DNA from: Marsupella aquatica
Lineage: Eukaryota; Plantae; Marchantiophyta
Assembly: GCA_973895155.1 (NCBI GenBank)
Contig: OZ316896.1
Coordinates: 21,457,643-21,521,642, forward strand
Direction: 5' to 3'
DNA length: 64,000 nt
Position numbers and translations under genes: made by a program. How positions within the stretch are numbered: the stretch's first letter is position 1; each line of letters starts with the position of its first letter. The notes beneath the pieces were generated by a model. That model ran no database searches. It worked only from the letters and a program-made list of their open reading frames with translations, and had not been told where the DNA came from. Below, piece by piece: positions 1 to 64,000 of the stretch.

Positions 1-98
1 TACTTAACGAAATTTTTTATTTAACAACACTGTAAGATAATGCAACGATGTATTTATCCAACAACATCTTTCGTGTGCAATGGAGACTTGACAACATT

Positions 99-450
99 AT
101 CACTCACGACATCACTTTACTTATGAACCATTTTGTACTTAACAACATATATCACTCACGACATCACTTTACTTATGAACCATTTTGTACTTAACAACAT
201 ATATCACTCACGACATCACTTTACTTATGAATCATTTTGTACTTAACAACAACTTTATACTTAACAACATCTTTTTTATTAATGATATCTTGGGCGTTGT
301 GATATCTTTTGTCTCAACGACATCTTTTTTCTTAATGACATCTTGGGTGACATGACATCTTTTCTCTTAATGACATCTTGGGCGTCAAGACATCTTTTCT
401 CTTGACGACATCTTGGGCGTCACGACATTTTTTCTTCACGACATCTTTTG
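99..450. repeat. 52-bp tandem repeat (x3, 99-250) followed by degenerate GACATCT-containing short repeats
   Basis: ATCACTCACGACATCACTTTACTTATGAACCATTTTGTACTTAACAAC recurs at 99, 151 and 203; GACATCT(T) units recur about every 20 bp from ~265 to 450. Confidence 0.9.
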
Positions 451-723
451 TGCAACGCACAAGTATTGAGCTCGTGTAACATAATGAAAAGCACATGCAA
501 GGCTTTTGTTATTTAAGTACTTTAGTTAAAAAAACATTATTAGTTTGTTCTTACATATTTTAGTGATTTTACTCTTACTTAGTGATTCCCTAAGGCCACT
601 TACAAACTTAATACGCATGTTAGGTATGTGGTATACATGATCCCCCCAAAAAATGAAAACATTCAAGTTGTTGGATAAGCTAGGTTAGAAAGAAACCTAG
701 CACATGAATGCTTTTGACTAGCC

Positions 724-1066
724 CAATGTATTCATTAAAAGTGAATTAATATTTGATTTATGAATATTTGGGTAATAGAAAGTGTATATTTGGCTTTCAA
801 AAAGAGTACATTTGGGCAAGAAATAAAGATGATGGCCATTGAAAGTATCACCATGTTCATCATTTTTAAATGAACTAGGATAAGACTCATTCTAATAAAA
901 ATACTTTTTGCCCTCTCAAGTTTACAATTAACCATTTAGGTGTAGAGTATTGTAACATAGTGTTAGTACATTTTGGGGTTAGAAAATGTATATTTAAAGA
1001 CCAAAAAATGAACATTTAGAGGCCTAAAAGAGAACAAAATAAAATATTGTTTTAATGAATAGGGTT
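724..1066. mobile_element. Putative MITE related to the 4512-18132 transposon
   Basis: TATTCATTAAAA at 729-740 and its complement within GTTTTAATGAATAGGGT at 1049-1065 match the TIR core of the large element; AT-rich interior with TGTACATTT-like motifs; no clear TSD. Confidence 0.45.
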
Positions 1067-1320
1067 AAAAGGACATTTTTTACTAGGCAATACTCCTCAA
1101 GCAATTGTCACCCTAAAGTGCTCAAATAGCACACATATGAAAACCTAAACTTAATTAGACAATAGGATAATTACCCGATAATTATACTCTATCAACACTC
1201 ATAAACTCGTAAGTGTGTACAGTTGTAGAAGCCACGTCAAAATTCCATCAAAAACGAAGTTGAATGAGGCCAATACCAAGCAGGTCGGGTTTTGCATTAA
1301 AGTATATTAACGAGTTAACG

Positions 1321-1371
1321 GGGCTACACTTATTATAACTGGGCTACACTTATTATAACTGGGCTACACTT
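1321..1371. repeat. 20-bp tandem repeat x2.5
   Basis: GGGCTACACTTATTATAACT at 1321, 1341 and partial at 1361. Confidence 0.9.
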
Positions 1372-2123
1372 AACATCTGATGGCTGATGGTTCTGATGGC
1401 TGAGGAGAAGAATTCAAAATAATGACAGAGGTCTACTGTACTACTGGGGTTGGTTATTCATTTGCCGACCTATCTAGCTACTGTATATGGGGTCAATCGA
1501 TGGCTGAGGATAAAATTTTTAATGGGGTCTAGTGGGGTTGAAAAACTGTATTGCCTGTGTAGCCACTTTATGTGGGGTCTGATGGCCGAGGAGAAGGTGG
1601 TCAAAATGGTCCTATGGCTGAGAAGGATACAGTAAACAATCCAAGTCAACGAGGCGCATGCAGGTGGGTATGGCTGATGACAAGATTTCACTAGTCCAAC
1701 TCAATAAGGCCCATACAGGACTGGTGGGGTCTGATTGCTGAGGAGAAAATTCCAAAAGAGGTCCCCGCAGCCCCCTAGGAGGGACTTGCACTAATAGGTG
1801 TAGCTTAAAAGGGCACTGTGTATTCTTGAACCCCACCCAGCCCTTGAAACAATGATTTATTTTTTGTGCCTAAAACGGATGTTGAAGCCCCCACTTTATC
1901 GTCACGTGAAATTGCCACAGACCAATCTCGAGGATATGGAGTGCGAGTCTGAACTTTTCCCTGGACTGTCTATGCCTGACATCTCTTCAATCGGCAGAAT
2001 GATTGATGATCAGCTTAGGCCAAGAGCGAAAGAGATCCGTCGACATATGACTGAGGTTCTCTCTTAGAGATCACCCAGTACAGAAGACCAGCGAATTGGA
2101 GGTCGCAGCTGACAGCAGGAAAA

Positions 2124-3743
2124 ATGGTAACCGGTGCTCATGGACACCATGAACAACGAGATGGTCGATACGTCTTGGATCCTGAAGAGGCACGCATCGA
2201 GTATGGCGAAGAGATCGCTAGCAAGCTGAAGCTCAGTAAGAATGAGAAGTACGTGCTATGGCCACAACCGACGGACAGCCCGCACGATCCTCAGAATTGG
2301 AGCAATGGCAAGAAAGCTCTCATGCTCTTCATCGCCACCATCGCCGGGTTCGTGCCGGACTTCAACTCGGCCGTAGGCATCGCGACGCTCTTCAATCTGG
2401 CGGCTCAATTCAAAACCTCCGTGAACAACGTCAACAACCTGACCACGAACTGGGCCATCTTCCTCATCGGGTTTGGCGGTATCGCGGCCGTGCCCTTGAT
2501 ACGAAAGTTCGGTAGGCTTCCGGTGATGTTCTGGTCTCAAGTGTTGAGCCTCGCCTTTCAGCTCGGCTGCACATTCTCTCCCAACCTCAGCACATTTGCG
2601 GCAATGCGCTGCCTGAACGGCTTCTTCTCAGCCGCACCGCAGGTGTCTGGACTCTACACCATTGTGGACATGTTCCCCGTCCACCTCGTCCATAGCAAAG
2701 TTACCATTTGGACATTCGGCATTCTCGTGGCGCCCTTCGTCTCACCATGGTTGCTCGGATACCTCGCTGCACGCCAGAACTGGAGATGGGCGTACGGAGT
2801 CTCGTGCATGTACTGTGGTTTCGTCGTCTTCATGATCGCATTTTTCTTCGAAGAGACTCTCTATGACCGCCACCTTCAGCCGATTCCACCTCGCCCGACC
2901 AGCGGACTGCGGTACCGCATCGAGACTCTGCTAGGTGTGACCGGGTGGAAATTGAGGAAGTACAGAACGTCGATGTGGCAATCGGCTCTCGACCTCTTCA
3001 ACGTGCTCTGGCGTCCCCACTTCTTCCTCAGCGCCTTCTTTGCGTTGCCCTCGTCCGGTTTTGCTATAGGAATCATCGTCACCAATCCGATCTTCTTGGG
3101 ATCCCCCAAGCCCATAGGGTACGGATACAAGGGTGACATCGTGTCGACTCTCTATCTGACTCCGATCGTTGCGGTGATCCTCGGAGAGATACTAGCCAGA
3201 TTGTTCAACCAGCTCGCGGTCAACATGAGCGTGAGACGGGACAAGGGTGTGTTCGAGTCCGAGGATATCTTGATCGGGACCGTCGTGGGGTTGCTTATTT
3301 ACGTTGCTGGCATTGTCCTCTTCGGCTGGACCATTGAGCACAAGGCCAACATCGCTGGCCTTATATTCGGCTGGGGACTGGTGACCGTGGCCATTGTGTT
3401 CATCAACGTGGCCTTATATTCCTACTCCGGCGTGAGCTTCCCTGGTCGAGAAGGGGAATGCAGCGCTCTGCTCAATTTAGCTCGCGTTCTTGGAGGGTTC
3501 GCGGTTCCCTACTTCCAAGTCAAATGGGTCACGAAAAACGGTGCCCTGCAAGCGTTCGGATGCGAAGCAGCTGTTGTCACGGGCGTCTGGATGATTTGCA
3601 TCCCCATCTTGTTCTGGAAAGGAAAGCGGATCAGAGAACTCTTCTCCATCAAAGGACAATCTCCACAGGATACTTTTCTTGTTGGCAAATCAGCTCACCA
3701 GAGAGATCCAAAGATTTCTGATATGCCGAAAGAGGCGGCATAG
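2124..3743 (+). CDS. Major facilitator superfamily transporter, fungal DHA1/HOL1-like, intronless (copy 1)
   Basis: 539-aa ORF with ~12 hydrophobic segments; WPQPTDSPHDPQNW pre-TM1 motif, KFGRLP motif A, WRWAYG, FFEETLYDR are typical of fungal MFS proteins. Confidence 0.9.
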   Translation: MVTGAHGHHEQRDGRYVLDPEEARIEYGEEIASKLKLSKNEKYVLWPQPTDSPHDPQNWSNGKKALMLFIATIAGFVPDFNSAVGIATLFNLAAQFKTSVNNVNNLTTNWAIFLIGFGGIAAVPLIRKFGRLPVMFWSQVLSLAFQLGCTFSPNLSTFAAMRCLNGFFSAAPQVSGLYTIVDMFPVHLVHSKVTIWTFGILVAPFVSPWLLGYLAARQNWRWAYGVSCMYCGFVVFMIAFFFEETLYDRHLQPIPPRPTSGLRYRIETLLGVTGWKLRKYRTSMWQSALDLFNVLWRPHFFLSAFFALPSSGFAIGIIVTNPIFLGSPKPIGYGYKGDIVSTLYLTPIVAVILGEILARLFNQLAVNMSVRRDKGVFESEDILIGTVVGLLIYVAGIVLFGWTIEHKANIAGLIFGWGLVTVAIVFINVALYSYSGVSFPGREGECSALLNLARVLGGFAVPYFQVKWVTKNGALQAFGCEAAVVTGVWMICIPILFWKGKRIRELFSIKGQSPQDTFLVGKSAHQRDPKISDMPKEAA

Positions 3744-5211
3744 ACCAGACTTGAAGCGTTTGCTAGTTTTTCTTCTGGTCAGTTGAGTCACAAGACACTC
3801 TCACGACAGGTTTCCAGACAATTCGTTTGCACCATTCAAACACCCAATCTTCCAAAATTTGCTGAAAGTTTTGTACATTCAAGGTGGAATTTAGAGAATT
3901 ATAGGTTTGTGCCAGTAGAAAGTGCTAAATGTAAAATGCAAATAGAGCATGCACTCAATAGTTTTACTCAGAGAGTGGGTGTAGCTTGGGACCGTAACGA
4001 AAATATACAAAAATTGGAGTCAATGTAAAGTGGAATGAGAAACTACGTCACCTTTCGTTTCAAGGGAAGAGGTGATAGATAGGCTCTAAAGTACGTGGAA
4101 ACGCAAGGTGTTGAATTCACAGTGGAATAAGAAATTCCAAATCGGTCTCATGAAGGAGCGTGTGCAGTTGGGGCCATAATTAGTCAGGTATCTCCTTAAA
4201 CCAGAAATGGCAGGATCGTTAGTCAATTGTGGCATGTTAGTTCTAATGCCTTTCGTGTTTTAGCGTATTCAAAAAGTGTATAACAGCTGTGTTATCATAT
4301 CATCTTTAAACTTATTAAAAGAATCATTGTGGAAATGACTATGACTATGGAAATGATGGAATGACTGTGAATTTATTCTAATGTTTCAAATGGTGAACAA
4401 GGGGGAGAATCACGCTGCATCAGTCTCAAACTGCGTGTGCGAGACAAGGTGACACAAGCCAAGGGATACGGGCCATGGGAGCTAGTGTCATAAATATTTA
4501 CTACATAATATTATCACCCTATTCATTAAAACTGGAATTTCTCTCCAGAAGTTGACCTTCAAATTTCTTATTTTACCCCCAAAAGTTCTATAACTTGTTC
4601 TCCAAAAGCATATATTTTAGTGGCCAAATGTACACTTTTTGAGGTCTAAAATTACAATTCTAATGCCCAAATTATTAATTAAATAATTCAGTTATCAATT
4701 ATTAATACTTATTAATTAAAAGACAATAAAGTGTTCTTATTATATACAATATAAACAATGAAAAAATAGAATAAGACAATATAATAAATTCAAATGACCC
4801 GTGATAACCAAGTTACACAAACAGGGAAGGTAAACCAGTGATGTATTATAAAAGTAAAAAACCTATTTTTATAGGGTCGAGACCACGTCTGCCCCAATGC
4901 AGGCTCTAGATGGTTTTGACCGGTTGTTGAATGTATATCAATTCCTATGTAAAAATCTATGTCGAGATTATCTCGACCCAAATGTAGGGTCCACATAATT
5001 TTGATCCGTTGTTGAATCTATATCTCTAGTTATTCCCTTTGTATAAGGTCAAGACCCAAATAACCTTTTTCTGAGAACATATCTACAAGTAAAAGAGGAT
5101 CAACAGCATCTAGACTCAAATGGATAGTACGCATAGCTTCATTGTTTTTTGAGTAAGAATATGTATATCTACAACTCACATTGTAACTGTTCAGTGTAGG
5201 GTCGAGATAAT

Positions 5212-6269
5212 CTAGACCCAAATCTCATGCTCCTCCACCCCGCAGAATTCATTTGAGCAAGTAAATCTAGACCCTGACGGGTCATATTTCATATCGCGAT
5301 TGCAGAAATCGAGAGGCTTCCTATTCCAGAACTTCGTGGTGAGGTCCCTACACCTCAAGACTTCCGAAACAAATCCCCGATGATTGTCTCTGTAGGGTCC
5401 TGTGTACTGATATCCAATTAACGTCTTTGCAAGGTCATTGATTGCCTCCTCCGTCAATTCCTCCATTGGTGGTAATTGTTGCACTTCATTCTTGACATCC
5501 CAAGGAATTTCGTCCGCTATGACATCCAAGATTGTATGGATAACCGAATGAACCCATACCATACTACCCCACCGCTCCGTCAACAACGCATAAATGGCAG
5601 CCTGTTGATCTCTGTCCGCTAAAACATTTATCATAGACCACTTTGGATGATTGATAAAAAGGTAGTGCTGAAGATTGAAGGCATGATACAATTTCCTGAG
5701 CATAGGCCATAGTATTTCTGGAAAGAATGTATCATCCGTGGAAAGATGCGAAAATGAGGAAGGAAACAACCCACAATTCTCTGGATTCACAAATGCCTTC
5801 ATTGGAGTGTCATCAAGAAGGAGTGTATTAGTTTCGTCGTATAATCCACCATAACGTTTCCAAACCACCCTCAAATCCTTCAAATGAATATTTGCCTTCC
5901 CATCGATAATGTCAGGCCTCTGGATTCCAGTATCGAATGTATCTTCTTGTGTGAGAATAAACTTGAATTGCTCTCGCTCTTCTTGACTGAAGATCAAATG
6001 AATCATTTCATCCGTCCTGGGTTTCCTTGCACAAGTCCAAATGGCAACATCAAATAACAAAAAAGCTGCGATTAAGAACTCGTGAAGATGGGGTCGCTCA
6101 ACATACATAAAGTTAAACCCTCCACGTCTCCCCCAGTGGACACCCTTGACACTTGTTGCACTACGGTGCGGTCCGGAACTTGGCGTTTTGACAGAATCCC
6201 AACACATTTTGTTGAGGTCAAGAATCAATAGCTTCCGTCTGATCGGACCGTGAAGTGGAGGCAAGGGTC
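5212..6269 (-). pseudogene. Cargo gene 3' exon: FCP1/NIF-type HAD phosphatase-like domain
   Basis: KLLILDLN, ERPHLHEFL, FDVAIWT, HLKDLRVVW, NTLLLDDTPMKAFVNP motifs; acceptor TTTGCAG at 6270-6276 on minus strand; DLN in place of catalytic DxDxT; Cys cluster at C-terminus. Confidence 0.75.
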
Positions 6270-6391
6270 CTGCAAAGAAGGAACACCAATGTTAGAATTG
6301 TGGGAGATAAAACAAAGGAATGCTCGAGACAATCTCAAGCATCACAAGTGAATGAACAACAGTCAACGTCATACCTATTGTTGGTTGAAGG

Positions 6392-7055
6392 CCCTGGGCC
6401 CCCAGCCTTTGTAAACTAAAGAGGTATACGTGCATACACCCCCCTCCCTAGTACCCCTTATTATTTTTGGGAGCCTATAAAATTTTCTCTTGTTATTCTT
6501 AAAAACTTAATTTTGGAGAATAAATCTGCCCCTTTGAGATATTATAATTTCACATTTTACACCATTTATGAAAGCCTTGAAAAGTTATAAATTCATCATG
6601 TGCAAACAGTTCTAAAACTGAAGGGAGTGTTTTGCAGGGGTTTTGGGTACATACATTTTTGTGTTCGTGACCCTTTAACCCCAAACTTCAACTTTGGGGC
6701 ATTTCTGAACCACAGGGCAAGGTAGTCAGGGTTCAAAAGCTCCAAAGTCCTAAACTACTCTGAATCATAGATGTTGCAAGCATAATTATATGTCATATAC
6801 ACATGTTCCAATAAAGGGTGGCCACAAGGACCAATCCTATTGTGACGCGTGTCACATCCATATTACATCACCTCTCAAAGCATATTAACTAGGGCAACAT
6901 TTATATAAGCCTTTATTAGTTAGAAAGGGTTTTTGAATAAAACCATCCCTTGATATTTCTAAGCCAATTATAAAAATTAATCTCAAATCAGATTTTTTGC
7001 ACCCTTCATCCGTTTGCACGTCCAGCCCATTATTAATAATGCTGGGGGCCCAGGG
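6392..7055. mobile_element. Non-autonomous TIR element (664 bp) with 8-bp TSD, nested in a cargo-gene exon
   Basis: Perfect 15-bp TIR CCCTGGGCCCCCAGC / GCTGGGGGCCCAGGG; TSD GTTGAAGG at 6384-6391 and 7056-7063. Confidence 0.95.
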
Positions 7056-7212
7056 GTTGAAGGTCAGTAGTTGAAGAAATCTCATGACATCTTTGGAGAT
7101 TATTGTCGACGCACTCCACAACTGGTAAGGGCCCGCCTATTTCTGTGAAGGTAGACATAATAATTTAGACGACTGAATTTCAGGACTGTTCAAACTAACT
7201 TGGGTTTCAACC

Positions 7213-9470
7213 TCACGTGCTGAAAGACCCAAATTCATCTAGAAGGTTATCTCCTAGTTGGTTTTGGATGTCCAAATTTATCCCTCCGGGAAGGGTCTCA
7301 ACAAGAGCTGGCTCTGAAGACCAAACTGGCACTAATTTGAACTTATCCTTCCTATACTTTCTAGATCGAATAATCTTCTCAGACTGCTCTATACTGACTT
7401 GTTGACCTTTTGACGGTCCATCAGTCCAAACATAATGAGTAGCACTTGCTTTGAGTGATTTGTAACCAGTTCTACCAATTTCAGTCCCCGGTTTCCTTAC
7501 AAAAGGGAGAATTATGGGGCTTCCAGTAGAAGAATCTGTGAAAACAAGCTTATTCTCTGAAGCGCAAAACATTTGGTCCAAGGGAGAGGACGATGCACCT
7601 GCCTCGTCCTAAGGGGGAGTATGGCAGCCACTAGCTTTCTTAGTAGAGAAAATCTCATCCAGTTGAGGAGGGCTTGGAATTGGTTGGCTAATTGCATCCT
7701 GCAAGGTGGATTCCCAGCCAACATCCAAGGTTGAAGACTGTTGTTCATGTTGTGCATCCCCAAGGCCACCCGATGAAGGAACACCTGGAACGTCGAGATC
7801 ATCTCGAGCATCATTTCCAAATTCAGGCAGTATTTCACCCTCCTCTTCCATGTAGCTTGTGATTTTTGGGCCCTCCGTTTTGCGATGCTCTAAATTCTCC
7901 GCAAATACTTCCTCATAAACACTGGCTTCCACCGGAGCTATGTCTAAGGCCGCCTCTTCTATTACAACAAGGGGACCGGCAGTAATTTCCTCAGATGGTA
8001 ACGGCTCCTTGGGCACATATAAAACCTGCTTGTTGTCATGAAGGAGCTGAGCAAAGGCTTCTGTGAATTCCATCTCTTGAGCTGTGTCCGAATACACAAA
8101 ACAATCACGACCAAGAATGACACAAGCTTTCAATGTCTGTCCTCCAGAGAAGAAATCCAACACTGTATGACCTGGGCACGAGAAATAATCAACAAGACGC
8201 TTTGTCATTCGCAAAGGCTTTGCTCTCGGATTTACAAAGCCACCACGCCGACCGACCATCTCATAAGATGGGGCCATCTTCTCCAAAACTTCGACATCAA
8301 CAGTGGTTTCATCGAGCTTGTCTTTCCCCTTTGATTGGTCTTTGTTGTTCCCAGTAGGGGCCTTCAAAGGCAAGACTGTGAAGTCTCTGTCCCACTTCTC
8401 ACTGTAGTTCCAGAACGCATAAAAGTCATCAAAAAAAATTTGGGACCAGTCTGGTTCCTCTTCACAACAAATTCCCCCAAAGATGATTGAGTCTCGAGCT
8501 CCAATGAGAAAATCTCCCTCCTCCTTGGGCAGCTGATCACGGTAGTAGCTCCCGTACTCCAGCTTTGTGTGGACTTTCTTCTCACGATGAATCTTTTCAA
8601 AGGCACTCTGAATCTGGCCTATCAATGGGCCTTGACGGACAAAAAAGATTACTAAGACCTCTGTCGAGTTCGCCATCTGCAAACAATACTCCAGCAAAAC
8701 AAAAAATTTGGCATCTGTCCACTGCCGTTGTCGAAGACGACCAAAATCAACAATGGAGAGTGGGCACGTCCTTTGCACCGAGTCAACAATCTTAGGCTTC
8801 ATTGTCCTCATCAAATTATCGCTAAAAAATGTGCGATAAGGAGTATCCTCCATTGAAGGCAACCCGCCAAATACCTTGCAATATATCTGCTCAAGCCTAA
8901 CAATGAGACTTTGCGGAAATGGGTCTTTTGGCCTATTTCTTTTTAGGAGGTTGGAAATCCAAACCTCTCCAGCAAGTTGTCTAAGTTTCGGCAACTCACC
9001 ACGATCCATAAATGCAGGCAAAAATTGAGTTAGCTCAAACCAAGTGAGTGAATTGGCAAACCGATCCGGATACTTCAAAACGAAGTACTCCACAATTTTT
9101 TCCCTCAGCTTGGTCATGACTTTGAAAGTATGAGCCATATCACTCATTGATTGAACATCAGATTTGTTGGCTGGGTATTTCTTCAATAAAACCTTATGTT
9201 GTTGAATGGCAGTAAAAACTTTCAGAATGTCGTACTACTTAGGTCTCCTTCAAAGCATCTAAACAATGCCGGCGTAATCATTTTTGTTGTCCGGGATTTC
9301 CCATTTATTTTTGAACCTAACTCCCCTAGACCATCCGGAAGAAGTCCCTTGACCCAATCGATGCACATTTGTCTCCAAGTTCGGAAAAGGTTCTCATCCG
9401 AAAACAGCAACCAAAAAATATTCCTCAGATCGGATTTTCTAGTCGTTATTTTGGCAAGGGCCATAAAATC
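7213..9470 (-). pseudogene. Cargo gene central exon: beta-class N4C/N6A DNA methyltransferase-like domain plus acidic linker
   Basis: NPRAKPLRMTKRLVDYFSCPGHTVLDFFSGGQTLKACVILGRDCF resembles the HPxxKP...PGDxVLDPFxGSG...LGR C-terminal block of N6_N4 MTases; frameshift at ~9230; in-frame TAG at 7609-7611 links ORFs 7609-9186 and 7213-7581. Confidence 0.65.
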
Positions 9471-9640
9471 CTGATCCAAACAGTACAAAGAAAATCTGAG
9501 GCTCGAGACGATCTCGAGGTAGAATTAAGGAACTATGGTAAAATTTATGGGAGAATACATGAAGATAAATCAAATACAAAAACTTGACCTTGAGGCTCGA
9601 GATGATCTCGAGCTAGAAGTGGATTTGAGTTTGAATTTAC

Positions 9641-11151
9641 CTGGAACTTTTGATGATCCGTTAGTCTATTGGACCCAATCACGGGTCTCTCCGGACGGCC
9701 ACACTCGTCAAACTGTCGACAGGCATGGACCATAGTATCAAGAAAACAGGACTCATACTCCATGGTCTTATTAACAGCATTTGCCCTTTGTGAGTGTTGA
9801 GCAAGTATTGTTCTTGGAGTTCTGTCCGAAAGAATTCATGACTTTCGATATTGCAGACTCTTCGCGACCTCCTCCAACTTTGCATCGCTCTTAGCCCAAC
9901 CTATGATCCAAACAGCTGCCTTTGCCGAGTGTTATCCACTGATTGCAAGGAACTGCACCTTCTTATTCTTAACACCCCACTCGAACTCCTTTTGATCCTC
10001 AACAGTATTCTCATAATGGAGCAACTGCAAACTCTCTCTTGAATACAGAATTAAATCCACCACAGCTGGTACCATTCTAGGGTTTCTAACCATGGATTTT
10101 GTGACCTCCATGGCATGGTCTTTATTGAACATCCTATATACCAAAACTGCAGACGGCGAATCTATACTAGTGACAGGAATGTCAAAAGTTTCATTCATGC
10201 CAAATGTGTAATACTCCTCAATCTCCTTAAGAACTTCGGCTCCTTCCTTAACGCTCTTTTCTCCCGGAGCATCTCCTGGAGTGCCATCATCATCGGTATG
10301 TGCATTCACACCCGAGGAAGATGCCGGAATGAGATCTACCTTGGGCGGCGCAGACTTTTTTTGAGGTGGAGCCTTCTTCGCTTTGCTTTTGGGTTTCTCA
10401 ACCCTCTTCCTCTTTTGAGACACCTTTGCTTCCTTTTTGTCCAAACTTGACGTCTTGTCTCCTGCAGCTACAGATTTCAATTTACCTGTTTGTCTCCGAT
10501 GAGACAACACCCATTTTTTACAAGCATCCTCATCAAATTCTCCAGCTCCAAACACAAAATCAGGGGATATGGATTCAAACTCCCCCAATTTGGATTTCGA
10601 CATTAGTCTCAAAACCTTCCACGTGAAAGGAGTCGTGAATGCATCATCACAATCAAACCCATACTTTCGACAATAAAGGAATCCAAAAATTATGTCCGCT
10701 CCAGATATAGGAGTATCTTCTAGCAAATTACTTGTAGTAAAACCCTCGGGGAAGAACCCCATTGATATCACGCTCAGTTGTTTCCTGGCTGCACGTTCAA
10801 TGTTAAGATCGCAAGAGTAGTTTTTGGCGTGAAGTCTAATTAGAGCCCACTTCCCTGTCTCGTGGTTCTCCACCGTCAAAACCATGTCCTTACCGTTACT
10901 CATCACAATAGAAACAATAGGCCCTAGAAGGCTGCACACTAGAGGATCGACTGATGGAGACCTCGTCTTCACACAAATAATAGTTCCTTCCATGTCTTCA
11001 GTTTCAGCAAGCTCAATGGCCCAACAGAATCCAAATAAACCCTGTCCAGGGCAGGAAACCTCGATTGCATGTTCATCTTTGACTACCAAATTGGGCGATC
11101 CCAATTTCGCACCTGGTACAGCCAAAATGTAGCAATTGTCAGAAACATGTA
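9641..11151 (-). pseudogene. Cargo gene 5' exon: Lys-rich region and ParB/Srx-like domain
   Basis: IPVTSIDSP...YRMFNKDHAMEVTKSMVRNP...FLAISG*HSAKAA resembles the ParB-like fold (IxGxH motif); in-frame stops at 9932-9934 and 9836-9838; donor at 9640, acceptor at 11152-11154; upstream exons not resolved. Confidence 0.5.
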
Positions 11152-12439
11152 CTACAAAACCAAGAAACAAATAGGTGGCTCGAGATGATCTCGATCTTCC
11201 TTTTAAGTTTAATAGTCTGACATGTTCCAATGCCATTTCATCCGTGGAATTTAAAAAGAGATTTCAAACCCAAGAAATCTAAAAAGATAACACAATAGTT
11301 AGGAAACACAATAGGCTCGAGATGATCTCGATCCACCATCTGTTTAAAAGATCTTGATCCTCATATATATCAGTTGAGGTTTTATTCCATTGCATATCAT
11401 GAACCAGTCAAATTTAACGAACAACATTTTCAAGAATGATCCAATGTCACCTATTCGACCACATTCAAAACCCTCTAACTCAGTGGTTTGTCATCTTCAC
11501 AAACGAGTTGGAGGACTAAGAAAGTGGTCCAAAAGGCAAGCTTGGATCACAATGAAAAGGATATTAGTAATTGACGACATGGAGTCCTTCCAACTGGAAG
11601 AAATTTGCCAAGGGATACGAATGACCATAAAGGAAGATGGTGAGGGATATATTTGGCTCGAGATGATCTCGAGCCTAACATGTCAAACGAGTGATCCGAA
11701 TATCATATTCAACAATGAACATCATATTCAATCAATGATTAAAATCCACTTTCTCCATTGACTTCTGATACCCACAAACCCGTTCGGATGTCAATAATCA
11801 GAACGAGTTGGAGGGTACAGAAGTCCCTGGAGGAAGGAAATTTTAGATTTTTTGGATATGATGTTTCACTTTTGAAGGATAAGGGTTTCCAACTTGAAGA
11901 AATCTCACTAGGTCACATGCAGGAATTGCATATTGGCTCGAGACGATCTCGAGCCTCATGCCACTTACATAAAATGCAAAATCAATTGATAGATCACAAC
12001 TTTTGAAGCAAAGTATTGCAGAAAACATCAATAGGAATCCAAGGAATCGAAAAACAAGTGGACCAATTGAAGCTCGAGATGATCTCGAGTTAAACCTAAA
12101 CAGAACAAAGATGATGAATTACGTTTAATGGTGCGATGGATCTGATGCGCTGAGTCTAGATGGGTCTAAAGCTCTTTGCCAACGGTTGCAAGGTTGTACT
12201 CAGCGAAGTCCTCCTTGGAGAAATCTACAACAGTCGACATGGCTGGTGAAGAGAGGAACGTACTACGGGCTGAGAACTTAAAAACAAATCTCGAGCCTAA
12301 ACAGAATATCTCGACCCTATCGAAGCTCTAGCTTAAACACAAAATCTTGACACTATAAAATCTCGAGGAAAAAACCTAATCTCGACCCTCTGCAATCTCG
12401 AGGGTAATACAAGGATCTCAAGGCAAGAGCGCAAAACAA

Positions 12440-12850
12440 TCTAGAGGCAAGGAGGCAAGGGACACGAGGAGGTGAAGAGGCGAGGAGGCAAATGTGAAAA
12501 TGGGGACTTCAAAACCCCTGAAGCCACTATAAGCCCCTCGGGGGTCGGCCTTGGCCGTGCCAAGCGTGCTAGGGCTCGTGCAGGCTCAGGCAGGCTGCCA
12601 CGCAACCTGCTGGGTGCGTATAGTCATTATTATGGTCACACGTGTTGTCATTATTGTTATCCGTACTTCAACCCTGCCGTGAGTTTAGCCGTGACACAAG
12701 TTCAACGAAGCCGTCTTATTGGCCTTTTTGTCTGTCAGGGTTTTATATATTGCTTCTCATTTCGTTTCATTGCTCGCTCGTTTCTCCCTCTGCCTCTCTC
12801 TCCCTCTCCCTCTCCCTCTCTTTGGCTCTAGATTTTTGCTCTGATCTCTT
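12440..12850. promoter_or_regulatory. Divergent promoter region of the transposon
   Basis: Lies between divergent genes; GA-rich tract 12440-12490 (CT-rich on minus), GC-rich core, TATA-like TTTTATATA at ~12741, CT-rich tract 12780-12830. Confidence 0.45.
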
Positions 12851-13581
12851 TCTGTTGTTCTTTTCAAGGGTTGTGGACTCTACGTTTGTGTTTAGGATAT
12901 TTCGAGAAATTCTCATTGTAAGCCCTGAAGGAGGTCTAAAATAATTGAGCTCCTATCTTTTAGAAAACCAAACCTTTTCAGCTATACTATTGTTGGTCAA
13001 AATCCATTTGGAAGCATTTTCCCTCTATTTGATGGCCTTTTAGAAGCTATTTCTTAGTGTCTGGAAGTAAACTGGGAGCCTACTTTCTTAATTGCACCAA
13101 ATCATTCCTCTAGATCATCTAGAGCCATTATATGCTCTTATTTTGGGTGGCTTATTATTCATAATAGTTTCTTTGTCAAATACAATGTCCTTTTTGGCTT
13201 GAGATCATCTCGAGTCATAAGTTTGATCCTCAAACTTATTCACTTTTGCCTTCTTTCTAATGGTGCATTCGGTTTTCCTTCTTATAATTGAGTTTGTAGA
13301 GAGTCGGAGGTATAGAATCTGAATTCACTATTCAGTGAGATGTCATATTTTACCTCGAGATCGTCTCGAGCTAAATACTTCTGAATTTTTACATATTGGA
13401 GTTTTTTGTCCCTCTTCTACCTCGAGATCATCTCGAGGTAGAAGAGTTTCTTATTTTCTCTATCACACAATTTTGTGGGATAAACTTCTACACTTGGGTT
13501 TTTTGGTTTGTTTTTGTAGTCACTTTACCTCGAGATCATCTCGAGGTAACTACATCCAACAGTTTGGACCACGTTTTCAAA

Positions 13582-16500
13582 ATGGGTTTTCTTTCGAGGG
13601 GACAAGGTTTGCCTCGTAATCGACGGAGTGGAAGTTGCTTGCGGGACCGTCCTCAAGGTTGACCCGGGTGACTCAGTGCGTAATGTTGATTTGGGAAGTA
13701 ATCGTATAGGAGTTCTCATTGAGAAGTGCTATGAGGGATCACGGGAAATTCCTTACCCTTTGCCGCCGGTCAGGACCCTCTTTGATGCTGTTGACTCTTG
13801 CATTATTTGGGATGCCTGTTTTGCATATTTGAAGTCACAGTCAACTCCAGCGACAACACAAATGGATGCCTCTTGTTCTACAAAGGATACGGTTCCCGGT
13901 TTTGTACCAGACAAATCTTCGATGGGAAGTTTTGGAGACTCGATTATATCTGGCGATGAAGTTGAGCTCTGGATTGGCAATCAGATTGTGGCTCGTGGAT
14001 TTGTGTTCAAGACGAATCCCGATGAGACCTCACAATGAAAGACTTGGCACTTCTAGGATTAGTGTGAAAATATGTGAAGTTTTTCAAGGAAGGGAGAGGT
14101 TACCCTTTCCTCACAATGGAGCCGATACCGTTCAGGAAGCATTGGACACTTTTGTATTCTGGAATTTAAAGGATATTACTCGGAGGAGTTCTTCCCAGGA
14201 TATGCTAAACGACCTGTCCACACGGGATGTTTTTTCAAATTATAATTTCAAGGATTATAGTTTGCGTTCTAATTGGATGACCGAGGAGGTGGAATTGTAT
14301 GCTGAGGATAATCGGACCAAAGTGGGGGTTGGCATCATCACAGTTCCTTTCGAGTCAGGTGCAATTGATGATGATGTTCTTGGACCAGATCACGTTGGGG
14401 TTGCTGTCACACGCGTGATTGACCCTCTATTTTTCCCAAATATCTCCCCAGGAGTGCCTGGTCTTGTTAGGTGGGCTGTCCGTTCACTTCTGCTGATATC
14501 AAGGGGTATTTTTCTTCTGGATCTCATTGAAGAGGTTTCTCCAAAACCAATTATTGATGGTCGAGATCATCTAAAGGTAGATATGAAAGGTGATACTGAG
14601 TTTTCGAAGCACCCATATAATTTCATCAAGAGAACGAAGGTCAACCCAGATGAAAAAAGGAAGAAGCACTTGGAGTCTCGGGCGATACTGAAAATCACAG
14701 AGAAGGAAATCGACTCCATCCAAAGAGAAGGTTGTTGTAAGTTGAAGTGTTGCCTCAGCATGCCGAGAGAAGACCTACAGGCGATAAGGAGGGAATACCA
14801 TGGGATGTCAAGCGACAACAAAACCAGTCACATTCTCACTCTTTTTGGCTGTAGGGAGAAGGAAGTGGAGACAAAAGGATATTTTGTTGTAAGAAGTAGA
14901 CTTGTTTGCAAGGGTGCATTTATTAAAATGCATGGATTCAGCACTGCCAAGTATTATGATTACAAAAATCAATATGAAGCAGGTTGCACTGTTGGATTCC
15001 ACGGAAACAAGGGTTCACACAAGACACGGGGAAGCACCTTGCATGCTCGTGCTTTGTTGGAGTCCATTCTAACCCAAAACGGAGAACCCATGCCGCATCT
15101 TCCCTATGGAGGGTCTCACGGGACTGACACGGTTGAGTACAGACTTCCATCTTGTTTCATGAAGAAAGAGATTTTTGAGTAGGTATACTCAAAAATGGAA
15201 TTAGATGGCTACGTGAAGGTGAGTGAAAACACTATGTATAAACTCTGGAGTGAGTCCTTCATGAATTTTGACTTTCACAAGGGAAGTGCATTTGCAAAGT
15301 GTACACTTTGCACTGAGTTCAAAGATCAGTTGATGCGGGAGAAGAGAAAGAAAGAGCGTTTGGAGATTGAGGAAAGAAGAGCTCGCCATCTTCGTGAGCA
15401 AATATCTAGGAGATATGTTTACTATGCTCATAGGGTTCTTGCGAAGAAGGATCCTGAGAACTATCTTTGCATTATACATGACAAGATGGACCAGGCCAAG
15501 ACATGGATCCCTAGGTTGGTCCCCACTCCTAAATCATTGTCTGGTAGTGGTCAACCGCTCCCCATTGCGCTCACTAGGATGTTGACCCATGGAAGGGATC
15601 CCGGAGTGTATGCTCACTTCAGTTTCACTGTGCTTTGGCCGGGAGATGCAGACTTCACAGTGACATCATTGGCCAAGTGCCTTAGAGATCTGGAGGATTA
15701 CAAGGGGGACAAATCTGGAGACCTCCTTGAAGGATTATATTGGGCTGCAACGAGGCCAATTTTTCAATCTCTTTTGGACTTTGAAGCATTTCTCGCAGGT
15801 TACTTAGAACCCAAAAAAGTCTCAATTGCTAGATTTCAAGGAGCTGAAGATGACCAAGACTACTTTGGTGTTGATCCCAAGGCTACATCTACCTCTTTCA
15901 AACCATTGCCAAGGCACCTGACCTTGCAAATGGATAATTCAGGGAAAGATAACAAAAACCAGTACGTGATGGCATTTTGCAGTAAGCTTGTTAGTAGAGG
16001 GGTTTTTGAAACAGTGCAGATGTCGTTTCTCATGGTTGGTCACACCCATGAGGATGTTGATGCATTGTTTTCAAAAGTATCCAACCAAGTGAAGTACAAG
16101 GAGGTTTCTACCCTCTTGGGGTTGATGACTGAGGTTTGGGAGTGTGAAAGCATTCATCCTGTCCCACGGTTGATCCAAGAGGTTGCAGCTTACAAAGAGT
16201 TTTTGAAAACTTTCAAGGTAAAAGACATAGAGGGTCACTCAAAACCAGTGGCATTTCTTTTCTCTATGAGAGATAATGTTCCAATATATCAATACAAAGC
16301 ACATGTGAAACAACCTTGGTACCCTCCAACCAGAAGGTCCATTTGGAGAACTGATTCCAGCACCAATGCTCTCATTTTACCAGAAGGTCAACCATTTGCA
16401 AAACCCATCTCTGGGGATGTACGAGGCAAGGTTGAAGAAATCATCCCATTCCATAATCGTTACATTGAATTTTTGAAGAAGAGTTATAAGGATGAGACCT

Positions 16501-17270
16501 CTACAGCATATCGTGAGCAGTTTCCTTTGGTGAAATATTGGGAGATGGTGGTGCAAGTATTATCTGGGGAGCTTACAATTGAAGGGGAGGCAGAAATACA
16601 GTTAGCATTGACATATGAACTCTGGCCAAAAACCAACCACAGAACTGGTTACAAGGTTAGTAGTACAGGAACCTCTGAACCATTGGGGGAGCCAAGTAGT
16701 AGTACACAGAATCCACAAATGGTGGAGCTTCAGAATGAGTACCTGGAAGAGATGGAGGATCAAGCTGCAACATTTGTTGGCGCTCGACACGAGCGAGAAC
16801 TTGCACGTTGGATTCCTCTGCAGGACATTCAAGAGGGTCACTTTGTATTTCTCCGTCCAGAGGATGAATGGGAAAAGAAGAATGGGAAATAACGTTTCTG
16901 GTTGGTGAGAGCTTTGGGTGTTGTGGACCCAAACCATGTTCAAGTTCCTTCAGGAGACTTGCAATGCAATGAGAATTCTCCTACTAGTACACGGTATGCT
17001 CCTATGTTCCAAGTGCAATGGTGGAGGCCTAAACATGGTAAGCATGATGCACCGGATCATGTGCGATATTCACGTTGCTTTCAGACCACTAAGACTTGGG
17101 AGGTGGATCCTAGGTTTGACAGTGCCACTGAATGTTGGCAATTTGCTAATTCTGCTATGTATGGATTCAAATCACGCTCTAGAGAAGAAAATATAATTGA
17201 TAGAGGTTTGACCATTCCCAAGAATGTTTTGAAAACACTCAAAACCTACATGGAAGGGATTGTTGAGTAA
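13582..17270 (+). pseudogene. Sola1-like DDE transposase with three Tnp1/En/Spm-like N-terminal repeats
   Basis: CCKLKC, VCKGAFIKMHG, FAKCTLC, IIHDKMDQAKT, LQMDNSGKDNKN, FLMVGHTHEDVDALFS; ORFs 13628-14038, 13866-15182, 15195-16892, 16902-17270 joined by a frameshift (~14030) and in-frame stops TAG 15180-15182 and TAA 16890-16892. Confidence 0.8.
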
Positions 17271-17295
17271 GTCAAATATTTTTTAGTAGTCACTC

Positions 17296-18090
17296 TGTCA
17301 AAGTGAGGGAGTCTATGTCATTTAGTTTGGAATTAGACATGTCAGAGTGAGGGAGTCTATGTCAATTAGTTTGGAATCAGACATGTCTTTAGTACTTACT
17401 GTTGGTTAGTACTAAGTAGTATATATATCTATTTAAGTAACTAATTATTATAATATTTTGGGATACTAGTTTGATTAGGTGGAGGTAATTGGACTTGGAT
17501 ACCTTTATAATTGCTTTAATTAATTATTATATCAATACAGACTATATATTACATGAAGTCTTAATATCCATGATAGGATGTGAGTGCCTCTTAGTACTGT
17601 CTACTAGTAAACCTTAGTTTCAACTTGAGTTGCTTAGAATGTAACAAATTACTTGTCTGAATGGATAGTAAGCCAGGTATCATTCAAATTTAATATATTA
17701 AATGCTCTCAATTAGTAACTAAGTAGAAGGTTAATTTAGTTAGCTAAGGGTAGAGATCATATTGAAACTTTACTAGTTATATGGGTAGAGATCATATTAT
17801 TTGAAGCTTTACTAGTTATATGGGTAGAGATCATATTGAAGCTTTACTAGACACTTATATTCTATTAGTCAAATTGAATCAATGTAAGTAAGTTCTACTT
17901 CTTATCCAACATATTTTACATTATTATCACCCAAATGCTTTTCTTTAGAATCCAAATTAATATTTCATTTTCTCCTATGTACAATCTTGATCCCCCAAAT
18001 GTACAACATCTGGTGCCCAAATGTACAACTCCCACTGCCCAAATGTACAATTCTTGTACCCAAATATATATTTTTTGGTGCCTAAATGTC
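17296..18090. repeat. Subterminal repeats of the transposon
   Basis: 43-bp duplication at 17296-17388, ~37-bp GGGTAGAGATCATATT unit x3 at 17748-17850, CCAAATGTACAA-like unit x5 at 17975-18090. Confidence 0.8.
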
Positions 18091-18381
18091 CAAAGATCAA
18101 AGAATTTTCCAGTTTTAATGAATAGACTGATATATCAGGAACACAAAGTGTAGCATTGAGTAATATGCATCACATTGGTGGTGGTATTGATTTCGTTGGC
18201 CCTGAAAAGGTAAAGGACTCAAGCACTACCCTCAACAATAGTGCTTTAATAAAGATGAAGGTCGTGACAAGGGGCAAAGCTAGATTAAAATTTCAATTCA
18301 TAAAGGTTAATATGCACTTCCGCAGAAAAAAATTTGAGAAAAGCATATATGGGCTGATCGATTGAGTCCAACTTGTCCTTG

Positions 18382-18542
18382 TCCTTCACTGTCCTGGCAC
18401 ATTGACCTTCAGTCCACCTGGGTTGGCGGTCCCGGCACATGGACCTGCGGTCCACCTGGGTTGGCGTTCCTTTCTGTGACTCCCCTTTTCTGTATGCTAA
18501 CTAAATGAATGAAATTCTTTTGATTTTTTAGAGGCAAAAATA
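18382..18542 (+). mobile_element. 161-bp insertion with 12-bp direct repeats (possible truncated non-LTR retroposon or local duplication)
   Basis: AACTTGTCCTTG at 18370-18381 and 18543-18554; single copy in paralogous site ~38782; internal ~36-bp tandem repeat and A-rich 3' end. Confidence 0.6.
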
Positions 18543-21421
18543 AACTTGTCCTTGCCCTTCAAGTGAAGCTGGATTCGAAGTGACTTGAAATCACGCTCTG
18601 GTGATAAGATCTATACAAGGCTCAGTTGTGAAAATGTGCAATCATGGACGGGGTTGGATGTAACTTAGACCTTTGAATCAGGCATTTTGGGCAAACATGC
18701 CTTCACAAGAAAGCAGCAGCGCATAATGCTTCAATTGAGAATGACGGTCCTAGTTTGCTTTCAGTGGGCCCCTGCCTTTGTTCTCACATTATACTGATGT
18801 GTTTTGACTGTAGGGTTGATCTTCAATCTTCTCACACACTCTCACTCAGATAGTTTTAGCCCTTCTTGATTAATTTTAGACAAGTTTCTATACGGACCAC
18901 CCCTATTGAGAGGCCATCCGTCCATTTCGGTGACACTCTTTAAGGCTCCTGGTACTCGTGATCGATCCTCACTCTTTTGACCCCCTTACTCTCATATTTA
19001 TTGAGCCCTTCATTCATTTTTTCCAAGTGTTTGGCTGCTTCATAGCTTGGTAAAAAACAGTGGCATGCCTCTCGTATCGGCACCCTTCCAATTAAGCCAA
19101 GGATTGACAGTTGATAAAGTCCAGAAACTGGTTGGGACTCGGGACCCAGCTGCGGGGGAGAGTTGGTGGGTATATGAGGTGGGCCAAGTAGTAGTTAAAT
19201 TCAGTGCCATAAAGAAGGGAAAAGAAAGGGGTCCTAGAAATAGCTATGAAGACCCCCAGAACGGGACTTTTTGTTGACAGACTTGGACGATTTTAGATTC
19301 ATTCCTGATATCTCAAGAATCTGGTAGCAATATTTGTGAGATCCCATCACTTGGTTGTAATCCATCGTGCTGAGGTAGCATTGAAGCAATATTGGAATCT
19401 TTGACTAGACTTTGCTATGGGTTGCATCTTATTATAGAAGCGTAAATTAAAGAAGTCTACTTTTAAGGTGCTAGGGTCTAGAGTGAGACTCTACCATAAC
19501 CATTAATAGAGAAAAAAATGATCATAAGTGTCAATAAAAAAACTTTAAATAAAGATGGACAAAAATATATTGATTATCAATTTTTTTTAAATGAAGGTGG
19601 ACTCAAAACAAGGATGAGGCAAAGATTAACTAAAATAACATAGAAATGTTATTATTTAATTTAACTTTTTTCATATCTTCAAGGAACAGGTAATCAGGTA
19701 ATACGTCATAATAGTGATGGTTGAAATGTCACACGGGTATTTTGCAGCTGACAAAAAAGGAGGACTGGAGTTTCTGCACGTTTTTACCGGGCACTCCATA
19801 CATAGACACGTACTCCACTCACCTCTAGTTTCCTCCTTCCTTATTTAAGGATTTGCCCACCTGTTTCCATTTCACAGACTGATTTTGGAATTACTCCATT
19901 TAGTATAACTGTGTGATTGCACAGGTCTGTAATGTAATTACCACAGTTACATTTTACTTTTTAATTTGTCCCTTTGAGAGGTTCCTGGAGCTTAAATAAA
20001 TGTCAAATTGTTTTTAACCCTCCATGCCACTGCCCTAAGGTAAGAAGGTAGTGGGATTTTATGCATCTACAAGCCCCATGCCTGTGCGCTGCACAATTGG
20101 GTGAGTGAAAAAGTGAGGGCCGGCACTGGTCAGGTCTTCCTAAGTCAATTATGAGGGAGGCAGTCGTGCGTACGCCTGCCTCAGGCCTGACATCAGGACG
20201 AGTACCCCTGCCTTGTCCCTTTTGTATTCAAGGGTTCCCTTTTTGGATTAAAGTTAGGGAAAAAGTGCAAAATAATCCAGCGACTGCTGATCATTCTGCC
20301 CACAACTGTTCATTCCGACCCAGAATTGTTGTTGTAAGCAGACCAAGGACTAAATTTGGCAGAGTTGGATATTATAGTTGTAGAGATGAGAATGAACCTA
20401 TTTTAACAAAGGAAAAATGTGAGATGATGATGCTAGTACGAGGGTTGTATCAATTAGCTAGGGCTTTTGCATCCCTCGAGTCAAATTAAGTGAGCAATTG
20501 TCATTGGCGCACCAAGAATCTCTGGCAATGCAGCATGGAGATGAGGATTTCAGCTATTTCAGCGAGCTTGAGCAGTGAAGATATTGCCAGAACCCTTTTC
20601 GGGATCTAAAGGGAACCGTTTTGGTATATCGAGTACCAAAATTCTTCCTCGTGTCATTCCAGGATTAATGTTACCTACAGTAGCCATACCCCACCCTGTT
20701 CTCTAAGAAGTGCTGAGAATATGTGACTAGCTCTGGAGTATATGTATGTCTAGTCACATGGTGTTTGGTGTGTCTTAAACCATAGACTTGAAGGTTGTCA
20801 CGACGTGAATCCGACACAGTCACCAAGAATAAGCAACTGTTGATTATTGAATTCGGCTTCTAGCAAATAAGTGGCTCAGTATGTACACAAAAAGAATGAG
20901 CTGGTCACGCAACATTATATAAGTAGTCTCCATGACTAGCCGGAATTGGGAAGTGCTTAATACATGAGCATTTCAGCATCCTGCCATGAGCATGCCATAT
21001 GCGACATTCCTGCGGGTATCACGGGACGTATTTGTACGTCGCTGAAGATCTGGGAACCCTTCATTCGAACGTCAATTCGCTCCTTGGCATTCTAACCATT
21101 CTAACCAACAGAATCAGATCTAACCTGAACCGATCTCAGTACGTTTCTCTTTCAAGTTAACTTACAACAGACTTCTCCTTGCCGTTCAAGCAATTGGAGC
21201 AAACGTTCGAGCATAGGGGCATGAATATAAATGCCTTGAGGACAACTTTGTTCTATAGCTGTGGCATGAAATGTGCATAGGTGCAGGGAAATTTGAGCTT
21301 GCTTTCCAGCTCCAATCGTTTGCAATGGTGTAATATTTGCATTGTTGTAAATTCGTAAAAAACCTCGCTTTGGGAATCGATTAATATATAGACCTATATA
21401 GTTAAATCTTCATAGATCTTA

Positions 21422-21809
21422 ATGGCTGCTGCTGCTGCTACCGTTTCATCAATGGCACTTGGGGTGGCGCTGATGCTGATATTCAGCAGCTACTACATGG
21501 CGAGAGCTTCAAGTGTTGCGAGGTCAGAAGAGAATGCCCAGTTGCGATCGTTATTGATGTCAACGATGGACTCGGGGTGCGACAGGGACGACACGGCCGT
21601 GCGGCTGATACCGTGTCTGCCTGCAAGCAGGAAGAACCCGGCGCGTCCCAGTCGTGAGTGTTGTGATCTCATCCACATTCTCTCATCTGATTGCCTCTGT
21701 TCTTGCGTACAGTCGTCTCTGGCCAAATTGGAGGGCGTGGACTTCATAACCGCCCTGCAGCTCCCACGCAAGTGCAAGCGCTTCGTCCCTCCTGGCACCA
21801 AGTGCGCAG
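21422..21809 (+). CDS. Non-specific lipid transfer protein (type D-like), exon 1; exon 2 not confidently located
   Basis: Signal peptide, 8-Cys motif C-C-CC-CLC-C-C, GT donor 4 nt after the last Cys codon (TGC GCA G|GTAC). Confidence 0.85.
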
Positions 21810-23340
21810 GTACGGACCACTGACTCTAGCTAGGCTGTCCTCCGAACCTGCTCGCTCTTCAGGTACTCGTAGATCGGTATTCCTCATACATGATTGAACT
21901 GACCCTCTCTACAACTACCTCGTGCCAACATATTTCTATGATTGCAAAATTTTGAAAGGTCGTACTTGCAACTGTGCAACTCCATAGACAAAAGCAGACC
22001 AACCACACTCGTAGTATCCGATACGTACAAGATGAAAAGGCTATATACTCAGATATGCATCCACAGATATGCAGGGCACCGGGTCACCGTGTTGTATCTG
22101 AGGGATCGGAATTCAATTATTTTGTCACAGTTTGACACGCTAATCATTATCAAATATCTGGCTTGATCACTTTATGAAAACTATCGTCGTATGTATATAT
22201 ACCAGTTTCTCGTTATCCCCTTCTCGAAGACCAGCAAGCTCCTTTCTTTAATTATCAATCACTCAGATTCGGTTATAGAGATCCACAGAGCTAAATGAGG
22301 TCTCGTTCCTTCAACTGCAAAACTAGGGGAAAAAATAGCTTCTTACGCACTACTATATACGTGGATGCAACTTTTCTGTTCATCGCATGCTAGATTCTAT
22401 TTTATCCGAGGTTTACTCTTGGCCATGAAAATGAAGACGAACCCACTTCGTTCGGAATCTTGACTAGGTTGTAGTGTCACTAACCGTTCCATAATTGCAC
22501 GTCGAGTCGAATTGCAGGAGTAACCGTGCCCGGGTTGGCACCATGAGCTGATAAGCAAGACCGTCCGGCGTACCGCTAGCTGCTGTTGAACTTTCAATCC
22601 GGATGTCAATGACGACGAGTTTTGATCTAGCTACAGTAGTGGATCGATGGCATGGGGAAGTAAAGCTAGAGGATGCTATGATTGTGGTTCTTTATCGTTA
22701 GACATCACGAACTGATAGATTAATAAATTGAGCATGCAACTGTCAGCCAGCGGAGGCTTTTCATATGTGGGCAAGCTTTTCCACGCGCTTGCCTGAGCTA
22801 TTGGATGGCATAAGTAAGTAGTACGCTGCGGGAACCAATGCGTATAATAAACGTGACAATAACAAGACCTAGTATTGAACGGCAGTATAACTCAATGCAA
22901 CGTAGATTTAACTGAGAGGTCCAACTATTCAAACATATGTACTGAAATACCATGGAGCAATTAAAGTTGGTGTATACCATGTTGATTTTACCGGTTTGGA
23001 AGCATTTACGCACCATACTGTAAAATTTTGGCACTCGAAATCGACTTACGACGAGACATGGATATTCGGCGATCATTGAGCACCTCACGGTTCTGAGCTG
23101 GAAACTCTGCTCAGAAACGACGCCTGATCCATGCTCGATCCTGTCTCAATTTCAGATCGTTCTAAATCTCAAGTTAATTCCAGCTAGTCGAATGCCTTTC
23201 AAAACAGTCTCCATTTTTCGTCGTAAATGTGCTCAGTGGTGCGTTCATCATGGCGCTAGAATCAGTTTTCTAATTCAGCTGAAGCGTAGACCATGTTCAA
23301 AGGTCTCTAGGTGCCTTGAAAACCCAAAGCACCATCCAAC

Positions 23341-24527
23341 CCCGGTTTGAGCTGTCGGACAACTTGTCGTGTTGTCGGACACGACAACTTGTCATTTGTC
23401 GCCCGAAAATGACCCTATTTGTCGCATATTCCTTCTTATGCCCCGGTCCGGCCCCGGCCCGGCCCATTCCCTCCCCGACTCTTCCCGGCCCCTTCCATTC
23501 CCGGCTCGGTCCGGCACCCGGCTCGGCCCGGTCCCTTCCCGGCCCGGCCCCGCATCCCGCCCTGCCCCGCACCCGGCCCGGCCTCACAAACACTAGGTGA
23601 GGGCGGGCCGAGTGCGGGGCCGGGCGGGATGCAGGACCGGGCTGGGAAGGGGCAGGGCCGGGAAGGGAAGGGGCCGGGCCGGGAAGGGGCAGGGCCGGGA
23701 ATGGAAGGGGCCGGGAATGGGAGGGGCCGGGCCGGGAAAGGGCAGGGCCGGGCCGGGAAGGGACCGGGCCGGGAAGGGGAAGGGACCGGGCGGGATATAC
23801 ACAGGGAAGGGGCAGGGCCGGGAAGGGAAGGGGCCGGGCCGGGAAGGGGAAGGGACCGGGCGGGATATACACAGGGAAGGGGCAGGGCCAGGAAGGGGCA
23901 GGGCCGGGAATGGAAGGGGCCGGGCCGGGAAGGGGCAGGGCCGGGCCGGGAAGGGAAGGGACCGGGCCGGGAAGGGGAAGGGATCGGGCCGGGAAGGGGA
24001 AGGGACCGGGCGGGATATACACAGGGAAGGGAAGGGGCCGGGCCGGGAAGGGGCAGGGCCGGGAATGGAAGGGGCCGAGCCGGGAAGGGAAGGGAAGGGG
24101 CCAGGCCGGGAAGGGGCCGGGCCGGGAAGGGAAGGGAAGGGGCCGGGCCGGGAAGGGACCGGGCCGGGAAGGGGAAGGGACCGGGTGGGATATACACAGG
24201 GAAGGGGCAGGGCCGGGAATGGAAGGGGCCGGGAATGGGAGGGGCCGGGCCGGGAAGGGGCAGGGCCGGGAAGGGAAGGGGAAGGGACCGGGCCGGCCAC
24301 ATATACACAGGCCGGGAGAGGGGTGCCGATTCCAAATACACGAGCCGGGCCGGGATTTTCTGGTCGCGACGGGCCGGGCCGGGACGGAACCGGGTAACAT
24401 TCCGGGGATAGTAGCCGGGCCGGGAATTACCGGCCCAGAGCCGGACCGGGGACCGGGGTGGACCGGGTGACAACTTGTCGGTTGTCGAGTCCAAAGACCT
24501 CTATTTGTCGGACAAGTCCAAACCGGG
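23341..24527. mobile_element. Non-autonomous TIR element with GC-rich minisatellite core and 8-bp TSD
   Basis: TIR CCCGGTTTG / CAAACCGGG with GACAACTTGTC subterminal motifs; TSD CATCCAAC at 23333-23340 and 24528-24535; internal GGGCCGGGAAGGGG repeats. Confidence 0.9.
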
Positions 24528-24954
24528 CATCCAACAGAGTATCTTTTGCCTTGAAAACCCAAAGCACCATCCAACATAGGATAGATACTTAGACGTCCTG
24601 CTTTGGAGCATGCATTTCTATGTAGGGTAGCCACAAGGAAACAATACCCAAGAATCCTACAAGACCAGATCACGAGAGAGAGTATTAAACCAGAACCCAA
24701 AGTGGACAACCAGGGCTGAGGAGATAATCAATTCTCCCACCACTACACCCCACCCACACACATACCCTCCACACATATGGAGTGTGGAGGGAGGATTGAA
24801 CATGGGACCTCTCGGTTCTAGGAGCTAGACTGGCTCTTGATCAAGTTTGTAGGTGTGAGTTGGAATTTGAAATGCACTTAAGCTTATAAGATAGATCACT
24901 CCACTAAGTCAGTAAATAAATGGAAAGTTAGTTTGTATAAGAATACAATCCTTA

Positions 24955-25180
24955 CTTGCATGGTCCAAGGACGACCGGCCCATAGGGAGTCAGCCAGGGC
25001 ATTTATGGGGCAGCATGGGGAAGCATATATGTGCCAGGACCCACGGGTGCCCATTTCTTTGATCAATGGTCAGAGGAAACAGCCAAACAAATCCAACGGA
25101 CTGTGGATCTTCCCTGTCAGGGAACTTTTTTGTATTGGGATGAAGGACAAAAAAATGTGCTAAGATCACTTATTATAGTT
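24955..25180 (+). repeat. Dispersed repeat (inverted copy at ~48895-49140)
   Basis: CCGGCCCATAGG...GGGTGCCCATTT...ATCAATGGTCAGA...GGAACTTTTTTGTATTGGGATGAA shared in reverse complement. Confidence 0.85.
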
Positions 25181-25463
25181 GTAAATATCTGTGTATCTAC
25201 TTCTACTAGACACTATAATCAACCAATTCTTCATTGAACTAAAAGCCAAACCGTTGTGAACTAAGTTGTTTGCTTTATGAGATTTTGCATCACTAACTAA
25301 GGTTGAACTTGCCAGAAACCCACCCTGTAAGCCTGCCCTCCTCCCACATCGCTGCAAGACTATTCTGCTCCCTCCCCTCAGCGTCGTGCAACTACCTTGC
25401 CTGGACCCTACAATTCCTCACTGGTCTCATGCCCCCTTCATACCCCCTGCCCCCTAGGTGTAC

Positions 25464-25938
25464 CCCGGGTATGCAACTCCCCTTTTTATATGACAAGTTT
25501 TTAATTCCTTATAATGGTCATATATCCAATTGACCATCTTAGATTTTATTTTAGTCTTCTAAAATCTTGTACCTCTCAACTTAAGAAATCCAAAAATGTA
25601 ACTTAAAAAGAAAACCAAACATGTTTTGATGTACTAAAAGTTGATCAAAACCAAATTATATGGGTTTTTTTTAATACAGGGGTCTACAACCAAACTAGCC
25701 AGCTTTTCAGGATTTTTATTAAAATTTTAAAAATCTTTTAATAAAAATTCCAGCATGTGTAGGAATATTTTTTAATTTCATATGGAAAAGGAAGAAAACC
25801 AAACCTTTTACATGACTTGAAAATTTAAAAAAGTGGAAAACCCAGGTTTTTTGAAATTTTATTATTTGGAATAGCCAACTTTTTAGTCCATATAAAAATG
25901 TAGACCCCTGCCGATTATACAAGAGTTGCGTACCCGGG
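25464..25938. mobile_element. MITE (475 bp) with 8-bp TSD
   Basis: 16-bp TIR CCCGGGTATGCAACTC / GAGTTGCGTACCCGGG (1 mismatch); TSD AGGTGTAC at 25456-25463 and 25939-25946; AT-rich interior. Confidence 0.93.
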
Positions 25939-27574
25939 AGGTGTACCCACTCCCTTGTGAGCCCTCTGCAACCCTCCTCCTCCCTCCTGTTGGAGCTATG
26001 GAGGGGAGGAGAGCGGGCAGATAATGAGAAACCTTAGTTTTGCTTCCTCACAATGAGTGGACACATGCTGCATTGCTATTGTCCGTCTCACATGCCATTG
26101 CAGTCCCGGCATCTTCCCAAAAAATATCACTTTTGTAACAACAGTATTGACCATAATAAGAACCACCTATTTAACAAAAACAAGGTCTAAGTGAACACTG
26201 TGAAAATCACGGTATGGTGTATAGACTATAATTGCAACCCACCCAACAAAAACAATAAGTGAAAACTTTGAGAATCACAGCATAATTGCATAGACACGTG
26301 GCCACAACAATCAATCATATGTATGCAATTGCAACACAATTGAAACAACAATTGACTCATCATATAGGCCATCATATAGGCCAGAACTACACTGTAAGTT
26401 GTAATTGTTGGAAAACACTTGCTCGTAAGTTGCTTAAGGAGATTAGGACCTACACTTAAGCTAATAGGCACCTCCACACTTACTTACTTGCGGCCATCTT
26501 TTCCACTTTCGATTCTAGGTTATTACCCTTCCTCCGTTGATTTTCCTTTTACCCTGATCCCTACTTAGAGTGAGCCCTGCGATCAGTCCTATGTAGCAAT
26601 AGATTATTAGTGGCACCAACAGTAATGATAACTGTGTACACCAGCGAGCTTGGGCTCAAATTTAAAGTTCCCCTTACCTCCACAACACTTCTTTATTGAA
26701 TGAATTACTTGCTTCTAGCCTTGACAACACCTAAGTTAGTGCCTCAACAAGTTTCTGCACTCACCTCCACTAGTCTCACCACACCTAGACTTTTTCTGTA
26801 CATGCCTTGGTCTCAACATAGATCACGAAGTACTTAGCCAATGATTGCATGTACTATACTACTGCCGCCGATTGTAACAGTAATCAATTTTGCAGCTTAG
26901 TCACCTAAATATGGGTGCTAGGGCAATCCCATCCCTGCAAACCATTTTCATCTTTTGACTTTGCCTAGGATCTGCCGACTTTGCCTAGGTGAAGGATCGG
27001 AATCAATCGTCTGCATGATCAAAGGTTATCTGAAAATACGGTGTTAATTGAAACACATTTAAAATTAACAGAACCGGGATCTAAGCCTGCTTCATGTGCC
27101 ATATAGCTGTCAGTAGATGATTTCCAACAAGGAGAAAAATTGAATCTAGCATACCATCATCAATTCACCCCGAACGATTAAGTCTGTAAGGATGATTCTT
27201 TAAAATGAGCTGACGATATATGCCAACAAACAAATTTGTGATTTCCACGATCATTCTGAAATTGACTGGAATTCAAACAGAAATGCGATCAATTGAATTC
27301 TTGATCACTACTTGTTACCCATTGAAGCACAAATAATTCGTATATGAAAATCTAAAAGGTTATATACGGAGGAGCTTCGGAATCCCTCCATTGATGCAAA
27401 TTTAACTCGGTCCTGATCTGAACGAACTCGACAATTTATAGAAGTCTGCTTCATCGATCACCCTCGTGAATTTGATCTCAGCATGACGTTCATGATCATA
27501 TGCTGCATGCAATTTCATCACCACAGATTCATCAATGCCCGTTGAATTGAACCGTCGTAATCTCTCGGAAATTT

Positions 27575-28394
27575 CTATGGATTGGATGGAAACCAGAGAC
27601 CCAAAGTGTCTGCTGTGTCGGTGGAATCCAAGGAGCTAGGGATAGCAATTCCTGCACGGTTTGAACAACACGAACGTGTTACAGAGCAAAACAGTCGATC
27701 GCCCCACGGCTTTTGAATACAGCTCGACGTATTGCCTAGGCTAGCCGAGTCAAAAATGCAAATGGAGGAGTTCTCGTCCAGCTATTTATATCCATCTAGG
27801 AAACGTGTTCACCGTCTAGAGAACTTGTTCAAATCAAAGTTCAATCGAATGAAATCGCGAAAGGCGTAATCTACTGGAACGGAAATCAGACCTAGCGGAG
27901 TATCTCAATCGATGGAATTAGTGGGCGGAGAGTGGTGAGTACGCACCATCGCAGACGTATCCCTCGGGAACGGAAATCTTGCATCTCATTGGAAGTTCGG
28001 TTATCTTCTGGATGGTCACAACCCCGTCAGGTATTTGAGAGCGGTAACGCGCAAACAGAGAGCAAAGGCAGGTGCGTCCACTCGCCTGCAACCGATTGCA
28101 GCATTCAGTAGTGGGAGCTACGGAAATGATCGACACCGCAGGAATGCAAGGGGTGAACTGCTTCAACTCATCTTCAGCAGGTTGGTGTGCACATCCCTTC
28201 AAATTGGAAGAATCGGTAGTCGAATGGCTCTCCAGACGTTGGTCATCCTCCGCCTCTCTTGCTGGTACTTGGGATGCTACCGACGCACTTGGTACTATTC
28301 TTTGGCCCGTGACGACCGTGCTGATCCCGAGATCTGACCCCATCAACAGAGCCAGAAACAAGGCAGTAACCAATGACACAACCTTCGACTCCAT
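27575..28394 (-). CDS. Non-specific lipid transfer protein (type D-like), exons 28394-27947 and 27651-27575
   Basis: Signal peptide MESKVVSLV..., 8-Cys motif with CC and CLC, donor 4 nt after last Cys (TGC GAT G|GT), acceptor GTGCAG|GA giving GIAIPSS...SNP*. Confidence 0.85.
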
Positions 28395-29666
28395 ACTCTT
28401 ACGCGGCACCACTGTCAAATTTGTGAATGTAAAACCCCTTTAGCTTGAAATCGGTCAATTGATCGGTGTGTTCAGCACGAAATCGTTCAATTGGTCGGCA
28501 GTTCAGCTTCGTTTCCCTGATTGAGAACTATGCTGCAATCAAAACAATCATCAACTACAGCGAGATTGAAATTGTGAAGAATCACAGTCACAACCTCCTG
28601 ACGAGAACTGTGATGCAATCGAAAACAATCATCAGCTACAGCGAGCTTGCAGTTATGAGGAATCACACAACCTACTGACTACCATTAAATCACTTGTGTC
28701 AACGTGACTGGGCACTCATTTGACACTTCCTTCGGTAGTAGACTTTCTGGTTGGAGTCCGGGAATGGAAACATGCATGACTTTTTAATCAGTTTGACTGC
28801 ATGGTTGTGTATTAGATCTACCGTCAGTAGCTGAACTTTCAGATGTTGTGATGGGTTTGGAACAACCCAAGTGATCCAGACCAAACGAAATCACCAATTT
28901 GTCTCATAAGCTTTGCGTGAATCTGAACAACCCAAGTGATCGAGACCTGTGATAGACCTTGATACATCTTACATCAACGTACCCAAAATCTAATGGGGTT
29001 GGTAAGTTGGGGAAAACCGTTTTGTTTTGGGTTCATCAAACAAATATCTGCGCTGGGCCAGATAAACTATTTTTGAACAGCCCCCACAGACTGAACTTTT
29101 TGTACCAACTGGACCCCGCTTAATGATCCTTACAATGAGTTCTTTTCTAAACAAATAAAATAAATAGTTTTTGTCCCTGACTTACACGTGGCTGTAAACT
29201 TGTGTGCAATGGCTTTTCCTGGTGCATCATATGCAGCGAAGAGTGCACATACGCAGCTCTGGGTGCCAGTAGCACAACTGGTTCTGAAGCACAATAATAT
29301 TTTGAATATTGTCTTCAATCGGAGGTACAATTTTTTCACCAACAGTACTTTTTGCTCACGCATGCCGTTTGGGCAAGGGTAAACAGCCAACATTGGGTGT
29401 TTTCGAAGACGACATGGAAATTGTCTTCATGTCGTGCACTTAGTATTTTTTTGCACCGAGAGGGTTTTATGCTCACCCATGTCATTCAATATGGTGTCAA
29501 ACTCTTGGGAGGGAGGTGCATGTAAAATCTTCATGTAATCCTTGCATCTTCTTGTGTGTTCTTTGCAGTAACTGAAATGCATATGTAGACTTATTAGAAT
29601 GAAATGCACTTTTGTTTATTTGTTGTTTAGTGAGGATCAAGATGAACTCATGAAAACTGTAGTTTT

Positions 29667-29761
29667 AGGCCCAAATTCAGTTATCCATCCTGCACTTAGG
29701 CCCAAATACACTTATCCATCCTGCACTTAGGCCCAAATACAGTTACCCATCCTGCACTTAG
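29667..29761. repeat. ~31-bp tandem repeat x3
   Basis: AGGCCCAAAT(T/A)CA(G/C)TTATCCATCCTGCACTT repeated. Confidence 0.88.
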
Positions 29762-32700
29762 ACACTGGACTAAACTACGAGTGGTCAGTCAAGGTCGTCT
29801 TGGTCAGGTACGAGCTACCGGTTGGGGTTGGTTGTTGGCCATACTTCCCATCTCTTTTGAAGCGCTCCTGTTTCTGGAATATACTTGGTATTTATAACTA
29901 AGGAACACTCAGGTAGAACTTGGCTCTACTGTAGTTGTTCCAGCCAATTATTGGACAAAGACTTGTATAAATGCCGACCAGGCGGACCAGCGCTGTTGTT
30001 GATCACCACACTTGAGTTCGGCCATTAATCCTCGAGATTGTCAATAATATTGCATGGTGCCATGGTAGAATGAGTGTGGTGAGCTATACTCTGGAAAGTC
30101 GGTCCGTGAAGTGACCCAAGCTCGACGACGTTCATTATAATTGCTAAATAAACCTCTTACTGTTTCCATATTTTATTTCATCGTTTGACTATGAAAGAAA
30201 ACATCTCATATATTCAACAGTTGATTTTGAAATATATTTTTTAATTTTTTTATGTGAATAAAATGATATTAATATTATCATGCATGTTCATCTTTTTGAC
30301 ATACATAATATCTCATAGTTCTTTCCATATATGGGCATGAATTTGGTGGCGCCCTATGGGTTAGTGTCTAGAGATTTCAGCTTTTGTTTGCGATTTATTT
30401 ATGAGATATAATTTATATTAGTTTGGTATAGCACTACAATAAGTAATTTTGCAGAATTTTTCATGTGGTCAACTTACATCACATCATTTTGATAGGAAGC
30501 ATGCTTGAATTGGCCGTCTGATTATGCTGACCCTTGTTCTTGATCATGAGATGGGCCTGAAGGGATCTCTATGCACCTTTTCATGCCTGGGTCCATGCCA
30601 AGCTTGTCAATTCTTGAAATCTAGTTTTCAGACAGACTTTCCAACTCTTTGCAGTGTTTGACTGCCTGAGTCAGTGTTCATTTACTTGTTGGCTGACTAC
30701 ATTTTCTGCTTGAAAGGGGGCTTGACAGGGGGCTTGACATCACTTATTATCAACAACTTTGTGCAACTCATAGACTGGCCAGAGTACGTTTCGTTGTGTA
30801 CGTTTTGACTTTTTTGCTAGCCAATGTTGACTCTGTGAAGGAGAGATGCTCAAAATATTCTTTATGTGATTTTACTAGAATATTTTACTGACCATTTTAT
30901 GATAGTTAGAGACCATTTGATGATGGGGCCTGTGATTTAGATGGGACAGTGGCTAATGAGACAAAGAAAAACTAACAATTTTTTGCCAAGTGGTTAAGAA
31001 TTTATAGGGAGGTGGAATCTGGCTAATTTTTGCCACTAAAATAAATGCAGGTCCACTTTCCCTAGAGTGACTACCAAATATTAGTCAATGGAGACCACTT
31101 GGAAGTGACACACCATGTACAATGAAGCATAGACTCATTCAAATGGGGGAGCATAAACTCCCAAAGATTTGTGTAAGAACAAGACATGTTTAATTCACTA
31201 GTCAGCTTTAAAGAACCCAAGGTCTATGTAATTGTAGCAACAAAATTTCTTGAAGTTTTTAAGAATTATAAAATTGGGAATGGCCAGATTTAAGGAAAGA
31301 AACGGTGAGACAAAATTTATATTGCTTGTAAGATAGGGGGTTATAGTACAAAACCCAGTTGGGTTTGAGATGCTCTCATGAGTCCAAGACCTTCACAGCA
31401 GTCGTTTACCAGGGAGAAAGTAGAATCGATCTACACAGGCAAAGAACTTACCTATTGTAATAATTCTAGCAGACAAGTGTTGCGTCAGCTGGAGAAAGAA
31501 CGCGTCTCAAAAGTGGCTGACCCCACAGACTGTAGCTTGGACATTGCTCGAGAATTGCTACACTCAGGCTATTGATGAGATAACCAATAAGACAAACAGA
31601 ATCTCCCAAATCATACTGTAGATTTTAGGCTAGTTTACGTCAGGAAAGCTCTCTAATGTAGACAATTCTCCCTTTGCGGCTTCCCCTTGACTGTCTCCTT
31701 TTGGAAAGGTTTTGTACCTAGAGAATTGAAGGCGATATATGTTTGATGGGCCATGTGGTGAAACTTTTTTACGTGATGGGACCCCACCAAACTTTTTCTA
31801 CCTAATAGGCCCATATGTACTAAACTTTTTTCACATAGTAGACCCCCTACTTACTGTTCTTGTGAGGTGCTGAACTATGTAGTTGACCACAACGGGGTTC
31901 TAAATAGGGCAGCGACGGGTTTACGCATGAAGACATATTGCATTATGTATTCGTGTGTTGTGAGGGGTTTAGGGTTGTTGTCAATACCTGACAATCGTCG
32001 CTCTTTAATTCTTTGTGTTGCTAGAGGGAAGCGCTTGGGTTTTGTTGATGCTTGGGCTTGTGTCGATGCTCGATGCTCGGGTTTTGTCAATACCTTCAGG
32101 TTGCTGATTGAAGCCCAGTCTGTGCCTAGTGCCTAGTGACAGAAAATGAGTGCCCAATGGCAAGTGACAAAAAAAGTGCTAGTAAAAGTACCAAGATCAT
32201 GATGACCACACATGTCCTCCAAACTGATAGTTGTGATCAAAAACATCGAGAAAACCCTGTGTGAAGCACGTGAAAGTAAACCCTATGACTACCCCACAAT
32301 ACAGTAAAAATTCAAATCTAAAGACATAATTCATATTGTCTTCACTTTGCAGTTTGTGTAGCGTATGCGGTTCAAATCCGAAGACATAATACATATTGTC
32401 TTCAGTTTGCACTTTGGGTAGTGGCGGCCACAATTCCGCAGTTCCCCTAACAGCATCGTTTGACCATGTAAGGTTGGGTGTGGGGTTTGACGGTGCAGTT
32501 GATCATTGCATCAAGCAAAAATTGGTTAAAGTGACTGCTAGAAGAACAACTAATACAAAAGTGTAATAGGGGGACTGTTAAGTAAAAAACCTTTTATTAG
32601 GGGCCCACCAGGTAAAAAAGTTAGACTAGATGGCCCATCGAACATATACCTTATAATTGAACCACATAGGCAACTTGGGAAAAGAGATTGATCGCATGCA

Positions 32701-33489
32701 AGAAGCTCCATTGTCCACAATGTCATCCGTACGTAGTCAATTTGGTCAAAATGGTCAAACAAGGTTTAGCCATTTAGATGTGTGGTGATGTGCTCCAGAT
32801 GAAACAAGTCTGGGTCAATTTAAATGGTCAAGCGTCGTTTGACCATTTTGATTTCATTTTTACAAAGCATTAATAGACTCAATATTTTGTGGTTATACAG
32901 TAAACTTTGAAAGAATTCCTTCTTTCATCTGGGTACACTGTAGCATTTAGATGTGCATGTGATGTGCTCGAGTTCCTATTGCAATTTATTCACTTAGTGG
33001 AGCTCAATCTGTCATCACTAATACCATTGATAACATTCCCACATGTGGAAACCCTTGATAATTGCCCATTTAGCAAAAAGATGTAAAGCACACACTCATC
33101 GATATGTGGATGTTCTTGCGCTGGGCAGGTATAGGGTTTGGCATCTACTAGCCAGGTAAAGGTATAGTGGACACCTATAATCAGCAAGGTATAGTATTGA
33201 AGTGGTATAAAGGAAAAACTTATCAAGATATATTTTTAAAAATAGTAGATATGCTCTGACGTTTAGGGACACCACAATGTATCTCCATAGTAGTTTTTGT
33301 CCGCTAAACAAAATAACCTATTCATGGATATATTGCATATATTTTTGGTACCTTCCATTTTCAATTTTTTGGGTACATATGCCTTTTCTGCACTAGAGAG
33401 GATTGCAAAAAAGGAGAGGATGAAAGTTGTTTTCATGAATTCAAGAAGCACTTAACAGTTGGCTTCTCTATTTGGCCACCAGGGTGTTG

Positions 33490-33818
33490 AATTGATGACT
33501 CCTCTTATTTTGGAAACCAGAGTCCTGAATTGAAGGCTCCTATTTTTGGAAACCAGACTCATGAATTCATGACTCCTCTTTCTTTGGAAACTAGAGTCAT
33601 GAATTCATGCTCTTCTTTCTGGAAACCAGAGTCATGAATTCATGACTCCTTCTTTATTTGGAAACTAGACACAATCATGATTTCATGACTCCGCTTCTTG
33701 CTTTGGAAACTAGAGTCATGATTTCATGACTTCTCTTTTTGGAAACCAAAGTCACGAATTCATGTAGATCTCCTCTTTTTTTGGAAACTAGAGTCATGAA
33801 TTCATGACTCCTCTGGAA
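33490..33818. repeat. ~38-bp tandem array with palindromic core
   Basis: GGAAAC(C/T)AGAGTCATGAATTCATGACTCC unit about 8 times; core GAGTCATGAATTCATGACTC is a perfect 20-bp palindrome. Confidence 0.9.
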
Positions 33819-34970
33819 AGGGTAAAGATTCATAATCAAGCACTTTGCTCATCTCTTTGGAAACCTTTGTTTTGCTTGTGTACTTCGGACTCTTTCACCC
33901 GGGGGTTTCACCATTGTTTTTTAGGTTCTGGTAGGCATTGCAGGGTACTTGAGATCGACAAGACGGAATCTAGCAATTTGAAATAGGCAATCCTTAATCT
34001 AGTGAACCGCATTGAGGAAAAGGATGGGAAATGGATGTTGGAACAATTAAGAGCATGACAGAGAGGGGGCCAGAGGGATCTTGTCCAGACTCAAAAGGAT
34101 AATTTTATTGGAGGACCTGAGTAGATTATAGGAAACTGAGGTGAATGAACCGGATGAAGTGGGGATGGGACACAAGAAGTAGAACTTTAGAGTCTACGCT
34201 AGATTTGCCATTCTCTAGGTGTTGGGGAAAATACTTAGTAATGGTGTGAGTTTGACAGTAATATTTTGCAATTTTGTCAACTGGTGTAATAATTGGAGTA
34301 CTTGGTTACAATTCCTTGTTTGAACATCATGAAATTTGGAATAAGGAGTCATCCGACAAGGTATTCTTGCTATACACCTTACATTCATTCATCTGGTCAG
34401 TTCTTGGAGATCATTACCAGCATCTCAAGATTTTCCAACCTAAATCTATGTTGATACAAAACCAAATTTTAATTGTTTTTTTTTTTTGGTGGTACATCAA
34501 TAGGCTATCTCTCCCTCAGTCTGTACATGGGAGTTGCTACAAACCAGGTATAGCAAAATTGATACCTGCTGGGAAAAGCCAATACCAGCAAGGTTGGGTT
34601 TTATAAAAGGTATAGTGAAAATTGATACATGTCAGACCAGGTATTGCAGTGATTTACCTATAACAGACTGCAAGAGCCTGCAGCCACGTACGTAACTTCC
34701 CCCCAGCATTGGTTTGCACTTATCAAGTAGTGCAACCCCCAGTTGAGTGCACACTGGATCCTGTTACTGGGAGAGAGAAAACTCTATGAGGTGGGGTCTG
34801 ATCTGATGGAGGAGGAAAAAATTTCAAATGAGGTCTAGTGGGATTGGAAAGTGATTAGAATCATTTGAACCTTTAGGGCCTGTCTAGCTACTCTATGTGG
34901 ACTCTGATGGCCGAGGAGAAGATTTAGCACAATCCAACTCAAAAACTTCCAGAAAGTGCACCGGGACCTA

Positions 34971-35800
34971 GCCTTAGGAGGCTCTTGCACTAGTAGTTGT
35001 GGTTTTAGAAAACACTTAAATCGATTGTACCCCCACCAGCCAAAACAAAAGCGCCTTAGGAGGCTCTTGCACTAGTAGTTGTGGTTTTAGAAAACACTTA
35101 AATCGATTGTACCCCCACCAGCCAAAACAAAAGCCTGGATGGACCGAGACAACCTGCCCATCCCCAAGGACTGCGTCAAGCAATTGTCACTTTTACACTA
35201 ACAATAAAAAGGAACTGGTTGCGGATCGCAGTTGACAATTTCAACTACCTTGGGGAGAAAGTAGGCAAATTGTGACGGTGATCCTGAGTAAGGGCATGAA
35301 GTCTTGACGTCTTTTAGGTTCAAGGTACAAAAGTTGTCAAATTACTGAGGAAATTAACCAGTTTGATAATGTAATTCATTCAAACCGGGTACAAAAAGGT
35401 AAGGAAACCATTCACAGGTCACATTTCAGTCAAAAATGTAAAATGTGTTATCTGAGCCAGTTGAATATTCTGAGCAAGTCCATAATCTTTGCCAGTCCAT
35501 CTGGGCTTCCTAGAAGTGGAGGTCATCCAGGCTTCAATTTCCAATTCACACCCAGCCAGTGAAACAATAATTCTGTAATGTCTAAAACGGATGTTAGAGG
35601 CTCTGGGCTTCCTAGACAAAGTGGAGGTCATCCAGGCTTTAATTTCACACCCAGCCAGTGAAACAATAATTTTGTAATGTCTAAAACGGATGTTAGAGGC
35701 TCTGGGCTTCCTAGACAAAGTGGAGGTCATCCAGGCTTCAATTTCACACCCAGCCAGTGAAACAATAATTATGTAATGTCTACAACGGATGTTAGAGGCT
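34971..35800. repeat. 82-bp tandem duplication (34971-35134) and ~99-bp tandem triplication (35500-35800) upstream of MFS copy 2
   Basis: GCCTTAGGAGGCTC...CAAAACAAAA at 34971 and 35053; TCTGGGCTTCCTAGA...GGATGTTAGAGGC at ~35500, 35602, 35701. Confidence 0.9.
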
Positions 35801-36039
35801 CCTGTATTACTGTGACATGAAAGTTTGACGTAGATCAATGTCGAGGATATAGAGTGCGAGTCTGAACTTTTCCGAAACTATCTACCGTGCTTGACGTCTC
35901 TGCAATCGGAGATTGAAGATCAGTGTAGGCCAAGTACGAAAGATATCCGTCGACATGACTGAGACTGAGGTTTTCTCTTAGAGATTGCGCAGTAGAGAAG
36001 ACCAGCGAATTGGAGGCAGCAGCTGCGCCAACAGGGAAA

Positions 36040-37659
36040 ATGGTAGCTGATGCGCATGGACACCATGAACAACGAGATGGTCGATACGTCTTGAATCCTG
36101 AAGAGGCACGCATCGAGTATGGCGAAGAGATCGCTAGCAAGCTGAAGCTCAGTAAGAATGAGAAGTACGTGCTATGGCCACAACCGACGGACAGCCCGCA
36201 CGATCCTCAGAACTGGAGCGATGGCAAGAAAGCTCTCATGCTCTTCATCACCACCATCGCCGCGTTCGTCCCGGACTTCACCTCGGCAGTGGGCATCGCG
36301 ACGCTCTTCAACCTGGCGGCTCAATTCAAAACCTCCGTGAATAATATCAACAACCTGACCTCGAACTGGTCCATCTTCCTCATCGGGTTTGGCGGTGTTG
36401 CGGCCGTGCCCTTCATACGAAAGTTCGGTAGGCTTCCGGTGATGTTCTGGTCTCAAGTGTTGGGCCTCGCCTTTCAGCTCGGCTGCACTTTGTCTCCCAA
36501 CCTCACCACATTTGCGGCAATGCGCTGCCTAAACGGCTTCTTCTGCAACGCACCGCAGGTGTCTGGACTGTACACCATAGTGGACATGTTCCCCATCCAC
36601 CTCGTCCATCGCAAAGTTACCATTTGGACATTCGGCTACCTCGTCTCGCCCTTTGTCTCATCATGGTTGCTCGGATACCTCGCTGCACGCCAGAGCTGGC
36701 GATGGGCGTATGGAGTCTCGTCCATGTACTGCGGTTTCGTCGTCTTCATGATCGCATTTTTCTTCGAAGAGACTCTCTATGACCGCCACCTTCGGCCGAT
36801 TCCACCTCGCCCGACCAGCGGACTGCGGTACCGCATCGAGACTCTGCTCGGTGTGACCGGGTGGAAATTGAGAAAGTTCAGAACGCAGATGTGGCAATCA
36901 GCCTTCGACCTCTTCAACGTGCTCTGGCGTCCCCAATTCTTACTCATCGGCCTCTTTATGTTGCCCTCGTTCGGCTTCGCTATAGGAATCATCGTCACCA
37001 ATCCGGTCTTCTTGGGATCCCCCAAGCCCATAGGGTACGGATACAAGGCTGACATCGTGTCGACTCTCTTTCTGACTCCGATCATTGCGGTGATCCTAGG
37101 AGAGATACTAGCCAGATTGTTCAACCAGCTTGCGGTCAACATGAGCGTGCGACGGGACAAGGGTGTGTTCGAGTCCGAGGATATCTTGATCGGGACCGTC
37201 GTGGGGTTGCTTATTTACGTTGCTGGCATGGTCCTCTTCGGCTGGACCATTGAGCACAAGGCCAACATTACTGGCCTTATATTCGGCTGGGGAATGGTGA
37301 CCGCGGCCGTTGTGTTCATCAACGTGGCCTTATATTCCTACTCCGGCGTGAGCTTCCCTGGTCGAGAAGGGGAATGCAGCGCTCTACTCAATTTGTCTCG
37401 CGTTCTTGGAGGGTTCGCGGTTCCCTACTTCCAAGTCAAATGGGTCACGAAAAACGGTGCCCTGCAAGCGTTCGGATGCGAAGCAGCTATTGTTGCGGGG
37501 GTCTGGATGATTAGCATCCCCATCTTGTTCTGGAAAGGCAAGCGGATCAGGGAAATCTTCTCGATCAAGGGGCAATCTTCACAGTATACGTTTTTGGTTG
37601 GTAAATCAGCTCTCCAGAAGGATCCAAAGATTTCTGATATGTCCCAAGAGGGCGCATAA
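36040..37659 (+). CDS. Major facilitator superfamily transporter, fungal DHA1/HOL1-like, intronless (copy 2)
   Basis: 539 aa from ATG at 36040, colinear without indels with copy 1; same motifs. Confidence 0.9.
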   Translation: MVADAHGHHEQRDGRYVLNPEEARIEYGEEIASKLKLSKNEKYVLWPQPTDSPHDPQNWSDGKKALMLFITTIAAFVPDFTSAVGIATLFNLAAQFKTSVNNINNLTSNWSIFLIGFGGVAAVPFIRKFGRLPVMFWSQVLGLAFQLGCTLSPNLTTFAAMRCLNGFFCNAPQVSGLYTIVDMFPIHLVHRKVTIWTFGYLVSPFVSSWLLGYLAARQSWRWAYGVSSMYCGFVVFMIAFFFEETLYDRHLRPIPPRPTSGLRYRIETLLGVTGWKLRKFRTQMWQSAFDLFNVLWRPQFLLIGLFMLPSFGFAIGIIVTNPVFLGSPKPIGYGYKADIVSTLFLTPIIAVILGEILARLFNQLAVNMSVRRDKGVFESEDILIGTVVGLLIYVAGMVLFGWTIEHKANITGLIFGWGMVTAAVVFINVALYSYSGVSFPGREGECSALLNLSRVLGGFAVPYFQVKWVTKNGALQAFGCEAAIVAGVWMISIPILFWKGKRIREIFSIKGQSSQYTFLVGKSALQKDPKISDMSQEGA

Positions 37660-40600
37660 ATCATGGACCATTCGTTTAATCTTTCTTGTGGTCAGTTTAA
37701 TCATAAGGCACTCTCACAACAGTTTTCCAGTCAATTCGTTTGCACCATTCAGATCCAGTCTTGCAGAATTGCTGAGCGATCTGTACAAGGTGCAATTTAG
37801 AGAATGCGGTCTTTGGTTCTTTGACAGACAGAAAGAAAGGATTGAGACTGAGGTTTGCGCCAATAGAAAGTGTTAAATGTAAAATGCAAATCGAACAGCC
37901 CTCAATGGCTGCATCAGAGAGTGAGTGTAGCTTTTGACTGTGACATAAATATACAAAGCATTCATTGCCTTCAGTGTAACGTGGAATGAGAAACTGAGCC
38001 ACCTTTCGTTTCCACGAAATATGTGATAGATAGGCTCGGAAGTGGAAACGCAAGGTGTTCAATTCATATTGGAACAATATATTCCACGTTGGGTCTCATG
38101 AAGGAGACTGTACAGTTGGGGCCATAATTATGCAAGGAGACTGTACAGTTGGGGCCATAATTATGCCTTGAGACGCGAGTGGTGTAAAGTGTTGAATTCA
38201 TCGTAGAATAAGAAATCCCACCTTGGGTCTCATCAAGAAGACTGCAGTTGGGCCCATAATGTCTTGAGTATCTCCTTGAGACACAAGTGGCAGAATACTT
38301 CGTCAATATCGTATGTTTATTCTAATGCCTACCTATTTCAACTTATTCAAAAAGTATATCAATTGAAATCACATCAAATTGAAATCATATAAACTAATAT
38401 GGGAAATGAATATGAATTTATTGTAAAGTTTTAAACATTTGGTGAGGGGGAGAATCAATGCACAATAGTCTCAAACTGTGGAGCGAGGAGGCACAGGCCA
38501 AGGGATGCGGGCCATGGGAGAGTCATAAATATTTATAAGCTACTGTTTATATAATATTAGAAACACAAAATGTTGCATGGCTCATATGTGGCACATTGGT
38601 GGTGGTCTTCATTTGGTACTGAAAGGTAGAGGCCTCAAGCGCTGCCCTCAATTATAAACTTCAAGAGAGATGCAAGGGCCAGCTGCAAGCTGAATATTAA
38701 AAGAGATTAAAAGGTGAGGTTCATATGGACTTACTTTGGCAGATCAAGAAATGAGAAAAACATGTATGAGTTGATTGAGTCCAACTTGTCCTTGCCCTTC
38801 ATTTGAGCTGATTTGAAGTGACTTGAAGTCATGCTGTGTTCATGGGACCTATTCATGAATCAGTTGATACATGTGCAATGGACGGGGCTGGATGCAACGT
38901 AGACCCTTGGATCAGGCATTTTGGGCAAACTTGCCTTCACAAGACTGCAGCAGCACATAATGCTTCAACTGAGAATATCCTAGTTTGCTTTCAGTGGGCC
39001 CTGACTTTTTTCTCACACACTACTGATATGTTATAACTGCAGGGTTTATCTTCTATCTTCTTACACATACTCTCAAATTGGTTTAGCCCTTGGTGAATTT
39101 TAGACAAGTTTTTATACCAGCCTAATTGAGAAGCCACCCGTCCATATTCGGTGGCACTCTTTATGGCTCTTGGTCATGATCGATCCTCTATCTTTTGATA
39201 CCTTTTTTGCACACTACCCTCAAATTGTTCTTAGCCTTCAGTTTTCCAAGTGTTTGGTCATTTGATAGCCTTGGTAAAAAGTGACAAAACACTGGAGGCA
39301 TGCCCTTTGTACCGCCCCCTTCCAATCGAGCCTAGGGTTGACAGTTGCTCGAGTCAAGAAACTGGTTGGGGCCTTCTTTGCGCATATGACCTCAAATTCC
39401 ACCGTGATTCAATTCTGCACAATGCAGGCTCACTATAGAAGAGAACTTAGAACAGGTTGCAAAATGGAGCTTTGAAATCGAAGCTGGATGTTGGTTCGTA
39501 CTCCATGCCTGGAGTCACAGTCCAGGAATGGAGTCCCTCGTTTCTCAAAACGAAGCCTGACATTGAATCATTGTTTGCTATGTCAAAAGCGGCGAGGCTG
39601 TTGGACGATGCAAGAAGGTACGAGGTATGGATCTACTCGGTTGATTTTAGGATTGGACGCCCTTGATTAGTTGAGAATGATTTATAAGTTCAGAATCTTT
39701 TATGAATTTGAAAGTACAACCACCATGAAGTAAGATAGTGGACTTCGTGAAAATATTTCTAATCCAAAACAAGGTTTTAAGTAATGGAGATGTGCGGCAT
39801 GAAGAAGCTTGGGTAAGCCAGAATCTGTCGACCTTCTCATGGGGGGGAATCCAGATTTAACAGAGAAAGATGCTGTTAAGAAGACTCAGGATATCGTGGC
39901 TCCAAGTTGGAAGAAGAAACCACAGAACAACTTCTGCTAGGTCGAATTAAGCCAAGCAAATCTTGCTCACAAGTTTCCGCACAATCATACTGATGTGCTA
40001 CTCTGTTGACGGCCTGCGAAACGCAGATTGTCCTCTGGGCGAAAAAGCAATTTATTGTACGACTTTTGCCTGTTCAGCTTCTGGTAGGCAGCCACACATC
40101 TGGCACTCATGCACAACCCACAAATATACCCACGTACCGATCCACAACTATATATGCACAATATGCAGTACCAACCACTTAGCTTGCCAATCGCTTGTAA
40201 GTGATGCTACCCCATATGAATTGGCTTGGCCGGAGGTGGTCTCATGCAAAGGATCGTTTCTTCAACCGTAGTCATTCGGAGGTTAAATAACCACCGCGAC
40301 TTGTTCTGGCTACTCTTGAATCTTCCATGTAATCAACTGAAAACTGTTATATGTATGCACACGACAGCCTTTGTCTTGGATTGTCTTCATGCCAAACATG
40401 GATCTGCGGGTGAAGTGAAATTCAAAGGATGCAAATCATTCCCATCTGAGTGGATCAACGCATCCCGTGGTTACATCGCAAATCCAACTCAAGCGTTGTG
40501 GACCAGGCGTAGACTAGACACATCTCAAATGATGTCACTAATACCCTCAAAGTTGTGTCCACTCTTTGAAATCGACTCTGAGGGAAATTTAGATGTTATA

Positions 40601-43124
40601 AAATTACCATCACGGACACACAGTTCTTAGTTGTCATGTGCTAATTGAGGGTTCGATCCCGTGGGAAAGTGTAACAAAAATACAGCTACCTCAAATGACC
40701 GGTGTTCGTTCGTAAAGTGGCGCTCGACGGCAAAACATTTGTGTAAGGATGTAATGTCCAGAAATTAGAAGATATGCGGTTGCAAGTACTGGCAACCCTT
40801 TGATTCAGATGCAGAATTGAACAAGGTGACAAGTTCTGTAGGCTGTGTCGGGCCAGAAACTACATACAACCAGATCTTTGCTGAGCTTCCTAGAACGAGT
40901 AGCAAAGAGTATGAATCCACTTCAAAAGTTCAAGTCTCTCCTTTTGGTCTCGATCACCAATTTCCGTGATTGGTCATGTTATTGCGTGGTTGGTCATGTT
41001 ATTGAAAGACACAGCGGCCTGCAACGGCAATGGAAAGAATTGACACCATTTCCAAAGCACACCACAGGCAGCTAACAACGTGAATTCCGAAGCTCAACTT
41101 CAGCCCAAAACTAAGCCTCTCTGTTCAGCTACTCTTCCCTGCAGTTATTATGCTCCCTGTCCAGCACTAGCAGGCAAATTGAAAGCTCGATAATGTTCGC
41201 GAATTAGCAAGTAAGGGCCAGTTCTCGAAAGAAAATCGGCGTCCGTAAAGGGGGCAGCTTCAATCAGGCGCCCTGTGCTCATACTGTCTTACTAGCAATG
41301 GTACTATGTAGAAATGAAACATATCATGAGAGGAATGATCACTTTCGTGATCAATGGCACTCCTTGGATGGACTACTGTAGAGACCTCTCCGACCTCCAT
41401 GAGTTAATTAAACCTCAGAGGCATTTTTAAACCGATGCAACGCTGTAACAGAATTCAAAGACGTTACTCAAGCGTTAATATGGTCCTATCAGGTAGGTTG
41501 TCATAGTCGAATGAACACTCTGGCTCAAGGAAAGGGAAAACCCACGTAGCCGGCATTTGTGTTCTACATCGATAGCAAAGAGCGCTGCAAAAATCCCAAC
41601 ATTTGGTAATTTCGCAGGACATCCTAAGCATGGCGCGTTTCAGAAAAACATACGTGATACCTTCATCAGTCTTCAACAACGACTGAGCTAATAGTATAGT
41701 GTTGATGCCAACTTCACAGCAGCTCATATATTTTAAACTGATACAGAGCATTCAGTGATGGCACGTCATGAACGTTACAACTAACATATGCACCTTGTGC
41801 TCCTATCGTTTGCAAACTCAAAAACTCACCATATTGGAGCGAACGGAATGGGAGGTCAGATACCCAACAAGAGTACCGCCAAATAATCCTGACCTTCAAA
41901 ATCATTAAATTCATTCATCCATTACAATCGTAAGCAGAGTGCAGGATTCAATAACAAAAGCACCAGTCCAGTCGTAATAAGCTCACACGCAAGAGATGAA
42001 GACTGCAACTCAGTCGGCCTTGCTCCTTCCAGACGGTTAGGGCACCCACCGTCCCGTAGTCAACAGTGATACAATAATTAGCCCTCTCGTTCTCGAGCTT
42101 TCAGCGGTATCTTCCATCGACCCTCTGAACAAACTGGACCGTAGTGATTTATATCGAAAGGCTTCTGCTGGACAGCATTAGCCCACGACTCCAAGTGATG
42201 CTTGTTTCCACTACCGTCCAGCACAAGTAGCACAGGCACTCTGTCGAATGATATTTTGAGGACCAAGCAATGCAGTCAACATCCTCCGTTCATTTCAAGA
42301 CATTTAACGTATGGAGCAATGGAGTACGCTACAGTATCGTCCTCAATAGCTCCTGCATAGATCGAATAAGCAACTTTCAAAATCCCTGTATTGCGACAGG
42401 GCCGAGGAGGAGGAGCAAGCATAACGATCGGCATCCCATGGTGTGGTCGGAATTGTCCACATAGAGTGAAAGAGAACGACGCTCCTCCGTTGCCGCCGAC
42501 ATGCAGTCCGTTCCAGAACTTACAGCTCACGCAGACCTATACAGAATAGTTCGAAGACATGGTCCAGTTTACCTATCAAGTCATTCTTCCTCCTTTTCTT
42601 CACACAGCCTCGTGACAAAATTTTGATGACCCACAACCTCCATCACAGAGCAGAGTAGAGCAAAGCAAAGCAGAGCAGGCGGAGACCACTGGTGTCAGAA
42701 AACCCTCTGAGCTGGAGCAGAGATTTGACGGGCGTATTGCTCCTGAAAATCAATGCGTTGAGTTGGCAGCGTGTAACGAAACATGATTGAAAAATCATGT
42801 GGGTACTAGCGTAAGCTCAGTCAATTCATGCCAACATTTATTACAGCAGTCCTACTTTTGAGGTCAGATCCCCTCCCATTCCATCGCATCTTAGAAATAT
42901 TAGGGGTATGATCTGGGATATTTCTACAATATCTGTCACCAATATCACTTGAACAAAAGCCACGAACCGATCCTCTCGAGGGCAGTAGGGAAAGGGGGAC
43001 GCTCTAATGTTGACCTTGACCCATGATCAATGTAGTTTTGCGTTGGCTAATCCAGCGGAGTGAGTAGTCTTCCACTGAGAAAGAAAAGGGACAACATTAT
43101 GGAGTGCAGGGCAGCCAAATGGGT

Positions 43125-43679
43125 CTACTTGGCAGCCAGATACAGCGGCTGAGAATTGAATGTATTGAGACACTCCGGATTCTCGTCAAAATTGGGATGG
43201 ATGGGGTAAGAAGCCGAGATGTACCCGACCTCAAATTTGAGATTATTCTCTTGTACCGAAATGGCAGTGATCGACAGCCAAACAAAATAAATCTTCACCT
43301 GGATGCCGGACAAATCCTTAAGGCTTCCATAGGACAACTTTCCTGCGATTTTTTTAGAGTAAACCACAGGAAATGCGGAGGGAATGTCGATTTCGCACTT
43401 ATTGTCAAGATACACGGCAAATTTCCCGTTCTCCGCCAGCTCGTACCCTGTGACTGTATGCGGAAGAAGCCCAACAGGAAAACCATAGTTTTCCAGCTGC
43501 TGATATGCGTCCATGTATCCGTGACCGACATCTCCGAAAATGCCGACGTAGACCAAGCACAATAACAGAGCTAGTGACAGACTCTCTGTCAGCGACCTTC
43601 CATTCCGATGACCAATGCAGAAATCTCTCTGCCTTCTCGACATCGCGGCCACTTCGGCGCTTGGCCCTAACCAGCTCAT
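43125..43679 (-). CDS. DUF538 family protein (At5g01610-like), with hydrophobic N-terminal segment
   Basis: AYQQLENYGFPVGLLPHTVTGY...GKLSYGSLKDLSGIQVKIYFVWLSI...FEVG...F signature; start ATG 43679 or 43643. Confidence 0.9.
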   Translation of the reverse strand: MSWLGPSAEVAAMSRRQRDFCIGHRNGRSLTESLSLALLLCLVYVGIFGDVGHGYMDAYQQLENYGFPVGLLPHTVTGYELAENGKFAVYLDNKCEIDIPSAFPVVYSKKIAGKLSYGSLKDLSGIQVKIYFVWLSITAISVQENNLKFEVGYISASYPIHPNFDENPECLNTFNSQPLYLAAK

Positions 43680-46600
43680 CCTGCCCAAGATTAAATTCGG
43701 CGGAATGCACTATACGGAACAAGTCTGTAGGGGTGATATCCCCGAATAACCTATTCAACAAAGGGCAAATCACTCCAACTCGAAAACAGACGGCAATAAA
43801 CCACCACTAATGAGCATCAGCTTCAGCATCACCAGGCCAACGATGATCCCTTTCCAATGAACCCAGAATACGAAAACTGAACACGGCCCAGTTTTCTATC
43901 ACTCCACCACCGATATTGTCGACTCGACGAGCTGCCTACCGTGTCAGTCCAATGCGCCGGACCGATAGCTAGAAGTATTCGGCTCCACAGGTAGTAAGCA
44001 GCTCCAGGGACAACCCCAGCTCCCTCCAATGCGCTGTTCCTTCTCACTCGTGCAGCCCACAACTTCTCTGCGAGCTCCTTCTGCCCCTGGAAATTTGGAA
44101 AACCAAACGCGCCGGGTGATGCACTCTAGGCGATCTAGATTCCCAACGGTGCCACCGACAGCAAACAGAGCTCAACGGAAATCACTCGTCAGAATTCCTC
44201 CGGCACGATCTAAACTCTCTCCAACATCCTTGCTCCTCACGTGCGGACCACAACCTTACTGTGATCTCGTGCTTCCCCTCCCAGACAACCAGCCGACCAC
44301 CCACACCAACTGGAATTCTAGATCCCAGACGACGGCAGAGCGAGCGACAACGAGAGCCCGAAGTGAAAACACTCGCCACCAACTGAAAATCGAAGCCTGA
44401 CCCACAACTCACAAAGCTCGTCTTAGTTTTCCCTCTCGCCGGACGGTAACCGAGGTCTCCAACTTTCTCTGCAAACTCTGGATCCTCGACGATGCGAGCG
44501 AGACCGAGAGAGCTCCACTGAACCCAAAATCCTCGACTCCTGATGGGAATGCGAACGAGAAAAATCAAGGCTCACGTTTCGCTCGCTGCTCTTCGGACCA
44601 ACTCGCCCGGTGGTAAACGAGGTCTCGACCGACCTCTAGATCTTTCGATTCTCGAGGAAATGAGAAATGAGAGCTCGAGTGAATTGAATATCATTCGCAG
44701 AGCAATGCGAATGTCGATGTGAGAAAACTGGACCGGCACGTTTTGTCTTCCGATGCTTTTTCCCTTCACTCCTGTTCTCTGTTCTGCCATGTCCGGACTG
44801 GAGAGTGTTCGCTGATCGAGCGGCTCAAAACGTTTCTACTTCATAATTGGGAAAAACCTGAGATCCAACGGCTGAACATCCTCCCCCCGTCCTGGGACAC
44901 TTCTCCTGGAGCGAGTTTTATTGATCGGACGGCCGAAGAATTTTAAAGTAATGAATTTAAGATCCAACGGTGAGAGATTCTCCCCCAGTTTTCGGACCTG
45001 ACTTGCTGAATATAACCACATATTCCCGAATGTGCTCCTGACACGTCGCAAGCGGCCGTTTCTGACCGCTGACGCTGACGTGTTTAATAGGGTCACTCAA
45101 CCCGCAGCCTATCGCTTTGCAGATACTGGATTCTCGCTATTTTCGAGTTTCAGCTCTGGATTCTATGAATCCTCGCCGTTTATATCTGAAGGAACGGCTG
45201 AGATTTCCTTTTCGTAAATTTCCTCTAAAATGATAATTTCTAGGACCAATGGGGGGCTTTATATTCGTTCTTTCTTTGCTTGCAAAGCATGAGAATGATG
45301 AAGGGAGAATCTTGACGCAAGCGACAATCTGAGAACACGGAAGGACACGAGTCTAGAGCTTTTGCCCATTGCTATGTTAGGGGACGATGGGGCTTCGCGC
45401 ATAGACCTCCGTCGAGTCCACCATCGCTCATTGCTGTGACGGAGAGCTCAAGTTCCTGAACAAAGTAATGAAGCACAACTGTCACGAACTTCTCTGAATG
45501 TAACGAAGTATGAGACAACATTTTTACTCCACCGAAACTGATTTCTCGAGCTACAGCTCATCCTAGACTGCATCGAAGAGAGCTCGAAGAGAATGATGGC
45601 ACTGATGCTCTGTACTTTACTAAAATGATTTGTCTCAGTATTGAAGTACAGCTTCAAGCCTGGGGAACGGTCATGCAAGTCATGGGACAGTGACAAACGA
45701 GTGACGGAAAAGTGTTCCAACACCACACGATACAGTCCGGCAATTCCGACGGGAGTTGCGTAGTGGAGCCGGAAGGACATCCTGCAGAAGCAACCAAGGT
45801 TCCAAAATACTGCACGCATAGTGAATCCATGGGAATCAGCTGTGATTTACTCGTGGCGACTAAAAGTACTGTAGGCAGGTGCCTCGAGACTAATGCCTGG
45901 TGGTGCGATCCTGTTTCGACTTGTTTCTTGCCAGCCAAATTTTGTCAGCCAGGACGCAATCGAATCACATGTGTATCTGTCCTCGATTAATGCAAATTGA
46001 CATGCAGAGCTTTCCTGCAGGCCAGTATTTGATTATTTGCATCCATTCCTAACAGCTGTTGTACTTAGAACTCTCTCCCAGTCCCCACACTTATGTGATG
46101 TGGGTATAGCATTGTTGCTGACACCTTCAGCTTCTGTAATGTACTCTCATCGTCAAGTATTTCAGTTGTATTTTGAAAGTTGATCGATGTCGCTGGTTCT
46201 CATTTACTACCCAAAAATAATTGAACGATGTGCAGTGTACGCGAGGACAGAGACAGTTGAGGTTACCTCCCCTCTCTCAATTCATATCAGAAATGAACTC
46301 ACATAGTCCAGGATTTCGATTGCATTTTGAAAGTTGATCGATTCATATGTGAGAACATAGAAGGTAATTTGAGGTTCCTGTTCTCGATTAAAAGTGTGGG
46401 TGGCTACACAAGACGTTCATTGGGGATAGTTCCAACTTTTCCCTGGTCTCCAAGATGTGATCATGGCCATCCATTGGGGAGATCCAACTGCATTTCACTT
46501 TACAAACCCCGGTGGGCAATTTAGTCCAATATTGTTGTCTAACCCACATGGAATTAGTTGAGGACCCCTTGATTGTGTAACCTTGTTTTATTGAACCATT

Positions 46601-48099
46601 TTGAGCCACAAAGAGTTCTACTTTGGAATAGATAGATGTGAGGACAAAGATTCAATGGAATACTCTTAATTAAGTGAATTGGTAATTAGGCCATATTGCA
46701 TTGAAGACAAATAGGAGTATATTCATGGTAACACCCAAGGTAACTCTCCATGCAAAATGTTTCTGTTAGTATGATCTCTATGTGTATACAATACATGTGA
46801 CATTCCATATACAATACATGTGACATTCCATAAAGTTCATGCAAAATATTATTTTGGCCATAGTAATTTAAAGGTCTTAGAGTCCCTTTATATTCCTCTA
46901 CCCATAGTACTTATAGTGTTTCTTACTTTTGTTTGTTACTGCTCTATCCATAGTAGCCAATTAAAGGTTTGTTAAGTTAACTTGGTAAATGTATCCATAG
47001 TAGGTAGCCAAAGGGTTTCTTAAGTTACCTTTGATAATGTCAAAGAAGTTGAAATGTTTTATGGGTTTCTTATGTTACTTGGTAAATATTAGAGTAGTTG
47101 AAGAGTTTTTTCTATATGTGTCATTATTTCAAAAATATGTACATTAAATAGAAAATTGAAACAGATTACCAGAAAACATTAATATATCAATCATAACTCA
47201 TCCAAATATTATGTTAGTTCACCTTTATTTTACCTTTTCCTTTTTTACTTGAAATGTTAATTTTCAGTTTTTCATTGTTTTACAATTAGAGGGTCTAACT
47301 ATTTTTCTTTCTCTTGCCTCAAACACGACTAGTCAAATTTGGTTCTTCTTACATAACTAGCGGTTCTTGTTTGTGACAAATCATGCTGATGTGACTGCAT
47401 GTACATCCAGGAATTTTGGAACAAGCTTCCCTTGGGGGTCATATAATGAGTGGGGCCCAAATTTTGCTGGTGTGGAGCACATTTTTGTCCCTAGACCGCA
47501 CATAATTTTCAAATGCACTTAAGAGGGCTCAGGCTCAAAATTACAGTTCATAGGAAGAGTTACACTTCACTACTCTCATGCCACACCTTGAATGTCCACT
47601 ATGTACTCTATGATAATAAATCTCTCAAGTCTAGTAAGTGATTTTTGGCAAAACCTTGGGGACTTTAGTAAGAACTGAGAGAACCCACACAATCACTTAA
47701 CATGCTATAAACTTACAATGTAGCCCCTCTTGTTTGTTGGGGGGGGGGGGGGGGGCATTGAAAGGGGATTTGCAGCAATTATTAGGAGGGGGTTCATTGG
47801 GTGGTGGAGGGGGAGAGATATTCCTGCGGTGTGGGGTGGGGGACTGGAGAGGGGTTGAGGATGGGGTTCCAACTGCTTATCACCCCCAGAATTCCTCCCC
47901 TTAACCCCCATTATTTCCTAGATTGTTGGAGGAGATCTTGGCTGCTGAAAATTCTCCAGTAGTGAAGTTGTTGAGCCAGTTAGGCTTTAAGTTCTAGCTT
48001 GGGGGTCATGTGCAAGGGGCAGGCAACACATGGAACTTGCATTATCCTTTAGTCAGGATGAGGCATGGTCTTTGGGGAGGGAGTCTCAAGGGAATGTAG

Positions 48100-48800
48100 A
48101 GGGTAAAGTAGTGGGCTTATGTTTCTAGGCAGTGTGATCAGTAACAAAAACAGATTGACTACTGCTTCCCAAATTTATTCCCCTCCATAGAGTCAATTGA
48201 AAGGGTTCAGGAGAAAGTGAATTGAGGAGTAGAACTGATGCCAAATGTATCAAGGCAGGATTCCACTGCATAACATGGATAAGTGCAGTGAGGTTTGCCC
48301 AGGTGTCTTCCCGGGAGCCTGAATTGCAGTTAGACACGGTAGACTGTATTGGCCAAAAATGCAGCCAAAACGAGTGACTGAGTATAAAAAGTATCTATAT
48401 CACACTGCCACGAAAAGACAGGGAAGCCAAACCTGGAGACGTACAAACTCTCACAGGGCAAAAAGACCCAATAATGGTTAGTAGTGAATAGGGAAAGACC
48501 CCGAGAAAACCAAAGAGGCAAAAGAATTAAGGAGTCCTCCACCACAATGAAAAGTACACTAGAAGGGAACTAAGAACTAAAACCCTAGTGGGCAAAAAGC
48601 TAAAACGTATACTAGTAGAGCTAAAGAGTAAACTGGACAGGAGGGCCATGGAGGGGAATTTATTTAGAGGCCCTACAAAGAATGTTAAAACCCTGAGCCC
48701 ACTTTCCACTTTACCAAGAATGGTGAAAGTCTCAGCCCTCTGAAGTGCCACTGATACCCTTTGTCAAAAGAAGGCCATGAAGCTAGAAAGAGTTGTTGTA
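48100..48800 (-). mobile_element. Possible highly degenerate LINE remnant
   Basis: Broken frames reminiscent of the zf-RVT region (LRVLTFF..., HYWVFLPC); many stops and frameshifts. Confidence 0.25.
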
Positions 48801-48894
48801 CTGTAGATAAGCCATTTTTTCATGGGCAAAACTAGCTAATAACTTACCTCAAAAAAGCCCAGCTAATGATACTCAAGCTGAAATTAAAAAAAAT

Positions 48895-49140
48895 TATAAT
48901 CATGATAAGGGATCTCACATTTTCTCGTTATTCATCCCAATACAAAAAAGTTCCAGGGCGGGAAAAATCCATCGCCATTGGATTTGTTTGACTATTTTTT
49001 CTGACCATTGATAAAGAAAATGGGCACCCTTAAAACATATGTGTTTCCCCACACTACCCCATAAATGCCGCCCCCTAGCCCCCCCCCCCCCCCCCAACTC
49101 CCTATGGGCCGGGCCGGCTCTCCTTGCGCAATGCATTGGG
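48895..49140 (-). repeat. Dispersed repeat, inverted copy of 24955-25180
   Basis: Reverse-complement similarity, with an added poly-C tract at ~49079-49095. Confidence 0.85.
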
Positions 49141-50520
49141 GCTCCTCCTCCGTAACTATACTTGTAAAATAATAGGCACCTTGGCTAATGTTTAAAAACA
49201 AGAAAATAATGGCTGCTGTAATGGCTGCTATAATGGCTGCTGTAAACCAAAGCAAGCACGAGGGGCGGGGAGCTCGTTCTACCGACGATCAACCATCGAT
49301 CGGTGTGCGTCGACCGAAAAAAGAACAGGTAGAGTGCAAGCTTGACAGAGAGACGAGCGGCATCGCCAGGAATATCTCCCAACTCTTTCTACGGTCATTT
49401 CGTCGACGCAGAACTGTTGTGCGCAGACAGAACCGGAGCATGAACGTCTGTGGAGTGGAATAAAATACACTCTCTTGCGGTCCGATTGTTTGGATCTTGG
49501 CCCATTCTCGTTTCTGCCATCGTTGTCGTGTCCGTGATTTGCCTCATGTGGTGCTTCGGGAGCGGTATTTGTCTCCAGAATGCGAGGTCTCTGCTTTTTG
49601 TTACTGAGATTGAGTCCGTGACCTACATTGGCGAGGAAGGCCTTTCAAAGTGGCTACTTGCTCTGTCCCCACGGAAGAGGCCCTGATTCGGATTCCTGAG
49701 TTTCGATCGCAATCGGCAGACAGTGTGACTGGTGCCTCGCGTCATTTGCTGTTTCTAGCGCAAAGGCCGGGCGGGGAGGAGTTCTTCGCCTACGGTGCTG
49801 GGAAAATTCACGAGAATTCATTTTGTGGCTAGATTCTTTGCCCGTCATTTTTTTTCGAGCCAAATTGCGGTAATTCACGAATTGTGAGTTGAAGAAGAAT
49901 TTAGATGCGGATCTAAGAGATCCGTTTGAGTTGGCACGCGGACACTGACTGCCAGATAGAATTCCTGGCTCATTTTGCATGTCCTTTCTTTGGTGGCTAC
50001 ACTACAGAGATTTGCAAAGAGGCTTGAATTCCGTCTCTGCATGATATTGCTTACAGTAGTATGAGAATATTGTTGTACAGATTTGATGTGCCCGGGATGA
50101 TCAAGGAATGAGTCCTAGTTTGTGGAGTGACGAAAGGTAACAGATCCCGATGATGCGATGACTTTGTGTCATCTGACAACCTTGTAGACCCTTGATTCCG
50201 AATGCTTTGGGGACAGATCTGTGATGGCGGGCGCTGGGAGGAGATCCTCATTTTTATGCGATCTCCAATGTCGGTTTTATTTTGGCTCTTCTCGAATTGT
50301 AAAGATCCACACATTGGTGGACATTCTTGGAGCTAGGGATGGTGGATTTTGAGATTGGCAGGGTATTCCAGGCCATTCGTCGCCTGGCTGAGGTGAGGCT
50401 GGTTAGAGAAAAGGCATACAGCATCTCAATTTATCAGCGAGTTGATGTCGCAGGGAGGTTGTGGTTCATTGGGAGTTGCATCATTAGACCACAATAGGGG
50501 AATTGTAATACAAGAGCATA

Positions 50521-53500
50521 ATGGAGCATTCCTCAGGAATGTATCAAATGACAGTTCAGCAGAACATTGCTCCTGCTCCGAATGAGGGCTCCAAAGTTGT
50601 GGACTGGCTACCAAAGTTTGCTGGGTTTAGCTGGCTGGCATATGGGGCCCACTTTTCTGTTGTCATCAGTATGGCTCCGTCACCTTCAAATACAGGGGAA
50701 GTTGCCATGGGAGGGTTCTTCAGGCAGGTTCTTTCCACAAATTGGCCAAAGGAGGACGAAGAGGGGACACAGCTTGTGAGCAGTGTTGCGTGGGCTCCTA
50801 GGGGTCTTTCCATCGGCTCTCTGGCAGCAGCAGCAGGGAAATACATATACCTCTATGATCCCAAAGGATTGAATAGTGCTAAGGAAGGCAATCAGGGCTC
50901 CCCAGGTGCTCTCCTGTTTTGCCCTCATTCTTTCTTGTTTTTCAACATAATGGCCGAAGGAAAACATAATTCAAATACCGAAAGCAAACCTCTATCATAA
51001 ACATCAGTCCAAGGGATCGGCGAAGATGTGTAAGGACGCACCTCCAAAAGCATTCTTCTCGATGCTCGATATCTTTTTTTCTAAATGTGCATTACTTTTG
51101 TATCCGAGTGTTTTCTGAGCAGCTTCCATAAGTACTCTGAATATCTCCCTTCTTTTATTGTGTTGTCCCCTATGTAGTAATGCACTTCAGAGAAGTTTCC
51201 AATTTAGTGGATCCCTCTGCCATCTGCTGTCACTATCACATCGAAACATGCACTCCGTGCAATTTCTATGAATGTTATGTATTTGTTTCCTATCGTCTTT
51301 TCTAACTGGTTTTTATAGATTGACTTATTGGATTGATTGTTGGAGTTTTTGCAGAGCTACCACTAAGATGGGTGAAAACCCACGTACTGGAACATTTATC
51401 GGATGTTCTGTCGTTCTCATGGAGTGAATCAGGAGATGGTCTGCTCTCTGTTGGACTGGAGATCGCGATGTGGCAAAAAAGTGAAACCGGCTGGAACTGT
51501 TTGTGGCGATCTCAGTTAGAGCAGCCACAATCTCTCAGTGCTGCATCCTGGTCTGCAAGAGGTATAGCTGCCACCGCCGAGGGCCCCAGTGTGACACAGA
51601 ACGAGGCAAGTGATGCAGATCACTTGGTGAAAATTTGGTGGTGGGAAGATGGAAAAGAGTTGCTGGAGGTTGACCTAGCACATCCCGATCAGTTGCTTAT
51701 GATTCAATGGAGGCCCATGAGAAGTTTTCGTTCAAGCTCTCAGTCGCTTAGACCGGTACTTCTCACATGCTGTCGGGATGGTGTAGTGAGACTGTGGGCT
51801 GAGATAGGTAATCTCGGGTTCCCACACGCAGGGAGTACTAGCCTAGCAAATGTTGACACCGCTACCGTTACGGATGAAGTAGGAAATGGTTACGAGAGTC
51901 AATTCAAGTTAGCATTTTTTGTTAGTGCCGTCATTGATGCAAATAGCACTTTGATTGGTGTCCTAGGCGAAAACATCCATATCACATGGCCTGAAGGAAC
52001 GGGGGGCGGTTTGGAGATGTCAAGCAGTGACAGGGATGAAGGCAGCGGTGTCGTTAATAAGGAAAGTGAAGTTGCTATGAATGAATGGCTGATAGGAATT
52101 GGTCCGTCTGGGTCTATCACATTGTGGTCAGTACAAAGCCTAGATGATCTCTCCCCTGCTCGAGGCCCCCTTATTCAGTTATGGCAGCAGAGGTCAGGTA
52201 TACTTCCCCTGCCATCTGTGCCTTTACAGGGAAGCAATGTTAGTACTGAAGTTCAAAGTAGTCCTCAAGCAGTAAGGGTTGTGGTGCATAGGCCACATGG
52301 CACATTTTGGGGACCACCTTCTTCTCTGGATGTGGTCGAGATATGGTCGTCAAGTCTTCTTCGGTGGTCCTCTATATGGCCACCAGTGGCAGCTGTTGGG
52401 GGTCCTACTTCAAAAAACACTGCACCAAATTTAAGTGCAGGCAATATGATAGCGGCTAGCGGGAAAATGAGTACTTGGGGAGTTTCTAGCGAACTTGTTG
52501 TTTTAAATGGCCATAATGGCAACGTGGTACAAATAGCAGTTCATCCTGTTGCAGCTGTAAGACTGGTAGCATCCCTAGACGACCAGGGAGCGATTCTTCT
52601 GTGGGATACACAGGGTTCTCATTGCAGCCCGAGATCAGAAATCACTGGATGTTTAAATCCTCTTTGGAGACATTCCGGTCAACTGTCAGGCCATCGAGTT
52701 GATTGTACCGGACTATTCAATTCGATGGCATGGGCACCAGTGGTACTTCCCAGGGACGAGACCCTGCTCCTTCTGTGTCATTCTCATGGAGTGGATTGCA
52801 CTTTGATTTCCAAAAAAATATGTGCTTCAAAGAGCAGATCGAAATCTTTTTCAATATCCCACACTCTCCTATACACTCTTGATTGGCCTATGTCAGATGA
52901 TAAATGGGGTTTGCAGGGCATTTATACATTTCCCTCACATTTAAAGGTTGCTGATAGTCCTTACCTGAAAACCTGTATAGCTGTAGGAGTAGGTAGTAAT
53001 GGATTGAAGTTAGTATCTTGGAAATTAGAAATGCAATTGCGCAAGAACAGGAAAGCTATGCCAGGCTCAAGTCCAGATCTCCAAGAGTCAGATGTGCGGG
53101 AGGAACAAATCGTCATTGACGACCTCGCAAAGAGTTCAGAAGATGTGGTTCCTCATGATATCGGTAAACTACCAGCCATTGAAGTTCAAAATGTGCTCTT
53201 AGAGGTTTGCCTTCTTGGAATTTTAAAAGTGGAAACTGGAGAAGAGGTCACATCAATTGCTACTACGACCTCTGAGCACTTGTTGGATGGCCGTTCAGGA
53301 AATCTTAGTGATTTTAGTGAGGTCTGTGATGTAGTTACTGGGGGTGCCGATGGAGTGTTAAGGCTGTGGAAAGTTAGGGATGGAAGTTCTGTAAATTCTA
53401 TGCTGTCTCTAGAGAAGGCAGGGGGTTGGCACTGTGTGGGGTTACTAAGATGTCATCGTGGACCCGTGTCAAAAGTCGCCATATGCAGCGGTGCATCAAA

Positions 53501-56500
53501 GATTGCTTCTTTTAGTGACGAGGCGCCGGAGGTCATTTATATTTGGGGAGCTGATACTTTTCACGAAGAACGGGGTTTTTGCTTGGAGGAAAGACTTCGT
53601 CTCTCAAGCGCTGCTATCTCGTTCTGTTGGTTGGATGGTGGAAATGGTCTACCAATATTGGGAGTCAAAAGCCAAAGGAACGTACAATTATTTGCTGAGT
53701 GCAGAGAACAAGCCTTGAGATCAGGTAGGGGGTTAAGTCCAAGCTTATCTGAAGGCGAATTTTGGACCTGTCTGGCATCACTCTCTGCCACAGGTTTTAG
53801 TTCAAGCACCTTGTCATGGGAGGCCCAAGGGTCTTTGATAGTGACTTTTGGGGCCCACATAATTCTTTACAGCAACTGTGTTCTACCAATTGCCTCCTAT
53901 TCTCCGGCATCAGCCAGTTTAGAAGCATGCCAGACTTTGACTAGTGGCGGAGGTCAAGCATCCAACTCTAGAGATATATCAGCTTATGAAGCACTTCTTG
54001 CCAAAGGCGATAACACCTACATTCAAAGTTCAGTGAGGCTGGATAAGGATGGGAAATTTGATGGAGCTGATCAAGGCCCCTGCAGTGTCTTGGAGGCTGC
54101 TGGAAGGATTGGGTGCCCTCTGCTTGACTACCATCCCACTGCTCTACTGTCTTGGATATCTGGAGGTCAGTTTGACATCTTTGTCCTCTCGTTTTCGCTG
54201 AGAAAACATAGGCAAAACTCACCTTTCGTTTGCGATTTCCTTCAAGTCCGTCCCAGGATTTTGTGACTTCAACGAGCGTCGTTACCTTTGTGTGGTTTAC
54301 ACAGTTGGAGCTGTGAATTGGATGCAGCTAATGTGTTCATCAGCAAAAGATCTGCGTGATATTCTTTGGTTTTTCCGGGTTTAACTTCGTTAGAGTGTCT
54401 TTGTCCTTTTTTGGTTGCTTCTTGATATGTTTCATTTCTAGTTTGTTTAGTTTTGTTTGTTTTTATTTTAATTTTATCTGAGAAGATTTTTTAAGTTGAC
54501 AGTCATGTATGTTTGGCAATGGTTAGCGTACTTTGTGGGCTTCTCTCATCTGTTCGATCTCTGGTCATCAGGCAGCAGACATATTTCCCGTGCCTCGATT
54601 CGGCATTTGGCATCCTACTTGCTTGCTTCATCAAGTTCTTCCAACCTAGCAGTTCACAAAATGGTTTCCAAGGCTGAGTATGAACAACCGAACCGACAAG
54701 TTTCTCGTACACCACTTACTGAACTTTTTCAAGGGAGAGAACAATTGTATTCCCTGCATGGACAAAATCCATCGCCAATCTTTACACAAAAGGAACGGGG
54801 ACAATCAGAAACTGGAGGGTTGCGGGGAAGCGTTTCTCCATTTTCAAGAGCGTCGTTCGTGGATTTCACTGCTGCATTGAGTCTTGGCTACAAGGAAGAA
54901 GAGCAGAATGCTGTCATAGATCCCAACTCAGTGCTAAAGAAGGGAGGGCTTGAACCCTACACAAAGGTGGAGGTTGAGATAATTTCAACCGTGGTGAGAG
55001 ACAGCTTCATGATTCCTGGTTTATCAACCGATGAGAAACTTCAGTTGCTCGCTATCATTGACGTGCTCTCGGAGATGGATGGTGTTGGTCAACCATCACA
55101 AATCGATGGAATTGATCTACCTGGACAAAGGTAAGGCATGAGGTGCTTGAGTTCCATCAGGTGGGCTATGCAGGCCTTAATGCCGTTTTTCCGGAAGAAT
55201 CTTGTGCAAGGCTTAAAAGAATCATGTGAAGGGCTTCAGGCGTACTTCCTGAATCATGCCAGGAGTTCATTCGTTCAATTTTTAAAAACGCACTTGTACT
55301 GGGGTGAATGGCCCTCTTCCAAGTTTAAAATTGTGAAGGTGACCTGTAAACTGCTTCTCTATTGGACCTGGCCTTGTGTAAAGGTTTACTTGGTTATAGA
55401 TTACCAGAGTTAAGGCGTATAGCTGTCAGGATCTTTCTCTTCATGATCTCTAGTAGTTCAGTTTCCTACCTGGTGTAGTCATCCCAGATGGTCACACGTG
55501 GTGGATATCCTGAACCCGTGAAGTTAGACTCAGGATTTTCCAGAGTGGGCGTTTCTGTCCTGGCTTGAGAGAGGTATTAAACTATTTGTTGCTTGGCTTT
55601 TGAAGGTTTTGGCTCGCATTTCGTTTTTCTGTTCTTTATGAAAAGTGGAAAAGTAATGGGTCGGATACAAGGATGCTGATGATGGAGTCAAAGGCGCTCG
55701 CGTGGGCTCTTCAGTCAGAGTTTAAAGAGAATTTACTCAGCCTTTGCCTTTCAGACCAGTCTCTATCGTGGTCTGCCATGCGCGCGTTAGGCGTGGGCTA
55801 TTGGTTTACCGATAGAACGGAATTACGGAAGATGGTAAGAAATTCATTCATTTCTCCATTGCGTTGTAAAAATGTAGGAGAGTGACTAAGGTAGCTTTGT
55901 AGCATTGCACCGCGCACAGCCTTGATAGCTGGCTCCTCCAGACACATGTGTCATATATTGGCTGATCGTATTTTTCTCTACGATTTTGTAATATTTTGTC
56001 AAGGACTATAGCATTTAGACGAGAAAATTTTGGATCAGAATGTGTAATCAGCTTACCAGTAAATTTTTTGAATTGGCTTATTGGTCCAGGCGTGACTTTC
56101 GGGGTATGAGTAAGAATTCATTAATTCTCTGTTTAACATTGATGATCCTCTTATTAAACTTTTCCTAAGTTCTAAACGTGATGTCTTAGTTTTTGAAGGT
56201 CTTTGCTGACTCTGTTTAACATTGATGATCCTCTTATTAAACTTTTCTCAAGTTCTAAACGTGATGTCTTAGTTTTTGAAGGTCTTTGCTGACTATTTTG
56301 CAGATGGAGAAATTGGCGAGGGCTCAGTATCTGAGAAAGAAGGATCCGAAAGACTGTGCTCTGCTGTATCTAGCTCTAGATCGTCGCTCCGTTCTTGCCG
56401 GTCTATTCAAGCTGGGTAGAGATCAAAAAGACAGGCCAATAACCGACTTCCTCTCCCGTGATTTTAAGGTTTGACTCGGTCACCACCTTTCAAATATACG

Positions 56501-59500
56501 AGTTGGGCTTGTGTTGAAACATCAGTTGAAATTGTTGTTTCAATATTTATTTGCTTTCGGTGATCTAGCCTCCATTTGACACCTTCAACATGAATGGGTT
56601 TTCTGTTTCAACAACTTGTGTTTGAGGAATGATTGTTCTGACTCTTGCAGGACGAAAAGCACCAAACGGCTGCTCTTAAGAATGCATATGTGCTGATGGG
56701 GAAGCATAGGCATGAGTTGGCTGCCTCCTTCTTTATTTTAGGTGGAGACGTTAATTCTGCAGCTGTCGTCTGTGCCAAAAATTTGGGTGACCCTCAACTC
56801 GCTCTGGTCATTTCTTCACTCTTGGAAGGAGAAAATGGACCCATTGGGCGAGACATTATTTTGAAGTATGCGCTCCAAGCCGCGAGGGATACCCAAGATC
56901 GTTGGCTGGCAAGCATGCTCCAGGTGAGGCACCTATTTGATAATGGACATGTTTGTTGCAAATTATTTCCAAGGAAATATGTGTCATGTTCATAGAATAT
57001 TAGCTTAGCTTTCTGGTCATTGATTTGTTATGGTCCTGGCAGTGGGTGTTAGGCAAAGGGATCGAAAGTGTTGAAGAGCTAGTCTCAGATGACTATCGAT
57101 CAAATATGTCCTCGCAAATGGACAAGGGGTCTTTAAAGGAATTGAAAATTCCACCGGCATTCCCTTTGGATTTCGATATGGGAAGATATTGTGAACTATT
57201 GGCATCCAAACCTCGCCTACGAAACAGTAAACGTGCAGCAGAAGCATGTGCTTTGGCTGTAATAGCCACTACAAGGTCTGCTGCAGCGATGAAGAGAACA
57301 GGGCTTTCGGTGAGTGCACTCATCCTTGTCAATTCACGTGTGCTGAATTTTTTGGGCACGAAAATCATATTTGAATTTGCCAAGTGCCAAGAGGTATTTG
57401 TTTGTCAATTAAGTTCCGTCTTTGCAAGAAGAAATCTGTGATTTGTTGTATTTGTGTTGCGTATTGTCAAGGACGGTTGTTCTCAAAGGAAATGGAGTGG
57501 AGGCAAGGTTTACAATAGCTCAAACTACCATGGTTTATTCGACTGTTTATTGCGGCTACAGAGCTGAGATTGAGGCCTTAAATTAGAAGTTTTAATAAAA
57601 TAATAAACTTAAACTAAAATAATCAAATGTTCTGGTTTGTAGTAAAATCTGAAATTTTTCCACCTAACAGAACTTTACACCTATAAAGATTAAAGATTAC
57701 CTCATACCTATATGGTAGAGCAGCAAGTGCTCCCGTTTTGGGTTTAGGGTTTCAATAAACAAATTTCTATCAGAAGTTGAGTACATCAACTGTATTCAAG
57801 GCAACTAATCAAGGCATGTGGTTTTACAGCTACAAGTGCTGGAATATCTGCAAGGTGGTAGATCTATCAATTTTGACAACTCTGGCAGTGAAATTACCAG
57901 TGGTTTATTGAGTGATAGCACTGCCAGTTCAGCTACTTCTCCTCCCAGTGATTGCCCTCTCACAGATGTCAGCGGGAGGCAAGTGGGTTCTGGTTGGGTG
58001 TCAAGGGAGGTTGTTGCTGGAATCTCGGGTTCAACAAGGTTTAGCTTAGCACTGCGCTGCGCATCGTTACTTCTTCAAGACCATCCTCGTTGGGGTGGTC
58101 AAACTTGCAGTGCTTGGCAAGATCCAGTGATTTCTGGGATAGTGTCCAAGCAATTGGGAAACGGGAGCAGAAGTGGAAGTTCGAGAGGCCAAAATCATGA
58201 AGGCACTATATTGGATAGGTCGGCAAAGCAAATTGACCTATCGAGCTATTTGGAAGCAGCAGATAAGGCATATAATGATGATGTACAGTTTCTGAAGCAG
58301 TATTCCGTCAAAGTTGATGGAGTTGTTGCAGCGGTATGTACGTCATTTTATCTAAGCGATGATGTTATTTTCCTTTGTGAGGGAGAGTTTTGGAGAGTAT
58401 TCGTGGAGCTTCCGGTCATGCTGTGTATTCGAACTCTTGTCTGGTTGTGCTGAAGGATTTTTCTAGATAGCTTGCAAGGATTTGAGCTCCTCTCACTTCA
58501 TCTCAGTGATTCGTTTGTTTGCGTTAGACAAGTAACCGCTGTCTTGTATCATTGACCAATGAATTTGCTTCATGCTTACACGTCGGTCACATTTGATGGA
58601 TAACACCTTGCAGTTGAGTACATTTTCCCGCATTCATCACCGTCCCTACCTTCTTCATCGTTTAGTTAACGGATTATGGAACTACATCAACGCCCCAGAG
58701 CTCGGTTTCCGTCTTGCAAGTCAAGCTGAAATGTCCATTTCAGTAGCTCAGTTTTTGGAGGGTTTTGGTACTGAGGCACCTCGTGTCCTAGCATGGACTG
58801 TTTTATCTTGTGGTGGCGCGGCTGCTTCTCAGAGTGGCAGTTCGGAAGCCTTACAAAGTAAAGATAAAGAGACTCCAGTCAAGAAAGACATTGCGAATAA
58901 AGGTGGTGCTCTGCCAACCTTTTCATTTGAAGAACTAGTACGTTTTGGTGGGGAGATCCAGTTGCTGACAAAGGCGGCCAATCATGAAAACTCTCGCTAT
59001 GTCAAGGAAAGGGGCACACGAGCTTTGTCCCTTTTGTCGTTCATCTTCTTTGTAGCGGCTGCTTGGCTGGGACGGCAGACTAAAGCTCTCTTGAAGCTCA
59101 TCGCGCCCACGGTGATTGACCCATCAACAGCTCCTAAAGTCCCACAAGGAGAATTTGATGCGGTATTGTGGTTCCGTAGGCTGGAATTGGAGGAGAGGGC
59201 TCTAGATGGTCATCGTCCCGGAAAGAAACCTGTGGAGCCGGTTGGTTTAAACATGGCAGGAACTGTAACTATACCTGTTGATGATGCATGGCGTGTACTG
59301 GGAGTCTGTCTATGGAATCATCTTCTAATCTATGTCAGGAAGCAGATGACGGGAATAGCAAGTGAAGCGTCTTATAGTGGTTTTGGTCGTGTATCATCTT
59401 CCCAATCTCAAAACACTCTGAAACAATCAATTCACGGTATCACTTCTCACCCTCAAGCATCAGTGACTTCCAACATGAAAGGGGCCACCTTTTTGGGTTT

Positions 59501-60335
59501 CAATCTCCAGGCATCGGCGCTATCTTCTACGTGGCTGGACTTTAAGAGTAAAGTTCGAGAGAGTTACCAGACAGTTCCTGCGAGTGATGACAGGACGGTA
59601 GGGGAACTTGGGGCGAGTTTGGGTAAGCTTCCTGTTCCTGATGGAAACTTCTCGTCTGCAGCCGATACAGATGATTTTGATGTGGCACTATTGGGTACCC
59701 TCACCTCAGTTGTTGCTGGACTACGGAAGCAACTTGCGGCTCACTTGGAACATTCTCTGGACAAGTCAGAAGCGGACCCCTTAACCCTATGGCTCTGGGG
59801 TAAACTCCCAAAACCCTCTCCTACAAGTTCAACTAAAAAGCCTACGGGAGGTAGTTCGTTGAACTTCTTCAATGCTTCAAGTTCAAACGGACAAGTGGGA
59901 GTATCGGTGACAAGAACTGTAAATGTCTATGCACAGTCACAGCCTAATCTTTACCCCACTGGAGTTATTGGAATGGAGGAGAAGGAATGCAAGGACCTGT
60001 GGGAGTTATTGGTCGTTCGTGAAAAAGTATGCTCCGCACTGGGATTGGAAGGCGTCAGTGGGCAAAGAAGAAAGCAGGAGAATAACAACATGTCGGTGTG
60101 GTATTCTGGAACAAATGCACGAGGATCCGCCACCAAATTCGGGGATGTTGGTAGGGGTGTGAATACGAGTTGCAGGATACCTCCGAAGAGGATCATGTGG
60201 AATGCCGTCAAAGGTGTATCATCATCTGTGTCTGATCAAGGTGTGATTCTGAGCTCAAGGCGTGAGGAGCAGAATTCTCAGTCCAGATCTCGGGCACCAG
60301 AGGATGGTCTTCATCTGAGTGAAGAGTTTTCTGAG
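50521..60335 (+). CDS. Rav1/DmX-like (rabconnectin-3, RAVE complex) WD40 protein, 5' part; exons 50521-50905, 51355-54165, 54572-55130, 55606-55834, 56304-56468, 56651-56923, 57043-57309, 57830-58333, 58614-60335
   Basis: DWLPKFAGFSWLAYGA N-terminus, WD40 repeats, Rav1p_C motifs EKLARAQYLRKKDPKDCALLYLAL and AALKNAYVLMGKHRHELAASFFILGGD; all nine exons join in frame at GT-AG sites; C-terminal exons not found in window. Confidence 0.9.
56127..56294. repeat. 83-bp tandem duplication in Rav1-like intron 4
   Basis: CTCTGTTTAACATTGATG...GGTCTTTGCTGACT at 56127 and 56210. Confidence 0.92.
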
Positions 60336-63300
60336 GTAGTTTTTTTAACAATTATATAGATAATCTTCTGCTAAAGCTTTCCTCTAGGATATAATGCCTA
60401 GCGGATCTTCTACCCTGCACCTCCGCCTTAAGTTGAATAGGATGAACGTGGAGAGAGTAGTGCTTACAGCTTCTTCATCCCACGAAAACGAAGCCCTGCT
60501 GAACCGCAAGTTTTTCATCAGGTCTATTGTATTCGTTTTCAGAGAGAGCATAACCTTGTCCTGTTCAAGGTCTAATAATCTAAATCAGTAATACACTGTT
60601 GGCAACCACACCAAACTTGGTCAGGCTCGGTTAGATTGTCTCGATACGTGTATAGGTCTCATCTTTCAGGAGTATGATCAAACCTTACCCTGGTTTCCCC
60701 CTTGGTAGAATGGCCCTTCGTTCATAAATACGGAAATAGACATTGTAGTTACAAAGATTCACTAAACGAGATCGTACCAGCCCTCAAATTTCTCAGCTCC
60801 CTCGCTAACCTGCTACCACATTCATGGCACGGGTACATGACAAGTTTGGTGGCGATTTCAGGCTGGTCTTGACGATCCCTTACCAACAGTAAAGGAGTCA
60901 CCACTCCCTGGAAACCTGGATCAGCTGCATGGGTGAAGACATCTGTGCGCTTAAGCTCCTTTAGAGTGACTCCGTGAGACAAAGATCTCGCAGATTCTAT
61001 ACTCAAGAGGTGAAAGAGATCCCATTCTCTTCAAGGAATCATCAGATTGCTGTGTTCGAGCTTTTAACAAAGCTCCAGATCAGCTCATGTTTACATCACC
61101 CAGAGTATGAACCATATGAAGGTAGATATTATTGCAGAAGCCTCGTTGTTTCGTGTCAAGTACCTAAGTTTCCCTTCGTTTCTGGAGTGATGATCTTGGG
61201 ACCCTTTGTGGTCAATGCAGTGGGAGAGGTAAGTGTGGTCGGGCGATCTATGCTTTTTACTTTTGTTTATGTAGAAAATCTTTGTCCAATCCGTCTGAGA
61301 TTCATGAAAACTTTCATGGAACTCCATCAAAGGAGCTGACGCATAATTGGTAGCCAATGATATACATTGTCAGTGCCTGCTTTGTTTGTTTTGACTTGAA
61401 GACAGTAACATGGCTATGTCTATGGATGAGCTTCAGACCATGATGGGAATCCTGTGTTTATATGTATTGAAACAGTGGGTTGATTTGCGAGGCCACTTCA
61501 GATATCCAATTCCCTTCTGAGAAGGAGATATCCAAGGTTTGTTTTCGACAGCTTCCTGAATGCATGAAGTTAGGAATCGATATCTTTCGAGTTTACTTAC
61601 TAAATGATCTACCTTATCTCCTCAGTGATCCCTAGGGAAGCAATCTTTGTGTTTCTCCCAGTCTGCCGGTAAAGACATAATGTAGGCCCTTTTACAACAT
61701 CTTTCCCTCTGAGAAAAGAATTATGTTGGAAGATGTTAGCCATCTGGAAAATTCAGTCCTGAGAATTGGACTGAGCACCGTGTTTTTACACCTATATGTA
61801 ATATGCTCTAATCCTAATATGCTCTATTTCTCTCAAATTTGTTGTAATCATTTATCTTGGTTTTGCAGTTAGGAACGTTCGTATTGAAGTGATGCAGTAA
61901 GACACATATTTCTTCTCAGGTAATATTTTGAGGGTGATGATGATGTAGTGTAAGGGGGAGAAGTGCGGGGTAGCAAGTGGCAGTCGACGCTTATCAAACC
62001 GTGTTTGATGCAGCAGGCTGCCCACACAATGCCGTATCTGTTGGAAGGCCTCAGTGCATTACCAAAACAGCAGAGGTGTGTTAGGTCCTCCACTTCGCCC
62101 TAATTTTTCTCGCTGTAATCTTGAAGTTGCATCCGTTCTATTTGACGAGTTATCTTTGATATATAGCTAATCGCTGGGGATATTTTGATGCATGTGTTTC
62201 TGAAGGGGCCAGATCTCTAAGTTATTTCCAAGGAGGGCAACCGATCATATTGCCAGGTGGGGATTGAAAGACCTTAGAGGTCTGCGAACATTGGAAGATT
62301 TTATTTCTCGTGCTCTGGAGTTGAGAGTTTCCTCTTCATCCTCTCATAGGCTAGATCCCGTCTTCGTTTGTTATTACATAATAAATAAAGCAAAAAATAG
62401 ACTGTTGCGGACAATGTTTGCAGTATCTCTTCTGACTGAGCCGTAGTCAATAAAACCTTACTCCCCCTGTATTTTGAGGAAATGAAAGACTGGATTATAA
62501 TAGATGTTTCAGCCTGCGTTTTCCTAATTCGTGAACCTAGGCAAATTAATGTTTAAATAGATTTTGTTGTGAGTTTTAGACCTCTTCTTCGAGACCCTGA
62601 TTGAGGACGTGGAAACTTTGTGCAGTACATGGTGATTGTAGCCACGCTCCTGACGACCTTCGCGCGCACCCAAAGAGACATGATATGCAGAAATGCTTTG
62701 GTAACTGGCAATCCCTCTGCATAAGTGTTTTCATCTCTTTCAAGGAGCAATCGATCCTAGAGACGTAGTTTCGAGGTCTCATATCATGAAGGCATAATCA
62801 AGGTTTACAGAAGAAATATGTTTCACGTGGACTCCTGGAGACAAAGCTTCAATGATGTTCTCGGTGGACAGAAAGCTTCACGAATGAAAAGCTTCTGAAC
62901 TTTGGGATGACAAAAAAATATTTCCAGTGTCCAGAATGCAATTGAACAAAATCTTCTATTGAGACGTCACTTGTACTTGGAAATTATGCTCCTCCAAGGA
63001 TCAAATCAATGGCGACAACATGGAACAGACCTGCCACTGTACTTGCGATCCGAAGTAAATCATCTCATGTTGATTGGTCAGTCTGTCCTATTAAAACCAC
63101 GTGCTCTCCTCTTCTCCGATCTCTTATTGTATATTGTAAGCTTTGCATGACTTTCATGAACGGCTCTTTTCAGAGCGAAAGTAATTCCCCACAAAACAAT
63201 CCATCTAATGTGCACACAGACAAGGAAGGTTTGAAGCAGCCAATCTCATTCACGGGTTTTAGTCACAACGCATGGAGCACAACCGGGAACACCGTTTACT

Positions 63301-63857
63301 TAGAACCTTGATGAATATGTCCCCTACAAGTGACGAGACAAACAGTGGTAATTCCAAATCTTTGCGGAATTTTACAAAGCCATTGTTTTTAGAACGCAAA
63401 ACACAATCTAATTGATATTTGGATCCTTCAGCTTGGACATCATCGTTGGTCAACCCGCAGCCACAGCATCAATACTGAACGCCAAGGATTTCAAGAAGCA
63501 GGCAGGTTGCCTTGTCACCGTCATTCTGCTGTATGGAGTCATGGCGCCAATGAAACTTTATTGCAAGAAAACTCTCCAAAACCAACCATCATTCAAGAGT
63601 GAGGGTGCTAAACCTTATTGCAAGAATGCTTTCCATAAACCGTAACCATCATTTTGTAGAGAGGGCGCCAACGAATTCTCTCCAAATCCGAACTACAAGT
63701 CTTTTCTGCATAATCAATTCTGGACTGAAGCAGCTCAAGAAATCTTTTTGAAAGGACTCCAAAACGCTATTAGCAATTATGCACAAGTCAAACTTGAGCG
63801 TGAGGTCTAATGGAACGTGGGCCCTAAGTAGGTGGGCTGGTGTCAAAACGCAGTTTC

Positions 63858-63880
63858 AGAGAGAGAGAGAGAGAGAGAGA
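63858..63880. repeat. (AG)n microsatellite
   Basis: Direct reading. Confidence 0.95.
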
Positions 63881-64000
63881 TTTATCTCTGCTGCGAAGAT
63901 TTAGCTTCGAGCCTCCCAATTGTGGGGCCCAAGGAATTGATTCAAATCGAGTAGAGCGCATCCATGATCCGAGAATTATCTCTGCTGCGAAGATTCCGCT

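Follow-up and report, generated by a model that had tools for sequence, protein, structure and literature searches.

Results

The window, a 64,000-nucleotide stretch of liverwort DNA, holds at positions 4515-18129 a cut-and-paste DNA transposon of about 13.6 kb, one decayed copy of a multicopy family, with terminal inverted repeats (TIRs), dispersed insertions and a DDE core. A first-pass annotation made from the letters alone had recognized two divergent genes; the divergent layout stands, but we found three genes, namely a transposase on the plus strand (13550-17270) and, on the minus strand, an accessory gene that we call gene A (7213-12240) and a NIF/HAD phosphatase-like gene B (5212-7158) with its own ATG.

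The TIRs, first given as 26 bp long, are present as a matched pair (4512-4537 and 18107-18132) sharing 24 of 26 bases and a fully identical core of 19 bp (4519-4537 and 18107-18125), although the true end of the element probably lies 1-3 bases inside 4512. Among the best 24 of 51 loose-end rows, unrelated flanks of other insertions join the element at 4513 (at least 13 contigs), 4512 (at least 11), 4511 (at least five), 4510 (at least one) and 4508 (at least three). Because these flanks join at several positions, 4512 is not a constant junction, and CA..TG at 4515 and 18129 are the likely termini. The left TIR (CACCCTATTCATT..., 4515-4537, plus strand, first true base between 4513 and 4515) is then flanked by TTAT and the right TIR (18107-18129, minus strand, reading CAGTCTATTCATT... 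inward) by ATAT. These flanks match at three of four positions, and AT before CACC is common to other insertions among the rows listed; the target site duplication (TSD) is either 4 bp, AT-rich and carrying one change, or a 2-bp AT. Ends at 4512 and 18132 with a 3-bp TAT duplication suit the present copy but are contradicted by 13 contigs that diverge at 4512. Three copies of a subterminal repeat, CCAAATGTACA, lie at 17995-18049 (plus strand), with a fourth at 4624.

Both flanks align at about 77% identity to one uninterrupted paralogous stretch beside a second MFS gene (4360-4500 with 38405-38535, and 18132-18235 with 38554-38651), so that the alignment confirms an empty site, as first reported, at 38535-38554 (plus strand), downstream of that gene. 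Many further insertion flanks of the element are present in four sequencing runs. Read depth over the cargo is about that of the non-core transposase and far above that of the flanks in all four runs (in run X1, 440-990 across cargo bins and 590-900 across the 5' half of the transposase, versus 29 and 73 in the flanks), and none of the contigs listed covers transposase and cargo together.

The transposase matches Pfam DUF7869 (4e-43), a family that we take to be Sola1, and is composed of repeated N-terminal beta domains, Cys motifs and an IIHDKMD / LQMDN / GHTHEDVD core; its C-terminal domain looks SH3/BAH-like, by eye only. Both GHTHEDVD and DNSGKDNKN, earlier read as Sola1-like DDE motifs, are present, and D251, E290, D291 and D293 are invariant across 17 transposase sequences. 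The present copy is damaged by one frameshift and two stops. Its closest named relatives are from Calypogeia fissa (67%), Riccia sorocarpa (at most 53%, over 60% of the query) and the moss Ceratodon purpureus (34%), and a transposase-alignment scan of viruses found no relative (0 of 79). We consider the element likely to belong to the Sola1 group. The available text of the sources gives a 4-bp AWWT target duplication for Sola1 (PMC3845634) and Sola1-1_PPa as the best transposase match of Ectocarpus Sola1-1 (PMC12477816).

Gene A, delimited by open reading frames (ORFs), Pfam, alignments and a fold model, is encoded on the other strand from the transposase, as in the Sola1-1_Ec32-type accessory gene. 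It comprises small 5' exons (about 12240-11150), an N-terminal domain, a ParB-like stretch with an ISGxHS motif, a helical region, a methyltransferase fold, an acidic linker and a small, conserved C-terminal domain ending in DEFGSFST; an intron occupies 9640-9471, and three stops and one frameshift disrupt the present copy. Frameshifts near 9233 and 14029 and a stop at 15180 are missing in many other copies of the element. One UniRef label names the N-terminal domain BAH, an identity that has neither Pfam nor PDB support, and the N-terminal region of the window's gene gave no match to the corresponding Riccia profile. We reject a single fused ParB-methyltransferase-phosphatase ORF for the present copy, in which gene A stops at the conserved DE(F/Y)GSF terminus and gene B starts at its own ATG; a weak search found no longer fused homologue among 1806 candidates. 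NIF occurs in the same protein as gene A in none of 71 non-Riccia proteins, while 23 of 111 Riccia models are fused.

In agreement with the DNA-methyltransferase-like cargo originally proposed, positions ~8740-8050 encode a beta-class amino-methyltransferase fold, which matches Pfam N6_N4_Mtase (27.8 bits versus a 26.7 cut-off) and, in a model of homologue P0075 (28% identical to the window ORF), CcrM (Z 17.8, rmsd 3.3, 215 aligned). Motif IV (DFGR) and motif I (DFFSGG) follow the permuted order IV...X-I of beta-class amino-methyltransferases. CcrM, M.RsrI, M.PvuII, rotifer N4CMT and Marchantia DN4MT1 share this fold and order but, unlike the gene A family, have (D/S)PP(Y/F), DN4MT1 being set beside gene A by description. 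Where these relatives have that motif the family carries D-F/L-S/T-R/H: the aspartate is present in 44 of 46 aligned rows and PP-aromatic in none, and none of the 181 family proteins, many of which are fragments, contains [DNS]PP[YFW], whereas the prokaryotic relatives retrieved have DPPY or DPPF. The SAM-binding motif I, a residue shorter than its M.RsrI counterpart, reads DFFSGG in 36 of 48 rows. This family-wide absence of the catalytic motif IV weakens the initial suggestion that the cargo marks the element's palindromes; in the available text on rotifer N4CMT, mutation of SPPY abolishes activity (PMC8885841). In a tree with 12 phage and bacterial enzymes, the 17 family rows group into a single distant clade, with no identifiable donor, and when viral and metagenome contigs were scanned with the methylase alignment, the matches were all to ordinary prokaryotic beta-class methyltransferases, around motif I (12 and 28 loci).

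The ParB-like domain was not confirmed in any profile or fold search, and the likeness of this stretch to ParB is an unproven resemblance at the level of motifs. The conserved AISGQHS stands where ParB has the GxxR-type motif of its N-domain fold. Searches of Pfam, PHROGs, NCBIfam and PDB profiles gave no ParB match, and hhalign against 30 phage ParB-methyltransferase N-termini gave 1.5%, inside the shuffle range. Both AlphaFold models of the stretch have a pLDDT below 50 over most of it, with no Foldseek match at E<=0.001, and VIA structure comparison of a low-confidence model reached at best Z 5.5, on a helical hairpin. By language-model features the nearest clusters are DUF3723 (0.95-0.96); the DUF3723 profile did not match two phage ParB-methyltransferase records, and its control gave no match either. 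Scans with the ParB-like alignment found no relative (0 of 88 in genomes and 0 of 171 in viruses) and, the transposase scan being likewise without any relative, no donor is identified.

Gene B has its ATG at 7158, an intron at 6374-6270 and its main exon at 6269-5212. Its first exon is interrupted by a nested 664-bp non-autonomous element (MITE; 6392-7055) with 15-bp TIRs (CCCTGGGCCCCCAGC) and an 8-bp TSD (GTTGAAGG), from the length of which we presume it to be hAT-like; contigs of three of the four runs skip 6386-7059, and 390 codons are open once the MITE is skipped in silico. The phosphatase-like cargo of the first-pass annotation is borne out by a NIF domain (Pfam 9.6e-16), and Pfam found neither a ubiquitin-like nor a BRCT domain. 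The further idea of an FCP1 acting on Pol II loses ground: gene B is nearest to UBLCP1/HAD-IIID (PDB UBLCP1 4.3e-10; TIGR02245 3e-13 versus 0.004 for FCP1_euk), and DLNKM replaces DxDxT. DxDx(T/V), the catalytic motif of FCP1/SCP CTD phosphatases, is found in 0 of 27 rows of Riccia relatives, 19 of which have DVEGL. Gene B has the NIF domain in common with UBLCP1/HAD-IIID and FCP1/SCP phosphatases but differs from both in this motif and in being transposon-borne.

In Riccia sorocarpa there are at least 110 related gene models, associated with a transposase of this type, with 16 of 67 transposase tags at most two locus tags from a cargo tag versus 1.8 expected under jitter (p=0.0002), and with the same cargo order and linkage at about 25-30% protein identity. 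These are automated models of decayed copies, and 1 of 111 holds all parts. Cargo motifs are also conserved over 70 related matches from other datasets. Nine Riccia proteins carry a putative histone-H3-tail mimic (residues 1-22 of P0159 match the H3 tail with E 1.2e-4, and the top PDB matches are all H3), which was not found in the window's copy. Since the cargo is covered in other copies too, and in Riccia is linked to the transposase, it is not a chance capture that other copies lack, and the self-contained multicopy transposon first envisaged holds.

A motif search with CpG positions left free found 17 palindromes of the form TCGAGA-N3-TCTCGA (4962-14575), all of them within the element and none across the other 50 kb of the window. 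With at most one mismatch there are 15 inside and none elsewhere (shuffle mean 0.025, maximum 1, 200 shuffles), close to the 16 or so element-specific palindromes counted before. They are internal and in non-coding DNA, whereas the ends bear the CCAAATGTACA repeat. Twelve lie at 9503-13544, around a putative divergent promoter or 5' non-coding region (12241-13550) that separates gene A from the transposase and is placed by gene orientation and a switch in GC skew; the spacer is TGA or CGA to the left of the promoter (7/7) and TCA or TCG to the right (5/5), an orientation flip. CpG positions are intact in 28 of 34 cases, with only two TG/CA. CpG depletion is not peculiar to the element (0.54, versus 0.48 in a host gene), so this retention points to constraint on the motif rather than a shield against methylation. 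Palindrome hairpin energies merely mirror the symmetry.

Discussion

The first-pass annotation knew of no earlier description of the architecture. However, a transposase with an opposite-strand ParB-methylase gene, and the idea of self-binding, have been published for Ectocarpus Sola1-1 and red-algal Plavaka. Sola1-1_Ec32 is a giant Sola-1 element with a 4-bp TSD, whose accessory gene opposite the transposase encodes a ParB-like and N4/N6 methyltransferase (N6_N4_Mtase) protein of 1104 aa, for which binding to and modification of the parent element have been suggested; unlike the present element it comes from a brown alga, is 21.5 kb long and has AACCG termini and a 282-bp TIR (PMC12477816). 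The available text, from which we liken it to gene A by description only, does not mention a phosphatase gene, palindromes or the state of the catalytic motif (PMC12477816). Red-algal Plavaka PAG2/PAG3 also combine a transposon-borne N6_N4_Mtase (PF01555) with ParB-like domains, inverted-repeat arrays adjoining the ParB-like gene and a self-binding hypothesis, but have an EnSpm/Plavaka transposase and methylase-SET and ParB-like-2OG-oxygenase fusions on separate genes, with no HAD gene mentioned in the available text (10.1101/2025.02.11.637652). New relative to the algal systems are the land-plant lineage and the added HAD gene; further new features, as read from sequence, are the apparent family-wide loss of the DPPY-type motif with the SAM motif kept, the lack of DxDxT, and the putative H3-tail mimic on nine Riccia relatives.

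VANDAL elements belong to the MuDR superfamily, with a MuDR transposase and the VANC protein. The present element differs in its DUF7869 transposase, in cargo whose Pfam matches are N6_N4_Mtase and NIF only, and in an accessory protein unrelated to VANC. In common with it, Arabidopsis VANDAL combines an element-encoded accessory protein with element-specific motifs in non-coding regions, which VANC binds in its own element; binding and hypomethylation are demonstrated there, and for the present cargo would follow by analogy (PMC5735166). Binding to and modification of an element's own sequence are described as demonstrated for no transposon group other than VANDAL (10.1101/2025.02.11.637652, available text).

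The reading we favor, tentatively and at slightly less than an even chance, is that protein A is a catalytically altered self-recognition factor that likely binds the element's palindromes and keeps the two-way promoter open, rather than writing methyl marks in the usual way. Protein A, probably as a dimer, would read the palindrome via its ParB-like stretch, its methyltransferase fold or both, and once bound may protect the TCGA CpGs and the adjoining promoter DNA against 5mC silencing by the host. The H3-tail mimic of the Riccia relatives might decoy or recruit readers and writers of H3K4/K9, and the HAD protein, with its second aspartate missing, could be a helper of altered activity or a scaffold. 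The logic of such a mechanism would be VANC-like, its parts unrelated to VANC.

We think it unlikely, yet worth serious attention, that protein A is instead an active amino-methyltransferase with a non-canonical loop, predicted to write 4mC or 6mA on TCGA half-sites as a self-mark that blocks host 5mC. This was the idea of the first-pass annotation and has also been proposed for Ectocarpus. A full beta-class fold with a near-invariant motif I and a retained motif IV aspartate speaks for it; TCGA is a known N4C-methyltransferase target (PMC8885841) and 4mC is present in Marchantia (10.1101/2021.02.12.428880), according to the available text, and 4mC at the palindrome CpGs would also account for their retention. 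Set against this are the PP-aromatic loop, found in no member versus the DPPY or DPPF of prokaryotic relatives, the shortened motif I, and the TSPPY motif of Marchantia DN4MT1 (10.1101/2021.02.12.428880, available text). The strong conservation of the SAM motif and of the first aspartate would suit an unusual active enzyme as well as the self-recognition factor that we favor.

Rather improbable, in our estimate, is a role of palindromes and cargo in transposition, in which the transposase N-terminal domains or protein A would bridge or compact the 13-kb element, or autoregulate the divergent promoter, chromatin defence being secondary. The orientation flip at the promoter would fit this, as would the resemblance of the ParB-like stretch to DUF3723, which the giant Starship transposons of fungi carry as a conserved passenger, but the palindromes are internal while the ends bear a different repeat, and the H3-tail mimic and retained SAM motif are left unexplained. 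That the element simply transports captured, inert DNA as its cargo is very improbable: all three genes are broken in the present copy and both enzyme-like domains have degenerate catalytic motifs, but order and linkage persist in Riccia at low protein identity, the motifs are conserved across the 70 related matches, and the three lesions noted above are missing in many other copies.

More broadly, it is possible, if doubtful, that liverwort Sola-type transposons bear a counter-silencing kit of disarmed enzymes that combines a ParB-like domain reading the palindromes, a pseudo-methylase binding SAM, a pseudo-phosphatase and, in Riccia, an H3-tail mimic. If so, land plants would have a second anti-silencing system with sequence specificity, one independent of VANC and present at about 100 Riccia loci, where it is annotated as host genes. 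ParB-methylase accessory genes, so far a hypothesis from algal genomes, would be extended to land plants with a concrete candidate target site, a methylase predicted to be catalytically altered, and an H3-tail mimic and HAD gene added to the algal picture, which makes the hypothesis directly testable in liverworts. Many Riccia sorocarpa models named 'DNA methylase N-4/N-6' and 'FCP1 homology' are likely transposon cargo rather than host 4mC writers or CTD phosphatases.

Element ends, insertion and copies

The terminal inverted repeats (TIRs) proposed in the first-pass annotation are present: 4512-4537 agrees with the reverse-complemented 18107-18132 at 24 of 26 bases and includes an exact 19-bp core. 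Many unrelated flanks join the left end at 4508-4513 in Logan contigs from four runs of two studies, contig depth there rises from 0-76 to thousands across the four runs, and at least 13 contigs diverge at 4512 (24 of 51 loose-end rows), indicating a terminus at 4513-4515. If the element ends in CA..TG, its flanking bases are TTAT and ATAT, consistent with either a 2-bp AT target-site duplication or an AT-rich one of 4 bp in which one base has changed. Next to the second MFS gene, a paralogous sequence matches both flanks without a break; this bears out the empty site claimed in the first-pass annotation and indicates that the element inserted after the duplication. The two MFS_1 transporter ORFs (2055-3743 and 35959-37659) are intronless, about 90% identical at the DNA level and GC-rich without CpG depletion (o/e 0.98 and 0.97); they look fungal by eye and so were possibly horizontally acquired. 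An old non-autonomous element of ~340 bp (724-1066, no TSD seen) has ends resembling the TIRs and subterminal repeats of the large element.

In four runs, which come from three studies and bear three organism labels, 29-30 of the 30 bins have contig coverage; depth over the cargo, genes A and B, approximates that over the non-core transposase and far exceeds that over the flanks, summed contig depth not being equivalent to copy number. In run X1, one of the sequencing runs aligned to the window, single contigs reach depths of 300-440 versus 7.2 for unique flank, suggesting that the element is present in at least tens of copies; none of the contigs listed joins the transposase to the cargo genes. 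The copy in the window is decayed: both gene A and the transposase are interrupted by stops and frameshifts. Many other copies lack three of these lesions, the stop at 15180 and the frameshifts near 14029 and 9233. Part of the gene A 5' region (11331-12037), several palindromes included, is missing from some copies, and subfamilies accordingly differ in how many palindromes they hold.

Gene layout

The plus-strand transposase (13550-17270) is a DUF7869 protein (4e-43) whose acidic residues are invariant in 17 aligned relatives, and we infer that it is a Sola1 transposase; its nearest named relative among the best 120 of 131 matches is from Calypogeia fissa (67% over 61% of the query). On the minus strand, gene A begins near 12240, ends at 7213 and is interrupted by an intron (9640-9471); its C-terminus, DE(F/Y)GSF, is common to homologues. 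Its small, conserved C-terminal domain (7213-7450; residues 937-985 of the homologue P0075) is modeled at pLDDT above 90. Gene B, also on the minus strand, starts at ATG 7158, and a nested MITE of 664 bp (6392-7055; 15-bp TIRs, 8-bp duplication), carried by some copies and not by others, interrupts its first exon; with this element skipped in silico, the frame is open over 390 codons. The two divergent genes described earlier are thus divergent but miscounted, since the minus strand alone holds two.

Gene A encodes a methylase-like fold with a non-canonical catalytic motif

P0075 shares 28% identity with the window ORF, and its AlphaFold model, confident over residues about 460-750, matches the beta-class enzymes CcrM (Z 17.8), M.RsrI, M.PvuII and rotifer N4CMT, recovering the DNA-methyltransferase-like fold that had been predicted. 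The SAM motif reads DFFSGG in 36 of 48 gap-free rows, and D is kept at the catalytic position in 44 of 46, where the sequence is DFSR, DLTH, DFGR and similar. No [DNS]PP[YFW] occurs in any of 181 family proteins, while DPPY or DPPF is present in the prokaryotic enzymes retrieved for comparison. Changing SPPY abolishes N4CMT activity (PMC8885841); the family, judged by its motifs, is thus not a canonical N4/N6 methylase. Given the kept SAM pocket, it may have an altered chemistry. That protein A is an active, non-canonical 4mC/6mA writer is unlikely. In a tree of 17 family and 12 phage or bacterial rows the family forms one distant clade, and no donor of the domain was found.

The putative ParB-like part of the claimed cargo stands as a conserved motif stretch (AISGQHS, RIL); profile and fold searches returned no ParB match, and structure models of the stretch were of low confidence. 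The only positive indication comes from language-model features, which place it near DUF3723 (0.95-0.96, a measure not calibrated for protein parts), a conserved passenger of fungal Starships. Our literature search found no paper pairing DUF3723 with ParB.

Palindromes and a possible self-recognition role

Near-perfect TCGAGA-N3-TCTCGA palindromes number 15 in the element and zero in the remaining 50 kb (maximum one in 200 shuffles), or 17 with CpG positions left free (CpGs intact at 28 of 34), in agreement with the ~16 element-specific palindromes first reported. Introns and 5' regions between 9503 and 13544 contain twelve of them, whose spacer orientation switches across the divergent promoter (7/7 on one side, 5/5 on the other). 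Any CpG reading of the palindromes must be tempered because the element's CpG poverty is not special (0.54 versus 0.48 for a host gene in the window).

We tentatively favor protein A as a catalytically altered self-recognition factor, which would bind the element's palindromes, recognize the element as self and, once bound, keep the divergent promoter active. A cargo that instead helps transposition or autoregulation is quite improbable.

Cargo conservation and linkage

A set of 1.84 billion representatives, searched for cargo relatives without a profile, gave 71 matches (39 at E<=1e-10), one of them an ordinary prokaryotic methylase. Among 10 matches looked up, the two that bore a name were both from the liverwort Riccia sorocarpa, and one of these, used as query, retrieved 110 proteins, all from R. 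sorocarpa. Among 111 Riccia rows, the ParB-like and methylase parts are joined in 19, methylase and NIF in 23 (in all 21 that could be scored, the methylase precedes), and all parts in one. For at least 16 of the 67 transposase tags in Riccia, a cargo tag is found no more than two locus tags away, versus 1.8 expected under jitter (p=0.0002); this is a floor, since both tag lists are incomplete, the transposase tags coming from the best 120 of 131 matches. Chance capture, which the first-pass annotation had asked to be checked, is therefore unlikely: contigs from other copies cover the cargo about as deeply as the non-core transposase, and Riccia holds relatives some of whose tags lie close to transposase tags. 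The element and its cargo very probably form a real, co-inherited module; that this cargo is inert is very unlikely.

The NIF domain of gene B, nearest UBLCP1/HAD-IIID, upholds the phosphatase-like part of the earlier claim. The suggested influence on Pol II is not upheld: DxDx(T/V) is absent from the window copy, which reads DLNKM, and from all 27 Riccia rows (DVEGL in 19), leaving a Pol II CTD role unsupported.

Nine Riccia cargo proteins of several subfamilies (P0084, P0098, P0122, P0133, P0141, P0142, P0159, P0170 and P0180) contain a segment resembling the H3 tail, at residue 2 in five and internally in four in automated models, with K4 kept in 9/9 and K9 in 8/9; a PDB search matched the first 22 residues of one to histone H3 (E 1.2e-4). 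No such segment was found in the window.

Known systems

Iyer 2011 is reportedly the green-algal source cited in the Ectocarpus Sola1-1_Ec32 paper. The architecture, first taken to be undescribed, has in fact been published for Ectocarpus Sola1-1_Ec32 (PMC12477816) and, with inverted-repeat arrays, for red-algal Plavaka PAG2/PAG3 (10.1101/2025.02.11.637652); our element shares this layout, the comparison with Sola1-1_Ec32 being of described gene layouts. Phages are described as carrying ParB-terminase methylases, and DIRS1 elements as carrying methylase domains that are inactive (PMC4738411). A literature search outside subscription journals and Repbase turned up no account of any land-plant element bearing such cargo, the HAD gene or the H3 mimic.

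Other features of the window

The window also holds the plant genes LTP and DUF538, which, with the Calypogeia fissa transposase as nearest named relative, point to a liverwort as host. An inverted pair, 81% identical and 24 kb apart, surrounds the second MFS gene (25045-25176 and 48902-49029; no TSD seen) and may represent two separate insertions. At 23442-24444, short GGGCCGGGAAGG-type units form a GC-rich array that has long inverted arms and produces long spurious ORFs; the roughly seven palindromic GAGTCATGAATTCATGACTC units arrayed at 33460-33842 bear no relation to the element, and a MITE-like sequence at 31736-32648 has 56-bp inverted arms spaced 800 bp.
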